Shown: positions 1 to 64,000 of the stretch, piece after piece
Layout: every line of letters starts with the position of its first letter
How positions within the stretch are numbered: position 1 is the stretch's first letter
Assembly: GCA_964351525.1 (NCBI GenBank)
Contig: CAYGOD010000001.1
Coordinates: 78,534 to 142,533 of the forward strand
Length of the DNA stretch: 64,000 bases
Source of the DNA: an uncultured Bdellovibrionales bacterium
GTDB taxonomy: Bacteria > Pseudomonadota > Alphaproteobacteria > Micavibrionales > GCA-2720935
Direction: 5' to 3'
The notes under the pieces: generated by a model
What the model saw: only the letters and a program-made list of their open reading frames with translations
What the model was told of the DNA's origin: nothing
The model's database searches: none
Translations under genes and position numbers: made by a program

Positions 1-315
1 TTGGCTATCCAGTATATGAGCAACCATGAAAATGAACAGCCGGATCTGATTTTTTTAGATTTATTATTTCCAGGGGAAAGTGGTTTTGACTTCATTGACT
101 GGGCGAAATCATCGCCAGCTAATCAAAATACGCCTATTATCGTTTTATCTGGATCTGATAACGAAGAAGATCGCAAGAAAACACAAGCGCGTGAGATATC
201 TCATTTCTTGGCTAAGCCTCTTCGCTATGATCTGCTATCAGGATTGTTAGATCAGCTTAATATCCATTATGAGATTTTAACGGATGATGACGACGAAGAA
301 GATCACGATGAATGA
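1..315 (+). CDS. Response regulator receiver domain protein (5' end cut by window edge)
   Basis: ORF open from the window edge. Receiver hallmarks are present: DLIFLDLLFPGESGFDF (acceptor-Asp context), IIVLSGS, and LAKPL with the conserved Lys. It has an acidic tail, and its stop overlaps the next gene's start (ATGAATGA). Confidence 0.8.
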   Translation: MAIQYMSNHENEQPDLIFLDLLFPGESGFDFIDWAKSSPANQNTPIIVLSGSDNEEDRKKTQAREISHFLAKPLRYDLLSGLLDQLNIHYEILTDDDDEEDHDE

Positions 316-1006
316 GAGTGAAATAACGGAGATTGAGAAAATCAGGAAAGATTACCACGATTTTCTCTATGCTGTGTCTCATGACTTTAATGAGCCACTG
401 CGTCATATAAAAAGTTTCATGACACTGTTTCTTGAAGACACAAAAGACCACGATTTCACCGATGAACAGCATCAATATTTAAAAATTATCCAAGACAAAT
501 CAAACAAAGCGACTGCGATGTTGCAGGCTTTGTTGTCTTTGTCGCGCTTAAATACAAAACCACTTGCAAGAAAAACAGTCAATATATCCGATTTCATTAC
601 AATGATTGTTCAGCAATTTGATCAAGATATAATAGAGCATGATATTAGAGATAGTTCGGATCATGAGATTCTCATTGATACACATGTTATGTTGGTTGCC
701 TTATCGGCGATTATTGACAATGCGGTTAAATTTGGCGGCAATGAAAAAAAGCCTTGTTTAACGATCGAAACAAAAGATAAAGCGTTCCATATCTCCATAA
801 AAGATTATGGGATCGGCGCCAAGAAGGATTATCTCAATAAAATTGTTCTATTATTTCAAAAACTCAATCATGAGAATGATTATAAAGGATTGGGTGTTGG
901 TCTGACATTGGCGCATAAAATCATCGATATGCATGATGGGGACTTACGCTTTGAGAGTGAGCCCGGCGAATATTTCACGGCGCATATCACACTGCCCCTG
1001 CAATAA
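308..1006 (+). CDS. Soluble histidine kinase (HisKA + HATPase_c, no sensor or TM region)
   Basis: H-box FLYAVSHDFNEPLRHI. N/G boxes are present (IIDNAVKFG, DYGIGA, GLGVGL). I prefer the ATG at 308 (MNESE...) over the track start at 284 because it is coupled to the upstream stop. Confidence 0.85.
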   Translation: MNESEITEIEKIRKDYHDFLYAVSHDFNEPLRHIKSFMTLFLEDTKDHDFTDEQHQYLKIIQDKSNKATAMLQALLSLSRLNTKPLARKTVNISDFITMIVQQFDQDIIEHDIRDSSDHEILIDTHVMLVALSAIIDNAVKFGGNEKKPCLTIETKDKAFHISIKDYGIGAKKDYLNKIVLLFQKLNHENDYKGLGVGLTLAHKIIDMHDGDLRFESEPGEYFTAHITLPLQ

Positions 1007-1096
1007 GATCACTATATTAAATTTATGCCTTATCTTGATTATAGCGATAATCATGCTAATTCCTTTCGCGTAATATAACCATACAAGGAGAGGGCG

Positions 1097-1636
1097 ATGA
1101 TGCATTATATATCGATTATTGGCTTTATGTGCTTGTTCTTAATAATGGCGATGCCCTTATCTTACGCCACGGAAGATACTAACGTTGTTATCGTATCAAA
1201 CTATATTGATGCACCAACGGTCATTGGTGAAAAACGCCTGACTTATTTTATCTGGGATGTCTATGATGCGTCTCTTCTCGCGCCAGATGGTATTTTTGAT
1301 GAAACAAAAGAATTTGCCTTGCGCCTAAAATATTTACGTGATGTGAAGGGGACGGACATTACCAAAATATCGCTAGAAGAAATAAAGAAGCAGGGTCTTG
1401 ACGATGGCGTTACACTAGAAAAATGGAAGCAAGAAATGAATGCCATCTTCCCAGATATTAAAAAATCAGATATGATCACGGGTATTCGTGATGTTTCGGG
1501 GCATGCTGTTTTTTACTTGAACGATAAGCGTTTGGGCGCGATTAAAGATAAAGATTTCACCAAGGCGTTTTTTGATATTTGGCTAGGTGAAAAAACCACA
1601 ATGCCCAGTTTACGTCAAAAATTATTAAATTTATAA
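1097..1636 (+). CDS. Chalcone isomerase-like family protein, secreted
   Basis: N-terminal signal peptide (…AMPLSYA). The pattern FIWDVYDASLLAP…ALRLKYLRDV…FFDIWLGEKT recalls bacterial chalcone-isomerase-like proteins. Recognised from memory only. Confidence 0.5.
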   Translation: MMHYISIIGFMCLFLIMAMPLSYATEDTNVVIVSNYIDAPTVIGEKRLTYFIWDVYDASLLAPDGIFDETKEFALRLKYLRDVKGTDITKISLEEIKKQGLDDGVTLEKWKQEMNAIFPDIKKSDMITGIRDVSGHAVFYLNDKRLGAIKDKDFTKAFFDIWLGEKTTMPSLRQKLLNL

Positions 1637-1664
1637 AATATCATGTTTGGATTATACTGACGCT

Positions 1665-2912
1665 ATGCGCCTTTTAGATCTTATAAAATATGGCTTTATT
1701 GCCTTTCCTTTGGCTTTTGTTGGTTTGCCAATTTATTTACATGCTCCTGATTTTTATGCGACCCATGTGGGCTTATCTCTGGGAATTATCGGCGTGTCTC
1801 TGTTGGTGATGCGCCTGGTGGATGCTGTTCAAGATCCTCTTATTGGTTTTTTAAGCGATAAATATCATCGTTATCGCCCGCTTATTGTTATTGGTGGTGC
1901 GGTCATGTTATCAGCGGGTTTATGGATGTTGTTTCATCCAATTGCTTCGGCGGCGCTCATCTGGCTTTGTGTCAGTGTTCTTATCTGCACAACGGGTTTT
2001 AGTATAGTATCGATTAATGTTAATGCGCTGGGGGGCTTGTGGCGGGTTGGTCAAAATGAAGTGACCAAGATCATGGGCACCAGAGAAGGAATAGGGCTGA
2101 TCGGTTTGTTAGCCGCTTCAATTACACCACCGATTTTATTTGAATTTTATGATCATGCTACGGCGTTTCATTTTTTAACACTGGGTTTCATTCCATTGAT
2201 CACTATTTGTGTTTTGTTGTTTTTATCGTGGTTAAAGACCGCGCCCTTACAGGCCGTTATACAAAATAAAGCCTCCTTATCATTCCGCTCAATTTTGCAA
2301 CCGATACATAACAAGATTTTCTTCTCAAGCTTTGGTCTGTCATCAATCGCCAGTGCGATACCAGGTGTATTAATTATCTTCTATGTCCGTGATTATTTGG
2401 GCGCAGAAAGCTATCTTGGTTTATTCTTGCTAATTTACTTTGTCAGCGGTGCGCTGGCAATGCCGTTATGGCACGCAATATCGCGCAAAACATCGGTTAT
2501 TGCGGCATGGCGTTTAAGTATGATTTTGGCGTGCGTTACATTTGTATGGGTTTTCTTTTTAAACCCCCAAGATATCGTTGGTTATGGTCTGGTCTGTTTA
2601 TTCTCTGGCATGGCAGTAGGGGCAAATTTGGCTTTACCGCCAACAATTATTGCCAATATTATACGCCGTGAAGATCATCAAGATGGGGCATCACGTTATT
2701 ATGCGTTAATGGCGCTTATTGCTAAAATGTCTTTAGCCATAGCAACGGGTGTTGCATTACCACTGCTTGATATATTCGGCTACCAAGCGGGCATTTCAAA
2801 TGATAGTTTATTATTACCAACGGCTTATGGCCTAATCCCTATTATCTTTCAGATCATGGCGATTTATACATGTTGGCTTTTGTTAAAAAATGAAAAAGGA
2901 ATGATGACATGA
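1665..2912 (+). CDS. MFS-type transporter (glycoside/cation symporter-like)
   Basis: About 12 predicted hydrophobic helices with an MRLVDAVQDPLIGFLSD motif after TM2. The track start at 1647 is TTG; the ATG at 1665 (MRLLDL…) is more likely. Confidence 0.75.
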   Translation: MRLLDLIKYGFIAFPLAFVGLPIYLHAPDFYATHVGLSLGIIGVSLLVMRLVDAVQDPLIGFLSDKYHRYRPLIVIGGAVMLSAGLWMLFHPIASAALIWLCVSVLICTTGFSIVSINVNALGGLWRVGQNEVTKIMGTREGIGLIGLLAASITPPILFEFYDHATAFHFLTLGFIPLITICVLLFLSWLKTAPLQAVIQNKASLSFRSILQPIHNKIFFSSFGLSSIASAIPGVLIIFYVRDYLGAESYLGLFLLIYFVSGALAMPLWHAISRKTSVIAAWRLSMILACVTFVWVFFLNPQDIVGYGLVCLFSGMAVGANLALPPTIIANIIRREDHQDGASRYYALMALIAKMSLAIATGVALPLLDIFGYQAGISNDSLLLPTAYGLIPIIFQIMAIYTCWLLLKNEKGMMT

Positions 2913-3679
2913 CCGCAAAAACTAAAAAAACATGGATCATTGGTGCCAGTGCAGGCATTGGCGAGGCATTGGCGGAAAAGCTTGCGGCGCGCGGTGAGGT
3001 TTTATGTTTGTCTGCGCGTAATCAAGATGCGCTTGAAGCGTTAAAGGGCAAGATAGATTCAAATAATCAAGTTGGACATTTGGTCAGCCCCTGTGACGTT
3101 GCCGACATAAAGCAAATTCAACATAGTTTTGAGATGTTAAAACAAGAATGGGGACATATTGACCGTGTGATTTTTATGGCGGGTCTCTATAATCCGACAT
3201 CTATCGAAGATATTGCGCTGGACGATATTGATAAAATTCTGCACGTAAACCTTCATGCGCCGTTTTATTTATTGCATACGATACTGCCCACGATGAAAGC
3301 GTACGCGATGGAAACAGGAGGCAAACCGCAAATAGTTTTATGTGCCAGTGTTGCCGGGTATCGCGGCTTACCAAATGCACAACCCTATGGTGCGAGCAAA
3401 GCGGGACTTATTAATATGGCGCAGAGCTTGCGCTGTGAAATGGGTGATCTAATGGATATTAAAGTCATTAATCCGGGTTTTGTTGAAACACGTCTGACCG
3501 ATAAAAATAATTTTGATATGCCGATGAAAATTACCGTTGATCAGGCCGCCACAGCAATCGTAAAAGATTTAGATAAAAATATATTCGAAATAGATTTCCC
3601 CAAAAAATTCACTCTGTTGATGAAACTGGTTTCGGTATTGCCCGACTGGTTATATTTTCGGATGATGAAAAATAAATAG
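2909..3679 (+). CDS. Short-chain dehydrogenase/reductase (SDR)
   Basis: Contains IIGASAGIGEALA (TGxxxGIG-type NAD(P) site), the YGASKAG catalytic Yx3K, and NPGFVET. There is a 4-nt overlap with the upstream MFS gene. Confidence 0.85.
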   Translation: MTAKTKKTWIIGASAGIGEALAEKLAARGEVLCLSARNQDALEALKGKIDSNNQVGHLVSPCDVADIKQIQHSFEMLKQEWGHIDRVIFMAGLYNPTSIEDIALDDIDKILHVNLHAPFYLLHTILPTMKAYAMETGGKPQIVLCASVAGYRGLPNAQPYGASKAGLINMAQSLRCEMGDLMDIKVINPGFVETRLTDKNNFDMPMKITVDQAATAIVKDLDKNIFEIDFPKKFTLLMKLVSVLPDWLYFRMMKNK

Positions 3680-3927
3680 AGCTTATTGTTACTCTTCTTC
3701 TTTAGGGGTGTGAAACAATTTGCATGCATGCCATAAATTTTATGAATATCTTTTTCAGCACTTGACCCAGATAATATAATAACGGGAATACGTTTTAATG
3801 TTGGCTCTTCTTCGTCGTCTCTTGCGACAGAAATATTATTAACCAATTTAGAATGTTTAAATGATTGTTTGACAGGAATGACATCGGTTTGATTATCTTC
3901 CACGAGAAGGGTTTTTACGGGCTTCAC
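3541..3927 (-). pseudogene. Degenerate response-regulator receiver (internal deletion of the phospho-acceptor region, probable 3' frameshift)
   Basis: The N-terminus (LLVEDNQTDV…VARDDEEE) and the distal part (LKRIPVIILSGSSAEKDI…HANCF) resemble a CheY-like receiver. About 35-40 aa including the DLxLLDLxxP acceptor-Asp segment are missing. The reading frame then runs 138 nt into the convergent SDR gene, while another frame stops at 3691-3693. Confidence 0.5.
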
Positions 3928-3932
3928 TTAAT

Positions 3933-6485
3933 CTAAGTCGGTTTAGATTCCCTTGTGCATTGTTCTGGTATGCCTTTAGGAATAGAGAAAAAGAATGTCG
4001 CACCTTTGCCTTCTTCTGATTCAACCCATATGCGTCCACCTCTGTTATTCAATATTTTAATACAAATGGCAAGACCAATGCCTGTTCCAGGATATGTCGC
4101 ACGACGATGTAAACGTTTAAAGGGTTCGAAAATCTTTTGGTGATATTCTTTTTTAATGCCAATACCGTTATCTTTGATCGAGAATATCCATGCTTCTGGG
4201 CTGTCTTTGACATCAATATCAATAATTGGTTTAACATCTGCTTCTTGGTACTTCAAAGCATTGCCAATAAAGTTTTGGAAGACACGCATCATACGGATAG
4301 CATTCCCTGGTATGATGGGCATTTTACCAATATTAATGACGGCTTTCTTGCGGTCAATTATTTCTTGTAAATTATCAATGGCAAGGCCGATCGTCGCGTT
4401 AATATCAACATCTTCTAAATGTTCTTCTTCATCGCCCGCGCGCGAATATTCCAATAGATCATCAACAAGAACTTTCATTTGATTTGCGCCCTTGACGCAA
4501 TATCCGAGGAACTCTTGTGCTTCGCCATCTAGGCTTGATAGGTGATTACGTTCAAGTAATTCCGCAAAGCTAACAACCGTGCGCAATGGTTCTTGCATAT
4601 CATGGGCGGCTACATAGGCAAAGCGCTCAAGCTCTGTGTTAGAACGCATCAGTTCTTCTTCAAACTTTTTACGCTCTGTTATATCCATTATAATTGCCAC
4701 ATAAACATCCTTGCCTTGAAAGAATGATTTTTGCAAATGAATTTCAACATCATAAAGGCTTTTATCTTTACGTTGATGTGCAGTTTCAAAAATTATTTTT
4801 TTCTCGGCACCATTATTGAGCGGAGCCACAATTTCTTGATAAGATTCTTTTGTATAATCAGGCTTGATATCAATCGGAGTCATTTTTAATAACTCTTCTT
4901 TGCTGTAGCCGATATTGTTCATTGCACCGCTATTAACATGGACAAAAAGATATGTTTTGGCATCAAAAATGAAAACCTCATTCAACGAGTCTTCGATGAT
5001 GCGCCCCATGTTTTTTAGATCTTCTGTTGCTTCTAAAAAATCCGTAAGATCACGTGACGTCCCAAGGATATAGGGCTCATCATCTAAGCCCTCAAAGCGT
5101 GTCTTTTTTGTTAATACGGTTCGTACCTTGCCATCGGGGAATGTGATGCGTTCCTCAACTTCCGAGAATCCCTTTTTAAAAGCGATCTTGTCTTGCTTTA
5201 AAAAGGCGTCCACTTCGTTTTTTGGGTATTCTTCTAATGTTGTATAGCCAATAATGTGGTCACGTTTTTCAGGCGGATATAGTTCTAGAAACGCATCATT
5301 GGCTTGAATAATTTTAAAGTCTTTGTCTTTAACAAAAACAAAATCAGGAATGGTCTTTAGAATGAGATCCTGAAAATTAAGCGCTTCTTCTATTTTTTTC
5401 TTATTTTTTTCTAATTCCGATGTTTGTTCTTTAACGGTTTTTTGAATAGCAGCCTTGCGACTTATGAGCTGAAAAACGATAACGGCGATGAAAAGGGTGA
5501 ACAAAAAACTAGACCAAAAAATAAGGCTCGAAATAGAAGAACTTTCTTTATTATAAAGCCAGGCCGTGTCAGGAATTAGATTGATTTGCCATTGACGACC
5601 AGAGACGGTTATAAAATCTTTATATTGGAAGTCTTTATCAGTGGCTCTATCCGCGTTTTTATTAATAATATTGATTATATTGTTGGGGTCTGTGACGTCA
5701 TCAATGCGAATATAGTTATCGTGTAATTCATTATATGTTTCGTTTAATGCATGGTTTATTACATCATAAATGTTTAAAGTCATTAGAACAAAACCGCTGA
5801 TATTATTTATTGTCTTTTTTACATCAGTATTTGTGGCGGACGTTATATTTTTGTACACAGGTGCGAAAAACAAAACATGCTTATTTTGCATGTCATCATT
5901 TAGAAGTGTTACGGGCGGCGTAGCAATTTCTTTCTTCAGCTCTGATGATTTTATCAAAGCGTCCAATTTTATTTTACTCGATCCTAGATCATAGCCAATT
6001 TTATCTCGGTTCCCTTTCATGGGTTCCACATAAAAAATAGGGTAATAAAAATCTCTATCACTTTGTACAGGGACAATATCATTATTATAATAAGTCTCTG
6101 TTATCTCAAAGTCTGAAATGCCTTGTTGCAAGGCTGTATTTTTTAACGTCTCAAGCTTGTCTTTTGGGACTTTCAGAACCCATTCTAAGGTTTTTATATC
6201 GGTGTGGTTTTCAAGGAGTGGGGCTGTAAATGATTTGAACTCTTCTCTATCAACATAGGTAGACGAATTGTAAAAGGCTTTTAATGAGCGTAGAACGTCG
6301 ATGTTTGTCTCTACTTCTTGACTGATTAAAAGAATGCGGGCTTCCGCATCTGCCAAAATAGCCTGTTTGATTTTACTCTGTTCAATATTTTGAAAAATAT
6401 GAGACAAAAATAGCGCAACACCAAGCCCCAAGAGGAGGATACAAATCGGAAGCGTTTTACTGTTGTTCAGAAGGTTTTTAATCAT
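3933..6485 (-). CDS. Hybrid-architecture sensor histidine kinase: CHASE - TM - PAS x2 - HisKA - HATPase_c
   Basis: N-terminal TM helix, then a periplasmic segment with a CHASE-like signature (YYPIFYVEPMKGNRDKIGYDLGS), then a second TM. Two PAS-like blocks follow. H-box YVAAHDMQEPLRTV. ATPase boxes GNALKY, DNGIGI and GTGIGLA. Confidence 0.85.
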   Translation of the reverse strand: MIKNLLNNSKTLPICILLLGLGVALFLSHIFQNIEQSKIKQAILADAEARILLISQEVETNIDVLRSLKAFYNSSTYVDREEFKSFTAPLLENHTDIKTLEWVLKVPKDKLETLKNTALQQGISDFEITETYYNNDIVPVQSDRDFYYPIFYVEPMKGNRDKIGYDLGSSKIKLDALIKSSELKKEIATPPVTLLNDDMQNKHVLFFAPVYKNITSATNTDVKKTINNISGFVLMTLNIYDVINHALNETYNELHDNYIRIDDVTDPNNIINIINKNADRATDKDFQYKDFITVSGRQWQINLIPDTAWLYNKESSSISSLIFWSSFLFTLFIAVIVFQLISRKAAIQKTVKEQTSELEKNKKKIEEALNFQDLILKTIPDFVFVKDKDFKIIQANDAFLELYPPEKRDHIIGYTTLEEYPKNEVDAFLKQDKIAFKKGFSEVEERITFPDGKVRTVLTKKTRFEGLDDEPYILGTSRDLTDFLEATEDLKNMGRIIEDSLNEVFIFDAKTYLFVHVNSGAMNNIGYSKEELLKMTPIDIKPDYTKESYQEIVAPLNNGAEKKIIFETAHQRKDKSLYDVEIHLQKSFFQGKDVYVAIIMDITERKKFEEELMRSNTELERFAYVAAHDMQEPLRTVVSFAELLERNHLSSLDGEAQEFLGYCVKGANQMKVLVDDLLEYSRAGDEEEHLEDVDINATIGLAIDNLQEIIDRKKAVINIGKMPIIPGNAIRMMRVFQNFIGNALKYQEADVKPIIDIDVKDSPEAWIFSIKDNGIGIKKEYHQKIFEPFKRLHRRATYPGTGIGLAICIKILNNRGGRIWVESEEGKGATFFFSIPKGIPEQCTRESKPT

Positions 6486-6671
6486 GTTATTTCTTGGAAT
6501 AATTTATTGAAGGATATGATAATCATCGTTGCTAGGAAAGTCTGCGCAATATCAACTTATTATGACTGATATTTGTTAAGATTTCACTATAATATATGCA
6601 TCATTTATGATGATGTTTTTTTTGGTGATAATGCTGTTGCATTAAAGTGCATATATGCTAAATTCGATTTT

Positions 6672-7067
6672 ATGTTGAAACGTCACCTAGATATCTACAC
6701 AAATGCCATCCATGCGATGGTATTATTGGCATGGTTTTTTAGTGCGCTTATTCCGGCAGGCTATATGCCGTCTTTTAAAACAGACAATCAAAGTTTTGCT
6801 AGTTTTGACATTGTTATCTGTACGGCTTATGGCTTACAGACAATTACGTCGGATGCCCTTGATCGCTCTGATCAGGATCATAAAGAACAGACAAAAGACA
6901 CACGCTGTGATTTTGTAAAAACAGCATCACAGACCGCTTCTGTGACCCTCTTTAGTCATGATGTAATCGCCTATGGTTATAACTTTGATCAAATCACCTT
7001 AAGTCAATTCATCCCCACTATTTCCAAAGATTGGTCTGCTCAAGGGCCACCCTCTAAGGGCGTTTAA
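6672..7067 (+). CDS. DUF2946-like small membrane protein
   Basis: N-terminal helix ending in LIPAGYMP, followed by IVICTAYG, as remembered for DUF2946. The ATG at 6672 is preferred over the TTG-extended track ORF at 6573. Confidence 0.4.
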   Translation: MLKRHLDIYTNAIHAMVLLAWFFSALIPAGYMPSFKTDNQSFASFDIVICTAYGLQTITSDALDRSDQDHKEQTKDTRCDFVKTASQTASVTLFSHDVIAYGYNFDQITLSQFIPTISKDWSAQGPPSKGV

Positions 7068-7128
7068 AGCGCCTCTATATTAATTTACATTTTTACATTT
7101 TTAATATTTTTTCTAAGAGGGAAAAATC

Positions 7129-8184
7129 ATGCTTACATTTTTAACAAAAAAACTACAAAAAACCGCCATCATGACATCATGTTTGGTGGCTCTGCCGATT
7201 GCTACGGCAAATTACGCTATGGCTGATGGATATTCGTCTGCCGATACACACGCCCCGATTGGTGTGATGGGTGATCATGCCCATAAAACGGGGGAATTCA
7301 TGTTCTCTTATCGTTACATGAAAATGGAGATGAACGATAATTATAGTGGGGACAGTAAGGTCACAAATGCTCAAGTGCTGAATGACTTTATGGTTACCCC
7401 AACGGATATGACCATGGAGATGCATATGTTCGGCGGTATGTATGGTGTTAGTGATGATCTAACCGTTATGGCTATGGTGCCGTACATCGATAAATCAATG
7501 AATCATTTAACCCGTATGGGCGGCACTTTTCGTACCACGGCCAAGGGCTTCGGCGATGTTAAGTTAGGCGGTCTTTATACGCTTTATCAAGACGGTGCGC
7601 ATAACCATGAGGGGCGTTCGGAAACCAAAACGTTACTCCTTAATATGGGCCTTAGTCTTCCAACCGGCAGTATTGACGAACGCGGTACAACGCCAGCGGG
7701 CACAGATCAAAGATTGCCCTATGCCATGCAATTAGGTTCGGGAACGGTTGATCCGACAATCGGGCTAACGTATACAGAGGCCAAGGCCGATTTCTCGTGG
7801 GGCGCACAGGCTTTAACAACGGTGCGTTTTGGTAAAAATGACGAGGGATATCGTTTGGGTAATGAGTATCAAATGACGGGGTGGCTTGCGAAACCTCTCA
7901 GTGATGCTTTTAGTATCTCTGCACGTTTAGATGGTAAGGCTTGGAAAGATATCAAGGGTGCAGACGGCCAGTTAAACCAAGCGGTTATTGCAACGGCACG
8001 TCCTGATTTACGCGGGGGATATCGTGTCAATGCGAACTTGGGCGTTAATTATCTTCACCTTGACGGTCCAATGAAGGGGCATAGATTGGCGGCTGAATTT
8101 GGCATGCCCGTTTATCAAAATCTTGATGGTCCGCAGTTAGGCACAGATTACAACTTCACGCTGGGTTGGCAATATGCATTTTAA
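7129..8184 (+). CDS. Outer-membrane beta-barrel protein (MetA-pathway/'transporter' family-like)
   Basis: Signal peptide (…ATANYAMA), alternating beta-strand pattern, and a C-terminal aromatic residue (…GWQYAF). The HAPIGVMGDHAHKTGEFMFSYRYM motif is recalled from this family. Confidence 0.5.
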   Translation: MLTFLTKKLQKTAIMTSCLVALPIATANYAMADGYSSADTHAPIGVMGDHAHKTGEFMFSYRYMKMEMNDNYSGDSKVTNAQVLNDFMVTPTDMTMEMHMFGGMYGVSDDLTVMAMVPYIDKSMNHLTRMGGTFRTTAKGFGDVKLGGLYTLYQDGAHNHEGRSETKTLLLNMGLSLPTGSIDERGTTPAGTDQRLPYAMQLGSGTVDPTIGLTYTEAKADFSWGAQALTTVRFGKNDEGYRLGNEYQMTGWLAKPLSDAFSISARLDGKAWKDIKGADGQLNQAVIATARPDLRGGYRVNANLGVNYLHLDGPMKGHRLAAEFGMPVYQNLDGPQLGTDYNFTLGWQYAF

Positions 8185-8208
8185 TCCGATGAATAAGACG
8201 TAACACAA

Positions 8209-8238
8209 AGCCCCTATTGTCACGATAGGGGCTTTTTA
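8209..8238 (+). terminator. Rho-independent terminator after the OM barrel gene
   Basis: AGCCCCTAT-tgtcacg-ATAGGGGCT followed by TTTTTATTT. Confidence 0.75.
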
Positions 8239-8295
8239 TTTGATAAATTCTATTGCGGCGCGTTCATCAAACGTCTATAAAATAATTGATTATGC

Positions 8296-8383
8296 GGGGA
8301 GGTGGCTGAGTGGTTTAAGGCGCACGCCTGGAAAGCGTGTGGGGTGCAAGCCCTCGAGAGTTCGAATCTCTTCCTCTCCGCCA
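8296..8383 (+). tRNA. tRNA-Ser (anticodon GGA), long variable arm, encoded CCA
   Basis: Acceptor stem GGGGAGG/CCTCTCC (one G-U pair). D-arm GCTGAGTGGTTTAAGGC. Anticodon stem-loop CACGC-CTGGAAA-GCGTG. There is a long variable arm, a T-arm GAGAGTTCGAATCTCTT, and a terminal GCCA. Confidence 0.9.
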
Positions 8384-8421
8384 TTATCTTTTATCCATTA
8401 AAATCAATGGTTTGACAGTGC

Positions 8422-8444
8422 AAAAAGCCCGCTAAAACGGGGCT
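8422..8444 (-). terminator. Weak intrinsic terminator for the 8559-9518 gene
   Basis: On the minus strand, AGCCCC-g-TTTTAG-c-GGGCT is followed by TTTTT. The stem is only 5-6 bp. Confidence 0.35.
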
Positions 8445-8558
8445 TTCGGGGGGGGATTCGAACCTCGAATATTAGGCTAATCGTCGATAGTTGCCCTTTT
8501 CTGAGAGAATAGGCTTTTTCTCTCTGTTTGCGCATTTCGGCAGTGTCATTGAATAGCT

Positions 8559-9518
8559 TTATTCCCAATGAGTAATACTCATTTTATTTGGAACTGCAAC
8601 ATGAAATGATCTCGTAGCGCCGTCGCCAGCATATCCTAGTTGCCAGCCATCAAACTTGCCATCTTCACTTTTTGACCATTTTTTTTGTATAGAGCCATAA
8701 ATACCTGAATTTGAATCCTTGATCATCTCCTCATCCATCTCAATATTCCATTTAGTGCTTTTAAATGGGTGATCTTCATCAAATGTATAGAGTGGAAGAC
8801 GAGTTAGTTTAATTGCTGTATCTCTAAAGATCTTGGTACATGGTATAATATCGTTGTTTTGGTTTACTGCATCTATGCTTTCAAGATAATTTGACAGTTC
8901 TATTGAAGATAGTGATATATATGTCAAAATTTCCCATAGAATTGATGTAATAGAAATTATCTTTTTACCATTACTATGAAGTATATGATGCGGTGCAGCT
9001 TGCCCGTTTTTATAACCTTCAACAAAAAAGCCTAATAAGAAGATGGTGGCCCCATCATGATGAAAATCTGTTTCAAATAGTCTTATGCGCCCATGATTAT
9101 GTTTTATTGTGTTGGTGTAGTTTGATATTTCATCTCTTAATGGTTTAAGGTTCCTTTTTAAAGAACGCAAACTTTTATCTTTTGATGCAGAGAAATTATT
9201 TTTAAAAAATGTTTTGGCCACAGTTTCTATATCATCATTATGCTCTGCTGCTGCGTATAAAGAAAGCTCCAAATAGTCAATAATCTCATCTTTTATAGCT
9301 TGATCTTTTGGCGTATCAATCCAGTGCTGTTCTAACTTATCTGCACATTTTTTTACCTTATCACAAATACGAGATAATGAGAGGTTATACACTCCGAGAG
9401 GATGACGCAGATCTCTTATTTCATGGTAAGATGCCATGGCTTTTAAGCTAGCTAAAGCCTTAATTGCTGGCAAACAATTTCCAGTATCCTCAGGATCAAT
9501 TTTTATTTCGGGTTTCAT
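8559..9518 (-). CDS. Hypothetical protein (no recognisable domain), first gene of the accessory region
   Basis: A 319-aa ORF with a terminator downstream. No motif recognised. Confidence 0.5.
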   Translation of the reverse strand: MKPEIKIDPEDTGNCLPAIKALASLKAMASYHEIRDLRHPLGVYNLSLSRICDKVKKCADKLEQHWIDTPKDQAIKDEIIDYLELSLYAAAEHNDDIETVAKTFFKNNFSASKDKSLRSLKRNLKPLRDEISNYTNTIKHNHGRIRLFETDFHHDGATIFLLGFFVEGYKNGQAAPHHILHSNGKKIISITSILWEILTYISLSSIELSNYLESIDAVNQNNDIIPCTKIFRDTAIKLTRLPLYTFDEDHPFKSTKWNIEMDEEMIKDSNSGIYGSIQKKWSKSEDGKFDGWQLGYAGDGATRSFHVAVPNKMSITHWE

Positions 9519-9571
9519 TATTTAAGGTTCTTTTAAAATTCATATAATATTTAAGAGTAACCTGCCTCGTA

Positions 9572-11170
9572 TCAGAAACCAAAGGTTTCTTTTTGTTCAG
9601 ACCATGAAAGCGGTATGTTGCCCAACATCAAGCGGGCAAGGATAAGGGTATCAGGCTGACGTCCTTCTAAAATGGCGGTCTGAATTTCTGGCGCAAGGAA
9701 AATAAGGTTATAAATTTGGCGTACATAGCCTCGGCGCATATTTTCAGAATCTGCAACTTCTTTAAATGAATTCACTTCACCACTTTTAAGCATGCGATTC
9801 CACTTATGGGCGCGAATAAGCGCTTTGATTAGCGCAGGATCTTTTTTGGTTGTCGTAGGCTTTAGGTCTTTGCCGTTTTCATCAAGTATAAGTTTTTTAC
9901 CGCCATACTTTCTAAATCCTGCAGGCAGATCATATTCTTGTAATGGGCCCTGAGCTGTTTTGATAACTATGCGGATTTTATCTGTAAAAATAACAACTTT
10001 TTCAATCAGCCCCTTTAAAACGGCACGTTTATCCAAATAGGTTTTGTCGTTCCAATTCTTCAATAATATTTTCTGCTCCTCATCCTCTATGTTTTTGTTC
10101 AGCTGATCCAATACAACGGCTTCGAGATCTTTTTGCGGGACGCGTGGGACGTCTGCTTTTTGCGCTCCTTCTTTAATAGCAACTTGGCTGATGTAATAAT
10201 GGTGATAGCACCGTGTTCCATCTTTGAGCTTTTTACCACTATAGCCTGGTGAATAAGCTCGACCTTCAACATCAAAGACCATTCCCTTTAATAGAATGTG
10301 TGATCTATGATGATTACTCTCTTTTTTAGTGTTGTTTTTTGAAAGCTTGGTTTGAACAGCATCCCACAATTCTTGATCGATGATAGCCTCATGCAAGCCA
10401 TCATATAATGTGCCCTTGTGATGTGTTTTACCGAGCAAAAGCGGATTATTAAGAAGCTTTGATAAATAGCCGCGATCAAAATAGCTTCCACCACGTTTAT
10501 GTCCTTTTTCAGTTGTCCAACGTTTATTGATAATGCCTTGCTCGCGCAAATGATCAATGAACGTAATGATAGATTTAGCCTTTAAATAACCGTCAAATAT
10601 ATAGCGTACTTGTTTGGCTTCGGGTTCGTTAATAACGAGGTGGCGATTTTTAATGTCATAGCCCAGCGGCGGCGTGCCGCCCATCCACATACCCTTCTTT
10701 TTACTAGCCTCGATTTTATCGCGGATACGTTCGCTTGTGACTTCCCGTTCAAACTGAGCAAAAGACAAAAGCATATTGAGCGTCAATCGCCCCATCGAAT
10801 CTTTAGTGTTAAAACTCTGCGTGACAGACACAAAGGTCACGCCATGTTCGTCAAACAGTTCAACCAGTTTGGCAAAATCATGTAAGGACCGAGATAGCCG
10901 ATCAACCTTATAAACGACTACTACGTCAATCAATTTTTTCTTAATATCGGCGAGCAATGCTTTCAGAGCTGGACGACCCATATTGCCACCGGAAAAGCCG
11001 CCGTCATTATACTGCTTTTTAACGACACTCCAACCTTCTGATTTTTGGCTTTTGATATATGCCTCGCCAGATTCACGCTGTGCATCGAGTGAATTAAAAT
11101 CCTGCTCCATGCCATTTTCAGATGACTTGCGGGCATAGATGGCACAGCGTATATTTTTATCATTCTTCAT
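9572..11170 (-). CDS. Large serine recombinase (resolvase/invertase N-domain + recombinase domain + zinc-ribbon region)
   Basis: Contains CAIYARKSS (catalytic Ser), LDAQRE, DGGFSG, VVVYKVDRLSRSL and SFAQFERE. The ATG at 11170 (MKNDKN…) is preferred over the GTG at 11182, because it gives the same box-to-ATG spacing as the two related genes. Confidence 0.9.
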   Translation of the reverse strand: MKNDKNIRCAIYARKSSENGMEQDFNSLDAQRESGEAYIKSQKSEGWSVVKKQYNDGGFSGGNMGRPALKALLADIKKKLIDVVVVYKVDRLSRSLHDFAKLVELFDEHGVTFVSVTQSFNTKDSMGRLTLNMLLSFAQFEREVTSERIRDKIEASKKKGMWMGGTPPLGYDIKNRHLVINEPEAKQVRYIFDGYLKAKSIITFIDHLREQGIINKRWTTEKGHKRGGSYFDRGYLSKLLNNPLLLGKTHHKGTLYDGLHEAIIDQELWDAVQTKLSKNNTKKESNHHRSHILLKGMVFDVEGRAYSPGYSGKKLKDGTRCYHHYYISQVAIKEGAQKADVPRVPQKDLEAVVLDQLNKNIEDEEQKILLKNWNDKTYLDKRAVLKGLIEKVVIFTDKIRIVIKTAQGPLQEYDLPAGFRKYGGKKLILDENGKDLKPTTTKKDPALIKALIRAHKWNRMLKSGEVNSFKEVADSENMRRGYVRQIYNLIFLAPEIQTAILEGRQPDTLILARLMLGNIPLSWSEQKETFGF

Positions 11171-11180
11171 AACACCATAC

Positions 11181-11207
11181 ACGCTTCCTTTAGCGCGGAA
11201 GTCCAGT
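11181..11207 (-). promoter_or_regulatory. 27-nt conserved leader box, copy A (ACGCTT-N12-AAGTCCAGT on + strand)
   Basis: The same flanks, 27-nt length and 10-nt distance to the ATG occur at 12340-12366 and 26734-26760. Confidence 0.5.
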
Positions 11208-11220
11208 TATATTAACGAGC

Positions 11221-11895
11221 ATGGAACAAAAGAATAAAAAGCAAAAAACAGCACAAGATCTATATGATGGCCTAGTTATCATTGCCGAGAATATTTGTGC
11301 TGAAATTAAATGGGCATACGTCAATTATGAGATTCTTGACGCATGCAATCAAAAAAAGATTACCGATAAGTTTACAAACACATATTCAGGTAATGTATGG
11401 GCTGTTCTACGTAGAAGCTTGCTAAATGAAACTCTTTTAGCTTTGTCTAAAGTTATTATAGATAAAAAGAATAAACCGTCTTCTTTCCACGCCTTGCATG
11501 AGCTTTTGAAGAAAGAAGAAGTAATAGAGCTGGTAAAGTTAAATTACACGCAAGCTGAAGATGCGTTTGATGATCGTCTTCAAGACTTGTTGGAAGGCTT
11601 ATCTTCTTTAGATGAATTTTTGAAAAATCATGATGCTTTCAAAAGCTTAGCCGCCCACCGCAATAACTATCTGGTACACAGGTCACAGAAAGTTTCTAAA
11701 TCTGTCAGAAACTTTCAATGGGGAGATGAAAAAACATTAATCAGTATTGTTGCTGATATAATGCACCCTATGGAACTTATGATTTTGAATGGTGGAAACA
11801 TTTCTAATTCAACTAGGTCTGTTTACAGAGCATATGCTAAAAACTTCTGGGATAGCATCGAACCAGATGATGCAAGGTTTAAATATACAGACTAA
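11221..11895 (+). CDS. Putative HEPN-domain protein, AbiU2-like (abortive-infection family)
   Basis: All-alpha-looking 224-aa protein with an R-x5-H motif (AAH-R147-NNYLV-H153-RS) in the C-terminal half, as in HEPN Rx4-6H nucleases. The general layout is remembered from AbiU2. No search was run. Confidence 0.4.
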   Translation: MEQKNKKQKTAQDLYDGLVIIAENICAEIKWAYVNYEILDACNQKKITDKFTNTYSGNVWAVLRRSLLNETLLALSKVIIDKKNKPSSFHALHELLKKEEVIELVKLNYTQAEDAFDDRLQDLLEGLSSLDEFLKNHDAFKSLAAHRNNYLVHRSQKVSKSVRNFQWGDEKTLISIVADIMHPMELMILNGGNISNSTRSVYRAYAKNFWDSIEPDDARFKYTD

Positions 11896-12329
11896 TTTCT
11901 CTTATCTTTCCTTAAGCCAAAAAATAAGGGCCCCGACCAATGAGATCCTGTGATTTCTTTAGCAATGGTTGTAAGGCTTGTATATTCACAACCGTTATAC
12001 TCCAGCCTTTTCTTATCATGGACATAGACGATATAGGTCTGTCCATTCCATTCCCGCTTTAGGATCGTTTTTGATGGGAGTTCGTGTTTCTTGATCGGCG
12101 CTTTAACTTCACCGCTGATAAGTCGATTGAGCTTTGTACGCGTACGCGCAGGCAATCCGCCACACGCTTTTTCCTGCACATGCCACGCGATATGGCGCAT
12201 GATCAAATCACGGCTAGATGGCTTTTCTTTATTGCCAAAACAATCAGCCCAAAGCGTGTGCAACGTTTTCTTGTCAGTTGTTTTTAGCATATTTAAGTCA
12301 GATAATATATGGCCCTGCATCTTCTTCAT
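11892..12329 (-). CDS. DUF2924 domain protein (recombinase-associated)
   Basis: Contains LWADCFG…SRDLIMRHIAWHVQEKACGGL…LKREWNGQTY…YTSLTTIAKEITGSHWSGPLFFGLR, which matches the remembered DUF2924 consensus well. Confidence 0.8.
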   Translation of the reverse strand: MKKMQGHILSDLNMLKTTDKKTLHTLWADCFGNKEKPSSRDLIMRHIAWHVQEKACGGLPARTRTKLNRLISGEVKAPIKKHELPSKTILKREWNGQTYIVYVHDKKRLEYNGCEYTSLTTIAKEITGSHWSGPLFFGLRKDKRN

Positions 12330-12339
12330 GAAGACAGTA

Positions 12340-12366
12340 ACGCTTCCTTAGAGCACGAAGTCCAGT
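12340..12366 (-). promoter_or_regulatory. 27-nt conserved leader box, copy B
   Basis: Sequence ACGCTT-CCTTAGAGCACG-AAGTCCAGT, lying 10 nt from the DUF2924 ATG. Confidence 0.5.
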
Positions 12367-12396
12367 CAATTAGTCACCTAAATTAAATGATTAAGA

Positions 12397-13200
12397 TTAG
12401 TTAATTTTCACTGCAAACGGTGCAAAGACCTGCTTTCCATCAATTTGAACCTGGGCGAATAGCTTTAAATACCCCGCTTGTTCCGGTTCAATATGAAAAC
12501 GCAAGGTTGGGCCACCACGTTCGGTGTCTTCAGTTGGTTCTGCGCCCATAGGGTGAATATGCGCGATAGTTTCATAATCTTCATAAAAGCCAACCATGTG
12601 CGCAAAAGCCCCCATGACAGGCTCAAGGACGTTTACGGCTTGCCCATCTTTGGAAATACTCACAGTGCTCATAACAGATTCTCCAGCCTTTAAGTCACCC
12701 TCCAATTCAAGCTTAAAGTCATACCCTTGTGATGAAGACTCGAAGCTCACTGTTTTATCAATTGGCTCTCTGCATTCTGCCGCGCCTTTTAAATCAACAG
12801 GTACATATTGTTGGTCTGATCCTTTAAGTTGAACATCCACCCAAATACGATAAGAGCAAGTAGTTTGTGGTGTAAAATTAAAAGCATATTGCCCAGTTGA
12901 TGTTTGAGTTGGATGTTCATGGTGATAATCATTCAATTCAGGGTCAATGATTAATAGGTGAACGGGTTTTGTATGAACAACCTTAAACTGCGACACATCC
13001 ACTGGCTGTGCTTGTTTATCTTGAACAAACAAAACAAGCGCATTTTCCTCTCCAGCTTTCAATTCAGCTGGCGTGATAGGCGTGATAATAAGTTGAGCCT
13101 CTGAATGGTTATGTCCGTCATGATCGTGTCCAGGTCCTGCCCATGTGGGCTGAATAAACGCGACTAGTATAAAAATTGTAGTGAAAATATGCTTTAACAT
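12397..13200 (-). CDS. Secreted His-rich putative metal-binding protein
   Basis: Signal peptide followed by AGPGHDHDGHNH. Internal HHEHP and AHIHPMG motifs. It is the last gene of the czc-type operon and overlaps the czcD-like gene by 7 nt. Confidence 0.5.
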   Translation of the reverse strand: MLKHIFTTIFILVAFIQPTWAGPGHDHDGHNHSEAQLIITPITPAELKAGEENALVLFVQDKQAQPVDVSQFKVVHTKPVHLLIIDPELNDYHHEHPTQTSTGQYAFNFTPQTTCSYRIWVDVQLKGSDQQYVPVDLKGAAECREPIDKTVSFESSSQGYDFKLELEGDLKAGESVMSTVSISKDGQAVNVLEPVMGAFAHMVGFYEDYETIAHIHPMGAEPTEDTERGGPTLRFHIEPEQAGYLKLFAQVQIDGKQVFAPFAVKIN

Positions 13201-14114
13201 TGTTGAGTTTCCTTCCTTTGGTTATTCATTTCAAAACATTTTTGATGTTCAAATTCCAATGTTGAGTGGTCGATGGAAAAACGATCTTTGAGTATTTGTT
13301 TCAGCTCTCGCTTGACCTCATCCATTCGGCCTTGATCGTCTATCACGACATGCGCTTCTAGAGCGTTGCGATTTTCATCCAGTTGCCAGATATGAACATG
13401 GTGCACATTCTGAACGCCTGCTTGTGTTTCCATGCTTGAAATTACATCTTCAATCGCTATGCCTTTCGGCGTTCCTTCCATAAGCAAGTGAATGACTTTC
13501 GGAATCTCGTGCAGTCCGTGATATAAAACATATCCGGCAATCAACAACGTCATTGCAGCATCCGTCCAAACCCAACCATAAAGTAAAATCAGTGTTCCGG
13601 CGATAATTACGCCAACCGAGGCAAGCGCATCCGTCAAGTTATGCAGAAATGCCGCCCGCATATTCATGCTATTTTTGGATTGACTATAGGTCAAAAAGGC
13701 CGTGAACAAATCAACTACTAAAGCTATTCCAGCAACAATAACAATCGTCCATCCGGCAATGGGTTCTGGTGTAATAAAACGCATAATTGCTTCATAGCAA
13801 AGATAGAGTCCGATAATGATCAAAGTGATCAGGTTAATAAAGGCCGCTATAGTTTCGGCGCGTTTATAACCAAATGTTTTGAATTGATCCGGCGGTTTGC
13901 GGCCAATACGAATTGCAATCAAAGCAATAAGCAGAGAAGCCGCATCGCTAAAATTATGTAGGGCATCGGCAATCAACGATAAACTGCCAGAAATTATGCC
14001 GCCGATCACTTGCGCCAGTGTGAGCAGTATGTTCGCACCCACCGCCCACCATAGGCATTTTTCGCCTATTTCAGATGGATCTCCATGGTGATGATGGTGC
14101 TGTCCGTGTCCCAT
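13194..14114 (-). CDS. czcD: Cation diffusion facilitator (CDF) metal efflux transporter
   Basis: N-terminal His tract (GHGQHHHHHG) and six TM helices. CDF signature around LIADALHNFSDA and HNLTDALASVG. A C-terminal cytoplasmic domain is present. Confidence 0.85.
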   Translation of the reverse strand: MGHGQHHHHHGDPSEIGEKCLWWAVGANILLTLAQVIGGIISGSLSLIADALHNFSDAASLLIALIAIRIGRKPPDQFKTFGYKRAETIAAFINLITLIIIGLYLCYEAIMRFITPEPIAGWTIVIVAGIALVVDLFTAFLTYSQSKNSMNMRAAFLHNLTDALASVGVIIAGTLILLYGWVWTDAAMTLLIAGYVLYHGLHEIPKVIHLLMEGTPKGIAIEDVISSMETQAGVQNVHHVHIWQLDENRNALEAHVVIDDQGRMDEVKRELKQILKDRFSIDHSTLEFEHQKCFEMNNQRKETQQC

Positions 14115-14117
14115 AAT

Positions 14118-14846
14118 TTACCCTATGTATTGTGATAGTATCCAGAAAGACATTGCTATCATCATTAAATTTTCAGTTAAGGATACAAAACCAAGTGGCA
14201 CGTTGCTATTCCCACCAACACATGCACATTTTAGTTCGCGTTTATCAACATAAACCGCTTTAAAAACAGAAATTGCGCCGACCGTTCCGATAAACAGGGC
14301 TGCGGGTGCGGAAATGATAGTGAGAAATCCCGAAATCATCGCCACGCCCGCGAGTGTTTCAATGAAGGGATAAACGTAGCCATACTTGACCCACCTTTGA
14401 GCCAGAAGATCGTAATTCAAAAATTGTAAGCTAAACGCTTCTAAGTCTCTTAACTTTTGGATACCCAATACGCACATGCTAATAGCAATAAAAAGCTCAA
14501 TCATTCTAATGATATTCAGCTCACCAATGGCCCATGCCGTTGAGAGGGCCATAAGGAAAGTCGTGGCGAAAATTGCGATAATGGGTTTGTAGGTCGTGCC
14601 TTCCTGTTTTTTTCCGAAAAATTCTTTCAGATCATCATATCCACCGATACGTTCTCCATCAATGAAAGTTTGCGGCGTTGTCTTTACATCATGCTTTTGT
14701 TTAAACACATCTGTTTCTTCGCGGCTGGTCAGATGATTATCTTCAACCTCGTATCCTTGAGCTTTTAAAAGATCGAGTGATTTTAAACCATACGGGCATA
14801 TATGCTTATCCATGACCATGCGGTAGAGTTCGGCTTTTTTTGTCAT
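14118..14846 (-). CDS. Glutaredoxin-like domain fused to MauE/DoxX-type membrane domain
   Basis: The N-terminus (CPYGLK…TPQTFIDGERIGGYDDL) is glutaredoxin-like. The C-terminus has four or more TM helices and a CAC motif. The ATG at 14846 has a good SD (AAGGAGAT); the track extension to 14924 would overlap czcA. Confidence 0.6.
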   Translation of the reverse strand: MTKKAELYRMVMDKHICPYGLKSLDLLKAQGYEVEDNHLTSREETDVFKQKHDVKTTPQTFIDGERIGGYDDLKEFFGKKQEGTTYKPIIAIFATTFLMALSTAWAIGELNIIRMIELFIAISMCVLGIQKLRDLEAFSLQFLNYDLLAQRWVKYGYVYPFIETLAGVAMISGFLTIISAPAALFIGTVGAISVFKAVYVDKRELKCACVGGNSNVPLGFVSLTENLMMIAMSFWILSQYIG

Positions 14847-14865
14847 TTTAAAAAATCTCCTTTTT

Positions 14866-17800
14866 TTATAAAACGCGCTGCTTTGTTTGCTGTTCCAAAT
14901 AACTTTGTGAAGCCTTCTCGCCAAATCTCCAGAACACCAATGGTGTAACGATGAGGTTTAGAAGCGTAGAACTGAATAGACCTGAGAAGATCACGATCGC
15001 AACAGGGCTAAGAATTTCTTTTCCTGTTTCACCAGCAGCCATTACGAGTGGTGTAAGGGCAAGCAGTGCCGTTAATGCAGTCATAAGCACTGGCACAAGC
15101 CGTTCTTGTGTTCCACGTTTGAGCATTTTAAGATCAAAGCTCTCACCCTCATGTTTCATGAGGTGGAGATAATGCGAGATCATCATAATGCCGTTGCGTG
15201 ATGCAATCCCTGTGAGCGTTATAAATCCAACCATTGTAGCGATTGAAAACACGCCGCCTGTCAGATAGATACCAATCACAGCACCAATGAAGGATAGCGG
15301 AATAGCAAGCATAACTTGTAGGCTAAGGTTGATTGAACGGAAATGTGTATAGAGAGCAAGGAACATTCCCAAAAGCGAGAAAATACTCAAGATTAAGATG
15401 TTACGTTGTGCTGTTGCTTGGCTTTCAAATTGCCCGCCATAGCTAATGTAATATCCCGATGGCAGTTCCAGCTTTTCATCGAGTATCCTTTGAATATCTT
15501 CAACGACACTTACCACATCACGACCTTGCGTATTGGCTTGTACAACCATACGGCGGCTAACACCTTCGCGGTTAATCAAGTTTGGCCCTTTGGCTTCCTC
15601 AATGTCTGCAAAAAGTTGTAAGGGAACAACATTACCGCGCAGCGTTTCAAACGGGATTTTGCCAATAGCTTCTTTATCCTCCCGAGCCTCATCATTAAGG
15701 CGCAAAACAACATCAAACAAACGATTGCCATCAATGATATTGGTGACGGTTTGTCCCTGCATCGCAAGCTCCGCATGTTGCGCGGCCTCACCAATCATAA
15801 CGCCATGTTGCTTGGCTTTATCACGGTCAAAATTCACATGAATTTGCGGTATTAGAAGCTGTTGCTCCATTTGCAAGTCAGCAATACCTTCAACGCCCTG
15901 AACCAAGGTCTGTACTTCGGCGGCCTTAGTACGCAATATATTGAGATCATCACCAAAGATTTTAATGGCAATTTGTGCGCGAACACCTGAGGTAATAAAA
16001 TCAATACGGTGAGATATAGGTTGACCAATATTGATAATCACGCCGGGAATTGAGCCGAGCTTTTCACGAATATCCGAAACGATATCTTCTTTATGTCGAT
16101 CCGATGATTTTAATGTTACTTCTAACTCTGTCGAGTTTACACCAAGCGCATGCTCATCTTCTTCGGCGCGACCCGTTCTTCGTCCAGTATCCGCAACTTC
16201 GGGAATTTCATGCATAAGGTTTTCTGCCAAAATACCGAGGCGATTACTTTCCTCCAACGATGTACCCGGCGGCGATGTTACATTGATTGTAAAACTACCC
16301 TCATTAAATTCAGGCAAGAATTCGCGCCCAAATGTTGGCACAAGCATTAACGCGCCTAAAAACAAAGCCGTTACAATTGCTAAAACAGACTTAGGGCGAG
16401 GCAATGCAAAATTTAAAACCCAAGCATGTCCAGATTTTAACTTTCGGACCATCCATCCATCTTTCTCGTCCTCCATACGCTTCATTTTGGGCAGAAGATA
16501 CGAGCATAAAGCGGGCGTTACAGTAAGTGATACAAGCATTGAGGCCACAATTGCGGTGATGTAAGCCACCCCAAGAGGGATAAACACTTTTCCTTCAAGA
16601 CCGCTCATCGCAAAAAGTGGTAAGAATACCATGAACACAATTATAGTTGAAAAGACAATCGAGTTCCTGATCTCCTTCGATGCTTTGAAAACAACACTTA
16701 AAGCGGGCTCTTTGTCTTTTTTATGCCTGTTTTCTCGCAATCGCCTGAATACATTTTCAACATCAACAATTGCATCATCGACGAGTTCACCAATTGCCAC
16801 AGCAAGACCGCCAAGCGTCATGGTGTTGATACTCATCCCGAACCATTTGAAGATGATCAAGGTCACAACAATAGATAAAGGAATAGCAACAAGCGTAATT
16901 GCGGTTGTCCTGAAATTTAGCAAAAACAAAAACAATATAATCGCTACCAAAATAGATCCATCACGCAGAGCTTCGATGATGTTGTGGATAGCGTTTTTAA
17001 TGAAGTCCGCCTGTTTAAATATCTCAGGATTGAGGACTACATCTTCAGGTAGTGAATTCTTGATAGATATTAGTTCTTTTTCAATTCGGTCAGTTAAGCC
17101 AATCGTATCTGTACCCGGTTGTTTTGAGACGGCAAGTAACACACCGGGCTTACCATTAACAGACGCGTCACCACGTTTAGCGATTGGTCCAGCTAATTTC
17201 ACCTCGGCTACGTCTGCAAGAGTTAGGGCAGGCATATCAGGTGAAACCTCTTTCGCAATGACGGTTTTTTTTAAATCATCAAGAGATCGAATAAGCCCTA
17301 AATTACGAACGGAATGTTCTTTATAGGCATCCAGTAAAAAACCACCTGTGGTGTTTACATTTGCATTTTCCAATGCCTCACGCACCTGATGTAAAGTAAT
17401 GCCGTGATTAAGCATTTTTTCGGGATCAACTAGCACGTGATATTGTTTTAAATCACCACCAATCGCCGTAATTTTTGATACACCACTAATGCCTAAGAGC
17501 CTTTGTTTTACATCCCAATCAGCAATCGTTCGTAAATCGAGAGGTGGTATATCAGGGTTTTCAGATGTGATGCCAATAAACATCACTTCTCCCATAATTG
17601 ATGATACTGGCCCCATGATGGACTGAACATCTTCGGGAAGGCTCCCTGCGACTTGGTTCAATTTTTCGGCAACAATTTGTCGAGCGAGATAAATATCCAT
17701 ATCCCAGTCAAATTCAACATAGACAATCGAAAACCCAATCGATGATGACGAACGAACCGTTGTTACACCACTCGCACCATTCATGGCAGCCTCTACAGGA

Positions 17801-18000
17801 AAAGTTACAAGCGTTTCGACTTCTTCGGGGGCAAGCCCATGCGCTTCACTAATAATTGTAACTGTGGGGCGGTTTAAATCAGGAAACACGTCCACTGGAA
17901 GTGTGCGCACAACTTGAAAGCCGTAGACCGTCATGAGTGCGGCGATAGTTATCACCAAAAGGCGATAATTCAGGGCAAAACGTATAATTGTATCAAACAT
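14866..18000 (-). CDS. czcA: Heavy-metal efflux RND pump, CzcA/CusA family
   Basis: A 1044-aa protein with 12-TM RND architecture. Typical HME-RND blocks are present (AIGELVDDAIVDVEN, GVSRRMVVQAN…). Confidence 0.9.
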   Translation of the reverse strand: MFDTIIRFALNYRLLVITIAALMTVYGFQVVRTLPVDVFPDLNRPTVTIISEAHGLAPEEVETLVTFPVEAAMNGASGVTTVRSSSSIGFSIVYVEFDWDMDIYLARQIVAEKLNQVAGSLPEDVQSIMGPVSSIMGEVMFIGITSENPDIPPLDLRTIADWDVKQRLLGISGVSKITAIGGDLKQYHVLVDPEKMLNHGITLHQVREALENANVNTTGGFLLDAYKEHSVRNLGLIRSLDDLKKTVIAKEVSPDMPALTLADVAEVKLAGPIAKRGDASVNGKPGVLLAVSKQPGTDTIGLTDRIEKELISIKNSLPEDVVLNPEIFKQADFIKNAIHNIIEALRDGSILVAIILFLFLLNFRTTAITLVAIPLSIVVTLIIFKWFGMSINTMTLGGLAVAIGELVDDAIVDVENVFRRLRENRHKKDKEPALSVVFKASKEIRNSIVFSTIIVFMVFLPLFAMSGLEGKVFIPLGVAYITAIVASMLVSLTVTPALCSYLLPKMKRMEDEKDGWMVRKLKSGHAWVLNFALPRPKSVLAIVTALFLGALMLVPTFGREFLPEFNEGSFTINVTSPPGTSLEESNRLGILAENLMHEIPEVADTGRRTGRAEEDEHALGVNSTELEVTLKSSDRHKEDIVSDIREKLGSIPGVIINIGQPISHRIDFITSGVRAQIAIKIFGDDLNILRTKAAEVQTLVQGVEGIADLQMEQQLLIPQIHVNFDRDKAKQHGVMIGEAAQHAELAMQGQTVTNIIDGNRLFDVVLRLNDEAREDKEAIGKIPFETLRGNVVPLQLFADIEEAKGPNLINREGVSRRMVVQANTQGRDVVSVVEDIQRILDEKLELPSGYYISYGGQFESQATAQRNILILSIFSLLGMFLALYTHFRSINLSLQVMLAIPLSFIGAVIGIYLTGGVFSIATMVGFITLTGIASRNGIMMISHYLHLMKHEGESFDLKMLKRGTQERLVPVLMTALTALLALTPLVMAAGETGKEILSPVAIVIFSGLFSSTLLNLIVTPLVFWRFGEKASQSYLEQQTKQRVL

Positions 18001-18014
18001 ATCTAATTCCTCCC

Positions 18015-19031
18015 TTAATGCTTATGATCGCTGTTATCGTCATGGTCATGTCCATCATCATGTGCGTGACCTTCCTGCTCATCATGTGTGTCTTCTTCAT
18101 CAATGTGTTCCTGAACTCCTCCAACAGACATATATTGAAGCTGATAATTTCCATTAGTCACAACACGTTCATTTGGGAATAGACCGCTTTTAATTTCAGT
18201 GTGATGACCTGTCTTTACCCCAACTGTCACCTCGCGCTTTTCAACCCCTTGGCCTTTCATAACATATACGAAGTAAGAGCCAAGCTCACCTAAAACAGAT
18301 CGCTTTGGAACCGCCATAACTGGCGCATCCGACCCTGTGAAAATTTCCATTGTTCCTTGTAATCCGGGTTGAATATCGCGCTTTGGGGTATCAATCATGG
18401 CAAAGATTGAAAATGTACGGCTTTCAGGGTCAATAACGCGGTTAATACGCTGTATTTTACCCTCAATATGACGATCAGGTGCAATATCAAGATGCAGTTT
18501 GGCTTTCTGCCCTACCTTCAAGATTTGAATGTCTGGTGTCTCATAAGCAACACCGCGCACTAGCATTTGGGAGGCATCACCGATTTCAAGAATATCGCCA
18601 CCAGCATCAATTATATCACCTACGCCTGCGTGCAGATTAAGAACAAATCCATCAATAGGTGAGGACAAAGCAACATTGCTACTTCCAACACTAAGGGGTT
18701 CCAGCGTGGCAAGACGTTGCCCTTTTTTCACTTCTTGTCCGACCTGAACAGCAATATCAAGAATCTTACCGCCAAACCTTGGAGAGATGGATGCTTGTTT
18801 CTCAGGCAATAATTCAGTGAAGGCTAACATATCAACAGCTTGTGCAATCGATAAAAACTCAACTTTTTCCGATTGAATATCCAGATTACTCATTTGTTGA
18901 TTGGTTAAATTAAAATGGGTTGCAGGGCCTGCGCCGCCAGCAAAGGCACTTTCCCCATGGTCGTGTCCAGGACCTGCATAAGCTGGGGCAATAATTGCAA
19001 TAAAAGCTATTAATATTAAAATTTTATTCAT
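18015..19031 (-). CDS. czcB: RND periplasmic adaptor (membrane fusion protein), His-rich termini
   Basis: Signal peptide followed by AGPGHDHGES. Contains lipoyl/beta-barrel MFP blocks and a C-terminal HDEQEGHAHDDGHDHDDNSDHKH tail. Confidence 0.85.
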   Translation of the reverse strand: MNKILILIAFIAIIAPAYAGPGHDHGESAFAGGAGPATHFNLTNQQMSNLDIQSEKVEFLSIAQAVDMLAFTELLPEKQASISPRFGGKILDIAVQVGQEVKKGQRLATLEPLSVGSSNVALSSPIDGFVLNLHAGVGDIIDAGGDILEIGDASQMLVRGVAYETPDIQILKVGQKAKLHLDIAPDRHIEGKIQRINRVIDPESRTFSIFAMIDTPKRDIQPGLQGTMEIFTGSDAPVMAVPKRSVLGELGSYFVYVMKGQGVEKREVTVGVKTGHHTEIKSGLFPNERVVTNGNYQLQYMSVGGVQEHIDEEDTHDEQEGHAHDDGHDHDDNSDHKH

Positions 19032-19036
19032 GATTT

Positions 19037-20260
19037 TTATTCCTTTGTGTTTGCAAGACTTTGACCAACTAAGCTTTCAAGCTCAATTCGCGCCTCGATA
19101 GAATTTAGGTATACTTGTAAGGCTTCGCTTTGCACATCCGTAATCCTTTCACGCATTTGAAAAAGATCGAGGATTGAAGCCTGTCCATTTTCAAATTTCT
19201 TATCAGTAATGGATTGCACATCATCCCAAGATGGAACGATTTTATTGCGATATGTAGAGGCCGAGATTTGCGTGGCCTTGGCTTGATCATAAGATGCTGC
19301 CAAAACATTCACAAAGTTTTGCTCATTCAGGGCATTAAGATTACTTTGTGCCAAACGGCGTTCTGCATTAGCTCTAGAAAGTTCGGCGTTATTTCGATCC
19401 CATATCGGAATGGCTATATTTACACCGAATAAAATTGCGGTGCTGTTTTCGTCAAGATCGCGCTCTATAACTGCACGAGGCGCAAACTCTGGAAAACCTG
19501 CATCTTGCCGCGCCACATTGTAGCGTCTTTCTGCAAGGGCTTTGCGGCTTTCCAAAAGACTTCGGATTGATCCCTCATTACCCGCGAGAGATGTTAAGGC
19601 CGTTAGATCAGGAATTTCAGGGCTTTTAGGCCGCTTAACATCAAAGCTCGTTTGATCCATGCCAGCCATCCGTAAAAGATTTGTCGCACCGTTTGTCTTT
19701 CTGGAGCGAATAACACGAAGTTGCTCTTCCAAACGGAGCGCTTCGGCTTTAAAGATTTTGGCATCTGCCGCATCAACACGTCCATCCTTTGCTGCACGCT
19801 CAATCAGCTTTTGCTTCTTACGTGCATAGCTAGCGTTTTCAGATAAAAGCTTTTCTTGTTCCTGCAAAGCCCAATAAGAAGAATAGCCACGCGTAATAGA
19901 GTGAATAAGTTCCAACATCTGAGCTTTCTGCTCAATACTAGCTGTTCTGCGTAGTGCGTTGGCGTATGAACCGCGCGACCCAAAATTGGAAAGCCTCATT
20001 GGCTGCTCTATCTCAATACCTACAGAACGCGAAGTACCGTCTTCAATCGCTGTAATATTGATTTCTGCTGTAGGGTTACTAAGCGTTTCAATTTCAAACG
20101 CCTCGGCATCAGCGTCTGCAAAATCATTTAAGATACGTGCAGTTTCTGGGCTGTTTTGAAGAGCTTGTTTAATAACTGTTTCTAGTGAAAGCGTTCCTGC
20201 TTTTGCTGCTTGAGTAGGCGCAAACAAAGCAACCAGCAAAATTATATATAAATATTTCAT
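19037..20260 (-). CDS. czcC: TolC-family outer membrane factor
   Basis: Signal peptide MKYLYIILLVALFAPTQAAKA and two coiled-coil/beta repeats typical of OMF proteins. The ATG at 20260 is preferred over the track start at 20332. Confidence 0.8.
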   Translation of the reverse strand: MKYLYIILLVALFAPTQAAKAGTLSLETVIKQALQNSPETARILNDFADADAEAFEIETLSNPTAEINITAIEDGTSRSVGIEIEQPMRLSNFGSRGSYANALRRTASIEQKAQMLELIHSITRGYSSYWALQEQEKLLSENASYARKKQKLIERAAKDGRVDAADAKIFKAEALRLEEQLRVIRSRKTNGATNLLRMAGMDQTSFDVKRPKSPEIPDLTALTSLAGNEGSIRSLLESRKALAERRYNVARQDAGFPEFAPRAVIERDLDENSTAILFGVNIAIPIWDRNNAELSRANAERRLAQSNLNALNEQNFVNVLAASYDQAKATQISASTYRNKIVPSWDDVQSITDKKFENGQASILDLFQMRERITDVQSEALQVYLNSIEARIELESLVGQSLANTKE

Positions 20261-20346
20261 TGTTATTTCCGTTTTTAAATGTTCATAGAAAAACGCAGCC
20301 CTAAACAGAGCTGACGCAAAATGCAGGCACAATTAGCCTGCGAACA

Positions 20347-20691
20347 TTAAATACGGGGTGGGCGACGCAATGCCGAGTGCTTGAAAGAATTATGATTATC
20401 AGAAGAAACTAAAATAAACGGCACGTTGACATTCATAGGTGTTTTTAAAGGGGCATTAAAAGTTGTAATTGTTTGAGAATGAACACAGCAACAATCAGTA
20501 CATGAACCTTGCTCTTGATTTTCATCCTGATTGTGGCTCTGCCCTGAGTGGCAAGGTTCGCTATCTGTTTTGTTGTGTTGCTCCATTTGATAATGATCAC
20601 ATGCATGGTCAGCAACATAAGCATGTGCTAAATCGGAAAAACCTCCGACAACGAACATAAATAAAAATATGCATAAGGTGAAAACTTTCAT
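20347..20691 (-). CDS. Small secreted Cys/His-rich protein (first gene of the czc-type operon)
   Basis: Signal peptide followed by a mature part rich in His, Cys, Asp and Gln (DHACDH, CHSGQSH, SCTDCCCVH). It occupies the position of small czcI-like periplasmic proteins, but no homology was established. Confidence 0.4.
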   Translation of the reverse strand: MKVFTLCIFLFMFVVGGFSDLAHAYVADHACDHYQMEQHNKTDSEPCHSGQSHNQDENQEQGSCTDCCCVHSQTITTFNAPLKTPMNVNVPFILVSSDNHNSFKHSALRRPPRI

Positions 20692-20775
20692 GATTCGAGG
20701 ATAGGCTCTTTTTCTGCTTAATCAAGAAAATAATTTAATAAGCTAACTACGAGGAGAAATTTTACAAAGATTAGC

Positions 20776-21180
20776 TTATTTATCTTTATTTTGATCGTCT
20801 ACCCCATATATCGGAGGCATAGGCTCAACTGGCCCATAAGGCGGTCTAATGATAATAGTAGGTCTCTGCATTGATTGCTCAACGGGAGAGGCTTTTTCAA
20901 GATATTGCATTACAGTTTTTAAAGCCTGCATATTGCCTTTCAAGCTCTCGCTGTAAAGCTTGTTAATAAGGGCTTCCTTTAGTTCTATCTGTTCTTTCCT
21001 TCCACCTTTGTTAATTGTGACAAGTTGTTTGGACACTTCGAGAAAAGTATCCCAAAATTTCTTTTCTTTTTGTGCATTAGTTGGGCGCCCATTTTGATTG
21101 CCAGATTGTCCTTTTTGAAACTGCGTTGATTTTGGCGGTCTGCCGTAGCCCACTTCATAGTCATCGTTATTATCCGTCAT
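20776..21180 (-). CDS. DUF5681-like protein
   Basis: The motif GYGRPPKSTQFQKGQSGNQNGRP matches the remembered DUF5681 N-terminal signature. The ATG at 21180 overlaps the upstream gene's end by 11 nt. Confidence 0.55.
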   Translation of the reverse strand: MTDNNDDYEVGYGRPPKSTQFQKGQSGNQNGRPTNAQKEKKFWDTFLEVSKQLVTINKGGRKEQIELKEALINKLYSESLKGNMQALKTVMQYLEKASPVEQSMQRPTIIIRPPYGPVEPMPPIYGVDDQNKDK

Positions 21181-22483
21181 GGTGCTCTCCCTTCTTTTGA
21201 TCAAAGGTTTGTCCATCTTCGTGAACTGCAACTTTTAAAGTTTCTTCCTTGTAGCGTTGGATGATCACATCGACATATTTAGGATCAAGCTCGATTAATC
21301 TCGCCTTACGCCCAGCTCGTTCAGCAGCGATTAATGAGCTGCCACTGCCGCCAAATACATCGAGAACAATATCACCACGTTTAGTGCAATCGAGGATAGC
21401 ATCTTCAATCATGATAACTGGTTTCACTGTAGGATGAAGCTCAAGATCTTTGTTGTTTTGGAATGTATTCACACCTGCATAGTCCCACACATTGGTGCGA
21501 TAACGCCCATGCTTGCCAAGTTCTACATTGTTGATATGAGGTTCTGTTCCATTTTTATAAACAAACACCAATTCATGTTTAGATCGGTATAGCGAACCCA
21601 TACCGCCATTGGTTTTGTTCCATATGCATAAATTCTTGAAATCATCATAAATCTCGCCGGCCTTGGTGATTTCTTTGATGTGACGCCAATCCATACAGAT
21701 ATAATGGAGTGAACCATTAATGGAATATTCCTTGAGATTCTGAAATGCGGTTTTCAAGAACCGTGTGAATTCTTCTTCTGACATCTCACCCGATGCCATT
21801 TTGAATTCATCATGTTTGACTTTGCCATTCCCACAAATGTGACCGTTTACAGGCACATTATAGGGTGGGTCTGTAAAAATGGCTTGGGCCCGTTCAGATT
21901 CCATCAAGCGTTCGTAAGATTCTGACTTGGTGGCATCACCACAATACAAAATATGTTCTCCCAGATACCACAGATCGCCTAATTGACTCACTGGGTTATT
22001 TGGAAGATTCAGAATTGATGGTTCTTCTGGCGATGCTTGATTACCCATCATAAAACCATCAATCTCAGCAATTTCAAAGCCAGTGAGCGTTAAATCAAGG
22101 TCGAGATCAAGGTCAGCAATGGTCTGAATTTCTGACTGTAGGATTTCAAAGTCCCAGCCAGCGTTTTCAGCGAGTTTATTATCAGCGATGATATAGGCGC
22201 GCTTCTGCGCTTCGGTTAAATGCCTCAGATAGATAATAGGTACTTGATGAATTCCAACAAGCTTAGCCGCTTCAAGGCGTCCATGACCAGCAATAATAGT
22301 ATGATCTGCATCAATCAGAATGGGGTTGGTAAACCCAAACTCGTGCATACTATCGGCGATTTGCTGAATTTGCTTTTTTGAATGCGTACGTGCATTGCTT
22401 TTAAAGGGTTTAAGGTCACTAGATTTTAAATAATGGATTTGTAAGTTTTGCCCAAGATGGGCAAAAGCATCTGCTTTTTGCAT
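21170..22483 (-). CDS. ParB-like N-terminal domain fused to N6/N4 DNA methyltransferase
   Basis: ParB-N blocks (NARTHSKKQIQQIADSMHEFGFTNPILID, IIAGHGRLEAA). Methyltransferase motif IV IFTDPPYNV and AdoMet motif VLDVFGGSGSSLIAAE. Confidence 0.85.
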   Translation of the reverse strand: MQKADAFAHLGQNLQIHYLKSSDLKPFKSNARTHSKKQIQQIADSMHEFGFTNPILIDADHTIIAGHGRLEAAKLVGIHQVPIIYLRHLTEAQKRAYIIADNKLAENAGWDFEILQSEIQTIADLDLDLDLTLTGFEIAEIDGFMMGNQASPEEPSILNLPNNPVSQLGDLWYLGEHILYCGDATKSESYERLMESERAQAIFTDPPYNVPVNGHICGNGKVKHDEFKMASGEMSEEEFTRFLKTAFQNLKEYSINGSLHYICMDWRHIKEITKAGEIYDDFKNLCIWNKTNGGMGSLYRSKHELVFVYKNGTEPHINNVELGKHGRYRTNVWDYAGVNTFQNNKDLELHPTVKPVIMIEDAILDCTKRGDIVLDVFGGSGSSLIAAERAGRKARLIELDPKYVDVIIQRYKEETLKVAVHEDGQTFDQKKGEHHDG

Positions 22484-22661
22484 GATAAGTCTCCTAGGAA
22501 AAATAGTTTTCCATTTTAATGTTTAAGGGGATGACCAAGAGGTGCCTTAGGCTCTCAAGGATGGTCCCCTTGGGACTCATCAATGTCTGAAAATAAAAAC
22601 GTCGTTAACGCTTTCAAAGTATATTTTATTCTAAATAAATCCTGCAGTCAATAAATTGATC

Positions 22662-23153
22662 TTATGATTTACAAAGCTCGTTCCATATTTTTGCAAAATC
22701 ATCAACTTCATCTTCAAAAAAAGTAAGTTCTGGCGATCCGGACACAAAGTATTTATAACCAACATACCCGCCATATGCATTTTTTGAATTGACCTGACCG
22801 CAGACTACATGCGTGCCACTAGCTTTACTATAAAACACATTTTTAAACTGTGCAGATGATGCATCTTTTAATCGTGATCGCACATAATCTTTTGTATTCC
22901 AAATGAAGATATCCTGTTTGTTTTTATCAAGCAGATAATCCTGTTTCTCTTGAGTAGAGGCTGCTTTATATTCATCTTCGTGCAGTTTTGCCGAAATGCT
23001 CCCAAAGACAAGAAGTACAATAAAAACCGAGAGCAACCCTAGAGCTATTTTTGAGATAATTGAAACAGGATCACGTTTCTCTGCACAATTGATGCACGTA
23101 ATAGTACTTTTACTAACGCCTTGATTACATTTCTTACATTTGGGTAATGCCAT
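22662..23153 (-). CDS. Zinc-ribbon / single-TM protein with extracytoplasmic domain, unknown function
   Basis: MALPKCKKCNQGVSKSTITCINC (CxxC…CxxC), then a TM helix, then a domain of about 100 aa. The ATG at 23153 has a GGGAG SD 8 nt upstream. The track's longer start runs into the structured element. Confidence 0.5.
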   Translation of the reverse strand: MALPKCKKCNQGVSKSTITCINCAEKRDPVSIISKIALGLLSVFIVLLVFGSISAKLHEDEYKAASTQEKQDYLLDKNKQDIFIWNTKDYVRSRLKDASSAQFKNVFYSKASGTHVVCGQVNSKNAYGGYVGYKYFVSGSPELTFFEDEVDDFAKIWNELCKS

Positions 23154-23170
23154 CTTACAACTCCCGTTAA

Positions 23171-23380
23171 TGTTAAAAGTCACCAGGCGCTTATCGCTCT
23201 GGTGACCGGGAGTTTGTAAGTTGCAATTACACAACCGCGACGATCTTTAGACCGGGGTCTTGGACATACATCGCCGCCTCCCGATCGTAAGAGATCGAAA
23301 GGCGACATCATGACGGCGATATCAGCCGGTAATTGCAGGGTTACAAAGCCCCGGCGAATACGCAAAACCGTATTCACAGC
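23171..23380 (-). ncRNA. Candidate structured RNA or cis-regulatory leader (four-way junction + intrinsic terminator), family not recognised
   Basis: A locally GC-rich island in AT-rich DNA. A 21-bp interrupted closing helix (23329-23354 with 23206-23231) encloses three hairpins, including a 12-bp helix at 23275-23304. There is a 5' hairpin at 23356-23375. The 3' hairpin GTCACCAG/CTGGTGAC is followed by UUUU on the minus strand. Several G-U pairs exist only in the minus-sense transcript. Confidence 0.45.
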
Positions 23381-23408
23381 CATACGTTATCTCTAATAGC
23401 ATTTTGTA

Positions 23409-24158
23409 TCAAGGAGAAAGATAGTTTTGGAAAAGATCGTAAAAGCCTATAACCGCTTGGGTTAAAGCATATGATGTTGTTATTAAAACTGCTAATCCGC
23501 CAACGAAACTGATAATGTTTTTTATTTTTGGAGCCGTTCGGTCCCAAAATGCAGTTTTAGGGCTTCCCAATATTAGAAGATGCCTTTTATTTTTTGATAA
23601 CCACCAATCGTGCGCGTAATGTTCTTCGTATACTTGAAACAAGCTGCTTTTGCTTAGCACTCTCTCGTTTATCGTGAGCGTAGAATTTTTTTCGTAAGAA
23701 AACCCATTACTTTTTCCTGACCATACACCACTAATATTGGAGATGTAATATAGAGCATCTAATAAGCTTGCCCCTTCGTATTTTGACTGCGCGATAATTT
23801 CTTCAACCGTAACGCCTTCTTTAAGTTTACTTGGATACATTTCTTTCAAAATATTAAAACACTCCTCCATAACCTCAATAAGGTTTTCCGATTTTTTAGA
23901 CTTTATAAGTGGAGGGGCATACGGTGAAAATCGATAAAAATTATGAGATTTATCATGTTCAATCCATCGTTCTGTATGATCTAGTTGATCTAGAGTATCC
24001 ATTTCGTCGGCATGTTGGGCGCGATATTTACTTTTATCAACTTGCGGCGGGATTCCTTGTAATGCGCTAAAAACATTTCGAAGGCACTGAACTTTCTCAG
24101 GACCTAAAACTTTAATCGCTTTTTTAATTTGCGTCTGATAGGTTTTTCTTACACTCAA
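23409..24158 (-). CDS. Hypothetical protein with C-terminal TM anchor
   Basis: A 249-aa ORF with a C-terminal hydrophobic helix (IISFVGGLAVLITTSYALTQAVIGF). No domain recognised. Confidence 0.5.
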   Translation of the reverse strand: MSVRKTYQTQIKKAIKVLGPEKVQCLRNVFSALQGIPPQVDKSKYRAQHADEMDTLDQLDHTERWIEHDKSHNFYRFSPYAPPLIKSKKSENLIEVMEECFNILKEMYPSKLKEGVTVEEIIAQSKYEGASLLDALYYISNISGVWSGKSNGFSYEKNSTLTINERVLSKSSLFQVYEEHYAHDWWLSKNKRHLLILGSPKTAFWDRTAPKIKNIISFVGGLAVLITTSYALTQAVIGFYDLFQNYLSP

Positions 24159-24170
24159 TATTTTGTCCTA

Positions 24171-24554
24171 TTAAACCGACCAACGAGCTTCTTGTTCTTC
24201 ATCTTCATCTTCATCTTCATCTTTAGCAGCGTCCTTTCGCAATCCTAACTGCTGAATCATTGTTTGTGTCCAGAATCGAACTTGTTTGATTGGATGGTCT
24301 TCTAGATCTTTAAGTGGGAGCTCATAGAGCGCGTAATATGTTGTTCTGGATCCGCTCCATCCATAAGTTCCGATATTTCTTGCAATACCATCTAGAACAT
24401 CTTTTCTGTCACCAAAACTATCGAGCAATCTGCGCATGATAGGATGAAGTGTTCTTACAGCATCTTCAGGGTTTTGAGATGTTAAAACTGGCACAACAAC
24501 AGCAACAAAAGCTGGAGCAACATCCGGGTGACCATTTTGGTCACAAATAAACAA
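24171..24554 (-). CDS. Hypothetical protein, possibly a 5'-truncated remnant
   Basis: A 127-aa ORF with only a TTG start and no visible SD. It has an acidic DEDEDEDEEQE tail and reads like the C-terminal piece of a larger helical-repeat protein. Confidence 0.3.
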   Translation of the reverse strand: MFICDQNGHPDVAPAFVAVVVPVLTSQNPEDAVRTLHPIMRRLLDSFGDRKDVLDGIARNIGTYGWSGSRTTYYALYELPLKDLEDHPIKQVRFWTQTMIQQLGLRKDAAKDEDEDEDEEQEARWSV

Positions 24555-24680
24555 TGGGGTTTGCTTTATTTACGGCTCTGCGTAAAGTAGTTTTATGGCC
24601 GATTTCACGGTTGCACAAAAAATGATTGATAGAATCAATTATGCCTTACAGAATATATTATACATTACGTAGATATTTTC

Positions 24681-25210
24681 TTTCCCTGATATTTCCCTGT
24701 TAATTGTTGGTCATATAACGGTGCCTTTGTCGTAACTTATTGTTTTGCAATAGGTTACAAGCTCTTAAATGTCCGTACTATTAAATATTACTAAAATTTT
24801 CCCTGTAAATTCCCTGTTTAACAGGGAATTTGCTATGATCGTTTAGTGCTATTGAAAAGCACTACACCGCCATACAGTCTTGCGTTTTTCCAAAAATAGA
24901 TATTTATCGTCCATGCCCGCGCTGTTTGCGGGCTTTCTAATATACGTCTTTAAAAGCCCTCATTGAGAATTGCTGAATAAAGCCAAATTATACCCATTCT
25001 CTCTTGGCCCTATATAGGCGAGGGCTCTTGCACAGTGTTTCAGGGTTTTAACACATTCAAATGACTTCTTAATTCCCTGCTAACAGGGAATTTTACAGGG
25101 AATTTTCTATTTTTCTAAAGCAAAAAAGCACCATAATGAAGCTGTTAGCAGTGTGAGCCTGGTTTCATGATGAATGACTCATTATATAATGCCAAATTAA
25201 CAGGGAATTT
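24681..25210. repeat. Array of nine A(A/T)TTCCCTGT(T/A)A motifs in both orientations (iteron/operator-like)
   Basis: Forward copies lie near 24682, 24693, 24799, 24810 and 25073. Reverse copies lie near 24821, 25083, 25095 and 25199. There is a perfect 25-bp palindrome AAATTCCCTGTT-T-AACAGGGAATTT at 24807-24831 and a second palindrome at 25071-25092. Tandem copies are spaced 11 bp apart. Confidence 0.8.
24915..24938 (+). terminator. Intrinsic-terminator-like hairpin inside the non-coding stretch
   Basis: GCCCGC-gctgttt-GCGGGC followed by TTTCT. No ORF lies upstream of it. Confidence 0.35.
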
Positions 25211-26723
25211 AAAGACGAATTAGTGTTTCAAAACTATCAATGATTGATTGATGTATATGATTTTTACTATGTGAGCCTTGCTTTGCAATATCAACCAAGC
25301 TTTCACCGTCGAAATGACGCGCTCTCCAAGAGATGCCCTTTACTACCCGTTTTAATAAATCTGCGTTCTCGTGACTAAATAGATCAAGTTTTTCTTGGTT
25401 GTCTGGTTTCTTTAATATGATAGCGTTTCTAGATTGTGTAAAAATATAATCGTATATGATGCATTCTGTTTCTGCGTATTTATCTTCATGACTCAAAACA
25501 TCTTTCCAAGAATAAGAAACTTTAATGTGAGAATGGCTTAGTGTTACACGTTGAATGTATCTCTGAATAACATCGGTATGTGTGTGGGGTCTCATATTGT
25601 CTGATGAAGAACTAAAAGCTAGTTTATCTATTGATACTTTGCTTAATTGTTCTTTGAGTTTTTCAGTTATAAAATCTTCAATTTGTTTTGCTGTGATGCG
25701 CGCGATAAGACCTTTGGGGTGATCTTTATATTGAAGTAGGTTCTGAGATATATAATAGCGATATTGCTTGGTCTTACCGTTCTTGGTTTTTTTAACAGTA
25801 TATGTTGGGCTGTACGGTGTACCATCAGGATCAAAGAGCAAGCCTTGTAACATATATTTAGATTGTGTCGTTTGCTTTCTAGCCGTAGCGTTCTCTGTTA
25901 ATAGTGTCTGTGCTTTGTTCCATGTTTCTTCATCAATGATTGCGTTGTGCAGACCCTCATAGATTTTATCTTTATGTGTTATCTTGCCGATATAAGCTTG
26001 GTTCTTCAAAATCTTATAAAGGCTTCCTCTGCTATAATATTTGTTACCATGCGTTCGTCCTTTCTGTGATGTCCGTATGGGGCTTTTTATGTTGTCTTGT
26101 TCGAGTGATGCCTTTAGCTCTTTGACTGATCTATATTCGAGATACCGTTTAAATATAAGTTCAGCTATTGGTGCCTCATCTTTATTAATCGCTAACTGCC
26201 TATTATCGATTGAATAACCAAGTGGTGCGGATCCACCCATCCACATGCCCTTAGCTTTACTTGCAGCAATTTTATCTCTGATACGCTCGCCTGTGACTTC
26301 ACGTTCAAATTGAGCAAAGGACAGTAAGACGTTAAGCGTTAATCGTCCCATCGATGTTGTTGTGTTAAAGCTTTGTGTGACGCTGACAAAGGTAACGCCG
26401 TATTCGTCAAAGACTTCTACCAGTTTTGAAAAGTCGGCCAATGACCGTGTTAGTCTATCAATCTTATATACAACTACGATGTTAGCCTTATAGGTCTTAA
26501 TGTCTTCTATAAGCCGATCTAAGGCTGGTCGCTCTAATGATCCCCCCGAATACCCACCGTCATCATAATGGACCTTGCTGGGTGACCAGCCTTCAGATTT
26601 TTGGCTTAAGATATAAGCCTCACATGCCTCACGTTGTGCGTCCAATGTATTGAAGGTCATGTCAAGGCGTTCATCTGTCGATTTACGGGTATATATGGCA
26701 CATATTTTTTTAGCATTCGTCAT
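25209..26723 (-). CDS. Large serine recombinase (paralogue of 9572-11170)
   Basis: Contains CAIYTRKST, LDAQRE, DGGYSG, VVVYKIDRLTRSL and SFAQFERE. The N-terminal ~200 aa are clearly alignable by eye with the first recombinase; the C-terminus differs. Confidence 0.9.
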   Translation of the reverse strand: MTNAKKICAIYTRKSTDERLDMTFNTLDAQREACEAYILSQKSEGWSPSKVHYDDGGYSGGSLERPALDRLIEDIKTYKANIVVVYKIDRLTRSLADFSKLVEVFDEYGVTFVSVTQSFNTTTSMGRLTLNVLLSFAQFEREVTGERIRDKIAASKAKGMWMGGSAPLGYSIDNRQLAINKDEAPIAELIFKRYLEYRSVKELKASLEQDNIKSPIRTSQKGRTHGNKYYSRGSLYKILKNQAYIGKITHKDKIYEGLHNAIIDEETWNKAQTLLTENATARKQTTQSKYMLQGLLFDPDGTPYSPTYTVKKTKNGKTKQYRYYISQNLLQYKDHPKGLIARITAKQIEDFITEKLKEQLSKVSIDKLAFSSSSDNMRPHTHTDVIQRYIQRVTLSHSHIKVSYSWKDVLSHEDKYAETECIIYDYIFTQSRNAIILKKPDNQEKLDLFSHENADLLKRVVKGISWRARHFDGESLVDIAKQGSHSKNHIHQSIIDSFETLIRL

Positions 26724-26733
26724 GCTTACAGTA

Positions 26734-26760
26734 ACGCTTGGCGTGACCGCTAAGTCCAGT
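26734..26760 (-). promoter_or_regulatory. 27-nt conserved leader box, copy C
   Basis: Sequence ACGCTT-GGCGTGACCGCT-AAGTCCAGT, lying 10 nt from the recombinase ATG. Its central 12 nt differ from copies A and B but can still form a hairpin. Confidence 0.5.
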
Positions 26761-26867
26761 CATATAGCTATAAATCGCCACATTTTTTTTTGCATAACAA
26801 TTGACAGCCTGCTTGAAAGCTTTTAATCATGATAATATCAAACATAAAATAAAGAGGACTTAAAATC

Positions 26868-27263
26868 ATGAAACTACTACCCAAGCTTTTTCTTGCTCCT
26901 GTATTTGCATTCGCTCTTTCAGGATGTGCGGATAATGATAGTTTAAAGCATCCTGAAAAACCCCTCAGTGAACTGGAGCTTAACTATACAACAAATCATG
27001 TCGAGATAGGTGATCTAGAGGCATCCTTGAAAGAAGTTGAGAATTTATCCGCTAAATTTTGTATGATAAGTGGTTATCGCCAAGGATTTTCTTTTCAGGT
27101 TGATACCGTGGGTCAATGCAACAACATTGCTGAAGGGTTAGCGCCAAATGGAAGTATTCGAGCGCATAGCTTTAATGAAGAAGGTGAAATTCTAGTAACC
27201 TACATTAAAGACACACGATCTCGTATGGATCATAGAATCTCAATCAGAAAGTATAACAACTAA
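26868..27263 (+). CDS. Small lipoprotein, unknown function
   Basis: Signal peptide with lipobox ALSGC. Confidence 0.6.
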   Translation: MKLLPKLFLAPVFAFALSGCADNDSLKHPEKPLSELELNYTTNHVEIGDLEASLKEVENLSAKFCMISGYRQGFSFQVDTVGQCNNIAEGLAPNGSIRAHSFNEEGEILVTYIKDTRSRMDHRISIRKYNN

Positions 27264-27288
27264 ACTATAAATCTTTAATGGGTATGAT

Positions 27289-27465
27289 ATGCAAGAAATA
27301 ACAGAAGAGTATTTTAAAGAAAATCTAATGGAGATATTCAATAAGGTTTTTCTTGAGGATAAAAAGTATCTTATAAAAGTAAAAGACGGCGATGACTTGA
27401 TCGTAATGTCTCCTAGAGCTTATAAAGCACTGACAGAATTTAAATCGTCAAATCCCAAGCCTTAA
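27289..27465 (+). CDS. Phd/YefM-like antitoxin-fold small protein (58 aa, not in the ORF track)
   Basis: ATG at 27289 and TAA at 27463-27465. The pattern FKENLMEIFNKV…KYLIKVKDGDDLIVMSPRAYKALTE resembles the Phd/YefM N-terminal domain. No toxin ORF follows. Confidence 0.35.
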   Translation: MQEITEEYFKENLMEIFNKVFLEDKKYLIKVKDGDDLIVMSPRAYKALTEFKSSNPKP

Positions 27466-27484
27466 TTCAATAAAATAGCAGTAG

Positions 27485-27853
27485 TTATTGTTTTCTCGTT
27501 TCACACCAACTTTTACGATACCCTTCATAGGGCCTTGCATCATCTAATTTGATCAGTTCTTCGCCTATGTTGAGGTCTTGATGATTATAGACAGTTGCTA
27601 ATGTACGGTCGTATTTGTCTGTACCAATGTCTTTGAGGGTCACAGGCTTATTATCAATCAACGCAATGAGCGCTTTTTTAGATTGCTTTGCTTTTGTGAT
27701 TTCGGATGCACATTTGCCTTCGATTTCTGGTGTATCGATATTGCGAATGCGGACACGATTGCGTTCGATAGTGCCATCTTCATGTTTAATATCTGCAGTG
27801 AATGTATCGCCATCATAAACGCTTACTACGTTAGCGCTATATTTTGGCATCAT
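27485..27853 (-). CDS. Thermonuclease (staphylococcal nuclease-like) family protein
   Basis: Contains VVSVYDGDTFTADI, VRIRNIDTPE and DKYDRTLATV, the SNase catalytic-core pattern. Confidence 0.8.
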   Translation of the reverse strand: MMPKYSANVVSVYDGDTFTADIKHEDGTIERNRVRIRNIDTPEIEGKCASEITKAKQSKKALIALIDNKPVTLKDIGTDKYDRTLATVYNHQDLNIGEELIKLDDARPYEGYRKSWCETRKQ

Positions 27854-28021
27854 ATAATCATTATACCAGTCATGTCAGATTAAAAAGAATTAGGCAATTT
27901 CAGGCAAGATCCACGGCCTCTATCTCATTGAAAAATAAAGAAAGGCCTTTTTCTAAATAGGGCTTTTTGTTAAAAATAACTTTAATCTGATAACGCCCAT
28001 GAGTGGTATATATTATTGATG

Positions 28022-29896
28022 TTACGGGTTAAACTTTAAGTGCCACGTCGTGATATCCTGCATGCGTGTATCATGTTTGAAACCGATAGATTTCATGAGG
28101 GTGCTAAATTGTGGATCTGTATTGGCTAACTTTAAGTCCATCCAAATGTCTTTAAAAAAACGATCATTTAAGGCGATAATATCCTTAGTAAAAGATTGCT
28201 CTTGATCCGGTGGAATTTTACAACGATTTATTACTGATACATAAGGTAGAATATAGGGGGCGCGGCATGAAGAACCGTTAAAGTCTTTTGTCACAAGACC
28301 GCTATCTCTACTGCCGAATAAAAAGTCACGCGCATCAATGATGTCCCAGAAATAAAAATCTTTATTTGGATGATTCATCTTAAAGACTTGTTCTGCTAAT
28401 GAAACGCTTTGACTAATATGCACGCCCTTTGGTAATCCTTGCTGAATCATACGTTTGGTTGATCCTGTTGCAATATCGTCATCAATAAATATATAGTCAC
28501 CTTTTGGTAATCGTTTAATATCTTGAGTGCTCTTTGCCCTAGACTGTAAGAGATCTGACCTAAGCTGTGGAGCGCTAAGTTCAAAAAAACGAGACACATT
28601 GATTAATTGATCTGTGCCACTGGTCAATAAGTCATTATTGAGAACACGATTGGGGTTTTCGTGCATTATTTGATCAACGATCTTTTGTTGATCTTTAGCA
28701 GACAATAATAGCGCCTTAATATGATCTGGATAACCAGGGGTGTTGGAGCGCTCAAAAGCATTTTCTAGGGCACGAACAAGGCCTTTTTTAAAGGTCTCAA
28801 GAGCCATGTCTAATGCTTTATCATTTATCTGACCTCGCCATGGACGTGTTGCCCAATATAAATCGTTTCTTATAAGATAATTATCTGTTTCTGGTGTAAA
28901 GCCAGCTTGTCTGTAACGCGGAATACCATTGAGGAGTTCTTGGTAATGCGGGTCTTGTTCAAAAATTTTATTCGCCTTCATTCGTCCGTTCCTGACATCT
29001 GACGATGAGGCTTCCACGCCCTTTGTTTGAGAAAACAAAATACGTTCATTATTATTAAGTCCCATATCGCTAATAATTTGATTAAAGTCAGCGCTATATC
29101 CTGGACGTTTTACACAGACACTTAAGCCTTTAGAAACAAAGCTTTGAGTAAAGGCAATATTATCGGCACCACACACATAAGCAACTTCAATGGGGACATC
29201 ACTATTAATATGCGCATGTAAATAGTCCTTCATGCGTTCACATGTATCTGTGAAGTTAATATCGGTTGGTGTATAGCGCGCAGCCCATGGATCAACGTTC
29301 AACCATGGTGTGTCTTGTAAAACTTTGTCGAGAAGCATAATGCGGTGTGCCGCGGTAAGACGTCTAGCATCATCACCCTTTGTCGATACATAATCATCAT
29401 GTGCAGGTGAAAAAAACCCGCCCAAAACATGATAGCCGTTTTCTTCTAATGTTTTTTTTGCGGTCTCCATCATCGCGACATGACCATCATGAACAGGGGC
29501 GAAACACCCGCTCGTCATCAATACGACCAATTGTTTTTGCGGGGATATGTGATTGTCTTTTAGGGCCTTGATTTGATTTTGAATATGCCCTAACGGTGTT
29601 GACAATATATTGACATCTTTCAAGGATTCCAGCGTTCCTGGGGTGAGCCCATCGTCAAAAAACCCAGCATTTTCTATTGTCTCAAGGGATTTATAGTGCT
29701 TGAAGGCATTCCAATAATATGGATCCTGCGCTATTTTCCATGCGATCCTCAGATCACCCTTGGTGTAATCAGAATCTTTTTTTAGCGCCGCGTTATAAAG
29801 AGCGATTAAATTATTCTTGTTTGGTTCGCCAGTGAACCCCAACGCATCATGGATGTCGTCTGTGGTCTGTATTTTTGAAATAGGGGCGAGGCGCAT
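28022..29896 (-). CDS. Multidomain protein: NMN/NaMN adenylyltransferase-like domain + C-terminal type I phosphoribosyltransferase-like domain
   Basis: Central TSGCFAPVHDGHVAMM (the (T/H)xGH nucleotidyltransferase motif) and ASSSDVR (the ISSTxxR-type motif). The C-terminal YIFIDDDIATGSTKRM is a PRPP-binding-loop-like motif. Confidence 0.55.
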   Translation of the reverse strand: MRLAPISKIQTTDDIHDALGFTGEPNKNNLIALYNAALKKDSDYTKGDLRIAWKIAQDPYYWNAFKHYKSLETIENAGFFDDGLTPGTLESLKDVNILSTPLGHIQNQIKALKDNHISPQKQLVVLMTSGCFAPVHDGHVAMMETAKKTLEENGYHVLGGFFSPAHDDYVSTKGDDARRLTAAHRIMLLDKVLQDTPWLNVDPWAARYTPTDINFTDTCERMKDYLHAHINSDVPIEVAYVCGADNIAFTQSFVSKGLSVCVKRPGYSADFNQIISDMGLNNNERILFSQTKGVEASSSDVRNGRMKANKIFEQDPHYQELLNGIPRYRQAGFTPETDNYLIRNDLYWATRPWRGQINDKALDMALETFKKGLVRALENAFERSNTPGYPDHIKALLLSAKDQQKIVDQIMHENPNRVLNNDLLTSGTDQLINVSRFFELSAPQLRSDLLQSRAKSTQDIKRLPKGDYIFIDDDIATGSTKRMIQQGLPKGVHISQSVSLAEQVFKMNHPNKDFYFWDIIDARDFLFGSRDSGLVTKDFNGSSCRAPYILPYVSVINRCKIPPDQEQSFTKDIIALNDRFFKDIWMDLKLANTDPQFSTLMKSIGFKHDTRMQDITTWHLKFNP

Positions 29897-29906
29897 GATG
29901 GATCTC

Positions 29907-31727
29907 TTACGGGGTTATTACTCTTTGATATACAATATCAGAGCGTATAATTAATTTTGGACGAGCATTCCCTTTCAAAGGTTCGCTCTCATGCAAAACG
30001 CGGTGGTCAAATATTAACGCGCTTCCAGACGTTGGCGGCACGGTCGCAATTATTTGATTTTTTGTGGCATTGCCTTCCCAGTCCTCAAAGTTCCTTTGGG
30101 ATGGCGGCGTTGACGCTTGGGGGTCATGGATAAATCGCGTTGAGCCACCGTCGTTAATCGCCATATCATTGAAATATAAAATTAATGATTTTAGCGTACG
30201 ACGACCATCGCCATAATCAAAAGGGGCGTCATAATGTGCAACTAAATTCCCCTTGTCATCGGGGCGATACATAATAAAACTTAATTTAGAATTTACGCCA
30301 ACGGCCTTCCAAACTTGTGCATCTAATGCATCAACGGACGTGCCTGTTTCTATATATTCAAAGGCAGGTATTATTGGCTGTAAACGAGACCATATTTTTT
30401 CAGAGAAAGTCTTAGAAAATGTTGTTGCACGCCAAGAGCCAATTTTATCGCCTGACATGACGTTAAAATTCTTTTTCATACCGTCTTCACCAACGGGAAT
30501 CCATGGCGCTATTTCTGAGGCTATTTTTTGAACTTGATCAACTTCATCCTTGGATAAGAGGTCATTGACGAGGATCGCCTGTTGTTGTCTATATGCGCAT
30601 TTTTCGGATAAATCAATAATATCGACAGAAGACTTTTCCGTAGGGTTGATTATTTTGTTAGTCTTTTGCAGGATAAAATCTTGATCGGATGTTTCAAAGA
30701 AACCAGGCATTTTATTTTTTATATCTTGGCTAGGCACATTGTCACTTGGAATTACAACCGTGTTATGCCAGCCCCCTGGAACACCACTTCTTAAGATGTC
30801 CAAATGATAAGCGGGAGAGCCCGGCTGGTTACCCAAATATTTATGCCCATTATAACTATGTAGTTTTTCTAGATTGCTTTGCATGGCATCAAATTGGTGC
30901 ATTGCGCCCTTGGATAATTGTCCCAATATATCTTTTTTTTCTATTTCTGATAGCTCAAGAAAATTCAAATATAGCTCTACAAAATCATAAGGCGCACCGA
31001 ATACTTCTGTGTCGGTTCTATCGTCATACATGTCACCGCGCGGAATGGCATTAATAGTACTGCTGGGTAGATCCAAAAAATGGGCTAATTCATAAACTTC
31101 TGATTTATGCAGATCTGAAATGACCTGTAGATCGACAAGTCCATCAGAATATTTTCCGACATAACCGAGATACGCCCCTTCGTCGCGGTTTGTCGTGCCA
31201 ATCAAGATACCAGAGCGATCTTGCATCTGCATTAAAGTCGCACAATAAGCCAGCGCCATCGTGCGCACATGTGCAACGGATTGTCCTTTCGCCCATTCAT
31301 CACCCGTAACCCCTAGTTGTGCTTCGACTGTCTTTGTTAAAACATCATGCGGGGCGGTAATGTCAATGGCTAAACGTTTAGAACCGATAAAATCCATGAC
31401 ATCATAAGCGCGGTTCATTGCGTCTTCTTGTCGGGTTGCGCCTGCGACAAAAGCGGGGATGGTGGGCGTCAAAATATGTTCTATTGGTGAGCCTTCTTGT
31501 TTTTTCGCATAGTCGATTAAGCCAGCAACCACAGATGAATCAATACCACCACTAAGGGCGACGATTGCCGTCTTAAGGGGGGTGTCTTTGAAATATGCAT
31601 TAATTAATGCGGCTTTTGCGTCTGCATAGCGCTTGGCATCAAAGCCTCTTTTTTGACGAAAACCACTTAAAAGATTTTTTAAATCCGTAGTGAGCTCTGC
31701 ATTATGATCTGTATTATAAACTTTCAT
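29907..31727 (-). CDS. NAD synthetase (NadE-type PP-loop ATPase) fused to 2OG-Fe(II) oxygenase (prolyl-4-hydroxylase-like) domain
   Basis: N-terminal VALSGGIDSSVVAG (SGGxDS PP-loop) plus NadE-like blocks (GTTNRDE, GKYSDG). The C-terminus has AHYDAPFD (HxD), GGSTRF and FDHRVLHESEPL (distal His). Confidence 0.65.
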   Translation of the reverse strand: MKVYNTDHNAELTTDLKNLLSGFRQKRGFDAKRYADAKAALINAYFKDTPLKTAIVALSGGIDSSVVAGLIDYAKKQEGSPIEHILTPTIPAFVAGATRQEDAMNRAYDVMDFIGSKRLAIDITAPHDVLTKTVEAQLGVTGDEWAKGQSVAHVRTMALAYCATLMQMQDRSGILIGTTNRDEGAYLGYVGKYSDGLVDLQVISDLHKSEVYELAHFLDLPSSTINAIPRGDMYDDRTDTEVFGAPYDFVELYLNFLELSEIEKKDILGQLSKGAMHQFDAMQSNLEKLHSYNGHKYLGNQPGSPAYHLDILRSGVPGGWHNTVVIPSDNVPSQDIKNKMPGFFETSDQDFILQKTNKIINPTEKSSVDIIDLSEKCAYRQQQAILVNDLLSKDEVDQVQKIASEIAPWIPVGEDGMKKNFNVMSGDKIGSWRATTFSKTFSEKIWSRLQPIIPAFEYIETGTSVDALDAQVWKAVGVNSKLSFIMYRPDDKGNLVAHYDAPFDYGDGRRTLKSLILYFNDMAINDGGSTRFIHDPQASTPPSQRNFEDWEGNATKNQIIATVPPTSGSALIFDHRVLHESEPLKGNARPKLIIRSDIVYQRVITP

Positions 31728-31731
31728 TATT

Positions 31732-32457
31732 TTATACCATTTTTCTTTTTAGGGAGGCTGTTTTTAGTGTCTTTTCAACGCCAGCTAATAAACAATCAAC
31801 GATTGGAATATCGACATTCACTTTTGTTGATAACCATGTCAGTTCGGTGCAACCGCTTAAAATCGCCTGTGCGCCTTGTTGTTCGAATTCTTGTGCCAGC
31901 GTTATAAAATCGTGGCGGATCTTTTCTGAATTATCACCGCCCATGACGCGGTAAATAATATGATTGATTTTTTGTTGTTGATCGTCATTGGTCACAATAG
32001 CGGTTAAACCACAAGCTACGGCTTCATTGAAATGAATATTGGCTTTTTTAGAACTGTCTGATCCTAAAACGGCAACCGTATTTAGGCCGAGTTCTTTTAC
32101 TGTCAGCATACCTTCACGGGGGAGGTGAATGATTTCTGCATTGGTTCGCGCTTTTATCTCTGGATAGAATTCATAAAGAGAGTTACAGGCAATTAAAACA
32201 ACATCACACTGCCAATGATTGAGGAGATCAATTTGTTCAAATAATTTAGTTTTGACTAAGGCGGCTTGTTCGACACCTTTGGCGCCAAAACCATCTAATC
32301 CGATAGATAGGTGAAGCATGTCTGGATAGTCTTGATCTTTGACCGCGCCATAGCCATGCTGTGCTTGACGTATAAGTTGTGTATGCGCATAGGCAGACGC
32401 CCAAGGCCCCGATCCTCCTATCATACCAATCTTCTTATTGAACTTCTTTGTTTTCAT
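31732..32457 (-). CDS. Aspartate/glutamate/hydantoin racemase family protein
   Basis: Contains IGMIGGSGPWAS and two Cys-containing half-site motifs (LIACNSL, LSGCTEL). Confidence 0.75.
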   Translation of the reverse strand: MKTKKFNKKIGMIGGSGPWASAYAHTQLIRQAQHGYGAVKDQDYPDMLHLSIGLDGFGAKGVEQAALVKTKLFEQIDLLNHWQCDVVLIACNSLYEFYPEIKARTNAEIIHLPREGMLTVKELGLNTVAVLGSDSSKKANIHFNEAVACGLTAIVTNDDQQQKINHIIYRVMGGDNSEKIRHDFITLAQEFEQQGAQAILSGCTELTWLSTKVNVDIPIVDCLLAGVEKTLKTASLKRKMV

Positions 32458-32697
32458 AGAACGACAATATCATAATACAATTTATATGTAAATGTAAAAT
32501 AAGCTCAATGTGAGTATTTACTTTTGGCTTTGTTTATTAAGAGAATAGTTAGGCCTAGGGGTTAGCCTTACATCACCTTAGCGCTTGTCTGAAAAAATAT
32601 TGAAACACTTATTTATCAACTAACCGGAAATGGTTTGTTTGACATATTGATAAAAATTATCTAATATAGTTTCATAACTAATAATAAAACAGCAGGT

Positions 32698-34131
32698 ATG
32701 ATAATGAACAAACAGAATTTTCAAGACACATTTTTTGGTAACAGTGACCTAACACCGTCAGAAACAATTAGATTGGTTCAAGATGGCCTTAATGGTACTG
32801 ACTTTGGTGAGTTCTTCCAAGAAATACGCGGTGATGAAACGATCGTGAAAAGCAAGGGTAAGTACACAACTTTTGATATGAGTGCGACATCTGGTTTTGG
32901 CTTTAGGGCAGGAGCAGGAGAGCGCGTCGGTTATTGTTACTCTGATATCTTTAATAAAGTAGCATTGAAAGACGCTATAAAACAATCTCGTCAAGCATTA
33001 AACGGTTATCATGGTTCTCAAGATATGTCTTTTGCGTGTAGTCCTGTGAAATTCTATCCGAACGTAAACCCCCTTCAGTCACTGGCGATGAGTGAGCGCG
33101 TTAAAAAGATTGATGAAATTGAGGCCTATGCTCTCAGTTTAAGTAGTAATATTACAAATGTTACAATTACATGCCGCGTCAGGGGGAAGGCGGTTCAAAT
33201 TATAACAGCCGATGGTCAGCAATTACTTGATAACAGGCCCCTGTCTTCTTTAAATATAGCGATTACTTATAAAGAAAACGACACGATAACTAGTGCTAGC
33301 AAATCGATTGGCGGTCGTGTTGATGTTCATGAACTATTTGATGAAGATGGTTATAAATCAGCGGCTATAAATGCCCTTAAAGAGGCTCGAATTCTGCAAA
33401 ATGCCGCAGACGCCCCTGCTGGTGAAATGGATATCGTATTATCGCCTGGCTGGTCAGGTGTTCTGTTACATGAAGCCGTTGGACATGGATTAGAAGGAGA
33501 CTTTAATCGTAAGGGAATTTCTGTTTATAGTGGAAAAATTGGTCAACAAGTTGCGGCAAAAGGGGTTACCGTTATTGACCAGGGGAATATGATTGGCGAA
33601 CGTGGCTCTCTACATTTTGATGATGAGGGCACACCGACACAGCAAAATGTTTTAATAGAAGATGGTGTCTTAAAGGGATATATGCAAGATCGTCAAAATG
33701 CTAATTTAATGAATAGCGCCTTGACGGGTAATGGTCGTCGTGAAACATATAAGCATGCGCCGATGCCGCGCATGACAACAACATATTTTCAAAATGGTAC
33801 ATATGAACCAGATGAAATAATTAAATCAGTTAAAGATGGCCTATATATTGCCTCTATGGGCGGTGGGCAAGTTGATATTACCTCTGGTAAATTCAATATG
33901 GCAGCAACATTGGCCTATAGAATCAAAAATGGGGTCATACGTGAACCAATAAAAGGTGCAATGCTCATTGGTGATGGATTAAAGGTTATTGAATCAATCA
34001 GTATGGTTGGTAATGATTTAGAGCTTTCGCGTGCCAGTGGCATGTGTGGAAAAAATGGTCAATCAATCCCTGCGGGCATAGGTCAGCCTACTATACGCGT
34101 AGCAAAAATGACCATTGGTGGCACTGGTTAG
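32698..34131 (+). CDS. tldD: Metalloprotease TldD
   Basis: Contains LLHEAVGHGLEGD (HExxxH-type TldD motif) and GGQVD…GKF blocks. Length is 477 aa. Confidence 0.9.
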   Translation: MIMNKQNFQDTFFGNSDLTPSETIRLVQDGLNGTDFGEFFQEIRGDETIVKSKGKYTTFDMSATSGFGFRAGAGERVGYCYSDIFNKVALKDAIKQSRQALNGYHGSQDMSFACSPVKFYPNVNPLQSLAMSERVKKIDEIEAYALSLSSNITNVTITCRVRGKAVQIITADGQQLLDNRPLSSLNIAITYKENDTITSASKSIGGRVDVHELFDEDGYKSAAINALKEARILQNAADAPAGEMDIVLSPGWSGVLLHEAVGHGLEGDFNRKGISVYSGKIGQQVAAKGVTVIDQGNMIGERGSLHFDDEGTPTQQNVLIEDGVLKGYMQDRQNANLMNSALTGNGRRETYKHAPMPRMTTTYFQNGTYEPDEIIKSVKDGLYIASMGGGQVDITSGKFNMAATLAYRIKNGVIREPIKGAMLIGDGLKVIESISMVGNDLELSRASGMCGKNGQSIPAGIGQPTIRVAKMTIGGTG

Positions 34132-34156
34132 TATTAAAAAATATAGAAGATAATTT

Positions 34157-34191
34157 AAAAAAAGCCCTCGATAATGGAGGGCTTTTTTTTT
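34157..34191. terminator. Bidirectional terminator between convergent tldD and pmbA
   Basis: AAAAAAA-GCCCTC-gataatg-GAGGGC-TTTTTTTTT. Confidence 0.8.
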
Positions 34192-34204
34192 GCGAGGAAG
34201 TTTT

Positions 34205-35572
34205 TTAAGCGCCTGCAATTTTGAGGGCATTAATGCGTGCCGTCGGCGCGACAAAGCTTCCTCTATTATAGGGGAGGGAAGGCGTGTCATTAGCTAGTCT
34301 TACATCCATGTACATTTCATCAAGATTACCAGCAACAACAAAACCACTAACGGCCTGATCTGTAATTTTACCATCTTTGATTAATAAACCGTGTGCAGGC
34401 CTAGAGAACTGTTTAGTCGTTGCCGAAACGCTTCCGCCTTGGAACCCAAGAACATAAATCCCTTCTTCAATATCTTGAATAAGGTCTTCAACGGTTACCT
34501 TACCTGGCAAAACTTGAACATTAGTTTTACCACCACTGCGTCCTATTGGTTCAAGCCCCAGTTGTCGTGCACTAACCATACCGAGTAAGTAGGTCTGTAA
34601 AATACCGTTTTTGATAAACGTAATAGCCTTACTTTCTTGACCTGCATTATCTGTAAATTGAGATGACAAACCTCTTTGAGTGCGAGGATCATCTATAATT
34701 GTTACATCTTTGTTCATGATCTGTTGGCCAATTTTATCTTTTAGAAATGTTGTGTCGGTGTGAACGGCCGCTCCACTAATCGCAGAAAAAACGGAGCTGA
34801 AAAAATTTGCGGATGCATCGGGGCTAAAAACAACATGCATATTCGCCGTTTCTGGCTTAATCGCATTTAATTTTAATACAGCACTTTTACCTGCTTTTTT
34901 CCCAACTTGTGCAGGAGGGGTCATGTCTGAAAAATGACGCGCGGTGCTCCAATCATAAGATATCTGCATTTCATTTGTTAGATCGTCTTCTGCAACGGCA
35001 GAGGTGACGCCCTGAACAAAAGAAGTCTTACCAAATTTATCGAGGCCGTTTGTTGCGAGCCTATATCCAAAGCTTTTTCCCTTAGATGCACTAATATCCC
35101 TTGCTGTTTTGACTTTTGGAACGGACATGGCAGCATTCTCCATGTCTTTTGCATACCGAATTAATGTCTGTTGACTGGGTTGATTCTCTTCGTATAAATC
35201 TAAATCGACTTTAGGTCCCTTATATAGTTTATCAGTTTCTAACAGTGCTAGATCTTCATTTTCTGGCGCAAAAGGCAATATTTTTAGTTGTTCATCAATG
35301 ACATCTTTTAAGGTGTCTAAATCAAAGTCATTTAATGAAAAACTCAAAACACGTTTTTCTGCATATAGCGCAATAGAGACGGCTTGCCATGTGCCGCCGT
35401 TAACTGATACAACATCGCCGCCTTCAATCGTATTCTTTTGTTCTTCGCCCATAGACACTGAAACGCTAACATCAGTAAGATTTACGCCCCCCCCCTGCTT
35501 GAGGGCATAATCAATAATATCTTTCGCGAGTTGACGCGCACTAGATTCGAATTTTTTTGCTGAAATAGTCAT
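34205..35572 (-). CDS. pmbA: PmbA/TldE metalloprotease partner
   Basis: A 455-aa protein of the TldD/PmbA family that lacks the HExxxH motif. It is convergent with tldD. Confidence 0.85.
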   Translation of the reverse strand: MTISAKKFESSARQLAKDIIDYALKQGGGVNLTDVSVSVSMGEEQKNTIEGGDVVSVNGGTWQAVSIALYAEKRVLSFSLNDFDLDTLKDVIDEQLKILPFAPENEDLALLETDKLYKGPKVDLDLYEENQPSQQTLIRYAKDMENAAMSVPKVKTARDISASKGKSFGYRLATNGLDKFGKTSFVQGVTSAVAEDDLTNEMQISYDWSTARHFSDMTPPAQVGKKAGKSAVLKLNAIKPETANMHVVFSPDASANFFSSVFSAISGAAVHTDTTFLKDKIGQQIMNKDVTIIDDPRTQRGLSSQFTDNAGQESKAITFIKNGILQTYLLGMVSARQLGLEPIGRSGGKTNVQVLPGKVTVEDLIQDIEEGIYVLGFQGGSVSATTKQFSRPAHGLLIKDGKITDQAVSGFVVAGNLDEMYMDVRLANDTPSLPYNRGSFVAPTARINALKIAGA

Positions 35573-35709
35573 ATGGTTTATTGCCTCTGTTTAATTTTTT
35601 ATTGTTCTAATTTTTAACATAATATTTTGCACCGGTCAAGAAGAAGTCTTCTCAATAAAAAAATAAAGAAATATATACGTGACGAGGTCAAATTCCTGTA
35701 GCTTAAAAT

Positions 35710-35746
35710 TTGACGTAGTGCGATTTTTTTGACGTAGTGCGATTTT
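35710..35746. repeat. Tandem direct repeat 2 x TTGACGTAGTGCGATTTT (19-bp period) upstream of pmbA
   Basis: Read directly: 35710-35727 and 35729-35746. Confidence 0.85.
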
Positions 35747-35793
35747 GGAGAATAGTTCGCGTTAGTCTGACATCAGCATTTACTGGAAGCTTA

Positions 35794-38700
35794 CTAAAGT
35801 TTCAAAGATTTCTGACGACTTGTAATAATGAACTGTCCAACCTCAGTGTCAGCAGTAAAATGACCTTCTGCGCGATTGATCTCTGCATCATCGCCAATAC
35901 CAGATATCATGTTGCCTTCAATTAATTCATAAGGCATTTCACCTTTTTCAAGACGCCCTTTGCCCAAAACAACGCGTTGTATTTTTTCGTCTTTCTTTAG
36001 GGCTTGATCGGCAACAGCATCTAAAAAAGCCTCTCTTAAGAAGTCAAAGTCGGCATTTCTGCGCTGCCAAGAATTTAGCACGAGATTGCCATCTTTTGAT
36101 ACCCAGCTGTGGAAAGCGCCAACAATTTGATCATTTTTGTTTTTAATGGCATAGGCGCTGGCTTCTTCGCCCTTAAACATTGCCAAAGCAAGATCGCGTC
36201 CTTGGTTTGCCAAATGAACGCATGAATTAACAAATTGCCCCATCCATAAATTTCGGTAGTCCCCAGGGGGGATGGTTTCTAACGTATAACCAGGTGCGCC
36301 AACATCTGATCCCTTTATAGAAATGTTGGGTAAGGCACGTTTGATTGATTTTTTAGCATTATTTTTAAAACCTTCTACAAAATCAAGACTCTCTTCGAAA
36401 TATTTCTCATCAACACCATTATCAAGTAACACCCTTGCGAGGTCTGGGTTCTTGTCTTTATTCGTGTAAGAACAGTGTTTATGAACAAGCTCTCTAAGAT
36501 CGGCTGGCTTACAACGAGAGAGGTCAATTTTATCAATGCCTGTTTTGTTTTTATTTAAAGAGACAACAGTTTTTTCTAGCTGCGGCGCAAAAGAAAGCCA
36601 TCTTAGGGCGCCAGCACCCCATTTAATCGCTAAGTTCCCCCACAGTTCTTTATTCCATTGGCCCTCACTCGGTAGTGCGAAAAGGCAAGCATTATGCACG
36701 GCCTCTGGTCCTTTGGCATGATTATGTAGATATTTAGAAATTTTATTTATATCGACAAAGAGAGTCGATAATTTGAACGCGTGAAATTCAGCACTGCCAT
36801 TGCTTTCTAGTTTGGAATAATAACGCATTGGTTCTAGAAGTTGTTGATATAGAGCCTCATTAAAATTCGTCGGCGGATTATAGAGAGCATCATCTGTTGG
36901 GATGGTTATTTTATTGTCTTGCCAAATGTCTCGATTTTTTGCAATGCGATCTAGCGCCTTATACATCGTTTCGAACATAGGTGTTTTTAAAGTTTCTATA
37001 TCTTCGTCTGATAATAACATAGGAAATTCTCTTGCTAGTAAAAGTCTTTTTTTGTGATCTTCAGCGCCAAAAAGAAAACCCGAGAAAAAAGCTTTAGCGT
37101 CATCTGCCTTATAGTCTTTGATCTTTGTTATCATCTCAATAACATGATCCATCGATTCTGTACTCTTCCATGCTTTCAATATCTCATTCTTGAATTCATA
37201 CGCGACGCGTCTCTGGTATTCTTCCTTTGGATAATAATCTCTGGCTGTTTTGTACCATAGATCAATAAGAGACGAGACCGCACCATGATTTTTTTCATCA
37301 TTGGCTATTTTAAAGCTATCAGTAAACGGGGCGTAGTCGCAGTCTCTTGAATTGATAGAACCAAAAACAGACTCGATAAGGCTTTTTTTACTTTCTTTGG
37401 TCGACCGACGATCATATTCTTTCTGAACGAAGGCGTAGACCAAAGAAAGAGATTGACTGTATTCGCCTTCCTCGATTTCTTGGCCATTGCTATACAGGCT
37501 ACATTGATTTTCGCGGCGGCGGTCTTCTCTGGTTGGTATCGTGACAAGTGTTTTAATCACTGAATTAATAATATATTCAGCTTCTTCCGTGTTCTCTTTT
37601 GGGCTGTTCTCTAAATACTTTAACAAAGTAGAAACAGTATTTTTGTCTCTTGTTAATGTCGCGCGGTGTAAAAGGTGGCGACGAATAACTTCATGATAGC
37701 CCCTGTTTTTTTGGTCGTCATTTTTTGGGGATCTTTGACGGTCTTGTTCTGTTGCAAAGCCACATAAGACCTTAAAGTCATCGGCATGACCATATTCTAA
37801 GGCTCTATTTAAAGCCGCTGTAAAATATTCTTTATTTTTTAAGGATATAGGATTAAGGACTTTTTTATTATGATTGCGCAATAATGTGAGGCGATCTTCA
37901 ATGTCCGACCACTTTAATGATGTCTCAAAACGGCTTTGTATATCGTAGTATGATAACTCTTTTTTACTGCCATATGAGCGCTCTAGGTATTGTCTAATAT
38001 AGTTAAAAAAATGTGTTTTATAATCGCGTCCATCTTCTTTTTGCCATTGCTCTATGATATCGATAAAGCTATTTAATGCGTCTGGATAGCGATTAAAAAA
38101 AACGTTAGAGGACATCCAGTGTCTAGTGTTTTCATTCTTGTTCTGAATATCCGTGTGCATACGATCATTCATAATTGCTTCACGGTCTTCGAGATTTAAG
38201 CTTAAAGCTTCATTCTTGAACATAGTTACAACATCTATATTCTTGTGTGCTAAAGCGGTAACAAGGTTAGCACGGATATAACGCCCCCAAGATCCAGTTG
38301 TTTGGCAGAGCTCATCTGCTTCTTGTAATAACGATTTAATTTCGTTAAAAATAGGGACAGGGTTTTCATTGTCTTGAATGTCAGGTAGAATCCCTATCTG
38401 AAAAAAAGCATAAGGCGTTTTATAGTCCTTTTTGGATTGATTAAAATAATATCTATAATTGTTCTTCATGATGGCGATTGATTTCACCATAAGATCACGG
38501 TCACGATTACGGATGGCTAAATGACAGGTCTCTTTAATGGTTTCAAAAACGTCATCTTTGCCCTGTCGCGGTAAGGGGTGCTTATCTTTATTGCTTCTAT
38601 ACCCGTAACTACCAAATTTTTTATGCCGTGCAGAAGAACGCCATTCTTCTTGGCGTTTAGTAAAGTGTGGGAATAATGGATTGTTGTAATGATCTAGAAC

Positions 38701-39093
38701 CCAAGACAGAATTGATGTTTGATTGTTTCTCAGCGCGTGACGGCTAATTCGCCCTAATAAATGCCAATAGGTATCCTTCATTTTTGATGCATCAATCTGA
38801 AGTGTTTTTAGAAAATCAAAATGACCTGGAATATCCCAGCGTATTTTACTTGTATCGCTTTGTTGTGTGTTACTGGCAGCTGTAAAATTAAAAGCACTAT
38901 GTAGGTATTGCAATGACGGTAATCCAATTGATACGGCCATATAGCGATTGAAGAGAGCATTTAATAAATTAACATCATTATGGCGCAATGCATCCAATAT
39001 CATTGGTGCAGCCAAATCAATGTCTGTTGCTTTATCCGCGTTTAAAGTGCCCGTATAAAAACGGTGCATAAATTTTAGCTCATGTGAATGCAT
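35794..39093 (-). CDS. Large (1099 aa) hypothetical protein, effector-like, no recognised domain
   Basis: A long uninterrupted ORF with very AT-rich codon usage and no signal peptide. Confidence 0.6.
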   Translation of the reverse strand: MHSHELKFMHRFYTGTLNADKATDIDLAAPMILDALRHNDVNLLNALFNRYMAVSIGLPSLQYLHSAFNFTAASNTQQSDTSKIRWDIPGHFDFLKTLQIDASKMKDTYWHLLGRISRHALRNNQTSILSWVLDHYNNPLFPHFTKRQEEWRSSARHKKFGSYGYRSNKDKHPLPRQGKDDVFETIKETCHLAIRNRDRDLMVKSIAIMKNNYRYYFNQSKKDYKTPYAFFQIGILPDIQDNENPVPIFNEIKSLLQEADELCQTTGSWGRYIRANLVTALAHKNIDVVTMFKNEALSLNLEDREAIMNDRMHTDIQNKNENTRHWMSSNVFFNRYPDALNSFIDIIEQWQKEDGRDYKTHFFNYIRQYLERSYGSKKELSYYDIQSRFETSLKWSDIEDRLTLLRNHNKKVLNPISLKNKEYFTAALNRALEYGHADDFKVLCGFATEQDRQRSPKNDDQKNRGYHEVIRRHLLHRATLTRDKNTVSTLLKYLENSPKENTEEAEYIINSVIKTLVTIPTREDRRRENQCSLYSNGQEIEEGEYSQSLSLVYAFVQKEYDRRSTKESKKSLIESVFGSINSRDCDYAPFTDSFKIANDEKNHGAVSSLIDLWYKTARDYYPKEEYQRRVAYEFKNEILKAWKSTESMDHVIEMITKIKDYKADDAKAFFSGFLFGAEDHKKRLLLAREFPMLLSDEDIETLKTPMFETMYKALDRIAKNRDIWQDNKITIPTDDALYNPPTNFNEALYQQLLEPMRYYSKLESNGSAEFHAFKLSTLFVDINKISKYLHNHAKGPEAVHNACLFALPSEGQWNKELWGNLAIKWGAGALRWLSFAPQLEKTVVSLNKNKTGIDKIDLSRCKPADLRELVHKHCSYTNKDKNPDLARVLLDNGVDEKYFEESLDFVEGFKNNAKKSIKRALPNISIKGSDVGAPGYTLETIPPGDYRNLWMGQFVNSCVHLANQGRDLALAMFKGEEASAYAIKNKNDQIVGAFHSWVSKDGNLVLNSWQRRNADFDFLREAFLDAVADQALKKDEKIQRVVLGKGRLEKGEMPYELIEGNMISGIGDDAEINRAEGHFTADTEVGQFIITSRQKSLKL

Positions 39094-39295
39094 TTATGAT
39101 CTCTATATTTTAAGTTGTCACATTATACATGACTTTATTTATTATGTAAATATTAAATAGCTAAAAAAACTTAGAATAGGATTACATAGGCAGTAAGTTG
39201 AAAATTAAAATGATGTTTCGTTTATGGATGCGGTGTGTGATATGATCAATCGCTATTTAGATAGTACATTCAGTAATGCAGGGGCTGTATAGGTA

Positions 39296-40618
39296 ATGAA
39301 GATATATTTTAATCACATCGCTTTTAAAGATTCCAAGGGAGCGCTTAAGGGTTCTTTTAATATAAGGCGCCGTAATTTTATTAAACAGGCAGGGCTCTTG
39401 ACTATCGGTCTTGCCACGACAATTCATGCGCCTTATGTGTTTGCTAACACACGAGAGACATTGCGGGTTCTGGGGACGCATGTGACCCTGCAAGAGGAGC
39501 TGCGTGTCAGAGCAGAAAAAGAACTTAATCTCAATATCATTTTTGAACCAGGCGGAAGCTCGGAAGTTTTACAAAAAGCCTCTAGCAATCCAGAATCCTT
39601 CGATCTGTATGAACAGTGGTCCGACAGCATGAATGTTTTATGGCGGGCAAGGGCCATTCAGCCGATAGAAATTGATCGGTTAGAATATTGGTCTGAGATT
39701 AATAATTTAACCAAAACGGGATACATACAAAAGGATGCCAAGATTGGTGCTGGCGATGCACCCCATAAATTATTATATGTTCAAGGTGATGGTCGTTTAG
39801 GTGACAATGAAACCAAAGAAATTAGTTTTCTACCCTACGTTCATAACACGGATTCATTTGGATATAATACAAATTATATTGAGGCTGGTATCCCTTATGA
39901 AACAGAAAGTTGGGGATGGTTGTTTGATGAAAAGAACAAGGGCAAAGTTGCTTTGGTCAATGCGCCAACAATAGGTATTTTTGATGCTGCGTTAGCGGCG
40001 CAAGCGCAGGGTATGATGACATTTGAAGATATTGGTAATATGTCTCGCAATGAAATCGATGGGTTGTTCAATATTATGATTGATTTAAAACAGCAAGGGC
40101 ATTTCAGTGGAATATGGAATTCTGTTCCAGAATCGATCTCATTTTTTAAGAATAATCGCGCATCAATAGGGAGTATGTTTTCCCCTGCCGCTTCAGAATT
40201 AAATGGTCTAAACGTTCCTGTGCGTTATGCGGCACCCAAAGAGGGATACCGAGCGTGGCATGGCGTTATGTGTCTCTCGTCTAAAGCCAAAGGTAAGGTC
40301 AAGGACGCGGCTTATAAATATATGAATTGGTGGCTTTCTGGATGGCCAGGTGCATTTATTGCACGACAAGGCTATTATATTTCTAATCCACAACGGTCAC
40401 GTGACCTTTTAAGTGAAAATGAGTGGGGCTATTGGTATGATGGACAACCAACGCAAGAAGCCTTGAAAAACACATCTGGCAATATTGCCGTTAAGGCAGG
40501 GAGTTCCCGTAATGGCGGTGCCTATGAAACACGGTTTAGCAATATTGCCGTTTGGAATACTGTTATGCCCAACTATGAATACACATTGCCACGTTGGCAT
40601 GAGTTTATTCTGTCATAG
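39296..40618 (+). CDS. Periplasmic solute-binding protein (ABC/PotD-like family) with Tat-type signal
   Basis: Contains RRRNFIKQAGLLTIGLATTIHAPYVFA (twin-arginine signal). The size and pattern fit SBP family 1. No permease or ATPase genes are nearby. Confidence 0.7.
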   Translation: MKIYFNHIAFKDSKGALKGSFNIRRRNFIKQAGLLTIGLATTIHAPYVFANTRETLRVLGTHVTLQEELRVRAEKELNLNIIFEPGGSSEVLQKASSNPESFDLYEQWSDSMNVLWRARAIQPIEIDRLEYWSEINNLTKTGYIQKDAKIGAGDAPHKLLYVQGDGRLGDNETKEISFLPYVHNTDSFGYNTNYIEAGIPYETESWGWLFDEKNKGKVALVNAPTIGIFDAALAAQAQGMMTFEDIGNMSRNEIDGLFNIMIDLKQQGHFSGIWNSVPESISFFKNNRASIGSMFSPAASELNGLNVPVRYAAPKEGYRAWHGVMCLSSKAKGKVKDAAYKYMNWWLSGWPGAFIARQGYYISNPQRSRDLLSENEWGYWYDGQPTQEALKNTSGNIAVKAGSSRNGGAYETRFSNIAVWNTVMPNYEYTLPRWHEFILS

Positions 40619-40636
40619 ATAAGAGATTGCGGTTAG

Positions 40637-42448
40637 ATGTTTTTTCAAAAAATATTATCAAAATTTTCAATTCAAAAACAAATATTGCTAGGGCTATTGC
40701 CTATCATTTTGGTGCTCGGCGTATTGACCATGGTCAGTAATAATAGTTTTAAAAGCTTTATAAAACAATTGGATGAATTGAAAACTGTTACAGAAGAAAA
40801 TGTTGTCTTGCTGGACATTGAAAAAGATATTATAGAGCTACAAAGAAACGTTCTGGTTTATTCTTATGTTGGTTATCGTGGTGTTTTAAGAAAAATTGAA
40901 TATGTACAAGATAGATTGGAGAATAGATTTCGCCTTGTAAAGAAAGTGACTGCATCAGATCCTGAAATTAGCGATCATTTAGAACATATATATAAGAATT
41001 TTAAGAACTATAAGATTGGTTTTAAAGAAGCCGTCAAAGAAAAAGAAATTATTGAACGTTTGAGAAAAGAAGAACTAAATCCTACAATAAATGCGATAAT
41101 TTCAGGAATCAACAAGGTCAATGATGACCTAAGAAAACATCAGAAATTCCAAGAGATGTATGCGTTGGAGCAAGTCAAAAACTATTATCTTAGTATGAAG
41201 CTTTACGCGAATAGTACAGAAATATTCAGCAATGATAGTCAGAAAAAATTAAAGGAAATTTCTCAGGAAGAAACTATTAATAAAATAAACGTTATTGCTG
41301 TGTTCTTGAATGAACAGATGGAGGCCGTCGATTATATCGAAATATTGAAGACTAATATCAAAAAACATAACATGATATATGGTGAACTAGAAATCGCCAA
41401 TCGATCCTATTTGCAACTTGTTAACGTTGTTTTAGCGGGATATGCGTCAGAGATCTCATATTTGTCAAAGAGCCTTGACGGGCTCATTAAAGCGCGCTCT
41501 AATGTTTTGAATAACGCTATTTTTAGTAATGTTACGTCTGTGCGTAATTATCACCTAATTCTGTCATTCATCGCCTGTGTTATTGGTGTGCTAATGGCTT
41601 TGCTGGTCGCACGGGGTATATCCACCCCCGTTAATAAAATGGCGGTCACTCTAAATGCCTTGTCGCAAGGCGATTCAGATATTGAAATTCCCGGTAAAGA
41701 TAGAAATGATGAAGTTGGCGAAATGGCGAAGGCGGCCCATTCCTTTAAGATTATGGCGGATAATCTTGAACGGCAAACAAACGAGCTTGAAGAATTTGCC
41801 TATCGTACATCACATGATTTACGTTCACCGCTTATATCCTCAATTGGTGCTTTAGCAGTTATCAAAAAGGCCGTTACAAAAAAAGATGTAAAAACGGCAC
41901 ATGGTGGTATAGATCTTGTTGAGGGGTCTTTAAGAAAATTAGAGATTTTGGTGCAAGACATTCTTAAGCTTACTGAGACTAAGAATATTGAAGAGGCAAA
42001 AGAGCCAATTATTTTAAGTGATCTTATTGATGATATCTTTAGCAGATTGAAAAATATGGACGGGTTTGAAAGACTCTCTATTTATAGTGATATAGCTGTG
42101 AAAGATTCTGTTTCTTTGGAGAAAAATCGTATCCTTCTTGTGCTCGAAAACTTAATTTCCAATGCCGTTAAATATCAAGACCCTAAAAACCCGAAGCCGT
42201 TTATAAAAATAAATGCTACATATATCAATCAGCAGTTGATCATAAATGTCAAAGACAATGGTCTGGGGATCCCTGAAGAATATAGAGATTCTTTATTCCA
42301 AATGTTTAAGCGGTTTCATCCGAAAACGTCATATGGATCGGGTTTAGGATTATATATGATAAAGAAATCCATTGAAAAAATGGGGGGTGATATATCTTAC
42401 AAGCCCCTGACTTCTGGATCAGAATTCATTATTACAATTTCTGATTAA
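40637..42448 (+). CDS. Membrane sensor histidine kinase (periplasmic helical domain - HAMP - HisKA - HATPase_c)
   Basis: Two TM helices, a HAMP segment (PVNKMAVTLNALSQGD…EVGEMAKA), H-box FAYRTSHDLRSPL, and ATPase boxes SNAVKY, DNGLGIP and GSGLGLY. Confidence 0.85.
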   Translation: MFFQKILSKFSIQKQILLGLLPIILVLGVLTMVSNNSFKSFIKQLDELKTVTEENVVLLDIEKDIIELQRNVLVYSYVGYRGVLRKIEYVQDRLENRFRLVKKVTASDPEISDHLEHIYKNFKNYKIGFKEAVKEKEIIERLRKEELNPTINAIISGINKVNDDLRKHQKFQEMYALEQVKNYYLSMKLYANSTEIFSNDSQKKLKEISQEETINKINVIAVFLNEQMEAVDYIEILKTNIKKHNMIYGELEIANRSYLQLVNVVLAGYASEISYLSKSLDGLIKARSNVLNNAIFSNVTSVRNYHLILSFIACVIGVLMALLVARGISTPVNKMAVTLNALSQGDSDIEIPGKDRNDEVGEMAKAAHSFKIMADNLERQTNELEEFAYRTSHDLRSPLISSIGALAVIKKAVTKKDVKTAHGGIDLVEGSLRKLEILVQDILKLTETKNIEEAKEPIILSDLIDDIFSRLKNMDGFERLSIYSDIAVKDSVSLEKNRILLVLENLISNAVKYQDPKNPKPFIKINATYINQQLIINVKDNGLGIPEEYRDSLFQMFKRFHPKTSYGSGLGLYMIKKSIEKMGGDISYKPLTSGSEFIITISD

Positions 42449-42515
42449 CTGGAAATTTATTTAAATATGCTGTAATTATAAATTAACGGAAAGACATATA
42501 GAGAGACATATTATC

Positions 42516-42893
42516 ATGGAAAAAAAGATTGTCATTATGCTTGTTGATGATAATGAATTGGATCATTTTCTTAATAAAAGTACGATCGCTGACTATAATA
42601 AAGATATAGAGGTGATTAGCGCCTATGACGGGAAAGAGGCTTTGGATATTTTGTCCAAAGCGGACCGCATGCCCGATCTTATTTTGCTAGACATCAACAT
42701 GCCGGGCATGGATGGTTTAGAGTTTTTGGATCACTACAGTAAGTTTGGCGGTGTAAAGACGGTTGTTGCCATGCTCAGTTCTTCTGAACAAGAGGCGGAT
42801 AAAAATAAAGCACTCTCTTATGATTGTGTTGAAACATATTTCATGAAGCCGCTATCCGTAGAAGATTTAGCAGGTATTCAGGCTTTTTCGTAG
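42516..42893 (+). CDS. Single-domain (CheY-like) response regulator
   Basis: Contains MLVDDNELD, DLILLDINMPGMDG (acceptor Asp), VAMLSSS and FMKPL. Confidence 0.85.
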   Translation: MEKKIVIMLVDDNELDHFLNKSTIADYNKDIEVISAYDGKEALDILSKADRMPDLILLDINMPGMDGLEFLDHYSKFGGVKTVVAMLSSSEQEADKNKALSYDCVETYFMKPLSVEDLAGIQAFS

Positions 42894-42932
42894 CTTTCAG
42901 AGGGCGGATTTAGATTAAATCACATGTTGTCA

Positions 42933-43325
42933 TTAAAAGCATTTTGGCTTTGGGACCGTTGCATCGTGGACATGAATGCCATGCTTGATTATTCGTTTGG
43001 CAGAGCGTTCATGGATGGGCGCTAGGATTAGCCCAATAAGAGACATAGTTGCTAAATAGGTATGACCAAATGTATTGTGAACGAACCACGCTTGACGTGC
43101 CCATTTCATTCTAAGTCCTTCCAATGCGCTTGGCTTTAATAACATGAGTGCTTCGATGGCATGGACCCCCTCTATAATGTCTTCTTCTCCATCGCCATGT
43201 TTAACTGATATATAACGATCATCTAGTGTTGTTAAATCTATGTGGGTGATTGCACGAACAGAAATTAATCTGTCGGTGCTTGCAATAATAAAGTCATTAC
43301 GGGCCGTTGATTTTCTTTTATCCAT
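42933..43325 (-). CDS. Small hypothetical protein with one hydrophobic helix
   Basis: The ATG at 43325 overlaps the stop of the upstream gene (…CATGGATAA…), which suggests translational coupling. Confidence 0.45.
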   Translation of the reverse strand: MDKRKSTARNDFIIASTDRLISVRAITHIDLTTLDDRYISVKHGDGEEDIIEGVHAIEALMLLKPSALEGLRMKWARQAWFVHNTFGHTYLATMSLIGLILAPIHERSAKRIIKHGIHVHDATVPKPKCF

Positions 43326-44577
43326 GGCGATATGCGGGCAAAATATTACCCCCAGTTTTCTGGCCAAGAGCAAAATTTTGTTCTATAAAATCAATTATAT
43401 TTTGTGCTGATGCGTGGCGGTTAAAAACGATATTTGGTCCATGATTGTCCAACATGACGGCATGAATTCCAGGACGAATTTCCAAAAGACCATCGGCGGT
43501 ATTTTGTCCGCATTCATGTGATCCACATTCATAGTTTCGCTGTGAGCGCACTGGTATGTGATCGACCATATTGTCTGCAAATGTACCATGAAAATGAACG
43601 ATCGCATCCAAATCGGGGTTTTCATTAAAAATAATGCGCTGTGATTGTCCACCAACAGATGGTTTAGCCCCAAAAGCGATCACGTTATCATTGCCATATG
43701 CTTTTATACGCACCAATCCTGTTTTACTGAGTTTATTGAAATTACTTTTTCGGATCGATGTTAAGAACTCTCCGTCAAGTTCACTGCGCGCCGCAAAATG
43801 ACCAACGGTTTTACCTCTAAATGGTTGATAGGCACCCTTGGCGATAAGATGATTTACAACGCTACGCAAATTATCTGGTATTTCTGAACTATTCCAAGAA
43901 ACCAAGGGTGTATCATGTATAACTTTAGACCGCGTAAACGACAAGTTTGAACGTGCCAAAGACATATCTGTTAACTCTTGCAAGGCATATTGACGGTCTT
44001 GCGTGACACAGTATCGTGCCTCTTCTGGTGTGATAATCATATTATTGCGTGTGACGATATCATTGGCCAGTACCAGATTAACGCTATTCTCTTTCATCAT
44101 CGATAGGGCACGCATATATTGCTCGTCTTGGCTTAAGCCGGCAGTAGCTTTAAAAGCAACAAGGAATATATCTTTACGTTTCTTTCGCACAAGCTTAATG
44201 ATTTTTTCAGCTGTTTTAAGATTGATGGATGCTCCTTGTGCTTCTCTCGATTTCAATCTCTCTGCATATTTACCAGATTTCACATCATCTATCTGACCTT
44301 CAAAGTCAGCTAAAGCGACATTAAAAACAATCATTGATGTTGTTGGATCTGCCACGAGTTTTTCAACCAATGACTTCACATCGTCATTTGTTTCAAGATT
44401 GCTCTGACCTGCACTGGCCATTTTGGTTAAATGTAGGACAACATTCTTATCACATTGCTGATTAAACATGTCAAATAATGTCCGTGCCGTTGAGCCATAT
44501 GCTTGTGATGATATAGCAACATGAGCGCGCACATGATTAACTGTTCCGCCCCCTAAAATATGTATTTTCTTTTGCAT
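43318..44577 (-). CDS. Fusion: CoaB-like (phosphopantothenate-cysteine ligase fold) N-domain + class II aldolase/adducin-like C-domain
   Basis: The N-terminus has IHILGGGTVNHVRAHVAISSQAYGST and VFNVALADF…VKSGKY, resembling CoaB/DFP C-domain motifs. The C-terminus has AIVHFHG…, MLDNHGPNIV and His/Cys ligand-like residues. The ATG at 44577 is preferred. Confidence 0.45.
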   Translation of the reverse strand: MQKKIHILGGGTVNHVRAHVAISSQAYGSTARTLFDMFNQQCDKNVVLHLTKMASAGQSNLETNDDVKSLVEKLVADPTTSMIVFNVALADFEGQIDDVKSGKYAERLKSREAQGASINLKTAEKIIKLVRKKRKDIFLVAFKATAGLSQDEQYMRALSMMKENSVNLVLANDIVTRNNMIITPEEARYCVTQDRQYALQELTDMSLARSNLSFTRSKVIHDTPLVSWNSSEIPDNLRSVVNHLIAKGAYQPFRGKTVGHFAARSELDGEFLTSIRKSNFNKLSKTGLVRIKAYGNDNVIAFGAKPSVGGQSQRIIFNENPDLDAIVHFHGTFADNMVDHIPVRSQRNYECGSHECGQNTADGLLEIRPGIHAVMLDNHGPNIVFNRHASAQNIIDFIEQNFALGQKTGGNILPAYRHG

Positions 44578-44666
44578 GGTAATTTCCCTTTCTGTGGTTA
44601 TGAGAACCACTATGAAGGCAAATAATAGATATATAAAATATATTATTTATATGTTAGTAATAGCTT

Positions 44667-45569
44667 ATGAGTATAAATAGAATTGATATTAAACAGCTTA
44701 AATATTTTTTAGCCGTCGCAGAAGAGTTACATTTTACCCGTGCGGCAAAACGCTTGCATATTTCTCAGCCGCCTTTAAGCATTGCGATTAAAGAGTTAGA
44801 AAGAGAAATGGGAGTTGCTCTTTTTCAGAGAACAAAAAGAGCGGTTTCTTTAACGGATGCGGGGCGTTATCTAAAAGATAAGGCGCCTCTTATCATTGAA
44901 AGTCTTGAACAAACACTTTTATCATCCCAAGCCGTCGCGAACGGTCAAGAAGGGGAGCTGATTATAGGCACAAATTATACGGCCCTTTATCATCCGATAT
45001 TCACCAGATTAACTAATCAGTTTCACAAAAAATATCCTAAGGTTAAATTGAGCTATAAGGATATGCTTTTTTCAGAAACATCAAAAGCCTTGATGGATAA
45101 AACGATTGATCTCAGTTTTACATGGCCTGAAAAAAGATTGCGCTATAAGGATGTTGTATTTCATCCCCTGGCTTTATCTATGTTGCAGTTAACCGTCAGG
45201 TCAGACCACCCTTTGGCGCAAAAGGAAATGATATCGCCAGAAGAACTGCTGGATTACCGATTACTGTTTAGTCCACGCCAAATACACGGACGTCTATATA
45301 ATGATCTTCATCAATTATTGATCAGTAAAAATTTATTATTAAGTACCGCACAAGAAGTTGTTATCTTCCCAATGATCATGCATTTGATAGAATCAGATTA
45401 CGGTATTGGATTCATCCCTAAATTCATGGCAGAGCAAGCGCGAGAAAAGCTTGTCACGTTAAATATTGAGGGTATGTCTAACACATCCTATGGGCTTAAA
45501 ATATCATTGGCCTATAACGCTATGCGATCAAACGTAAAGGTGAAAAACTTTATTGATCTAGCCAAGTAA
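44667..45569 (+). CDS. LysR-family transcriptional regulator
   Basis: The N-terminal wHTH IKQLKYFLAVAEELHFTRAAKRLHISQPPLSIAIKELE. It is divergent from the CoaB-like fusion gene. Confidence 0.9.
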   Translation: MSINRIDIKQLKYFLAVAEELHFTRAAKRLHISQPPLSIAIKELEREMGVALFQRTKRAVSLTDAGRYLKDKAPLIIESLEQTLLSSQAVANGQEGELIIGTNYTALYHPIFTRLTNQFHKKYPKVKLSYKDMLFSETSKALMDKTIDLSFTWPEKRLRYKDVVFHPLALSMLQLTVRSDHPLAQKEMISPEELLDYRLLFSPRQIHGRLYNDLHQLLISKNLLLSTAQEVVIFPMIMHLIESDYGIGFIPKFMAEQAREKLVTLNIEGMSNTSYGLKISLAYNAMRSNVKVKNFIDLAK

Positions 45570-45654
45570 GATCACAATAGATTGATATGAAGCTTTGAAG
45601 AATAATGAAACAAAGATTATTAATTTCGGTCAGACACGATATCAGACGTTACTT

Positions 45655-46269
45655 TTATGACGTGTATTTTTTAACGAAAATTTCGCCGCCGATATCATTT
45701 GTCGACATATCGACTGAATCACGTGCTTCATCCAAAAAACTTCGGCTGGAATAGAGCTTAGATTCGTATAAGCCCGTCTGTTCGATGCAATCAGATATAA
45801 ACATGCCGCTTTTTATATCGCCACCATGCCATAAATTAGCGATAATCGATGGTTTGGTATTCTTAATCGCACTAACCCAATTTTCAGGGTTACGCGATAA
45901 ATCGCTTTGTTTCATTTCTATATAACCATCTGGATAATCTCTAGAGCTACGAAGGATACAGCTAAAAACCAATAATTCTAGTTGGGTGCCGTTAAAAGCA
46001 TTTTTTAAAAAATCTGCTTTATAATTTAAATCGCAGACATTAACACGCGTATCAGACGCTAGGCGATAATCGATATCTGCAAGATTTCTGTTAACAGCAT
46101 TGAGATAAGACTCTTCAAATTCATCTAAAAGACCCTCATCATGTTTGTGCATATAGGCACCAACCATTCCAATATTAAAAAGGGGCTTTAGCCCATCATT
46201 TTCTGATGCATCTAAGAGTTCTTGGAATCTATCTGTCAATATGGCTTTAATTATAGGCATGGTGAACAT
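45655..46269 (-). CDS. Hypothetical protein
   Basis: A 204-aa ORF. No motif recognised. Confidence 0.45.
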   Translation of the reverse strand: MFTMPIIKAILTDRFQELLDASENDGLKPLFNIGMVGAYMHKHDEGLLDEFEESYLNAVNRNLADIDYRLASDTRVNVCDLNYKADFLKNAFNGTQLELLVFSCILRSSRDYPDGYIEMKQSDLSRNPENWVSAIKNTKPSIIANLWHGGDIKSGMFISDCIEQTGLYESKLYSSRSFLDEARDSVDMSTNDIGGEIFVKKYTS

Positions 46270-46404
46270 ACTATAACGAGGGCTTGATTATGTCATGTAA
46301 TATCAGGCCTAACATCGAGTAAAAATACCAGAAAAAATGTTATTTTTCGTTTTTCTCTTGCGTCTGATAATGTTGTATTATGTTAAATAAATAAGGAGAA
46401 AAAC

Positions 46405-46947
46405 ATGTTTAAATCTAAAAAAGAGCAAACCGTAACGTTGGAATCATTGTCAGAGAGTTATAATTTTTTTATTGCTGACTATTGGGACTATGATTTTAGA
46501 GAGCAACAAAGAGAAGAAGATTTGTTGGCATTAATGGCACTAGAGGAAAAAGAGGGCTTACGAACAGCGTTCAATTTGACGTTAACGTCTAAAAAAGCGG
46601 GTGCCGTTGAGGTGGTCAATAACCCACGTGGCAATATTAACTTTGCCTATGATACACTCGAACCAGAAGCTGTTAGCAGATTATGTCAGGATTTCATTCG
46701 TTGTATCGGTGCAAATGCCAGTATATTGCTACGCAGTGAAGCAGATAGTGATGACTATAGGGAAGCAAAACAAAACTATACTGATTATCTTATTGAAACA
46801 GTTAAACTGTTAGCCGTGTGGCGCTTATCACAACTAAACACACGTGGCTGGACTGGAAAACATTCACCAACACGAGGTGATGTAGATTTCAAACATGGTG
46901 TGCATGTGCAGATGCGTAATGCATTAAAAACCTATAAAGCGTTATAA
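46405..46947 (+). CDS. Hypothetical protein
   Basis: A 180-aa ORF with an AAGGAGAA SD upstream. Confidence 0.5.
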   Translation: MFKSKKEQTVTLESLSESYNFFIADYWDYDFREQQREEDLLALMALEEKEGLRTAFNLTLTSKKAGAVEVVNNPRGNINFAYDTLEPEAVSRLCQDFIRCIGANASILLRSEADSDDYREAKQNYTDYLIETVKLLAVWRLSQLNTRGWTGKHSPTRGDVDFKHGVHVQMRNALKTYKAL

Positions 46948-46976
46948 TTTATTCGTATTGGTGAGAGAGTAATGCT

Positions 46977-47753
46977 ATGGTTATTTCCATGCAATCACCC
47001 TTTCAACAGACTGTTTCCGTGCTCCGTGAGTTTGGCCTAAAAGATAACGATATTAATGTTTATCTGGCTTGTCTTAAAGCCAGTGAGGGATTATTTGTAA
47101 AGGAGCTCGTTGATCGAACCAATTTAAAGCGCAGTACTATTGATTTGGTTATTGAGCGCTTGCTTGAAAAAGATTACTTGGCAAAAGTTAAAATGGGCGC
47201 ACGTTACCGGTATAAGTCCATTGCGCCTGAATCTATTTTATTCGCCCGTGAAAAAACCTTGGATGATTTTAAAAAGCTTGTACCATTGCTTTCAAATTTG
47301 CAAACCGACGATGAGGAAACCGATATACGTTTCTTTGACAGCAAGGAGGGCGTGCGTCAAGGCTATCGACAAGTGCTATTGTCTTTAAGGTTAGAAACAG
47401 ACCCTGCTAAAAAAGAGCTTTTGGCGATATCATCTGGTAATGATGTTATGCGTTCTTTTCCTGATATTTATGATTTTTTTATTAGTAAAAGAATTAAAGA
47501 AAAATTATCGATAAAAATTATCACCTCACAAACGAACAAAAAGCAAAAGGGCTGGGATGATGATATTAGTGAACTGCGTGAGGTTAAATATTTCGATGAG
47601 AAGCGCTTCCCATTCAATGTTAGCTTTGAAGTGTTCTCTGATTCAGTGTGGATTTTCTCACCGCACCAGCCAATCGGTGGTGTTTTGATTAAAAATGAAA
47701 AAATTAGTAGCTCGCTACGTTCTTTACATCAACTTCTTTGGTCACTCTTATAA
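46977..47753 (+). CDS. TrmB-like winged-helix transcriptional regulator
   Basis: The N-terminal LREFGLKDNDINVYLACLKASEGLFVKELVDRTNLKRSTIDLVIERLLEKDYLAKV is typical of the TrmB HTH. Confidence 0.6.
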   Translation: MVISMQSPFQQTVSVLREFGLKDNDINVYLACLKASEGLFVKELVDRTNLKRSTIDLVIERLLEKDYLAKVKMGARYRYKSIAPESILFAREKTLDDFKKLVPLLSNLQTDDEETDIRFFDSKEGVRQGYRQVLLSLRLETDPAKKELLAISSGNDVMRSFPDIYDFFISKRIKEKLSIKIITSQTNKKQKGWDDDISELREVKYFDEKRFPFNVSFEVFSDSVWIFSPHQPIGGVLIKNEKISSSLRSLHQLLWSLL

Positions 47754-47857
47754 TACTAGGGATGACACTATCCGAGAGCAATTCGCGTTTGCCTGATGTC
47801 CGCCCCTATTAACATATTTATAAAGAGAAATTTAACGTTCTTTTGTTATTATAAGGC

Positions 47858-49906
47858 GTGATATCAGAACTATATAAAATAACCCCGAGCGATGGTGGTG
47901 TATCAGTGATTATGCCTGGTTTGGTTGATTCCAAGACGGGAGATTTTTGTGGTACAACAAAGATCAAATATCCATCAAGAATCGAAGCGAAAAAAGCAAT
48001 TTTACGCTCTCAAAAACGTGTCTTGGAACATGCTGAACTTCGTGATTTAAAGAATTATAATGGCGCATATCTTCGCATTGAAGCTATATTGCATGAAGGC
48101 CATATAGAATACCATGTAACAGTACCTGATATAATTCCCTTTGCTGACGGTCGGGGCGGCGGTATACCGCACAAGAGAGTTATTAAATATACCACTTGGG
48201 ACGCCGCGAAAAAAACTCTTTTATCGTGTCTGCAACGATCAAAAAATCTGGAAGCTGAAAAATTACTGGCCATTACACTCCCTAGTGAAGAAACGTTCAG
48301 ATTTTTTAACTTCGTTGATTTTGATCCGCAGGTAACGCCTTCATCGGGGACACGCGCTCTTTCTAATATAGTAGAGAAATATCTCGGCTATAAGGGAGAA
48401 AATACACTCGATAAAAGTCAGTATACATACAAGCAAACTATAAAAAATGAGAATTGGAGGACTGACTTATATAGTTTTTTGTCAGATTATCTAGATAATG
48501 AAGGGGCAGATATATTAACAGATCTCAATATAGAGAGACTAGATATGCTGACACCCAAGCAAGCTATTTCTTTGTCTTCAAGAATTGTTTTAGAGTTAAC
48601 GGCCTATAATGAGGCGGATGATAGCGAGGCGGGTAACAAAAAAAACGACCGGTCGAAAGCCGATCAGTCAACTGCTCTTGATATTTTAAAAGAAGGCAGG
48701 GAGAATAAGACGAACGAAAAATGGCAGGGAAATGGTGTGTGCCGGAACTTTGCATGCTCGTTGAAGGCTGTGTTTGAGTGTTTAAAAAGTGCCCAAATAA
48801 ACTTTAGCCGTCTTAATGATACATATTGCCATTATTCGTCCGATATCGCCAGTAATGCCTCTAGAAGTAATAGTTTTATGCCCAAGAGAGAACAGTTTAA
48901 TGCACTTTCCTTGAGCGCACCAATTGGACATGCTTGGAATACCTTTTTTACAATTGCTGAAAATGGAAAAATTGATGTTTCAATTATCGATGTAACATGG
49001 GTCGCACGAAATCACGATGCGATAAAACAGACAGGAAATTTAGACCATACAGCAACAAGAATCTTGCCAATCATTAAAACAGTGGCCCAAGACATGACAC
49101 CTGATTTTGATCTGTACGCTGAGCAGATTTCAAAGATAGCGTCATACTATGCTGATCGTCTCAAAAAATTAAATGAAAAAACAGATAGGTTTAGCGTAAA
49201 TGAACAAGGGGCGTTATTAACGGATGCATTGGCGTTTGGGGGCCAGCAGCCAGATTTCTTCGCGTTTCCAGAATCTTATGTTTCTACGGTATTGGAGAGT
49301 GCTGTTCGCATAGCACCAGAGCTTATGATAGAAGAGATAGAGGCTTTACACCACATATGTGAATCTTCTGAGGCGTATCAGCTAGATTTTAATGGCGTCT
49401 TGACGGGTTTTTTAAAAGATAAGAGGATGTCTGATCGGCGCAATTATATGTTATCTCGCGATGATAAGTTGCAGGAGTTGATATTTGATATCCTAAAAAA
49501 TAGAAAAGATTTTGATGTAAAAATAAAAGATCAACCAGCACTTTATCGTCGATTAATGGATATTGATCCAACACTATTTGTTGATTTTGATCCTGTGGCG
49601 AGTCAGCAAGATTCTAAAGTATTTTCGCACATGATAGAGCGTTCAAATGGTTTGCGCAGATATAGTTCATTGGCTATGTCCTCTGGTAACAGGACGCAAA
49701 GACCTAATAATATTCAGAAAATAACACAAACCGCAAGGCGTGCTCTTGAGGAGATAGATGCTCAGGTATATAAAAAATCTATAGCATCTGTAAATGACTA
49801 TTATTTAATAGCAAATTTTGATTCCTTAAAAAAGGCTCTAGAAGAACCCGTGGGCCAAGATGTTCCTTTACGTAGATCATTGAAATCGATACCAACATTT
49901 CGATAA
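47858..49906 (+). CDS. Large hypothetical protein with transglutaminase-like cysteine protease core
   Basis: Triad-like motifs QGNGV-C295-RNFACS, G-H358-AWNTF and IID378VTW have typical spacing (63 and 20 aa). The start codon is GTG. Confidence 0.5.
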   Translation: MISELYKITPSDGGVSVIMPGLVDSKTGDFCGTTKIKYPSRIEAKKAILRSQKRVLEHAELRDLKNYNGAYLRIEAILHEGHIEYHVTVPDIIPFADGRGGGIPHKRVIKYTTWDAAKKTLLSCLQRSKNLEAEKLLAITLPSEETFRFFNFVDFDPQVTPSSGTRALSNIVEKYLGYKGENTLDKSQYTYKQTIKNENWRTDLYSFLSDYLDNEGADILTDLNIERLDMLTPKQAISLSSRIVLELTAYNEADDSEAGNKKNDRSKADQSTALDILKEGRENKTNEKWQGNGVCRNFACSLKAVFECLKSAQINFSRLNDTYCHYSSDIASNASRSNSFMPKREQFNALSLSAPIGHAWNTFFTIAENGKIDVSIIDVTWVARNHDAIKQTGNLDHTATRILPIIKTVAQDMTPDFDLYAEQISKIASYYADRLKKLNEKTDRFSVNEQGALLTDALAFGGQQPDFFAFPESYVSTVLESAVRIAPELMIEEIEALHHICESSEAYQLDFNGVLTGFLKDKRMSDRRNYMLSRDDKLQELIFDILKNRKDFDVKIKDQPALYRRLMDIDPTLFVDFDPVASQQDSKVFSHMIERSNGLRRYSSLAMSSGNRTQRPNNIQKITQTARRALEEIDAQVYKKSIASVNDYYLIANFDSLKKALEEPVGQDVPLRRSLKSIPTFR

Positions 49907-49949
49907 AAACTTCTTATAATAAATATATAATATTTGTGGATATTACATT

Positions 49950-51362
49950 ATGTCTTTAGCCAAAAATGCTCTTAATTTATGCCGTAACATTTCAAAAAAA
50001 CTTGATTTTGCTATGGAATATTCTCCTTTAAATGGCGTTAATTGTTTAGGTTATTCTGACAAGGAAACTGAGGCTATGGCTATTGTTTGCCAAGCAGCAA
50101 AAGAATTGGGCGCCAAGCCGTTTATGGATCAGGGAGGAAATATTATTGCTCTCTTAGAGGGTTCGAATCCCAAGAAAAAAGCGGCACTTGTTGGTTCTCA
50201 TATTGATGCAGTTCCGAATGGTGGTCAGTATGATGGGAGGGCTGGCGTTTTATTGGCATTAGGTATCTTGCAGATGATGAAAGATCATAAAATTGAGCTT
50301 GAGCATGACTATGGTCTTGTTATTTTTCGCGCCGAGGAAAGCCCTCGTTTTGGTAAGGGATTACTGGGGTCTTTACTTGCAACGGGACAACTTGATATAA
50401 AAGATTTTGATAGAAAATGCATTTTGGGTACAGAAAAAACCGTGTATGAGGCTATAGAATCTCAGGGTTTAAATGCTCAAAAATTGATCAATAAAATGAA
50501 AAATAAAATTCCTCTTTTCCCTTTAGGGCATATAGGCGCTTTTTTTGAGATGCATATAGAGCAATCGGATATAATACTTAATGATCAAGCAGACTTAGGA
50601 CTGGTTACCGCAATAAGGGGAAATCTAAGGTCTGATATAAAGCTTTTAGGGGTGGCGGGGCACACTGGCGGCACCAAACAATTCATTGAAATGCCGAATG
50701 GAAGCTTTGAAGATAAGAGATCAGAGGCATCAAGAGGTATTATAGAAATTGGTTATAAATTTTCTATAAAGTGCCAAAAGATAGCCGAATCTGGACGTGA
50801 CATTGTTTTCTCTATACCTTTTATTGAAACGCCAAATGCATCTTTTACCAAAATATGTGCAGAGGCTTCGTCTAGATTTGAAGCTAGAAGCGCTGATATT
50901 GAGGTGCTGAAAGAACTAAAGGCTTTTCTTGAAACAGAGATATCAGAAACAGCGTCTTTAATGGGGTTAAAGATTGCTTCGGATGTACGGCATGCAATTA
51001 GCGCCCCAGTAACAGAACTTTCAGGGCCGCTTATTAGGGCCCTTGATGAAAGTGCGGAGAGTTTTAGTTTGAAGTCGCTTTATATGATCTCTGGCGCAGG
51101 GCATGATACTATGAATATGGCTCGGTCATCTATTCCATCAGCAATGATCTTTGTTCCTCACTCTGGCCCTAGCCATGTACCGCATGAAGATATGGTCCTT
51201 AACAAAGGAGACAAGCCTTATGCGGTAGGGTCTCCTTTCGAGAATGCATTAAAGACAATGTATGCTACACAAATAGGCCTTGATATGCCTTTCAAAAATC
51301 CAGAAGATGAAGGAAAATCATTTTTAGCTTCTATTATATCCAATGGTGCCCGTCTTTTTTAG
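49950..51362 (+). CDS. M20-family amidohydrolase (hydantoinase/carbamoylase-type amidase, allantoate amidohydrolase-like)
   Basis: Contains GSHIDAVPNGGQYDGRAGVLLALGIL, RAEES and SGAGHD. Confidence 0.75.
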   Translation: MSLAKNALNLCRNISKKLDFAMEYSPLNGVNCLGYSDKETEAMAIVCQAAKELGAKPFMDQGGNIIALLEGSNPKKKAALVGSHIDAVPNGGQYDGRAGVLLALGILQMMKDHKIELEHDYGLVIFRAEESPRFGKGLLGSLLATGQLDIKDFDRKCILGTEKTVYEAIESQGLNAQKLINKMKNKIPLFPLGHIGAFFEMHIEQSDIILNDQADLGLVTAIRGNLRSDIKLLGVAGHTGGTKQFIEMPNGSFEDKRSEASRGIIEIGYKFSIKCQKIAESGRDIVFSIPFIETPNASFTKICAEASSRFEARSADIEVLKELKAFLETEISETASLMGLKIASDVRHAISAPVTELSGPLIRALDESAESFSLKSLYMISGAGHDTMNMARSSIPSAMIFVPHSGPSHVPHEDMVLNKGDKPYAVGSPFENALKTMYATQIGLDMPFKNPEDEGKSFLASIISNGARLF

Positions 51363-51458
51363 GCATGCTCTATTGATTTTTAAGACCGTGCAGAGGTGGC
51401 AATAATGGAATGCTTTTTTCTTATTGTTAAGCTTCTCTCTTGATATTATGGTGGTGTT

Positions 51459-52244
51459 ATGAATAAAAAATATATATTTGAGCAAGGGATCGCAGCCTTG
51501 CCGCGCTTCGTTTCACAAGATCTTAATATGCATGCGCTATTAGATCCTGCTATTAACGCTTTGCCAGAGCTTTTAAAAGAAGGCATAGAAAAATGGGATG
51601 GCATTTATATTGATTATGAACCTCCTTTTTTAATGCGCTTATATAAATCTATTGATGTTGTATCTTTAGCAGATGGCAGATCGCGTAAAGCGTTTGTTTC
51701 TCTTCATTATTTTTTTTCAGGTCGTGGTGATGGGGATTCTGATAGGGCGGGGTTTTTGAATCCATATAAAGAACGCCCTGATTTGATAGATAAAGAAAAT
51801 GATAATAATTATCATCCACATCCTTGGGCCTCGGCTTTCTTTATTTTAAAGGGGTCTTATAAACAAGAATTAGGTCTTGCTACACGGCTTGGCTATAGCT
51901 CAGAGCCCGCGTCATTAATAAGACCAAAGCCTTACGCGTTAGTCATGCAACAAGCGGACAACGAAGAGCGGTGTTCTTATGCTTTTAATGATCCTTATCA
52001 ATGGCACCGTGTATTACCAGACTCATTGCCATGCGGTGACGATGACATTGCGACAGTTATGATAACATATAAGCCCGAAGATTGGGGACAGGTAGGACCT
52101 AAGCCAGCTCAAAAACAGCGACAACTAAGTCTTTCAGAAAAAACGTTTATGGCGCAGCATTTCTCAAAGCTTCTAAGCGCAAGAACACTTAAGTTGAGGC
52201 TTCAAAACAATGCTAATAGAAGCGCGAATAAAATGAATTTGTGA
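51459..52244 (+). CDS. Hypothetical protein
   Basis: A 261-aa ORF. No confident domain. The HPHPW…ILKG pattern is vaguely cupin-like. Confidence 0.45.
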   Translation: MNKKYIFEQGIAALPRFVSQDLNMHALLDPAINALPELLKEGIEKWDGIYIDYEPPFLMRLYKSIDVVSLADGRSRKAFVSLHYFFSGRGDGDSDRAGFLNPYKERPDLIDKENDNNYHPHPWASAFFILKGSYKQELGLATRLGYSSEPASLIRPKPYALVMQQADNEERCSYAFNDPYQWHRVLPDSLPCGDDDIATVMITYKPEDWGQVGPKPAQKQRQLSLSEKTFMAQHFSKLLSARTLKLRLQNNANRSANKMNL

Positions 52245-52308
52245 TATTTGTAGTTGTCCTAAAAGAGGCTTTAACGTTTGTATGCTCTCAAGCTTAGCGT
52301 ATTTTAAC

Positions 52309-52833
52309 TTAGAAACAAAAACTAGGAGATCTCATCGATTGTTCATATGCGGGTTTTTCGGATTCCCTAATCCAGTGTCCTGTTGTGAGAGATGATTTGT
52401 TCCCCTTTTTGTCAATATAGTGAGCAACAATATTTATTGAATGATGCGGTGAGGGTTGTGCACCAATATAATGTCCTCTGCCGTCTTCATATTCTTCTTT
52501 AACTTCAAAATGTGTGAATTTTCCGCCTTGGGCTATATAGGAAATACCATGGCTATAGCCAGCCCCTGAATCTGAGCTAATGGCAAAAACACTTTGTGAG
52601 TGTTTTTCTCGTTTTGGGTATTCTGGGTTGCTGCCATCTGTATTAATTTTTACAACATAATATTCTGGTTGCAGATAGTCTACTTTTTCATCGTATCCAT
52701 CTGGGTTTTTCTTGGTAATGGTGAGTAAGCTGCCTGTCTTTTTTTCTACTACTATGCTGAAGCTATCAATTTTTGATACTACTTTGGGTTGGCTGTTTAA
52801 CACTTTGTTAAAAAAAATACGGAAAAAACTCAT
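52309..52833 (-). CDS. Hypothetical protein
   Basis: A 174-aa ORF. No motif recognised. Confidence 0.4.
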   Translation of the reverse strand: MSFFRIFFNKVLNSQPKVVSKIDSFSIVVEKKTGSLLTITKKNPDGYDEKVDYLQPEYYVVKINTDGSNPEYPKREKHSQSVFAISSDSGAGYSHGISYIAQGGKFTHFEVKEEYEDGRGHYIGAQPSPHHSINIVAHYIDKKGNKSSLTTGHWIRESEKPAYEQSMRSPSFCF

Positions 52834-52970
52834 TCTTATGGCTCCTGTTTTTCATAGATAGGCAATAATAATTATATCATTATGTATAATTTATGCCATT
52901 CTTGAAGTCAAGAATTATGTCAGATGAAAATCATGTTTCATTTTAAGGAAAATAGTTTTATTGTCCTCTC

Positions 52971-53699
52971 ATGAGAAAAATTCATTATAGTATTTTAAAG
53001 CGTATTAATCGTCTTGTTCGTTCAGAATATAGTTTAGTTAGCCGTTATGGCGCGCGGTTTTTATTAAATAAAAATAACTGGATTGATAGCCGTCTTTTAA
53101 ATTTTCAGCCTTATGAGCATAAGAACTTAAGATTTATTCGTCAGGAGCTTGATAAGAATTCCTATGATCGGTTTCTTGATATAGGCGCGAATATTGGTTT
53201 CTTTTCAACATTGGTGCCGCAGAAAAACGCTATTAAAAAAATCATGAGCTTTGAGCCTTTGCTGCGTAATTATATACAGCTTTCGTCACATATTTTATTG
53301 AACAAGCTTGAGACACGTGTGGATACATATCACTTCGCCTTGGGGGATGTTGCCGGTAAATCAATATTACATTTCAATGATAAGTCTACGGGTATAGGCA
53401 CATTAGTGCCTGAGGCCAATGTACGTGACATAAAAGATTATGATCGTACAAACGAGATTGAATGTCGCGTTTTTGATGATGAGTTTGATATAAAAAATGA
53501 GACACTATTTATTAAAATGGATGTCGAGCAATATGAGTATCAGGCTTTGCAAGGGATGAAAAATTTGCTGTCACATAACAGAGTGATGTTATTGATAGAA
53601 ATTAATGATCCTGAATCTCCTGTCTTTTCTTTTCTAAAAGGCAGGGGTTTCGACACTGCTGAAACAGATAGTGAAGACTATGTTTTTAAAAACTTCTAA
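52971..53699 (+). CDS. FkbM-family methyltransferase
   Basis: Contains FLDIGANIGFFS (AdoMet motif I) and the MDVEQYEYQALQG pattern of FkbM proteins. Confidence 0.75.
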   Translation: MRKIHYSILKRINRLVRSEYSLVSRYGARFLLNKNNWIDSRLLNFQPYEHKNLRFIRQELDKNSYDRFLDIGANIGFFSTLVPQKNAIKKIMSFEPLLRNYIQLSSHILLNKLETRVDTYHFALGDVAGKSILHFNDKSTGIGTLVPEANVRDIKDYDRTNEIECRVFDDEFDIKNETLFIKMDVEQYEYQALQGMKNLLSHNRVMLLIEINDPESPVFSFLKGRGFDTAETDSEDYVFKNF

Positions 53700-53726
53700 T
53701 CCTCTATATCAACATCATTCTTATGG

Positions 53727-56700
53727 TTACGGCACTGTTTGTCCTGTGTAATAACGGAATCCTGTACTTAATAAAGTACCATTAAAGGCTGTTGATGGTT
53801 CACCTACAGTAAGAGAACCTTGAGCATTGGTAAAGAAGGCACAATTGTCGCCGCCTGACCAGCGGTTGCCTTCGAGGGCGGCTGGTGATGTACCGCTACC
53901 CAATAGATTTTCATCTAACCATGCCCTTACACGTCTTAGGGTAAAGTCATATTCAAAGGTAAGCGTATAGCTGCCTGCTATGAAGGAGGCCGTCGGGACA
54001 TCAAGGAAAGCAAGGTCAGTATCGGGTGTCGCGTTTCCACCTTCACCGCCGCGAATTCTAAATACATTATCAATGGCATTAAAGCCAACGAATTGTCCTT
54101 GCCCAGCGCCGCCACATTCAAAGATTAAACCAGAAGGGCTTACTGGGATGGTTAGATCAAGCGCCATAACATAAGTGCCCGCAGTTGGTATTGTTACACC
54201 ACTTCCTTGAACATTGGCTTCATCAACATTGCCATCTGGAGCTGTGATATTGCGCGTTAATGTTAAGGTTCGTTCTAAGTTGACTGTTTCAAAGTTAAGG
54301 TCTGTTGATGTAAGGGCCGCGGCATTATTACTATTAAGATCTTGAATGGCACCCAGAGGCCATGTGATCTCATAATTCTCTGCATACTCTAGATCTGTGC
54401 TTGGATTAAGTGTAATCATAGTACCCGATACAGTGACCTCAGGTGAAGCCAATGTGTAAGAAACAGTACTAGAGCCATCATCGGTATCTGTTAGGGTAAT
54501 TGTTCCAATTACGGCAATGTTTTCATCAAAATTCAGCACAATGTTGGCATTACGGGCAATTTGTGTCGCCCCATCTGCGATATTTGCGCCCGTAAAGAGC
54601 GGTGGGGTCGTATCATTTGACGTAGTGAAATTTAAATTCCCAGATGTGATGCCAGCAAAATCATTACTATTAACATCTTCAATGACACCAGATGCAATGG
54701 TCACATCATAATCGGTGGACAATTCTAGATTCGTTGTTGGGTTCAACGTTAGGGTTGATCCAACGATAGAAATTTGTGCATCCCCAATGGGAATAATGCG
54801 GTTGTCGGTGCCATCAGTTGTGTCTGTAATAAAGATATTACCAAGTCCTGCTTGTATCGTTTCATTAAATGTCAGAACAATATCACTGGCAGACGCAAAT
54901 GCAGGATCATTATCAACAGGGCTAGACAGGGTCAAGCTTGGCGGCGTTGTGTCATTGATAGGGAGTGTCACATCCGTATAGGCAGTGACCGCATCAAGGC
55001 TGTTTGTTGTGCCGATAATCGTGCCACCATTGAGGTCTAAATCTTGAATGGTGAGGCTGGTTGATCCGACATCGGCGGCAATAAAGACATGACGAAAGAC
55101 AAGCTGTGTCGGTGTACTTGCTCCAACATTATAAGCGAAGCTGCGAGGATTTGCCCCGACAAGACTATTAATGAAGGGGGCACCAGCAACCGTGACGGGC
55201 TGTGTAAAGGTTAGTCTTACATCGGCATTATTTCCTATAAATTGAGGACCTGTGATTAAGGCGGGCGTTACGTTGATGAAGGGCGCTGCCTCGGATCCAA
55301 TAGGCGGATTGGGGTTGATTAAATCAAGATTTGTAAAGGCCTCTTCTTGACGTGTTTCAAGGGCTGGATTAACCAGCAATGAGGTCACACCACTAGCGAT
55401 TGTCAGGCTGACGACATCGCTTTGGTTGCCACCAAGGGTCGCGACACCGACATCGGGTACAACATTAACCTGACCTGCACGGACTTGTATCGTCGTTGTT
55501 GTACCATCATCTGTGATGTCAATATCCGTTCCGATCAAGTTAACCATACCACCTGGAACATTAACGGTTCTTATACCGCCGCTACCTGATATGAATTGTA
55601 CGAACCCGCCATTTGTTGCTGTGACTGTCAATGTCGTATTACTGAATTCTAGAATAACATCGCCGCCGCCAGATGCAGAAATATTCGCGATGGCACCGTT
55701 ACTAAAGTTAATAATACTAAAATCACCATTAGGAACGGTTATGACAGTGTTAAAGGGTAAGTTCACGCCCGATGGTGTCGCGGCCCCGCCAACGATAAAG
55801 GGCAGGCCAATACTGGTGGCATCAAATTGTGCGCTAACAATAACAGTATCATCAACTTTTAAACGTTCTTCAACGCGGATACGGTTCTCACGGCGTACTT
55901 TTTCGAAAATACGTGAACGCATAGAATCGTTTCCACTAGCTGACCTAATATCTTCCAGAACAAGATTAGGATCTTGAGGATCATATAGTGGCATACGATA
56001 TTGGAAGGCCAGTTCAGAACCATCACGTCCACCATTTTCATCTATTAAAGCCCCCCTAACAACGAAATTATCGTTTACGCTATATTCAGCACTTAGCTCA
56101 AGCCCCCGAATGTCATCATCGGTTTCACGGAAATAAGTATAGCCTTTGCCAAAAATACTAAGTTCAGGTAAGTACGAGAAGGTATAACCAAGTTCAATGT
56201 CATAGCCTTCAAGGGCGCGCTCTTCATATTTACGACCAGCACTATCAATGCGGCTATCTTTGAAATCACTTAAAGGGTAATAGTAATTGGCAGCAAAGTT
56301 TAAATCTTTTGCTTTTGCATCAATACCCAAACTCATGCGCGCATGATTATAGGGGAATTGATGATCATAAAAGATATTGGCACCAAGAAGATATTTTTCA
56401 TCTTCTGTAAGATAACGATAGGCGGCACCGACATTGATTGTGTGACGGTTTTCATCGTCATCAATATCAACGCTTTGCTCGTTAACGATCCCGCCGCCTT
56501 GTAAGAAAATATTGTGACGTAGGTCGGCGGATTGATGAATGGGTTGTGTCAAAAGAGCACTAAAATATGAGTTCTCAAAATTATTGAGATTATATTCAAG
56601 CTCCATATGGCGCAGGGCATAAAGATCACTTTGTCTAGCCAATGCAAGGCCAGAGTCTATTAAACCTTTAGCGCCAGATATCATGAAATTATCAGCGGTG

Positions 56701-57812
56701 GTCATCAGAATGGCATCATCTAATATATCAGTTTTAGTACCGACAAACATTAAATCTTCAATCAAGCTGTCGATTGTTGCGCGCAACGCCTTATCCAAAT
56801 TATTTTGAACATGACCAATGAAGCGTGCGCCCGATCCTTGTTCTTCTGCCTGTGCGGTAATTATTTCCCCGTGTTTAACTTTGCTATTCAGGAAAGATGT
56901 TAAATATGCACCGCCCGCATCTTTAAAGAGATCACGGCCTAAGGTTAAAAGCTCGGCGCGCAGGGTTTCCTCTCCTTCACCAGTATTCATGCCATTTCCA
57001 ACATTGCGTAGGGCATCAATGAAACGCTTGTGCGCTTCGTCATATTCGGCGTTTTTAGGGGGCGTTTCTATAATATATTGCTCAGCCTGATGGGCTTGCT
57101 TGAGAATAGTGTCATAGTGTTGGTCATAGCTGTTTGAGTATCTATCCGGCACTATATTATAACCTGTGTCAGAGATAGGAATTTCTTCAAACTCTTCTTC
57201 TATTTGCCTTTCAAGCGGTTTGCCGAATATCTTGAGAACAAGAGGGTTTTCCTCTGTATGAACAATACGAGCAAGCTTTGTGTGTTGTGTTGGGGCTATA
57301 GCTGGCGCGTCCATCTTATCCATAGGCGCTTGCTGTTCAGTTTTCTGTATGTTAAAGAGCGACGCAGGTAGGTAATCTTTGCTGGTTATAAAACACTGCA
57401 TATGATTTTGACGCACATAGTCACATAATTCCTCTGACTGTAGGCTTGATAGATGAGAAATTTCTAAGTTATGTTCGTTAAAACCTGACGGTGTTTGGTA
57501 GGCATTGACCCACAATTGATCGCGGCGGATTTCTTGACGCATGAGCGGTGGAACGCTTTCGAAGAAGTGCTGTGCCTGCATTAATGAATTAAACATGCCT
57601 ATGCGAATTGAGATGATCTCATCTGAACTTTTAACGTGCGCACTTATCCCCATCACTAGTGTGATAAGTATAAATAGCATAAGCGTTTTTATTTTTCTTA
57701 AAACCAAGGTTCGACTTCTGTGTATTCTGGTTAATAAATGCTTGCGGCATTTTGGCCAAGAAACGGCCAGATAAAATGCGACTATAAGAAGTAACAGCAA
57801 AATACGTGCCAA
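53727..57812 (-). CDS. Giant inverse-autotransporter-type adhesin: SPOR-like domain - IAT beta-barrel - Ig-like (Big_5-type) repeats - LamG/ConA-like C-terminus
   Basis: The SPOR-like segment is ISIRIGMFNSLMQAQHFF…CDYVRQNHMQCFI. The barrel block is GANIFYDHQFPYNHARMSLGIDAKAKDLNFAANYYYPLS…GYDIELGYTF. TPPS/TPPL-led Ig-like modules repeat. The C-terminal lectin-like region is GLIFECGGAGQGQFVGF…. The start is uncertain (TTG at 57812 or ATG at 57680). Confidence 0.7.
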   Translation of the reverse strand: MARILLLLLIVAFYLAVSWPKCRKHLLTRIHRSRTLVLRKIKTLMLFILITLVMGISAHVKSSDEIISIRIGMFNSLMQAQHFFESVPPLMRQEIRRDQLWVNAYQTPSGFNEHNLEISHLSSLQSEELCDYVRQNHMQCFITSKDYLPASLFNIQKTEQQAPMDKMDAPAIAPTQHTKLARIVHTEENPLVLKIFGKPLERQIEEEFEEIPISDTGYNIVPDRYSNSYDQHYDTILKQAHQAEQYIIETPPKNAEYDEAHKRFIDALRNVGNGMNTGEGEETLRAELLTLGRDLFKDAGGAYLTSFLNSKVKHGEIITAQAEEQGSGARFIGHVQNNLDKALRATIDSLIEDLMFVGTKTDILDDAILMTTADNFMISGAKGLIDSGLALARQSDLYALRHMELEYNLNNFENSYFSALLTQPIHQSADLRHNIFLQGGGIVNEQSVDIDDDENRHTINVGAAYRYLTEDEKYLLGANIFYDHQFPYNHARMSLGIDAKAKDLNFAANYYYPLSDFKDSRIDSAGRKYEERALEGYDIELGYTFSYLPELSIFGKGYTYFRETDDDIRGLELSAEYSVNDNFVVRGALIDENGGRDGSELAFQYRMPLYDPQDPNLVLEDIRSASGNDSMRSRIFEKVRRENRIRVEERLKVDDTVIVSAQFDATSIGLPFIVGGAATPSGVNLPFNTVITVPNGDFSIINFSNGAIANISASGGGDVILEFSNTTLTVTATNGGFVQFISGSGGIRTVNVPGGMVNLIGTDIDITDDGTTTTIQVRAGQVNVVPDVGVATLGGNQSDVVSLTIASGVTSLLVNPALETRQEEAFTNLDLINPNPPIGSEAAPFINVTPALITGPQFIGNNADVRLTFTQPVTVAGAPFINSLVGANPRSFAYNVGASTPTQLVFRHVFIAADVGSTSLTIQDLDLNGGTIIGTTNSLDAVTAYTDVTLPINDTTPPSLTLSSPVDNDPAFASASDIVLTFNETIQAGLGNIFITDTTDGTDNRIIPIGDAQISIVGSTLTLNPTTNLELSTDYDVTIASGVIEDVNSNDFAGITSGNLNFTTSNDTTPPLFTGANIADGATQIARNANIVLNFDENIAVIGTITLTDTDDGSSTVSYTLASPEVTVSGTMITLNPSTDLEYAENYEITWPLGAIQDLNSNNAAALTSTDLNFETVNLERTLTLTRNITAPDGNVDEANVQGSGVTIPTAGTYVMALDLTIPVSPSGLIFECGGAGQGQFVGFNAIDNVFRIRGGEGGNATPDTDLAFLDVPTASFIAGSYTLTFEYDFTLRRVRAWLDENLLGSGTSPAALEGNRWSGGDNCAFFTNAQGSLTVGEPSTAFNGTLLSTGFRYYTGQTVP

Positions 57813-57971
57813 TTGAGAATTAGCACTGAAAAAGCGACCCTCTGGGCGCTCTGTAAATAAAGAGTGTTTTAATGTCAGAAAAAACCGCGATGAGAAAGAT
57901 CGCAGAAGGTCTGTGCTTCTAAAATTTTTAAACTAACGCATTGAATTTAATTTATTATTTCATGCGGTTGC

Positions 57972-59846
57972 TTAATAAAACAAGAATTCGACCGCTTGGT
58001 TCATGCGTTGATCATGTGTATCTCTTGAATTCCAGTCTTCAAGCTGGAAGTCGCCTGTTTTAAATTCATTGAACAGGGAATTCACCTTGGTCGTCTTCAT
58101 GATTTCAGTGAATGTAGAGGTCGGTGTGAACCAATCTTTGTTACGTTCTTCGAATAACTCTAGAGACTTCTCAAATTCTGACATCTCGGCGGCTATACGG
58201 GCACGATCTTCGGGGGCTTGGTTCGTGTAACGCGCACGACGTGGTGTCAGCATAATCAAGACTGATTTTCTAAAATCACGTTCTGCCTTGCTAGAGAACA
58301 AGTACTGTAAAACAGGGACATCACCAAGGAAAGGAACGGAATCTCTTGAGCTTTCTGTCTCTTTTTCACTCAGGCCACTTAAGATAAGTGTTTCGCCAAA
58401 TTTCATGACAACATTCGCGTTTACGTTTGTGTTTGATGTATCTAAGCGGAATTCAAATTGAACAGAGCTGCTAGGTGATGTTAAGAAAGTACGCTCGGCC
58501 TCAACTTCTAATTTAATACGGTCACCGCTTAAAAATTCAGGGGTCACGCCCAATTTTACACCAATCTGTTTATTAACAGAAATAGAGGAGCCATCACCAC
58601 CAGAAACCGCGGCGGCAACAACATCAACACCTGAGAAGAACTCAGATTTTTCATTGGCAAGTGCAACTAAAGAAGGGCTGGCAAGGATTTCATTTCTGCT
58701 GTCTAGTGTATTGAAGATATTCAATGAATAATTAACAGCAGGTACAGAAATTAAGCTTGATACCGTTCTAGAGTTTGTATCGTTATTTGTTGGTGTTCTG
58801 TCATTAACATTATTACGACCAAAAGAAAAACCAGGAGTGTTTGTTAATTGATCGCCAAATTGTAGCTCAAGACCAGATAAAAGATTTAATCCCTTGTTAG
58901 AGCTAACATCTTCTTGTGTTCTAACGATAACGACATCAACAACCACCATATCGTCATTGACAAAATCTTCTTCAAAGTCATCATTATTTGATGTGGGTGC
59001 GGATCCCGGAATTGTTGACGGCGATCCACTTGGCAGAGCTTGTGTTATCGATGCCATTTGAAGGAGCTCTTCTTTATCTTGTGCGTGGAAACGTTCCCAT
59101 GACGCGATACGCCCATCCAAAAAGTCATATGTTTTTTGATCATCTTTAAAGCGATCAAGAAGCGCTCTGGCATCCGTTGGGTTGTCTAGTGCAGCATAGG
59201 TTAGGATAGAGGCACGATAGAATTTTTCTTTTTCAACAGGCCCTAAATCTAGATCTTTAATTTTATCTAATGATGCCTTGGTTGTTCTTGGGTCGCCCGC
59301 GTAATAAGAGGCGCGCGCCAAATCATATAGAATTTCTGGATCTGTCTCATCCATCATTGCCGCTGATGCTAGGGCTGATTGTGCTTGTTTAAACTGACGT
59401 TGATCAAGATGGGCAAGGCCTAGGTAATATTTTGACAATACATTGGTGTTATCAAATTTATAAGAAAGTTCATAGCCTTGTGTTGCAAATTCATAATTTT
59501 TTGCATCACCTTGTTTGGCCATCAAGTGATAGGTTAAGCCATTCATAAAATGAATGTGAGAATTACTGAGGTCTAGGCGTAGCGCCGTATTGAAAAATTC
59601 AGACGCTTTTTCTAGTTCACCATCATCCATTGCGGCGATACCTTCTGCGACAAGTAAACGGGTTTTACTATTCACCTTGTCATTGGGGATAAGGCTAGCC
59701 ATTTCTGTCTGCAAGCCCTGTGTTTGTGTCAAGGCAGAATTTTGATACAGGCTGTTAGAAGACCACTTTGATTGTGTGCCAGCTGTTTGACAGCCCATCA
59801 GGCTGATTGCCAAAGCACTGCATGCGATAATAGCAAATTTTTTCAT
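57972..59846 (-). CDS. Lipoprotein secretin with N-terminal TPR repeats (orphan)
   Basis: Lipobox ISLMGC. TPR-like repeats span about aa 60-230. The C-terminal secretin core is ETLILSGLSEKETES…VPFLGDVPVLQYLFS…VLIMLTPR. Confidence 0.75.
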   Translation of the reverse strand: MKKFAIIACSALAISLMGCQTAGTQSKWSSNSLYQNSALTQTQGLQTEMASLIPNDKVNSKTRLLVAEGIAAMDDGELEKASEFFNTALRLDLSNSHIHFMNGLTYHLMAKQGDAKNYEFATQGYELSYKFDNTNVLSKYYLGLAHLDQRQFKQAQSALASAAMMDETDPEILYDLARASYYAGDPRTTKASLDKIKDLDLGPVEKEKFYRASILTYAALDNPTDARALLDRFKDDQKTYDFLDGRIASWERFHAQDKEELLQMASITQALPSGSPSTIPGSAPTSNNDDFEEDFVNDDMVVVDVVIVRTQEDVSSNKGLNLLSGLELQFGDQLTNTPGFSFGRNNVNDRTPTNNDTNSRTVSSLISVPAVNYSLNIFNTLDSRNEILASPSLVALANEKSEFFSGVDVVAAAVSGGDGSSISVNKQIGVKLGVTPEFLSGDRIKLEVEAERTFLTSPSSSVQFEFRLDTSNTNVNANVVMKFGETLILSGLSEKETESSRDSVPFLGDVPVLQYLFSSKAERDFRKSVLIMLTPRRARYTNQAPEDRARIAAEMSEFEKSLELFEERNKDWFTPTSTFTEIMKTTKVNSLFNEFKTGDFQLEDWNSRDTHDQRMNQAVEFLFY

Positions 59847-60030
59847 TGTGATTATTCCCCGTCATTATTCTAAAGCAAAATGGCTGTATAATTTAGAACA
59901 TATTCGCTTTTGATTTCAAAGAAACTTATTGGCATCATGGATTTAGCGGCTGGAGATAGTTTTGTTCTTGTATGGCCAGGCACAATATTTTGTTTAAAAA
60001 GAGTCTCGAAAATAGTTGTATTATACAAAC

Positions 60031-60045
60031 TGTTATATTATAACA
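60031..60045. promoter_or_regulatory. Zur/Fur-type box TGTTATATTATAACA (perfect palindrome) just upstream of zur
   Basis: Read directly. It ends 7 nt before the ATG at 60052 and resembles the GTTAT-N-ATAAC core of Zur boxes. Confidence 0.7.
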
Positions 60046-60051
60046 TCACAC

Positions 60052-60486
60052 ATGCACACGAATAATACATTGATGACGCTCGCAAAACAATACTGCGATG
60101 ACAAGGGCTTGCGCTTAACACCGCCACGCTTGTATGTTTTGTCTATTCTTTCCACATCAAAAGAGCCGATGGGCGCTTATGATATTTTGGATAAATTAGG
60201 ACAACATATTGATCGCCCCAAACCACCAACGGCCTATCGTGCCATTGATTTTTGGCGCGAACATGGTTTCATCCATAAAATTGAAAGCTTAAACAGCTAT
60301 CTGACATGTTGTGAAGATCATAGTCATAAAAACGTCCACTTCTTGGTATGTGATGGCTGTAATGGTGTGCAAGAGGTGCATCAGCACGAGCATGAGGAAA
60401 AACATTTACCCGCCGGTTTTCTTGCCAAGAAAACAGTAACAGAAACGCACGGCACTTGTGGTACATGTGTCGATCAGGCGGCATAA
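60052..60486 (+). CDS. zur: Fur-family metalloregulator, Zur-like
   Basis: Contains LRLTPPRLYVLSIL…MGAYDILDKL wHTH and the Cys pairs CCEDHSH, CDGC and CGTC. The ATG at 60052 is preferred over the TTG-extended track ORF. Confidence 0.75.
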   Translation: MHTNNTLMTLAKQYCDDKGLRLTPPRLYVLSILSTSKEPMGAYDILDKLGQHIDRPKPPTAYRAIDFWREHGFIHKIESLNSYLTCCEDHSHKNVHFLVCDGCNGVQEVHQHEHEEKHLPAGFLAKKTVTETHGTCGTCVDQAA

Positions 60487-60530
60487 ATTATAGATAAAAT
60501 ATTGATCCATGTGATAAAGGAATTAAACAA

Positions 60531-61514
60531 ATGAGAATTGCATTTTGTGGAAAAGGCGGCAGTGGCAAATCAACAGTATCGTCATTAGTGGCAAAATATA
60601 TGGCTTCATTAAATAAGGATGTTTTGGTGGTCGATGGCGACATTAATCAACATTTGGGTGAAGCATTGGGCTTTACAACAGACGCGCTAAAAAAACAGCC
60701 AAAGCTAGGGATGGATTCATTGCCCTTAAGGGAGTTTGTAAAAGGCACAAACCAATATATCCCAGACGCTAATCATATAACAGAGTCATGCCCCGCTGGG
60801 CGTGGATCGGGTTTCATCCATTTTAATCAACCATCACCTATGTTTGATCACTATCAAATTGAAAAAAACGGAATTCGTTTCATGGGTCTTGGCGGTCATG
60901 ATGAAGGTGATGTGGGCACAACCTGTTATCATAAATTTACGGGGGCTTTTGGTATTTTTCTAAACCATCTTATTGATGGTAAAGGGCAATATCTTATTGG
61001 TGATATGTGTGCGGGGGCTGATCCATTTGCTTCTTCTGGTTTGGCATCGCGCTTTGATGCAATCTTTTTGGTTGTTGAGCCAACATTAAAATCGACCAAT
61101 GTTTATACGCAATGTCGTGAATATGCCGATATGTTTGATATAGAATTATTTGTGATTGGTAATAAGGTAGAAAATCAATCAGACATTGATTTTATTAATG
61201 AAAAAGCTGGCAATGATGTGATCGCCATGCTGCACAAATCTGATTATATCCGTAATATTGAAAAAGGTATAGTAGCGCCATTATCTGAGTTAGAAAATGT
61301 CAACTTAACGTGTTTACAAACGATCTTGGATAAAACAGACAGCCTGACCCGCGATTGGGATAAGTACCAAGAGATTGGTTTGAAATTCCACAAAGCCGCG
61401 GCGGAGGGCTGGGCGAATGCAATGTTTGGTCTTAATGTAATGGATTTCGTTGATCCTGATTTCTCTTATGACGATGTTATTGATATAACTGTAACAAAAA
61501 GAAAGATTGCTTAA
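60531..61514 (+). CDS. MinD/CooC-type P-loop ATPase (possible metallocentre/maturation factor)
   Basis: Deviant Walker A FCGKGGSGKST, then VVDGDINQ and GDMCAGADPF (CxC-less, CooC-like layout). Confidence 0.6.
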   Translation: MRIAFCGKGGSGKSTVSSLVAKYMASLNKDVLVVDGDINQHLGEALGFTTDALKKQPKLGMDSLPLREFVKGTNQYIPDANHITESCPAGRGSGFIHFNQPSPMFDHYQIEKNGIRFMGLGGHDEGDVGTTCYHKFTGAFGIFLNHLIDGKGQYLIGDMCAGADPFASSGLASRFDAIFLVVEPTLKSTNVYTQCREYADMFDIELFVIGNKVENQSDIDFINEKAGNDVIAMLHKSDYIRNIEKGIVAPLSELENVNLTCLQTILDKTDSLTRDWDKYQEIGLKFHKAAAEGWANAMFGLNVMDFVDPDFSYDDVIDITVTKRKIA

Positions 61515-62995
61515 TGACAACGCAAGCTGTCCAAAATCACCCCACAATCAAAAGTAATGACGATGACGTGCCATATCGTCTGCGTCCACGTATGCATGCG
61601 ATGGTTAAGGATGCTCTTGATAATAAAGCTTTGTTTTTTGATTTGGTAGAACAATTTGGTTCGCCGTTAAATGTTATCTTTCCTGAGATATTCTATCAGA
61701 AATATCAGCTCTTTGATGAAATGCTTGCTGGGGAGCATTTAAATTATCGTCTTTATTATACGTGTAAGCCAAACAGATCAAATGCCCTATTAACAGAGGC
61801 CGCATCTTTAGGGGCGTATGTCGATATCAGTTCTTTAGGCGAATTAAATGCGGCGCTTGATGCTGGCGTTAATCCAGAAAAAATATCGGCAACGGGACCC
61901 AAGAACAAAGCCTATATGGATGCGGTGCTTAAGCATCAAGCCTTATGCGTCATTGATAACTGGTTTGAGTTCGATTATGTCACGCAAAATGGCCAAGGAC
62001 AAAACCCGATCATGATACGCTTATCATCGCCACAAGATGGTGGTCCCGCACAAGATGATAGTTTCGGATTTCATTTCAATGATGTGCCGCGTTTAATAGA
62101 AGCCATTAAAGAACATGAGATCTCAGATTTTCATGGCTTTGCCTGTCACTATAGCGGGGCATTTGACAAGACACGTTTACGTCATATTGATATGGTTTTG
62201 AAAGCCAGTTTGATGGCGATTGATAATGGCGTGATGCCGTTGGCAATCAACATTGGGGGCGGTTATCAAGTTGGATATGTACAATCAAATCAAGAGTGGC
62301 AAGATTTTACAACGGCATTGAAAAAGGCAGTCATCGGCGATCATTCACCCGTGACCTGGGATAATGCGAGCATGGGTTTTCGCCTGCAAAACGGTAATCT
62401 CTCGGGCAGTGCTAATTTTGTAGATCACTATCAAAGCCGTACAGCAGAAAACCATTTGGAAAAAATACTTTATGAAACATTTGATGTTCTAGACGGTGGC
62501 TCTTTATTGGACTTCATCCGTGACAGCGGTTTATCACTTTATGTTGAACCGGGCCGTTCTTTGATGGATCAATGTGGTGTCACGCTTGCCAATGTCAATT
62601 TTGTTAAAAAATCAGCTAAAGGGAACACATTGGTTAACCTTGATATGCATCACGCGAATTTAAATGCTCATGCGTTCAAATATATGGCGGAACCGATTAT
62701 CTTGCACCGTCAGGATGATTTGCGTCAGGATGATTTGCCGATTAACACAGAAGGTGTTTTTTACTATGGGTCTTTGTGTTTTGCCTCTGATCTTATTACG
62801 TTCCACAAAACATATCCTGACCATCTGCCACAAAGTGGTGATCTGGTTAGTTTCATTAACACCGCTGGCTATCGCATGGATTTTGCTGAGTCTGAAATGT
62901 TACGCCATCCAAATGCAGAAAAAATATGTCTGACAAAAACAGACGGGGCATGGTCCTACTTCAAAGATAACGATTACAAGAAAGATCCAAAATAA
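61514..62995 (+). CDS. PLP-dependent decarboxylase, Orn/DAP/Arg decarboxylase (fold III) family
   Basis: Contains YTCKPN (PLP Lys), NIGGGY and EPGRSL. The start overlaps the upstream stop (TAATG). Confidence 0.75.
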   Translation: MTTQAVQNHPTIKSNDDDVPYRLRPRMHAMVKDALDNKALFFDLVEQFGSPLNVIFPEIFYQKYQLFDEMLAGEHLNYRLYYTCKPNRSNALLTEAASLGAYVDISSLGELNAALDAGVNPEKISATGPKNKAYMDAVLKHQALCVIDNWFEFDYVTQNGQGQNPIMIRLSSPQDGGPAQDDSFGFHFNDVPRLIEAIKEHEISDFHGFACHYSGAFDKTRLRHIDMVLKASLMAIDNGVMPLAINIGGGYQVGYVQSNQEWQDFTTALKKAVIGDHSPVTWDNASMGFRLQNGNLSGSANFVDHYQSRTAENHLEKILYETFDVLDGGSLLDFIRDSGLSLYVEPGRSLMDQCGVTLANVNFVKKSAKGNTLVNLDMHHANLNAHAFKYMAEPIILHRQDDLRQDDLPINTEGVFYYGSLCFASDLITFHKTYPDHLPQSGDLVSFINTAGYRMDFAESEMLRHPNAEKICLTKTDGAWSYFKDNDYKKDPK

Positions 62996-64000
62996 TGATA
63001 GCCAATCATATTACTGACCTTATTGGCAATACACCGCTTTTGAAGATCTCACCGGATGTTCATGGTCTTAAAAATGTGAATTTATACGCAAAAATGGAAA
63101 TGATGAACCCGTTGGGGTCCGTCAAAGATCGTATTGCGTGGGCCATGATTAAAGACGAGCTAGATGATTTGATTAAAAATGATAAAATGATTGTTGAGAA
63201 TTCTAGTGGTAATACAGCTAAAGCCATTCAAGCGATCGCTGGCTCATATGGTATTAAGTTCAAATTAATGACCACAATGGCAAAAGTAACTGAGCCAAAA
63301 GATGTTATGCGCGTTTTAGGGGCAGAGATAGAAGAGTTGAGCCAAGCCAGTACAGATTGTTTTGATCCGAATGACCCGAATGACCCCCAATATATTATTG
63401 AAAAATTCGTTCAAGAATCAGATGGCAAAGTCTTTTTCCCATCACAATTTACCAACCAGAAAAACGTCGATATTCACAAAGAAACAACAGGGCCAGAAAT
63501 CTTGGAAGATTTGGCGCGTGTCGATTGGTTTGTTGGCGGATTGGGAACGACGGGTTCAACCCGCGGCATTATTGAAGCCCTACGTGAGCGCGACAAAGAT
63601 GTAAAATGTTTGGGTGTTTGCGCCGAGAATTACGACTTTATTCCAGGGATCCGTAGTGCGGAACAAATGTGGGAAATAGGGTTATTTGATAAATCTCTTT
63701 ATCAAGAAATTACAACCATGCCAGCAAAAAATGCAGTGGATGCAATGATCGAACTTAATCAAAAGGCAGGGCTTTTATGTGGTCCGTCGGCTGGCGCGCA
63801 ATATGCCGCGATCAAAGATCATTTTGTCGCCAATCCCGCCACGAAAGAAACAAATGTCGTCTTTATCGCTTGTGATCGCATGGAGTGGTATATTTCGTAT
63901 ATTAAAAAATACCGTCCCGATTTGTTTAATTCACAAGAGAAGGCCGAAGACAGCTATACGAATTTCTATCCATCTGTAGAAAAATCACAAAATTGCCAGG
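62995..64000 (+). CDS. Cysteine synthase/CBS-like PLP enzyme (SbnA/CysK family), 3' end beyond the window
   Basis: Absent from the ORF track because no stop is reached. ATG at 62995 (TAATG overlap). Contains LIGNTPLL…KMEMMNPLGSVKDRIA (PLP Lys), SSGNTAKA, GTTGS and GPSAGA. I read the frame as open through 64000. Confidence 0.75.
   Translation, partial: MIANHITDLIGNTPLLKISPDVHGLKNVNLYAKMEMMNPLGSVKDRIAWAMIKDELDDLIKNDKMIVENSSGNTAKAIQAIAGSYGIKFKLMTTMAKVTEPKDVMRVLGAEIEELSQASTDCFDPNDPNDPQYIIEKFVQESDGKVFFPSQFTNQKNVDIHKETTGPEILEDLARVDWFVGGLGTTGSTRGIIEALRERDKDVKCLGVCAENYDFIPGIRSAEQMWEIGLFDKSLYQEITTMPAKNAVDAMIELNQKAGLLCGPSAGAQYAAIKDHFVANPATKETNVVFIACDRMEWYISYIKKYRPDLFNSQEKAEDSYTNFYPSVEKSQNCQ

Follow-up and report, generated by a model that had tools for sequence, protein, structure and literature searches.

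A large structured RNA with an sRNA-Xcc1-like 3′ half upstream of variable cargo genes of bacterial mobile elements

In the 64-kb stretch of DNA analyzed here (the window), the minus strand very probably gives rise to a transcribed, strand-specific and highly structured RNA of ~205 nt, which would run from ~23377 to ~23172, just ahead of a 163-aa gene. This RNA is a member of a large family with considerable fold complexity that is absent from Rfam at threshold. Comparison of sequence and predicted fold points, with high confidence, to a 3′ half that is a distant relative of sRNA-Xcc1 and, with the same confidence, to a 5′ half that is an extra module, predicted to pair with the loop and junction strands of the Xcc1-like half. 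We put a probability of about 0.5 on the RNA being a promoter-proximal attenuating leader, or sRNA, of mobile-element cargo genes; its mode of action is proposed below with moderate to low confidence.

Results

A structured RNA on the minus strand

The initial annotation had singled out a GC-richer stretch between AT-rich genes and drawn it as an RNA read from the minus strand, and our analysis agrees on both counts. The GC content of the region is 0.45–0.505, versus 0.33–0.39 in the flanks, and the secondary structure drawn is close to the minimum-free-energy fold of the minus-strand RNA, which reaches −98.7 kcal/mol (z = −6.5), a value that none of 200 shuffled sequences matched. All the helices listed are present where they were drawn, and compensatory changes keep them in 86 homologues from other species. 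The strand follows from the composition of the helices in the homologue family, where G-U cells outnumber A-C cells 11:1 (526 versus 48), and the family covariance model, R1, is just as polarized: it gives the minus strand of the window, which is part of its seed, 146 bits, and the opposite strand of the homologues at most 26 bits. The parts of the locus are collected in Table 1.

Table 1. Parts of the RNA locus, in window coordinates
Feature	Position	Strand	Remarks
−35-like hexamer TTGATA	23407–23412	−	shares bases with the TGA stop codon of the 249-aa ORF upstream
−10-like hexamer TAACGT	23384–23389	−	17 nt after the −35
5′-terminal hairpin, 7–9 bp	23356–23375	−	sequence variable in the family; from predicted fold and homologues
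Conserved RNA core, 152 nt	23206–23357	−	closing helix, multi-way junction and Xcc1-like 3′ half
Closing-helix 5′ strands a (CCGGGG) and b (UUUGUAA)	23341–23354	−	partners at 23206–23219
Closing-helix 3′ strands k (UUACAAA) and l (CUCCCGG)	23206–23219	−	last GG common to the next hairpin
Strand d (UGCAAUUAC)	23329–23337	−	partner at 23222–23230
Overlapping helices 23314–23328 and 23304–23323	23304–23328	−	predicted H-type pseudoknot topology
Helix H2, pyrimidine strand CGCCUUUCGAUC with GAUCGGGAGGCG	23275–23304	−	G-U rich
Helix P2	23237–23277	−	conserved internal loop and small apical hairpin
P2 internal loop, AUGUCCAAG/UAAAG	23259–23267/23245–23249	−	conserved
Local hairpin P3	23220–23235	−	loop and 3′ strand hold strand i (23222–23230)
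Terminator-like hairpin GGUCACCAG...CUGGUGAC(U)	23175–23207	−	−18.9 kcal/mol; UUUU at 23175–23178
R-CCA motif	23200–23203	−	conserved; within the terminator-like hairpin
SD GGGAG (23161–23165) and ATG (23151–23153)	23151–23165	−	belong to the downstream gene
163-aa gene	22662–23153	−	variable "cargo" position, downstream of the RNA
67-aa ORF	23180–23383	−	not conserved; judged not to be a gene

That the region should instead be a DNA-level element (recombination site, cruciform, single-strand origin or miniature transposon), or that its 67-aa ORF should be a real gene, is scarcely credible and already largely refuted. The plus strand does fold well too (−85 kcal/mol, z = −5.45), the site does lie inside an integrative element with two serine recombinases, and the ORF was predicted by a gene caller. 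However, the 11:1 preference for G-U over A-C and the model scores are strand-specific, and promoter, terminator and SD sequence are all arranged on one strand; a repeat or miniature transposon was rejected, a second copy being absent within the window. As for the ORF, which had been thought implausible, it is indeed spurious: its ATG is ATT in a 90%-identical homologue (L020), where a 2-nt indel also shifts the frame, core lengths in the family are spread evenly modulo 3 with no frame conserved, and its product has no Pfam or PHROG match.

Covariation supports the helices and adds two that cross

Covariation was assessed over 4150 pairing cells in the 86 homologues, 94.7% of which are paired, versus 79% after shuffling and 42–50% when the partners are slid. 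Changes on both sides were seen in 31 pairs, a result that none of 500 shuffles equalled. The long closing helix is supported in each of its three parts. While the outermost (23350–23354 with 23206–23210) is simply kept in homologues, the second (b:k, 23341–23347 with 23213–23219) has three central base pairs that occur as UA, AU, CG or GC and are paired in 83–86 of the 86 sequences. The third (d:i, 23329–23337 with 23222–23230) is hypervariable yet complementary, all seven of its pairs having changed on both sides, as illustrated by UGCAAUUAC/GUAAUUGCA in the window, AAUCGUAG/CUACGAUU in homologue L024 and CACAAGG/CCUUGUG in homologue L028.

The hairpins within the closing helix are similarly maintained. 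In helix 23314–23328, 97.2% of the cells are paired and three of four pairs show changes on both sides. The 12-bp H2 (23275–23286 with 23293–23304), whose 3′ strand is partly fixed by the search pattern, is paired in 92.5% of cells and has one pair that occurs as C-G, U-A or U-G in 35, 22 and 14 sequences, respectively. The P2 hairpin (23237–23274) reaches 99.6%, with four covarying pairs; in its loop, an AAA and the A before it are near-invariant and lie outside the search pattern, in which UGUCCAAG is included. For the 5′-terminal hairpin, we found an A-U to G-C change in L020, and the 36 nt located 5′ of the core fold better across the 86 homologues than when shuffled (−9.1 versus −5.3 kcal/mol). 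The comparison of the window with L020 is telling in itself. Over the ~175-nt core, there are six changes, four of them compensatory, one wobble-compatible and one in a loop, b:k being doubly compensated (GU>AG with AC>CU), whereas the flanks and the 5′ end of the downstream gene diverge. This points to selection on the RNA and not on a protein product.

The initial annotation described a four-way junction. Its helices stand, and the description can be refined, since we see two more covarying helices. One of them, 23304–23323, with 96.0% of cells paired and changes on both sides in six of six pairs, crosses the hairpin at 23314–23328. The other, P3 (23220–23235), with 95.6% of cells paired and changes on both sides in four of four pairs, crosses the 9-bp helix. 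The family fold would therefore be a five-way junction with two pseudoknots, and we consider the presence of both pseudoknots in the core likely on the strength of these alignments. Two further pairings were rejected. Helix e:h (23324–23328 with 23232–23236) of the minimum-free-energy fold is paired in 35–82 of the 86 sequences, depending on position, and P3 fits better; an extended pairing of CUCCCGG with the SD region is not general, CGGGAG being found at 16 of 86 loci and CCGGGAG at 6 of 86.

A widespread family

A single, deliberately narrow sequence pattern places this RNA at 107 sites in species-representative genomes. Because this pattern fixed CGGGRGGCGG, UGUCCAAG and CUCCCGG, the invariance of these motifs carries no weight as evidence, and the set found with it may understate the diversity of the family. 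Model R1 finds homologues outside its seed at 60–136 bits. The hosts include Micavibrio, Rickettsiales, Rhodospirillales, Hyphomicrobiales, Bdellovibrio-like predators, Verrucomicrobiota, Planctomycetota and Melainabacteria, and a genome may hold several copies, e.g., two on JAFLCW010000001.1 and one or more on each of three contigs of the JAMIFL01 assembly. When plasmid and phage collections were searched by blastn with the element, no close DNA relatives were found. Rfam returned no family at gathering score for the window and 41 related loci, as the first reading of the sequence had led us to expect, and with E values up to 10 its only hit in the region was a sub-threshold match to sRNA-Xcc1. 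That reading, which recognized no Rfam family, was thus right at threshold and missed the relationship described below.

The 3′ half resembles sRNA-Xcc1

The 3′ half of the RNA (23196–23286) aligns end to end with the 87-nt RF02221 model of sRNA-Xcc1. The window scores 32.3 bits, compared to a gathering score of 53, and homologues L028, L024 and L020 score 34.2, 30.7 and 30.5 bits; at the gathering threshold, RF02221 has no match in 18 further homologous loci. A genuine Xcc1 member, the Kingella copy recovered in the plasmid search, scores 56.4 bits. In the other direction, model R1 does not recover canonical Xcc1, and consensus-derived queries for canonical Xcc1 gave no match in E. coli genomes or viral contigs. 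The two RNAs would share a three-helix layout: P2, which has a large internal loop and ends in a small apical hairpin, and P3, which corresponds to the P3 of the RF02221 model, are present and covary, while P1 is a potential stem (see below). They also share the motifs CGGGnGGCGG and, after the junction, CnCCCGGnCACC, and both lie 30–60 nt 5′ of accessory genes carried by phages, plasmids, integrons or islands.

There are clear differences as well. In contrast to Xcc1, our RNA has a 5′ module fused into one core of ~150 nt, in which the added H2 occupies the 5′ strand of P1 and the 3′ strand of P1 pairs with the 5′ module. The internal loop of P2 is AUGUCCAAG/UAAAG here and AAUACAAUA/GAA in Xcc1, and a separate terminator hairpin is present, whereas the P1 stem of Xcc1 itself precedes the U-run. 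P1 can nevertheless be drawn in all 86 sequences, both of its strands being fixed by the search pattern, and position 73 tracks position 153. It competes with H2 and the closing helix, and in the window this closed nested fold is 19 kcal/mol more favorable than the Xcc1-like alternative, which makes a spontaneous switch between the two unlikely.

Three canonical Xcc1 loci appear, from their sequences, to carry a similar upstream partner module. In Vibrio phage VPBES, a segment with complementarity to the loop of P3 and to the junction strand is clearly present; the partners in Kingella and in Shigella phage POCJ13 were read by eye, with a duplex energy no better than that of shuffles. Canonical Xcc1 copies lie 30–45 nt 5′ of KilA-N, antirepressor or small genes. 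Chen and colleagues reportedly described Xcc1, in the title of a 2011 paper, as a trans-acting sRNA under HrpG/HrpX control. sRNA-Xcc1 was first found in a Xanthomonas campestris integron cassette. It is a species of ~88 nt in Xanthomonas, as established by Northern blot and end mapping (PMC2996969), lies upstream of symE in Xanthomonas integrons (bioRxiv 10.1101/2025.06.18.660453), and adjoins C4 and isrK in Xylella (PMC12189769).

Candidate promoter, terminator and spacing to the downstream gene

The predicted promoter is of the sigma70 type and conserved in position across the family. The pattern TTGNNN-N16–18-TANNNT occurs in 56 of the 86 homologues, versus 6.1 expected, and in all 56 the −35 sits 45–57 nt 5′ of the core; the −35 hexamer is common to the window and L020 despite their diverged flanks. 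Transcription in the window would thus probably start at ~23374–23377, and the conserved promoter lies ~100 nt upstream of where an Xcc1-type transcript would begin, at the start of P1, which predicts a longer primary transcript.

At the other end, a terminator-like hairpin is found in 83 of the 86 homologues (median −18.1 kcal/mol), in 72 of which it begins at the first G of the closing-helix GG, so that helix and hairpin overlap by 2 nt only. The next 8 nt contain at least four U in 60 of the 83 and at least five in 50. In the window, only UUUU follows the hairpin, and a strict terminator scan listed no site there because of this short run; the terminator proposed in the initial annotation is borne out as a hairpin (23179–23207) with UUUU. 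The hairpin region includes a conserved Y-C-R-C-C-A-G, whose R-CCA follows the potential P1 in 77 of the 86 homologues and is buried in the terminator stem. By-eye inspection for an antiterminator complementary to the 5′ strand of the terminator gave none that was convincing. Downstream of the hairpin and U-run come an SD sequence and ATG, just as had been noted, and the gap between hairpin and SD in the window is too short for a promoter. A start codon with SD is found 45–60 nt 3′ of the core in nearly all family loci, and this fixed distance argues for a role in cis.

Variable cargo on a shared mobile-element backbone

The 163-aa protein encoded downstream combines a CxxC...CxxC zinc ribbon and a single transmembrane segment with a C-terminal domain that also occurs in phage proteins; it has no Pfam match and matches PHROG families of unknown function. 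That the RNA lies ahead of this zinc-ribbon gene is correct as to position, but the link is incidental, since homologous RNAs precede unrelated genes and 16 viral loci with relatives of the C-terminal domain are without the RNA. We accordingly rejected a tie between the RNA and this protein family. Genes downstream of family RNAs encode restriction-type nucleases (GmrSD_N, Mrr_cat, HNH and GIY-YIG), lipoproteins, zinc-ribbon membrane proteins, prepilin-like and tail-fibre-like proteins, and unknowns, with no pathway, transporter or enzyme theme common to them. What follows the cargo is more regular. At 15 loci, the order is RNA, cargo and ParB-methylase, continuing in most of them with DUF5681, DUF2924 and a serine recombinase. 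The window has the same ParB-methylase/DUF5681/DUF2924/serine recombinase backbone, adjoining tRNA-Ser, and within this serine-recombinase element the RNA and the 163-aa gene have the same orientation.

Discussion

How might this RNA act? From the arrangement of its parts, we infer how the transcript would end, terminate and be read through, as well as the nature of a switch and its trigger. Transcription would begin at the conserved sigma70-type promoter, and the 5′ hairpin, the pseudoknotted hairpin pair, H2, P2 and P3 would fold cotranscriptionally, the closing helix forming once k and l, its 3′ strands, have been transcribed. At the strong hairpin and U-run most polymerases would then stop, giving a stable RNA with hairpins at both ends, and those that read through would make the cargo mRNA, with SD and start codon 20–30 nt further along. 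Two G are shared between the end of the closing helix and the beginning of the terminator stem, so that termination would be weaker when the core is fully closed and stronger when it is open. Cargo expression could thus be set by whatever stabilizes or opens the core, be it a protein, a small ligand or a further copy of the RNA that pairs with the 5′ module. A fold with two predicted pseudoknots and conserved internal loops exceeds the needs of a simple attenuator, which hints at a specific partner. Of the options named in the initial annotation, a metabolite riboswitch has lost ground, since the controlled genes share no pathway, and attenuator and sRNA are not separated by our data.

The RNA could also be a free-standing antisense sRNA of the immunity type, like c4 of P1/P7 and CI of P4, an account that we hold to be unlikely and yet worth serious consideration. 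According to it, the 5′ module is a cis copy of the target site, the mature RNA, possibly only its Xcc1-like 3′ half after processing, pairs with targets through the P3 loop and strand k, and the hypervariable complementary segments set specificity among co-resident elements, the downstream gene being affected only indirectly. c4 and CI, whose features were reportedly described by Citron and Schuster in 1990 and in the P4 literature, likewise lie on mobile elements in the leader of the operon that they govern, recognize targets through short segments whose complements lie further upstream in their own transcript (the counterparts of b:k and d:i), and change specificity by paired substitutions. 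In our family, the two recognition segments i and k vary freely and are always compensated by their upstream partners d and b, several copies occur per genome (as on JAFLCW010000001.1 and the JAMIFL01 contigs), and the R-CCA directly after the potential P1 stem resembles an RNase P signal on c4 that Hartmann and colleagues reportedly described in 1995. The size of Xcc1 on Northern blots, its proximity to C4 and isrK in Xylella, and its position before antirepressor and KilA-N genes, as c4 precedes icd-ant in the P1 operon, point the same way, as does, in the window only, the 81% complementarity over 21 nt between 23214–23234 and the start region at 23140–23160. However, over 83 loci the cognate i and k segments match their own start region no better than non-cognate ones (normalized rank 0.464, p = 0.27), so that c4-like target copies overlapping the ribosome-binding site, for which there is no cognate enrichment over 83–86 loci, are not detectable across the family; in the 64-kb window, the recognition region has no other partners than the cis 5′ module and the gene start region. 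Moreover, the CCA lies within the terminator stem and is thus not free for RNase P, the fixed distance to the start codon favors a role in cis, and our RNA differs from c4 and CI in being much larger and pseudoknotted, with no sequence or model match to Rfam C4.

A riboswitch, in which the core is an aptamer whose binding of a small molecule or ion stabilizes the closing helix and so modulates the adjacent terminator, seems improbable to us. The conserved, covarying, aptamer-like domain that it calls for is present, in a promoter-proximal position, with a multi-way junction, pseudoknots and near-invariant unpaired nucleotides beside the covarying helices, and as in riboswitch attenuators the 3′ end of the closing helix overlaps a terminator hairpin followed by SD and gene. 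Nevertheless, a single ligand pathway downstream is not what we find: the genes are heterogeneous, encoding nucleases, surface proteins and unknowns on mobile elements, several copies per genome precede different cargo, the overlap with the terminator is confined to 2 nt, and inspection by eye gave no alternative antiterminator. Still less probable is an "insulator" leader, self-cleaving or processed by an RNase (a ribozyme or an RNase P/E substrate), that standardizes the 5′ ends of cargo mRNAs. Many small ribozymes are associated with mobile elements, as this RNA is, and the complex conserved fold, the invariant internal-loop nucleotides and the R-CCA after the potential P1 stem would suit such a role; on the other hand, Rfam gives no ribozyme family match even with E up to 10, a cleavage-site signature was not found, and a terminator between RNA and gene would have no role.

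Two further systems resemble the attenuating leader that we favor. In Type III toxin-antitoxin loci, read-through sets the ratio of two products, and ToxIN-like systems have the same succession of promoter, noncoding RNA, terminator and potentially harmful gene. Unlike ToxIN, our locus has no tandem repeat array (no tandem or direct repeat family within 23171–23380), and the downstream proteins are neither ToxN/AbiQ-type endoribonucleases nor a single family. The put RNA of HK022 is a cis-acting antiterminator made right after a promoter, with terminators to pass. While our RNA is also a structured RNA right after a mobile-element promoter and ahead of a terminator, it has no sequence or fold similarity to put.

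With its size and structural complexity, this RNA family deserves a place in the catalogue of structured bacterial RNAs. It marks a variable accessory-gene slot of mobile elements and could therefore be a search handle for new cargo genes; as this cargo includes restriction-type nucleases and surface proteins, the RNA could show how such genes are kept in check. sRNA-Xcc1, treated as a virulence-linked trans-acting sRNA of Xanthomonas, now looks like part of a broad family of leader RNAs, located ahead of antirepressor, toxin and accessory genes and equipped with their own pairing partner. The hypervariable and always compensated helices provide a direct route to tests of function with compensatory mutants. 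More tentatively, and with a lower probability, this may be a new class of large structured RNA, a control unit that travels with the cargo slot of integrative elements and phages; the Xcc1 of Rfam would then be only the 3′ half of a general two-module system with a specificity code. If so, a control module of riboswitch- or ribozyme-grade complexity would be attached to defense and surface genes, its 5′ module would pair with the two hypervariable segments through which the 3′ module achieves recognition, and each element could control its own cargo or antirepressor without interfering with related elements in the same cell.

A structured RNA on the minus strand

The stretch at 23171-23380, which lies between two AT-rich minus-strand ORFs of 249 aa (23409-24158) and 163 aa (22662-23153), is richer in GC than both neighbors, as the initial annotation had noticed; the values are 0.45-0.505 vs. 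0.33-0.39. Folded as a minus-strand RNA, it reaches -98.7 kcal/mol (z = -6.5, equaled by 0 of 200 shuffles), while the plus-strand fold is weaker by 14 kcal/mol. Our folding returns as minimum-free-energy structure the one drawn in that annotation, with a 5′ hairpin, a three-part closing helix and inner hairpins, and then a strong hairpin followed by UUUU, GGGAG, and ATG. The 67-aa ORF that had been judged implausible is indeed so: its ATG is ATT in the homologous locus L020, and a 2-nt indel shifts the frame. There is no second copy of the RNA within the 64-kb window.

Relatives could not be found by blastn in plasmid and phage collections. The downstream protein, used as lead, gave ~90%-identical copies on marine metagenome contigs (L019-L023), and a pattern from motifs common to the Rfam consensus of sRNA-Xcc1 (RF02221, hereafter Xcc1), used for diverged copies, gave two viral contigs, L024 and L028. 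Homology between the window and L020 begins at a common TTGATA hexamer. Their ~175-nt cores show six differences (four making up two compensatory double changes, one A>G giving a G-U pair, and one in a loop), and the two loci diverge in the spacer of the promoter, in the spacer after the terminator, and at the 5′ end of the gene. A three-anchor pattern matched 107 stretches in species-representative genomes, two of which, L033 and L107, we rejected as chance matches. Most hosts are Micavibrio, Rickettsiales, Rhodospirillales, Hyphomicrobiales, and unclassified Alphaproteobacteria, with Bdellovibrio-like bacteria, Chthoniobacteraceae, Planctomycetota, and Melainabacteria among the others; the nearest relative is labeled Bacteriovoracaceae. 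Many genomes have two or three copies, sometimes on one contig (L044 and L062 on one Hyphomicrobium contig, L039 and L092, L037 and L102, and several other assemblies), and co-resident copies differ in their variable helices and downstream genes.

Covariation supports a pseudoknotted fold

We aligned 86 core sequences (alignment A3), in which CGGGRGGCGG, UGUCCAAG, and CUCCCGG are fixed by the search pattern, their invariance carrying no meaning, and the remainder is free to vary. A divergent copy on L037, omitted from the alignment, scores 66 bits with R1, a covariance model built from the family. With a 49-pair structure, 94.7% of 4150 cells are paired, vs. 79.2% in column shuffles and 42-50% with partners slid; both sides have changed at 31 pairs, across 693 cells, and the covariation score is 0.496 vs. 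0.211, reached by none of 500 shuffles. In closing-helix strands b:k, the terminal U-A and A-U pairs are invariant and the three central ones occur as all four Watson-Crick types, paired in 83-86 of the 86 sequences. Helix d:i (7-9 bp) is almost random in sequence across species and always keeps its complementarity, for example UGCAAUUAC/GUAAUUGCA, AAUCGUAG/CUACGAUU, and CACAAGG/CCUUGUG. Inner helix P2 is paired in 99.6% of cells, with four covarying pairs.

The helices of the initial annotation are thus supported, and its plain four-way junction is refined. Two extra helices covary, local hairpin P3 (23220-23235), which crosses d:i, and a second stem (23304-23323), which crosses the proposed hairpin at 23314-23328. 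Therefore, the family fold is best drawn with a closing helix, a:l plus b:k, that encloses a five-way junction (H1, H2, P2, P3), and with two pseudoknots. The alignment gives no support to helix e:h, which is part of the minimum-free-energy fold. In the window, the energy minimum is the nested form, at -94.4 kcal/mol vs. -82.3 when P3 is imposed and no energy is counted for the pseudoknot. Core position 73 varies together with both the base that it pairs with in H2 and the first nucleotide past the closing helix (A-U-U in 22 sequences, A with C never), a hint of alternative pairing that shared ancestry could also account for.

Helix cells of A3 contain 526 G-U vs. 48 A-C combinations, and R1 gives 60-136 bits on non-seed members vs. 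at most 26 bits on opposite strands. The structured RNA therefore sits on the minus strand and is not a DNA cruciform, as had been argued from G-U pairs in the window.

The 3′ half resembles sRNA-Xcc1

An Rfam search gave no family at threshold, in keeping with the initial annotation, which had recognized none. Below threshold, the 3′ half of the RNA aligns end to end with Xcc1 (30-34 bits vs. a gathering score of 53), with the same three helices and common motifs; R1 does not detect canonical Xcc1. For this reason, we place the window's RNA outside RF02221, as a variant, enlarged and fused, in an Xcc1 superfamily. Xcc1 itself is an ~88-nt RNA in Xanthomonas (PMC2996969). The most widespread integron cassette has it upstream of symE (bioRxiv 10.1101/2025.06.18.660453). 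A Xylella island contains five copies in tandem, and in another strain it lies beside C4 and isrK (PMC12189769); in APSE phages it precedes an ORF6N gene (bioRxiv 10.1101/2020.03.17.996009).

Three genuine Xcc1 copies were found, on a Kingella plasmid (56.4 bits), in Vibrio phage VPBES (annotated sRNA-Xcc1), and in Shigella phage POCJ13, all 30-45 nt upstream of the next gene: KilA-N in Kingella, a small ORF and a DNA-binding gene in VPBES, and antirepressor genes in POCJ13. All three apparently have, 40-110 nt upstream of Xcc1, a segment complementary to their own P3 loop and junction strand, then a hairpin and U-run motif, GCUUUUUUNUGCC. The VPBES segment is clear and recognizably like family members L028 and L108, while those of Kingella and POCJ13 were read by eye and have duplex energies no better than shuffles. 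Possibly RF02221 covers just the 3′ half of an RNA with two modules. At the Kingella locus, a strong promoter (TTGACA-N17-TGATAAT) lies about 130 nt upstream of where Xcc1 is annotated to start. Between the two POCJ13 antirepressor genes, L139 740-916 weakly matches R1 (9.9 bits, E 0.075), with b:k as CUCGAAA/UUUCGAG and d:i as CCCAAAAG/CUUUUGGG, and possibly represents another copy, divergent and arranged in tandem with the canonical one.

The RNA marks a cargo position

The gene downstream of the RNA is not conserved across loci. Its product can be a zinc-ribbon membrane protein (in the window and at a few more loci), a lipoprotein or other small secreted protein, a protein of prepilin type or resembling a tail fibre, or a nuclease (GmrSD, Mrr, HNH, or GIY-YIG). 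Relatives of the 163-aa protein occur at 16 viral loci without such an RNA. The RNA therefore marks the position of the cargo, not a particular gene. Fifteen loci have the RNA followed by the variable gene and then by a ParB-domain DNA methylase; in most of these, DUF5681, DUF2924, and one large serine recombinase come next. The window shares this backbone. There, the RNA is contained in an apparent integrative element (8296-26723) adjoining tRNA-Ser (8296-8383), whose heavy-metal block appears to be a later insertion because it is missing in related loci.

In Hyphomicrobiales, the downstream gene often codes for a secreted protein, conserved and about 105 aa long. The mobilizable Frigidibacter mobilis plasmid pcai42B has a family member unannotated in its record (L136 3394-3566, 86.7 bits with R1), immediately upstream of a gene encoding a protein with a prepilin-type N-terminal domain.

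Features of the window's element, in minus-strand order from the far end toward tRNA-Ser, and canonical Xcc1 loci with an apparent upstream segment
Feature	Coordinates	Strand	Remark
Serine recombinase	25209-26723	minus
Two ORFs without assigned function		minus	between this recombinase and the RNA
-35-like TTGATA	23412-23407	minus
-10-like TAACGT	23389-23384	minus
ParB-domain DNA methylase	21170-22483	minus	after 163-aa gene
DUF5681		minus	after methylase
Heavy-metal efflux block	12397-20691		CzcCBA-like genes, CDF transporter, MauE/DoxX protein; between DUF5681 and DUF2924
DUF2924	11892-12329	minus
AbiU2-type HEPN gene	11221-11895	opposite to element genes
Second serine recombinase	9572-11182	minus
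319-aa ORF		minus	after second recombinase, last toward tRNA-Ser
L137, Kingella plasmid	1291-1545
L138, VPBES	1380-1577
L139, POCJ13	150-395

Transcription signals and possible mechanism

The layout noted for the window, a structured domain, a hairpin with U-run, an SD, and an ATG, recurs with its signals at fixed positions across the family. A promoter motif (TTGNNN-N16-18-TANNNT) lies upstream in 56 of 86 homologues vs. 6.1 expected, its -35 always starting 45-57 nt before the core. From the window's -35-like and -10-like hexamers, transcription would begin at about 23374-23377, where the 5′ hairpin has its foot. The 36-nt segment ahead of the core is more structured than shuffles, at -9.1 vs. 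-5.3 kcal/mol. After the core, a single strong hairpin (median -18.1 kcal/mol) is present in 83 of 86 homologues. Its start coincides in 72 of the 83 with the first of the two G that end the closing helix, and at least four U follow it within 8 nt in 60 of the 83; the window has UUUU, and a strict terminator scan made no call there. At nearly all loci, the SD and start codon come 45-60 nt downstream of the core. The terminator stem begins with conserved bases, Y-C-R-C-C-A-G, with R-CCA, outside the search pattern, in 77 of 86 (window 23200-23205). This sequence is not required by the stem, and R-CCA comes after a potential 9-bp stem, resembling the acceptor end of a tRNA.

We infer that most transcripts would end at the hairpin, yielding a stable RNA of about 205 nt, and that read-through would give the cargo mRNA. 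The closing helix has two G in common with the terminator stem, and its state would tune the ratio. A good promoter-like site (TTGACT-17-TAAAAT, 22623-22651 minus, 10/12 matches) in the 179-nt gap between the 163-aa and methylase genes suggests that the methylase operon may be independent of such read-through. Two more specific mechanisms lack general support: a longer duplex between CUCCCGG and the SD is possible in 16 of 86 loci, and for a spontaneous switch, the alternative Xcc1-like fold of the window is less favorable by 19 kcal/mol.

The leading alternative is an antisense RNA of the c4/CI type, in which hypervariable segments would set specificity among co-resident elements; against it, c4-like target copies at the downstream start region have no general support in the family. 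In the window only, P3/junction (23214-23234) is 81% complementary over 21 nt to the start region (23140-23160, UUGUAAG-AUG-GCAUUAC), with a predicted duplex of -27.5 kcal/mol, and this start region thus resembles another copy of strands b and d. An improbable further candidate is a ribozyme or a signal for processing. The strand, RNA nature, and layout of the initial annotation hold and extend to a family, but the riboswitch it had considered, responding to a small ligand, is unlikely because of the downstream gene content. The RNA is a large, widespread, pseudoknotted relative of sRNA-Xcc1 heading an accessory-gene slot of mobile elements, of high interest for RNA biology and mobile-element biology.

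Follow-up and report, generated by a model that had tools for sequence, protein, structure and literature searches.

Mirror-image repeat cassettes around a tRNA-end crossover core as probable accessory sites of elements carrying DUF2924 and a large serine recombinase

Results

The nine copies of a short motif at 24681 to 25208 of the 64-kb stretch of DNA analyzed here (the window) are not one array but two repeat cassettes that stand face to face across a crossover core. We consider it likely that these TTCCCTGT copies are arm-type accessory protein-binding sites, belonging to the attachment site of temperate-phage-like elements that carry DUF2924 and a large serine recombinase. Readings of the region as an origin, a centromere, an operator, or a packaging site fit the evidence worse.

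Scanning the window with the pattern WTTCCCTGHWA identified nine copies in the ORF-free segment 24681-25208, at the positions originally predicted: five forward (24681-24691, 24692-24702, 24798-24808, 24809-24819, and 25072-25082) and four reverse (24819-24829, 25081-25091, 25093-25103, and 25198-25208). The ORF listing bore out the claim that 24555-25208 is gene-free (zero ORFs of at least 30 amino acids), and the last copy (25198-25208) does adjoin the stop codon (25209-25211) of recombinase 2 (rec2). The hexamer TCCCTG was invariant in all nine copies. The 8-mer TTCCCTGT occurred 8 times in the window against 1.13 expected, a count reached in none of 100 shuffles, and seven of the eight occurrences fell inside one 530-bp stretch. 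Elsewhere the motif was rare rather than common at a background rate; the statement that it occurs nowhere else in the window nearly held, save for a lone intragenic copy at 58071-58081. Some details of the array needed adjustment. What was called a “25-bp perfect palindrome” (24807-24831) consists of 11-bp arms in perfect inverted repeat around a 3-nt spacer (AAATTCCCTGT-TTA-ACAGGGAATTT); the second palindrome, at 25071-25092, is also an inverted repeat, with arms of only 9 bp and a 4-nt spacer; and the tandem spacing of 11 bp applies in general, with 12 bp in one pair. An Rfam search of 20-29 kb detected no family within the gene-free stretch, and BLAST of 24555-25208 against plasmids and phages returned nothing meaningful (one 35-bp Bradyrhizobium plasmid match and zero phage matches).

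The nine copies had been read as one array tied to rec2; the evidence instead indicates two mirror-oriented arms, most likely from two elements. About 190 bp separate the core from the A arm (25072-25208), which is on the same side as rec2; the B arm (24681-24829), on the opposite side, is 42 bp away. On the minus strand, the direction of rec2, the A arm comprises a distal copy (ATTCCCTGTTA, 25198-25208) right after the rec2 stop, with equivalents right after the recombinase stop in the relative loci L001 and L005, and a forward-forward-reverse trio (25072-25103) that includes the 9-bp-arm inverted repeat. The columns of this trio were invariant in an alignment with L001-L006 and L081. From trio to core runs a spacer, the P arm (24882-25071, minus strand), recognized by alignment with class I relatives and containing a AGAGAGAA box (∼24998-25005) and a GC hairpin. 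All class I relatives in this alignment shared the order AGAGAA box, GC hairpin, TTCTCT box, and AAGACT, and the position of the hairpin was conserved in L001-L006 and L081. This hairpin (24915-24933, plus strand; GCCCGC-GCTGTTT-GCGGGC, then TTTCT) resembles an intrinsic terminator ∼45 bp downstream of the CCA end, and its orientation suggests that it would terminate a tRNA transcript entering the element. The B arm, on the plus strand, consists of a forward, forward, reverse trio (24798-24829) with the 11-bp-arm inverted repeat, which ends 42 bp before the core CCA, and of a distal direct pair (24681-24702) at 11-bp spacing, ∼96 to 117 bp from the trio, which occupies the conserved distal zone and is followed by a motif-free gap.

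Comparison with relatives placed the crossover core at 24857-24881 (plus strand), an imperfect palindrome composed of AAGCACTACA, CCGCCA, and TACAGTCTT whose left half matches the right half imperfectly. It includes ACAGTCTT as the conserved P half-site (AAGACTnnnTGG on the opposite strand), and its CCGCCA (24867-24872) corresponds to the 3′ end of tRNA-Ser. The repeat TTCCCTGT and the core half-site AGACTG are different sequences with only CTG(T) in common, and the P arm holds a second, core-like class of repeats (GGACTGC and AGAGAA/TTCTCT). The original prediction had offered four readings: origin, partition site, recombinase accessory or crossover sites, and operator. Of these, accessory sites of a recombination site is the one retained, although the motifs are not themselves the crossover, as the core (∼24857-24881) lies between the two clusters.

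Pairs of related loci located the point of exchange. L025, which contains recombinase, core, and repeats, aligned with L042 and L033 (89 to 91% identical) up to TGGCTG, after which L025 continued into repeats and the other two into a tRNA gene. L017 likewise diverged from L023, L015, and L067 right after TGGCTG, with a tRNA in place of the far arm. In these relatives, integration separates the far arm from the recombinase. At the core position, GC-rich relatives carried the perfect palindrome AGACTGCGTG-N6-CACGCAGTCT. Relatives were integrated at the 3′ end of a tRNA gene with a AAGACTnnnTGG junction: a tRNA gene (Ser-GGA, Ser-GCT, Gln, or Trp) was read toward the cassette in L001, L003-L006, L031, L037, L050, L068, and L081, and AGACTnnnTGGC adjoined the tRNA genes in L001, L003-L006, and L081. 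Two class I relatives of rec2, L006 and L081, lay at tRNA-Ser(GGA) with the same AAGAC(T/C)nnnTGGC junction. In the window, tRNA-Ser(GGA) (8296-8384, plus strand) ends in CCGCCAT (8378-8384), which is directly repeated at 24867-24873. A search for long direct repeats of this tRNA-Ser 3′ end detected nothing relevant of at least 12 bp beyond the shared CCGCCAT, as expected for serine recombinases; the half-site at tRNA-Ser is degenerate. A mimic of the tRNA T arm just beyond the B trio, with crossover in the T loop, had also been considered, but this candidate was dropped because the comparisons of attP with integrated forms, together with the palindrome, favored the CCA/acceptor end. Taking these comparisons together, the region has the adjacent large serine recombinase and the inverted-repeat core with far-side exchange of an attachment site. 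It departs from a minimal site of ∼50 bp free of accessory sites in that conserved repeat cassettes, the putative accessory sites, lie far outside the core.

To place the cassettes in a wider context, 80 relative loci (recombinases 43 to 58% identical) were fetched with rec2. Of the 80, 17 had at least three motif copies within 700 bp after the recombinase stop; by record title, they span Micavibrio, Caulobacter, Phenylobacterium, Sphingomonadales, Hyphomicrobium, and a Pseudobdellovibrionaceae MAG. The trio pattern also matched 65 viral contigs, and the cassette recurred in 77 distinct contexts across genomes and viral contigs. The region is strongly conserved among related elements, which, together with the rarity of the motif elsewhere, favors a real feature. 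CCCTG was invariant across the relatives' motifs, and in L029, a Gammaproteobacteria MAG locus, a CCCTGTTA variant stood in place of the motif. Cassette order was constant: one to four direct copies, a motif-free gap of ∼85 to 95 bp, the forward-forward-reverse trio, and the core, with the trio always facing the core. Across the 77 contexts, direct copies were confined to −170 to −95 from the trio, with almost none at −90 to −10; the A-arm distal copy of the window, ∼105 bp from its trio, falls inside this zone. Background in the relatives was 0.33 TCCCTG per kb at more than 1 kb from the trio. Distance to the core was similarly constrained. In B-type contexts, 38 to 42 bp separated the trio end from CCA in 17 of 18 cases, the window (42 bp) among them; in most A-type contexts, the window (193 bp) among them, the trio end was about 150 to 190 bp from AGACTnnnTGG, and for the P arm the trio-to-AGACT distance was 149 to 182 bp in most relatives. 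Overall, cassettes reached 150 to 330 bp from the core in the 77 contexts. Inheritance as a linked block, rather than selection, could account for part of this fixed geometry.

What lies on the interior side of the cassette varied among elements (the recombinase 3′ end, the 5′ end of a gene for a ParB_N-DNA methylase [ParB-MTase], or one per side), while the core-facing orientation was constant. Most elements had a cassette on one arm only, and no contig among those compared included the two ends of the same integrated element. Repeats of the TTCCCTGT type were absent near the recombinase in about 60 of the 80 loci, as well as in Wolbachia phage WO and phage AcaML1, which implies that the repeats are not obligatory for the function of DUF2924 or the recombinase. 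Some of these repeat-less loci may hold repeats on an unseen distal arm. Their use as “motif-negative” controls was dropped, given that the comparison of L025 with L042 and L033 places repeats on the distal arm and that the cassettes of L069 and L072 adjoin ParB-MTase.

This variation in neighbors bears on whether the repeats could be an operator array, through which an element regulator would control the operon starting with a 127-amino-acid ORF (24554 downward), the ParB-MTase/terminase module, or read-through from rec2, with proximity to the attachment site due to linkage. Mixed direct and inverted copies are typical of operators, the distal repeats of type 2 and type 3 contigs lie 200 to 900 bp upstream of the ParB-MTase start, and in the window a weak sigma-70-like match (minus strand, 24703 to 24675) overlaps the B-arm distal pair and faces the 127-amino-acid ORF. 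However, promoter-like matches showed no excess (8 versus 5.0 ± 2.7 in shuffles), and the cassettes keep a constant distance from and orientation toward the crossover core rather than any promoter or gene. In type 1 contigs and class I loci, moreover, the cassette follows the recombinase stop and only a tRNA lies beyond it, leaving no gene to regulate. Comparison of neighboring genes revealed no conserved repressor-like gene beside the cassette; the search there for a third conserved small gene yielded only a DUF3489-like ORF in five type 1 contigs, which is not universal. We regard an operator as improbable, while a dual role, by analogy with the P2 Cox excisionase-repressor, is a possible variant.

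A packaging (pac) site bound by DUF5681, which occupies the position of a terminase small subunit, or a parS-like site of the ParB_N-methylase, appears highly improbable. Most viral contigs that are long enough carry ParB-MTase and DUF5681 along with the trio, the cassette lies within ∼1 kb of their module in type 2 and type 3 contigs, and in L148 the order is ParB-MTase, DUF5681, and terminase large subunit, with DUF5681 between the other two. Against this, type 1 cassettes are 3 to 4.5 kb from the module, on the far side of the recombinase, and L082 keeps the trio although its upstream 7.9 kb lacks ParB-MTase and holds only a DUF5681 remnant. No ParA gene was present, and the sole ParB_N domain lies 2.2 kb away as part of a methylase fusion. 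Neither a pac site nor a centromere requires a geometry that follows the crossover core. The region also bears some resemblance to an iteron origin: direct copies ∼21 or 11 bp apart plus an inverted pair could be bound by an initiator as monomers and as a dimer, respectively, for replication of the excised circle, and the region is moderately AT-rich (36% GC). Its AT content ranges from 50 to 74% with no distinct block. Neighboring ORFs included no Rep-type initiator in Pfam, PHROGs, or NCBIfam, and 24555-25208 contained no perfect DnaA box. An origin needs neither fixed distance and orientation relative to a core nor mirror copies on both sides, and in integrated elements the cassette sits at the extreme end, by the tRNA. 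An origin ranks marginally below the pac and parS readings in our estimation. The original proposals of origin iterons or a partition site are not upheld, given the lack of a Rep gene, a ParA gene, or a DnaA box and the retention of the trio in a relative without ParB-MTase.

If the repeats are attachment-site arms, several proteins could bind them. Rec2 (25209-26723, minus strand; 504 amino acids, class I C terminus) matched Pfam Resolvase (PF00239) and Recombinase (PF07508). Its database entry P0001 is identical, and P0002 is a 71% relative. The predicted model contained catalytic and recombinase domains, a hairpin devoid of cysteines, and, at the C terminus, a three-helix bundle (residues 451-503, confidently modeled), with the SPbeta, Bxb1, phiC31, and A118 integrases as closest structural matches; a Pfam search with the C-terminal 100 to 200 residues of the recombinases yielded no family. 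In the relatives, whose host elements are temperate-phage-like, a DUF2924 gene precedes the large serine recombinase directly in 77 of 80 loci. Because of this association and the confident bundle, DUF2924 and the rec2 C terminus are both candidate binders. DUF2924 is a tentative candidate, and DUF5681 or another protein has equal standing; the helix-turn-helix at the recombinase C terminus is slightly more doubtful. Elements of this kind would integrate at tRNA gene 3′ ends, on a core consisting of an AGACTG...CAGTCT palindrome centered on the last bases of the tRNA. An element-encoded protein would bind the repeats cooperatively, and the arm DNA would be wrapped or looped beside the recombinase-bound core. 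The resulting higher-order complex may govern how efficiently, or in which direction, integration and excision proceed, in the manner of lambda arm sites or the accessory sites of res.

Rec2 itself has no DUF2924 gene upstream: a 144-bp gap separates position 26723 from a divergent lipoprotein-like ORF, so that rec2 looks like part of a truncated element. An integration module (9572-12329) is found elsewhere in the window, with rec1 (9572-11182, minus strand) preceded by its DUF2924 partner (11892-12329, minus strand) and AbiU2 (11221-11895, plus strand) wedged between them. No tyrosine recombinase was detected in 8-28 kb, both recombinases being of the serine type. Also present (20776-22483) is the phage module found alongside the cassette in most relatives, with DUF5681 at 20776-21231 and ParB-MTase at 21170-22483, both on the minus strand. 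On balance, we lean toward reading the window as a tandem junction of two elements at tRNA-Ser(GGA). Element X (rec2 and the A arm) would have been resident first, and element Y (8384-24872: B arm, ParB-MTase, DUF5681, czc cargo, DUF2924, and rec1) would have inserted later at the same CCGCCA. The four copies beside rec2 are then most likely the remnant of the rec2 element, and the five at 24681-24829 the distal end of the rec1/DUF2924/ParB-MTase element. When 8384-24872 is circularized, the gene order of Y equals that of type 2 viral contigs; we propose CCGCCAT at the tRNA-Ser end (8378-8384) as its other junction. Excision of Y would leave an empty site reading rec2, A arm, AAGACTGTA-TGGCGG, and tRNA-Ser, and a circle in which 24872 is joined to 8384. 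That the region is instead a single unrecombined attP of rec2 seems doubtful.

Under the tandem-junction reading, the gene-free stretch is a mobile-element junction at tRNA-Ser(GGA), and an excisable 16.5-kb metal-resistance element (8384-24872) is predicted in this genome. Signs of decay raise the question of whether the repeats are a nonfunctional relic, that is, decayed attachment-site DNA of dead elements with no present role here. The island is degraded, with czc-type efflux cargo replacing phage structural genes and AbiU2 lodged in the integration module; rec2 is without DUF2924, the half-site at tRNA-Ser is degenerate, and the left half-site of the core is imperfect. Even so, the nine copies retain the TCCCTG core and the family geometry, and rec1, rec2, and DUF2924 are full-length ORFs. 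We judge a relic the least probable of the alternatives, and it would concern activity in this genome only, being compatible with the proposed identity of the repeats.

Discussion

Large serine integrases are prized in genome engineering for their short sites and their independence of cofactors, and coiled-coil contacts, together with protein recombination directionality factors, account for their directionality. Accessory arms run against the known behavior of this class: characterized members, as reported for Bxb1, use substrates of less than 50 bp without accessory sites (PMC1470463). The literature searched contained no account of accessory arms in large serine recombinase systems.

The nearest architectural parallel is the lambda-type attP, in which a heterobivalent tyrosine integrase uses arm sites (P1/P2 and P′1-3) alongside Xis and IHF sites. 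There, too, short repeats lie on both sides of the core in set orientation over tens to ∼200 bp, the target is a tRNA 3′ end, the element supplies the replaced tRNA end and a terminator, and the arms part to the two prophage ends upon integration. The arm motifs are shared, but the enzyme here is a serine recombinase rather than a tyrosine integrase and has no known arm-binding domain. The IHF consensus was not found in the window, and a separate protein, for example DUF2924, may be the binder. In most family members, moreover, repeats are seen on a single arm. The res sites of Tn3/gamma-delta resolvase and Sin (subsites II and III) belong to the same catalytic family as rec2. They likewise combine a crossover palindrome with extra direct or inverted sites within 100 to 200 bp, an arrangement that here would build a regulatory synapse, and the predicted C-terminal bundle of rec2, helix-turn-helix-like, resembles that of the resolvases. 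Accessory sites in res, however, are variants of the half-site bound by the same small resolvase and serve intramolecular resolution, whereas here TTCCCTGT differs from the half-site AGACTG, the enzyme is a 500- to 560-amino-acid integrase type, and integration is into tRNA genes.

More speculatively, the clade may be heterobivalent in style, with the enzyme on a short palindromic core at the tRNA 3′ end, DUF2924 or the enzyme's own C-terminal helix-turn-helix on the TTCCCTGT arms, and a wrapped lambda- or res-like complex setting directionality. This would make it the first accessory-site-dependent integrase of the serine family. The clade occurs in dozens of bacterial genomes and MAGs, mostly of Alphaproteobacteria, and in 65 viral contigs, with fixed repeat arms at its attachment sites. 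If our reading of the arms is correct, the serine family, too, has evolved accessory-site control, so far linked to tyrosine integrases and small resolvases, and DUF2924, a family of no known function, acquires a testable role. It would also explain why the sites of serine-recombinase prophages in Alphaproteobacteria were hard to find; for most such Paracoccus prophages, integration sites were “not identified” (PMC6536676).

The att sites of phiC31, Bxb1, A118, and SPbeta share with the present site an imperfect palindromic core of ∼26 to 50 bp, and their integrases share catalytic and recombinase domains with the enzymes described here. The present recombinases differ in that the predicted zinc-ribbon-like hairpin is cysteine-free and the helix modeled at the coiled-coil position is short, the recombinase gene nearly always shares an operon with a DUF2924 gene, and tRNA 3′ ends are the targets. 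Wolbachia phage WO and Acidithiobacillus phage AcaML1 carry a small ORF at the position of DUF2924 and, after it, a homologous large serine recombinase 36 to 50% identical to rec1; the adjacency of DUF2924 and recombinase in WO is on record (PMC10299305, PMC11376236). Unlike the elements with cassettes, neither phage has TTCCCTGT repeats neighboring its recombinase, and in AcaML1 the C-terminal region of the recombinase is encoded as separate “small subunit” ORFs.

Motif copies and cassette layout

All nine copies of the motif (WTTCCCTGHWA) were found at their predicted places in 24681-25208, and the gene-free stretch around them (24555-25208) held no ORF of at least 30 aa. As the original prediction also stated, the final copy adjoins the stop codon of rec2, one of the two large serine recombinases of the window (504 aa; 25209-26723, minus strand). 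Other details required amendment: the two predicted perfect palindromes are inverted repeats whose arms match perfectly but are separated by 3 nt and 4 nt, respectively, and the tandem spacing of 11 bp holds except for one pair at 12 bp. The 8-mer TTCCCTGT occurred eight times in the 64-kb window (1.13 expected; 0 of 100 shuffles reached eight), with seven of these occurrences inside 24681-25208. The motif, thought to be absent elsewhere in the window, has one stray copy (ATTCCCTGTTC, 58071-58081, minus strand) within a 624-aa ORF (57972-59846), probably by chance.

The array had been expected to be conserved among related islands if it was meaningful, and both motif and layout recurred in related elements. 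A genome scan with rec2 yielded 80 loci (best-segment identity, 43 to 58%), in many of which ATTCCCTGT lies directly behind the recombinase gene. At least three TCCCTG copies were located within 700 bp of the recombinase stop in 17 of the 80, with titles naming Micavibrio, Caulobacter, Phenylobacterium, Sphingomonadales, Hyphomicrobium, and a Pseudobdellovibrionaceae MAG; a Gammaproteobacteria MAG (L029) instead carries the variant CCCTGTTA. Since a single fixed 9-bp host-factor site is unlikely over such a taxonomic range, it is more plausible that the binder of the repeats is encoded by the element than that it is a host factor.

The pattern TTCCCTG-N4-7-CCCTG-N3-6-CAGGGAA, a forward-forward-reverse trio, matched 65 viral contigs. 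Across 77 non-identical contexts, one to four distal direct copies lie at -170 to -95 relative to the trio, spaced by ∼21 bp where the element is GC-rich and by 11 bp where it is AT-rich; the interval from -90 to -10 is essentially copy-free, and the trio occupies +1 and ∼+13 (forward) and ∼+23 (reverse). The copies share the consensus (A/T)A(A/T)TTCCCTG(T)(T)(A), and their background density farther than 1 kb from a trio is 0.33 per kb. Both arms of the window match this layout: the A arm, on the rec2 side of the core (in the rec2 direction, a single distal copy at 25198-25208 and a trio from 25103 to 25072), and the B arm on the other side (plus strand, a distal pair at 24681-24702 and a trio at 24798-24829).

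Relation to tRNA genes and the crossover core

Beyond the cassette, a tRNA gene (Gln, Trp, Ser-GGA, or Ser-GCT) on the opposite strand reads toward it in related loci L001, L003 to L006, L031, L037, L050, L068, and L081. The junction is AAGAC(T/C)nnnTGGC, in which TGG is the CCA end. In alignment A3, all class I relatives (the rec2 type by C-terminus) and the window share one order, in which an invariant trio is followed by the AGAGAA box, GC hairpin, TTCTCT box, AAGACT, and TGGC. GC-rich relatives have a perfect palindrome, AGACTGCGTG-CTCCGC-CACGCAGTCT, 27 bp beyond the trio and centered on the tRNA-Ser 3' end. Trio end and CCA are 38 to 42 bp apart in 17 of 18 contexts of this (B-type) kind, including the window B arm (42 bp, CCGCCA-TA-CAGTCT).

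Comparison of related loci locates the crossover. In L025, the recombinase is followed by the core and then by repeats and the ParB_N-DNA methylase (ParB-MTase) gene. Its relatives L042 and L033, 89 to 91% identical to it, match L025 between the recombinase stop and TGGCTG; past that point similarity ends, L025 running into a repeat arm and the other two into a tRNA or tRNA remnant; L017 diverges from L023, L015, and L067 in the same way. These breaks put the crossover right at the tRNA 3' terminus and leave the repeat arm outside the minimal core; in the integrated relatives, the far arm is separated from the recombinase.

What adjoins the cassette on its interior side varies: some elements have the 3' end of the recombinase there and others the 5' end of the ParB-MTase, and in some both occur, one to a side. 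The only constant is the relation of the cassette to the core, which the trio faces in every case. Sequence comparison assigns the cassette to the attachment site, and the repeats probably serve as its arm-type accessory sites. An operator array is an improbable reading: a weak promoter-like match covers the B distal pair, but class I and type 1 cassettes (both located after the recombinase stop) have no gene downstream to regulate. Iterons of an origin are still harder to credit, as they would need no fixed geometry to a core, and neither a Rep gene among the neighbors nor a perfect DnaA box was found.

Further repeats accompany the core. The P arm carries a second class of conserved repeats, an AGAGAA ... 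TTCTCT(G) inverted pair around a terminator hairpin (window ∼24998-25005, L001 to L005, L081, and L124-type contigs, from the core to the recombinase-distal side), and TTCTCTGT, one base off the main motif. GC-rich relatives also have AAACCGGACTGCAGAGAA ... GCAGTCCGGTTT inverted repeats similar to the core half-site, and Hyphomicrobium-group loci without TTCCCTGT keep only CAGAGAC...GTCTCTG pairs. In L003 (11680-12375), a ∼240-bp unit of terminator hairpin, TTCTCTGTAGTG, GCAGACTAAATGGC, and pseudo-tRNA 3' half is present in three tandem copies, the last ending in the real tRNA-Gln, as though elements had integrated at a single tRNA again and again.

Recombinases, carrier elements, and candidate binding proteins

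That rec2 truly is a large serine recombinase is borne out by its Pfam Resolvase and Recombinase domains; in sequence it matches TP901-1, SPbeta, Bxb1, phiC31, and A118, among others, and in structure it comes closest to the SPbeta, Bxb1, phiC31, and A118 integrases. The predicted model (pLDDT 81.8) has a zinc-ribbon-like hairpin without cysteines, only a short helix at the coiled-coil position followed by an extra beta-rich domain, and a confidently modeled three-helix bundle at residues 451 to 503. The cysteine-free hairpin (residues ∼290 to 330; 25735-25855) is conserved across 52 homologues, and the rec2 clade appears to have a zinc-free form of the DNA-binding domain.

DUF2924 lies immediately 5' of the recombinase in 77 of the 80 loci, most viral contigs with the cassette also hold ParB_N-methylase and DUF5681, and in L148 the terminase large subunit comes next after DUF5681. 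These neighbors identify the carriers as temperate-phage-like elements. Co-occurrence with the terminase/ParB module would be expected of a pac site or parS, but the cassette lies at a variable distance from that module and its geometry is tied to the crossover, making this reading improbable. The cultured relatives, Wolbachia phage WO and Acidithiobacillus phage AcaML1, both lack TTCCCTGT repeats beside their recombinases. In AcaML1, the C-terminal helix-turn-helix region resides in separate "small subunit" ORFs: at 3968-6197 (L154, JX507079), a recombinase "large subunit," a "small subunit" (Gp2), and a paralogous hypothetical ORF (Gp1) are annotated. The LTLLAPDIVE...GRQP motif, which makes up the C-terminus of single-chain class II recombinases, is present in both Gp2 and Gp1, so this DNA-binding-like module is separable. 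Five type 1 viral contigs (L088, L090, L115, L126, and L145) have a small ORF with ATGWQAHSVRGA between ParB-MTase and DUF2924, which is not universal and which we take to resemble DUF3489.

The comparisons establish the conservation and geometry of the repeats and their tie to the crossover. We propose in addition that the repeats are bound cooperatively by an element-encoded protein, which would mold the DNA beside the recombinase-bound core and so control integration and excision. One candidate binder is DUF2924, universal in the family, with a nearly invariant C-terminal motif (ITGshWSGPlFFGLR, alignment A2); a structural search with its model returned no significant neighbor. Another is the recombinase C-terminal bundle, of which class I (rec2) and class II (rec1) have homologous versions; one motif-bearing subgroup, the L050 type, lacks its second helix. 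DUF5681 is possible, and ParB-MTase is less likely because L082 has the trio without it.

According to PMC1470463, characterized large serine integrases use sites shorter than 50 bp with no accessory DNA, and in a Paracoccus prophage survey, integration sites went unidentified for most serine-recombinase prophages (PMC6536676). A full-text literature search covering arm-type or accessory sites of serine recombinases and serine integrases at tRNA genes brought up no account of arms of this type; on DUF2924 with a recombinase, only gene adjacency in Wolbachia was noted. A site-specific recombination site with arms is a known kind, and the present one would be new for the large serine recombinase class.

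History of the window junction

The plus-strand sequence that separates the trios contains ...AAGCACTACA-CCGCCA-TACAGTCTT... (24857-24881), followed past the core by a predicted terminator-like hairpin (24915-24933) oriented to halt a tRNA transcript. CCGCCAT at 24867-24873 directly repeats the 3' end of tRNA-Ser(GGA) (gene at 8296-8383, plus strand; repeat at 8378-8384). Joining 24872 to 8384 would give a circle in which ParB-MTase (21170-22483, minus) and DUF5681 (20776-21231, minus) read away from the array, followed by the array, trio, 42 bp, CCGCCA, and then rec1 (9572-11182, minus) and DUF2924 (11892-12329, minus) reading toward the core. This is exactly the order of type 2 viral contigs, with the cassette upstream of ParB-MTase. 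With 8384-24872 removed, rec2 and the A arm would remain and AAGACTGTA-TGGCGG would meet tRNA-Ser directly, which is the layout of class I rec2 relatives at tRNA-Ser(GGA) (L006 and L081). Both matches favor a tandem junction, and we consider it reasonably likely that a remnant of one element (X; rec2 and the A arm, its DUF2924 lost) adjoins the distal end, the B arm, of a second (Y), which would be a 16.5-kb degraded prophage with czc cargo. Less probably, the site is a single attP of rec2 that has not recombined; L002 has the same A-core-B layout next to unrelated island genes and might be such an attP. Under the tandem-junction and single-attP readings alike, the repeats are taken to be attachment-site arms. 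The copy in this window probably represents a junction that has decayed; that the repeats are an inactive relic is very improbable, and that reading bears on activity in this genome alone, not on their nature.

Upstream of rec2, a 144-bp gap (26724-26867) without DUF2924 precedes a divergent lipoprotein-like ORF (26868-27263), which suggests that the rec2 element is truncated there. Within Y, an AbiU2 (HEPN) abortive-infection gene (11221-11895, plus) splits the normally contiguous DUF2924 and rec1. The czc-type metal efflux cluster (12397-20332, minus; CDF transporter, MauE/DoxX, RND pump, membrane-fusion protein, and outer-membrane factor) occupies the place of the terminase and structural genes of relatives. 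Just past tRNA-Ser(GGA), 8384-8560 holds a GC hairpin (∼8424-8444), an orphan tRNA T-arm/acceptor fragment (8449-8465, GGGGGGGGATTCGAACC), and a GAGAGAA...TTCTCTC inverted repeat, which look like leftovers of earlier integrations there; a 319-aa ORF (8559-9518, minus) follows. Four ORFs of no assigned family (22662-24554, minus) lie between ParB-MTase and the gene-free stretch. In this interval, 23196-23286 matches Rfam sRNA-Xcc1 weakly (32 bits, E = 0.014; region 23180-23383, minus strand), as does L005 2327-2417 (43 bits, E = 2.7e-4, under the gathering score of 53). A 67-aa ORF overlapping the match has tblastn matches in L002 to L005. The ParB-MTase module of related elements thus seems to be accompanied by a small RNA or ORF that is conserved.

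Follow-up and report, generated by a model that had tools for sequence, protein, structure and literature searches.

Zur Operator and Operon Structure

The window analyzed here, a stretch of DNA of 64,000 nucleotides, ends with a zur gene that is preceded by a palindromic operator and followed by three genes in the same orientation. The features of this end of the window are listed below.

60016..60044, + strand: putative sigma-70 promoter, read by eye (-35 TTGTAT at 60016-60021, 17-nt spacer, -10 TATAAC at 60039-60044)
60031..60045, no strand assigned: Zur operator TGTTATA-T-TATAACA (TGTTATATTATAACA), overlapping the putative -10 hexamer and the spacer
60052..60486, + strand: zur, zinc uptake regulator, 144 aa (Pfam FUR, NCBIfam and PDB matches)
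60531..61514, + strand: CooC-like SIMIBI P-loop ATPase, 327 aa, with the deviant Walker A motif GKGGSGKS (alignments A1 and A4)
61514..62995, + strand: Y4yA-family fold-type III PLP enzyme, 493 aa, with the Orn/DAP-decarboxylase fold (alignment A2)
62995..64000, + strand: CysM-like PLP beta-replacement enzyme, of whose 438 residues the window holds the first 335 (alignment A3)

Inspection of the sequence at 60031-60045 revealed a perfect 7-1-7 inverted repeat with T at its centre. It is separated from the zur ATG at 60052 by 6 nt (60046-60051), and not by the 7 nt given in a preliminary description of this DNA. The pattern TGTTATANTATAACA, with at most one mismatch, occurs a single time in the 64 kb window (0.02 occurrences expected from shuffles); at up to three mismatches, matches in the window appear at chance frequency. 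The window operator matches exactly the core of the Zur box published for proteobacteria, GAAATGTTATA-N-TATAACATTTC (PMC4219657), and the Zur sites of Caulobacter are similar to it (PMC4176598). As an exact and single copy of the published core, the palindrome was correctly described as a Zur box. The putative promoter was not listed by the consensus promoter scan, which demands a -10 hexamer ending in T. Transcription from it would start at about 60051-60052, so that the zur mRNA may be leaderless or nearly so.

The top NCBIfam model for the regulator was Zur, at 113 bits against a cut-off of 167, and its best PDB matches were E. coli Zur 4mtd (101 bits) and Xanthomonas Zur 7dh7, which upheld the naming of the gene as zur. 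The protein contains two CxxC pairs and aligns with His/Cys/His/Glu positions of E. coli Zur, which we take to be the residues of its sensing site. The gene is apparently autoregulated.

The ATPase gene follows zur after 44 nt. The ATPase and decarboxylase-fold genes overlap at 61514, and the decarboxylase-fold and CysK/M-like genes at 62995, each time through a TAATG stop/start. The genes downstream of zur form a co-oriented, translationally coupled operon, in agreement with the zur operon of the preliminary description. Comparisons with Pfam, NCBIfam and PDB confirmed the family assignments of all four genes, and the operon structure was established in silico, as were the identities of operator and regulator. 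In a longer contig of identical sequence (L001), the fourth gene encodes 438 aa and includes, beyond the window, a C-terminal rhodanese domain with an active-site Cys. Downstream of it lie an RND adaptor gene and then the gene of an RND pump of the HAE1/multidrug type (264 bits versus 94 for the CzcA type), with no terminator-like site between the operon and the pump. Exporter genes, for which a downstream extension had been suggested, were thus present, and SbnB-like or synthetase genes, sought in the same way, were absent from the 10 loci annotated with Pfam. No SufS-like gene was found in the operon or across the 64 kb window.

The CooC-Like ATPase

A sequence search of PDB gave CooC1 (3kje) as the best match of the ATPase, with the C-Y-C of CooC1 aligned to C-Y-H. 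This Cys132-x-His134 is invariant in alignments A1 and A4; Cys160 is not conserved in A1. CooC1 was also the top fold match (E 1.4e-12) of the AF2 model (pLDDT 88.6), which has an additional C-terminal helical region of approximately 75 residues. The minD equivalog score was 30 against a cut-off of 202, and the protein showed neither a CobW Pfam hit nor a CxCC motif. The earlier assignment to the CooC/MinD class and not to COG0523 therefore stands, and the gene is conserved in relatives, which means that it is no one-off. A paralogue carries His/Cys-rich tails (A4); His-rich tails are also found in HypB, UreE and CooJ. On these sequence features the ATPase is a candidate metal-handling NTPase, and it looks like a metallochaperone occupying the usual place of a COG0523 GTPase. 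We know of no precedent for a CooC-type switch ATPase in any metallophore pathway.

The Two PLP Enzymes

In alignment A2, Lys85, His212, GGG248-250, EPGR345-348, Cys422 and Tyr453 of the Y4yA-family enzyme are invariant. The position after Cys422 is Leu, Phe or Met across the family versus Glu in the best LysA matches, and the lysA equivalog score was 100 against a cut-off of 298; on both grounds the identification as LysA was rejected. The family comprises 247 clusters at E<=1e-30, one member of which is a flavoprotein-Y4yA fusion. The namesake y4yA adjoins y4xP, which encodes a cysteine synthase, within a group of Sinorhizobium fredii genes to which no role is assigned.

The best PDB match of the CysM-like enzyme was CysM, and the CysM/CysK models scored higher than the SbnA model (153.6 bits, cut-off 350); the cysKM equivalog score reached 191 against a cut-off of 344. 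Three elements are invariant in alignment A3. One is Lys44, the PLP lysine; the second is S119-x-C122-x-DPxDPNDP, a segment inserted with respect to CysM; the third is Cys397 of the rhodanese, whose C-x-x-G motif reads CAVGHKS in the window protein. The catalytic residues of all three module enzymes are intact in the alignments. The source annotations name the two PLP enzymes "diaminopimelate decarboxylase" and "cysteine synthase B". Both proteins score under the trusted LysA and CysK/CysM cut-offs, which agrees with the earlier view that they are not the ordinary enzymes of lysine and cysteine synthesis.

Conservation of the Module and Its Zur Boxes

Synteny of the ATPase, Y4yA and CysM/rhodanese (CysM/Rhd) genes extends over more than 100 loci of Micavibrio-like alphaproteobacteria, Bdellovibrionota-labelled MAGs, cyanobacteria or Obscuribacter-type MAGs and apparent Firmicutes; M. 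aeruginosavorus and an apparent Firmicute are among the carriers. Among Micavibrio-like MAGs, 25 of 27 genome loci keep the order ATPase, Y4yA, CysM/Rhd. The wider neighbourhood set consisted of 108 non-redundant loci, with denominators varying per gene. The CysM/Rhd gene lay directly 3' of Y4yA in 86 of the 87 loci with sufficient sequence, an ATPase gene within 3 kb upstream in 75/90, a SufS-like gene nearby in 38/56 and a Fur-family gene within the locus in 18/32. The desulfurase partner is SufS/CsdA-like.

Many relatives have, immediately downstream, a ZrgBCE-like ABC transporter with DUF3299 (ABC ATPase, FtsX/MacB permease, DUF3299/ZrgE). DUF3299 is ZrgE, a part of the Zur-induced zrg operon (PMC9817125). 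Other neighbours with a zinc context are metallothionein and a CDF transporter, and His-rich membrane proteins occur as well. The tailoring genes vary between lineages (methyltransferase, flavin amine oxidase, GNAT, 2OG-hydroxylase-like, AsnB-like). No dedicated importer of a metal ligand (TonB receptor, binding protein) was consistently linked to the module, and no description of the module was found in the literature searched.

Zur boxes were surveyed in 1.22 Mb of loci at up to two mismatches, the zone of interest being the 300 nt upstream of module genes. This zone contained 42 of the 47 boxes, at a density of 0.26 per kb compared with 0.0047 per kb elsewhere. Because the boxes are enriched approximately 56-fold directly upstream of module genes in alphaproteobacterial loci, zinc control of the module is well supported in silico in that lineage. 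Orthologous ATPase genes repeatedly have boxes with 0-2 mismatches upstream, typically at a distance of 35-65 nt and irrespective of an adjacent zur. Outside the alphaproteobacteria, the operators resemble the published boxes of both Zur and Fur, and zinc is therefore no more than a candidate for the regulating metal there.

Proposed Function and Alternative Explanations

What emerges is an operon under a Zur box whose three enzymes (the CooC-like ATPase, the unusual decarboxylase and the fusion of cysteine synthase and rhodanese) form a widespread gene module. We tentatively favor the explanation of an autoregulated zinc-starvation operon that Zur represses, with a module that makes a small S/N-donor zinc ligand. 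In the presence of zinc, Zn-Zur would bind the promoter-overlapping 7-1-7 operator and keep the operon off; in its absence, zur and the downstream genes would be transcribed. A SufS-like cysteine desulfurase would feed the CysM/Rhd enzyme in most relatives; here the task would have to fall to a desulfurase gene at another place in the genome. Sulfane sulfur, carried as a persulfide, would then move from Cys397 of the rhodanese to a PLP-bound aminoacrylate, perhaps by way of the invariant Cys122, giving a sulfur-containing amino acid, and the Y4yA-family decarboxylase may convert this or a related intermediate into an amine; both the direction of the relay and the order of the steps are predicted. 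One objection is that SufS turns Cys into Ala and S0, a step that a persulfide-dependent cysteine synthase would reverse. As a plain O-acetylserine or O-phosphoserine acceptor would amount to a futile cycle, the real acceptor must be another compound. The predicted ligand might leave the cell, in this genome through the neighbouring RND pump of the multidrug type, or act inside it, and the CooC-like ATPase would bind, load or unload zinc by means of its Cys-x-His and ATP hydrolysis.

The sulfur-relay parts, the variable tailoring enzymes and the downstream RND pump point to a small sulfur/nitrogen metabolite, and the tailoring genes and the flavoprotein-Y4yA fusion are taken as signs of small-molecule biosynthesis. 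The module probably makes or handles a sulfur-containing zinc ligand. Counting against the favored explanation are the missing SufS-like gene in the window, the lack of an adjacent transporter in the apparent Firmicute and cyanobacterial loci and the want of a known precedent for such an ATPase in a metallophore pathway. The lack of a consistently linked importer weakens the version in which a zincophore is secreted; the "metallophore" reading is plausible but unproven, and an intracellular role is also possible.

Rather unlikely, in our estimate, is an intracellular allocation of zinc in which nothing is secreted, the ATPase is a Zur-regulated zinc metallochaperone and the PLP/rhodanese enzymes are its clients or supply or remove a cytosolic thiol pool serving as a zinc buffer. 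The link between ZigA and histidine ammonia-lyase reportedly proposed in Acinetobacter would resemble it. The invariant Cys-x-His sits at the metal-binding CxC position of CooC1, the paralogue has His/Cys-rich tails, the stop/start overlaps suggest stoichiometric complexes and the ATPase gene is the module gene most often directly preceded by a Zur box. Metallothionein and Cys-rich cytosolic proteins are among the neighbours, and neither the apparent Firmicute locus nor the cyanobacterial (Planktothrix) one has a transporter beside the module. However, some loci, including Planktothrix, retain Y4yA, CysM/Rhd and SufS without the ATPase, so these enzymes function without it. Nor is a zinc requirement of the PLP enzymes known or evident, the sole candidate site being Cys122 with DPxDPNDP, and lineage-specific tailoring enzymes suit small-molecule biosynthesis better than chaperoning.

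The preliminary description had compared the locus with the diaminopropionate (Dap) aminocarboxylate routes of staphyloferrin B and EDDS, in which case the SbnA-like enzyme would make a Dap precursor and the SbnH/AesC-like one would decarboxylate it. Such a route would account for the Zur-controlled neighbourhood of genes for a CysK-family PLP enzyme and an Orn/DAP-fold decarboxylase, for the y4yA-y4xP adjacency in S. fredii and for the 153.6-bit SbnA match. That match is nevertheless below both the cut-off and the CysM/CysK scores, CysM is the best PDB match, the active rhodanese fusion and the SufS-like partner indicate insertion of sulfur and not of an amine, and SbnB/AesB-like (ornithine cyclodeaminase family) dehydrogenase and IucA/IucC synthetase genes are absent from the 10 Pfam-annotated loci. 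We consider this route highly improbable; the Zur box, the operon, the ATPase class and the exporters of the original interpretation stand without it. Equally little credence is given to the assembly of a metal-sulfur cofactor or cluster built or repaired at low zinc, with SufS-like sulfur supply, a rhodanese carrier and a CooC/Mrp/NifH-like ATPase as scaffold or insertase. Desulfurase, rhodanese and SIMIBI ATPase do recall the Nif, Suf and CooC maturation systems, but the tightest-linked genes (86/87), Y4yA and the CysM-like domain, would be left without a role, the ATPase lacks NifH-type paired Cys ligands (Cys160 not being conserved) and the neighbourhood offers no conserved metalloenzyme as a candidate client. 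A chance succession of a MinD/ParA-type ATPase, lysA and cysK/cysM, with the box controlling zur alone, is already contradicted and has next to no probability. All three proteins do belong to large housekeeping superfamilies, and the two PLP enzymes carry housekeeping names in the source annotations, but the equivalog cut-offs are far missed (lysA 100/298, cysKM 191/344, minD 30/202), the residue after Cys422 departs from LysA, the Cys122 insertion and rhodanese fusion are invariant, gene order is conserved across phyla and relatives with zur elsewhere still have Zur boxes directly before the ATPase gene.

Comparison with Known Systems

The Vibrio ZrgABCDE and Pseudomonas PA4063-4066 systems, Zur-regulated MacB-like ABC transporters, have homologues directly after the module genes of many relatives, whereas a multidrug-type RND pump takes this place at the window's copy. 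With staphyloferrin B (SbnA/SbnB/SbnH) and EDDS (AesA-D), the latter pathway being Zur-regulated, the module shares the pairing of a CysK-family PLP enzyme with an Orn/DAP-fold decarboxylase. It differs from them in having neither an SbnB/AesB-like partner nor an NIS synthetase, and its PALP enzyme is CysM-like, rhodanese-fused and desulfurase-linked, which argues for sulfur rather than Dap chemistry. In M. tuberculosis (CysO-CysM/MoeZR), CysM obtains its sulfur from a protein carrier charged via a rhodanese domain and not from free sulfide, and the CysM/Rhd enzyme is comparable to it by analogy. The mycobacterial carrier is a ThiS-like thiocarboxylate, whereas the proposed carrier here is the persulfide of the fused rhodanese, and the genes linked to that of the window enzyme encode a decarboxylase, an ATPase and a metal regulator.

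The ATPase shares the SIMIBI fold and the deviant Walker A motif with CooC1 (3kje), the Ni-inserting ATPase for CO dehydrogenase, and with the UreG and HypB NTPases. Its metal-ligand motif lies at the place equivalent in sequence to that of CooC1 but is Cys-x-His instead of Cys-x-Cys. It further differs from these NTPases by the C-terminal helical extension of approximately 75 residues and by its control by Zur (zinc) with no nickel link, no CODH, urease or hydrogenase being encoded nearby. Like the COG0523 proteins (ZigA, ZagA, YeiR, Zng1), it is a Zur-regulated P-loop NTPase with Cys/His ligands in the same operon place, and by analogy it may work like these zinc metallochaperones. Those proteins belong to the G3E CobW family, however, and the window ATPase to the MinD/CooC family without a CxCC motif. 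With the proteobacterial Zur regulons (E. coli znuABC/zinT/pliG, Caulobacter znuK/znuGHI), the locus shares the operator core TGTTATA-N-TATAACA, the Zur architecture, the promoter-overlapping operator and the location of zur inside its own regulated operon. The cargo of those regulons is ZnuABC, ribosomal-protein paralogues or a COG0523 GTPase, whereas here it is a CooC-like ATPase and two PLP enzymes.

The zur Operon and Its Operator

A perfect 7-1-7 inverted repeat, TGTTATATTATAACA, was found in the window sequence at 60031-60045, with 6 nt between it and the ATG of zur at 60052. This operator is an exact Zur-box core, TGTTATA-N-TATAACA (consensus from PMC4219657). The proteobacterial Zur box has been published as GAAATGTTATA-N-TATAACATTTC (PMC4219657), and the core is identical in the Caulobacter Zur sites having experimental support (PMC4176598). 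The pattern TGTTATANTATAACA, searched with at most one mismatch, occurred once in the 64-kb window against 0.02 occurrences expected from shuffles. Looser matches were at chance level, and no additional Zur boxes beyond chance were seen in the window. The preliminary description had reported a palindrome before a zur gene followed by a three-gene operon, and the exact core together with its single occurrence bore this out.

Features of the zur operon (window coordinates)
60016-60021, + strand: putative -35 box, TTGTAT
60039-60044, + strand: putative -10 box, TATAAC, after a 17-nt spacer
60052-60486, + strand: zur, Fur-family protein
60531-61514, + strand: ATPase, 327 aa, after a 44-nt gap from zur
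61514-62995, + strand: Y4yA-family enzyme, TAATG overlap with the ATPase gene
62995 onward, + strand: CysM-like enzyme, TAATG overlap with the Y4yA gene, cut by the window end at residue 335

The putative promoter was picked out by eye and is absent from the listing of the consensus scan. The Zur box would overlie this promoter, and the zur transcript would be near-leaderless. A second, degenerate Zur-box-like site with three mismatches (60036-60050) half-overlaps the main box, from which it is shifted by 5 nt to the right. Overlapping double boxes are clearer in two of the homologous loci, L002 and L006, and two Zur dimers may bind.

The best PDB matches of the zur product were E. coli Zur (4mtd, 101 bits) and Xanthomonas Zur. 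The protein has both CxxC pairs, and its Cys/His sensing-site positions align with those of 4mtd. The first-ranked NCBIfam model was also Zur, at 113 bits, which is under its cut-off of 167.

The 3' part of the operon was read from L001, a longer contig that is identical in sequence to the window. There, the full CysM-like protein has 438 aa and carries a rhodanese domain at its C-terminus, beyond the window end; we refer to this fusion as CysM/Rhd. An RND adaptor gene and then an RND pump gene follow 115 nt past CysM/Rhd, with no terminator-like site in these 115 nt. The pump belongs to the multidrug/HAE1 type and not to the CzcA type. On the other side, the genes directly upstream of zur lie on the opposite strand and have no obvious tie to the zinc operon. 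They encode a TPR-secretin protein (57972-59846, -) and an adhesin-like protein of 1361 aa with IAT_beta and Big_5 domains (53727-57812, -).

A CooC-Like ATPase with an Invariant Cys-x-His

The first gene after zur encodes a P-loop ATPase with a deviant Walker A motif, GKGGSGKS, which is invariant in the alignment. The best PDB sequence match of this protein was CooC1. CooC1 was also the best fold match of its AF2 model (pLDDT 88.6) with an E value of 1.4e-12, ahead of NifH and MinD. The Cys132-Tyr-His134 motif aligns with the metal-binding Cys-Tyr-Cys of CooC1, and neither Cys132 nor His134 varies among 27 orthologues or among the paralogues. The family matches of the ATPase were MinD, CbiA, and ArsA; no CobW match was found, and the protein lacks the G3E/CobW domain with CxCC that is the hallmark of COG0523. 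No genes for CO dehydrogenase/acetyl-CoA synthase were present in the 10 Pfam-annotated loci.

A paralogous ATPase with 22-25% identity to that of the window occurs in three of the loci (L030 6921-8042; L032 9720-10748; L034 8882-9898). It keeps the Cys-x-His and ends in His/Cys-rich C-terminal tails, e.g., HKHGHGCGHHHHGPECNH, which resemble the tails of nickel metallochaperones. The ATPase looks like a metal-handling switch, given its resemblance to CooC and a Cys-x-His that does not vary even in the paralogue with His/Cys-rich tails.

Two PLP Enzymes outside the Characterised Families

The second enzyme is a fold-type III PLP protein that some NCBI records assign to the "Y4yA family". The alignment shows the PLP lysine and the stacking His in place, along with the GGG and EPGR motifs and the two catalytic residues, Cys and Tyr. 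Its score of 100.4 bits did not reach the cut-off of the LysA equivalog TIGR01048 (297.9). In the best LysA matches, the catalytic Cys is followed by Glu, whereas the protein of the window has Phe at this position and the Y4yA family as a whole has Leu, Phe, or Met. This family comprises 247 clusters (50% identity, E ≤ 1e-30) among 1.84 billion representatives. The literature on y4yA/y4xP gives their role solely as unknown. One protein, P0484 (996 aa), is a natural fusion of a FAD/NAD(P)-binding domain (PF13454) with a Y4yA-like decarboxylase, which hints at a flavoprotein acting on the substrate or product of the decarboxylase.

The best PDB match of the CysM-like enzyme was CysM (2bht). The PLP Lys, the SGNT Asn-loop, and the Gly-rich phosphate loop aligned with 2bht and are invariant in the CysM/Rhd family alignment, where conservation is high (mean column identity 69%). 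The family cut-offs of CysK/CysM were not reached (cysKM 191 vs 344; CysM 174 vs 413), and the SbnA model TIGR03945 scored lower than the CysM/CysK models, at 153.6 bits against a cut-off of 349.95. Relative to CysM, the fusion proteins contain the invariant insertion S-x-C122-x-DPxDPNDP. In the rhodanese domain, Cys397 and the Gly three residues on are invariant in 14 sequences, giving C-x-x-G (CAVGHKS in this protein). CysM/Rhd fusions far outnumber the Y4yA family, with over 7,800 clusters at 90% identity.

Conservation and Neighbours of the Module

When genomes were scanned with the ATPase alignment, 28 loci came up, of which 27 matched over the full length, and nearly all were from Micavibrio-like/alphaproteobacterial MAGs; the closest relatives are MAGs labelled Micavibrio sp. 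The order ATPase, Y4yA, CysM/Rhd was the same in 25 of the 27 loci. A distant-homologue look-up also placed the module in M. aeruginosavorus. Scanning metagenomes with the Y4yA alignment contributed a further 80 loci, and the statistics below were taken over 108 non-redundant loci. CysM/Rhd stood immediately after Y4yA in 86 of the 87 loci with enough sequence, and the ATPase gene lay no more than 3 kb upstream in 75/90. A SufS/CsdA-like desulfurase was nearby in 38/56 loci, and a Fur-family gene was located within 18 of 32.

Outside the alphaproteobacteria, an apparent Firmicute contig has the order FUR, ATPase, Y4yA, CysM/Rhd, SufS-like, and Planktothrix has the order unknown gene, Y4yA, CysM/Rhd, SufS-like, GNAT, FUR. 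The tailoring genes differ among lineages and include methyltransferase, flavin amine oxidase, GNAT, 2OG-hydroxylase-like, and AsnB-like genes. An extended version of the module, resembling a biosynthetic cluster, was seen in L086 (4523-17480) and also in L093 and L097. In L086, the genes run as follows: Asp/Arg-hydroxylase-like, unknown 512-aa protein, ATPase, Y4yA, CysM/Rhd, SufS-like, flavin amine-oxidase-like, GNAT-like, FUR, second ATPase, and methyltransferase.

In L006, an RND adaptor and pump follow the module, as in the operon of the window. Several neighbours in alphaproteobacterial loci are likewise zinc-related. They include ZrgBCE-like ABC/FtsX/DUF3299 systems, in which DUF3299 corresponds to ZrgE, encoded by the Zur-induced zrg operon (PMC9817125), as well as a CDF transporter, a metallothionein, DUF2946 proteins, MerC-like membrane proteins with His-rich tails, and Cys-rich cytosolic proteins. 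No TonB-dependent receptor or importer was consistently linked, and the large neighbouring ORFs were mostly unrelated.

In Micavibrio-type islands (L030 8325-9932; L038 4795-6227; L021 602-2419), the ATPase gene is preceded by genes for three uncharacterised proteins: a DUF2946 protein, a Cys-rich cytosolic protein, and a MerC-like membrane protein with a His-rich tail. The zinc islands of related Micavibrio-type loci begin with the DUF2946 gene. The Cys-rich protein starts with MC[RK][WF]HK, has CC and CxxC motifs, and belongs to no Pfam family. NCBIfam contains no model naming the Y4yA family, the ATPase, or the uncharacterised island proteins. When the window was inspected for a SufS-like gene or island genes, only a weak DUF2946-like ORF was seen (6573-7067, +; tblastn E 6e-7 to the DUF2946 protein of the island). 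It is followed by a gene for an outer-membrane beta-barrel-looking protein with the C-terminal end ...WQYAF (7129-8184, +). There is no Zur box near this pair (6573-8184).

Regulation of the Module across Lineages

Zur boxes with zero to two mismatches were found upstream of module genes in 28 loci. In about a dozen alphaproteobacterial loci the box lies 35-65 nt before the ATPase gene, wherever zur itself is found (upstream, downstream, or divergently oriented) and also in loci that have no zur. In loci whose operon is split by a gene in the opposite orientation, extra boxes stand ahead of Y4yA. Over 1.22 Mb of loci, 42 of the 47 boxes were no more than 300 nt upstream of module genes, which corresponds to 0.26 boxes per kb in the upstream zones vs 0.0047 per kb elsewhere (~56-fold).

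Beyond the alphaproteobacterial clade, the operon is preceded by other perfect palindromes, namely AAAATGAT(T/A)ATCATTTT and ATGAAAAnnnTTTTCAT. In the apparent Firmicute loci (L037 at ~8620; L079, L080, L087, L094, L107, and L112), the palindrome AAAA[TC]GAT(T/A)ATCATTTT is perfect or has one mismatch; it follows a -10-like box and precedes the ribosome-binding site of the operon's first gene, a Fur-family gene. Palindromes of the ATGAAAAnnnTTTTCAT form are upstream of the SufS-like gene in L039, L042, L046, L047, and L051 and of the ATPase gene in L106. This shape has been published for mycobacterial Zur boxes (PMC4298942) and also for deltaproteobacterial Fur boxes (PMC545781). We therefore rejected the operator shape as a guide to the regulating metal outside the alphaproteobacteria, as the palindromes fit both.

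Of the regulators, that of Planktothrix has S. coelicolor Zur as its nearest match and is clearly Zur-like, while PDB similarity leaves the apparent Firmicute regulator ambiguous. Judged from these sequences, Fur-family control of the module is general. As the operators match both Zur and Fur boxes and the Firmicute regulator is ambiguous, zinc is established in silico as the regulating metal only for the alphaproteobacterial clade; in cyanobacteria it is likely.

Possible Function of the Module

Three features suggest a persulfide relay that would lead into the CysM-like active site: the Cys of the rhodanese domain, the additional invariant Cys122, and the SufS-like partner. Because CysM/Rhd directly follows Y4yA almost without exception, the decarboxylase probably acts on the CysM/Rhd product or supplies its substrate. 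The variable tailoring genes and the flavoprotein-Y4yA fusion are typical of small-molecule biosynthetic clusters, and the multidrug-type RND pump downstream fits the export of an organic product. The best reading of the module is that a Zur-derepressed pathway would make a sulfur/nitrogen zinc ligand, while the ATPase would load or unload zinc.

This reading has its difficulties. If plain O-acetylserine were the acceptor, SufS and a persulfide-dependent cysteine synthase acting in succession would amount to a futile cycle; the true acceptor should therefore be a different compound. Also, an importer is not consistently linked, and some loci lack the ATPase or a nearby transporter. The main rival is an intracellular role, in which the module would serve as a chaperone or zinc buffer. 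Returning to the zinc-ligand reading in its full form, it joins two proposals: a new family of Cys-x-His, CooC-class ATPases that would serve as Zur-regulated zinc metallochaperones in the role of COG0523, and a persulfide-fed PLP pathway from SufS through rhodanese-CysM to Y4yA that would yield a new thiol/thioether-amine zinc ligand. We put this combination forward as a tentative and, taken jointly, rather improbable proposal. If it is true, both would be conserved across lineages ranging from alphaproteobacterial predators to the cyanobacteria and the apparent Firmicutes.

Comparison with Known Systems

The usual parts of the zinc-starvation response are ZnuABC, ribosomal-protein paralogues, COG0523 GTPases, and opine zincophores. 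To these, the present analysis adds a conserved multi-phylum module under Fur-family control; it would offer a candidate zinc chaperone from a second, unrelated NTPase family and a candidate route to a sulfur-based metal ligand. Full-text literature searches returned no paper describing the module, and term searches in the ZepA paper and in the first 300,000 characters of a 2024 metallostasis review gave no mention of it. The module occurs in Micavibrio aeruginosavorus, which is culturable, and apparently in Firmicutes too, so that it is open to expression, metabolomic, and biochemical tests.

The preliminary description had proposed a zinc-regulated metallophore operon of the SbnA/EDDS type, with an unusual CooC-class ATPase in place of COG0523 and with exporter, SbnB-like, or synthetase genes possibly lying downstream. 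Zinc regulation agrees with the Zur-box core, the Zur-like regulator, and the boxes upstream in related loci, and the choice of the ATPase class was right, CooC1 being its best match. Extension into L001 did reveal exporter genes, the RND adaptor and pump. A metallophore is still plausible, but the SbnA/EDDS-type chemistry appears to be wrong: the SbnA model scored far under its cut-off, and the 10 Pfam-annotated loci contained neither an SbnB/AesB-like dehydrogenase nor an NIS (IucA/IucC) synthetase. The possibility that the genes encode ordinary cysteine or lysine enzymes was contradicted by the scores, all of which are below the LysA and CysK/CysM cut-offs.

Compared with a standard Zur operon, the regulatory part is alike, whereas the cargo matches no characterised system. 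The ATPase differs from CooC proper in having CxH instead of CxC and in the lack of CODH, and it belongs to a P-loop family different from that of COG0523. The two PLP enzymes differ from LysA and CysK/CysM in active-site and domain features. Unlike those of staphyloferrin B and EDDS, the components point to sulfur and not to Dap chemistry. The CntL/CntM enzymes of opine zincophores are absent; neither a nicotianamine-synthase-like enzyme nor an opine dehydrogenase is among the operon products or annotated neighbours. Zur-regulon cargo, NTPase metallochaperones, and metal-ligand biosynthetic clusters are all known kinds of systems, and the module is a variant of these that is conserved across phyla.
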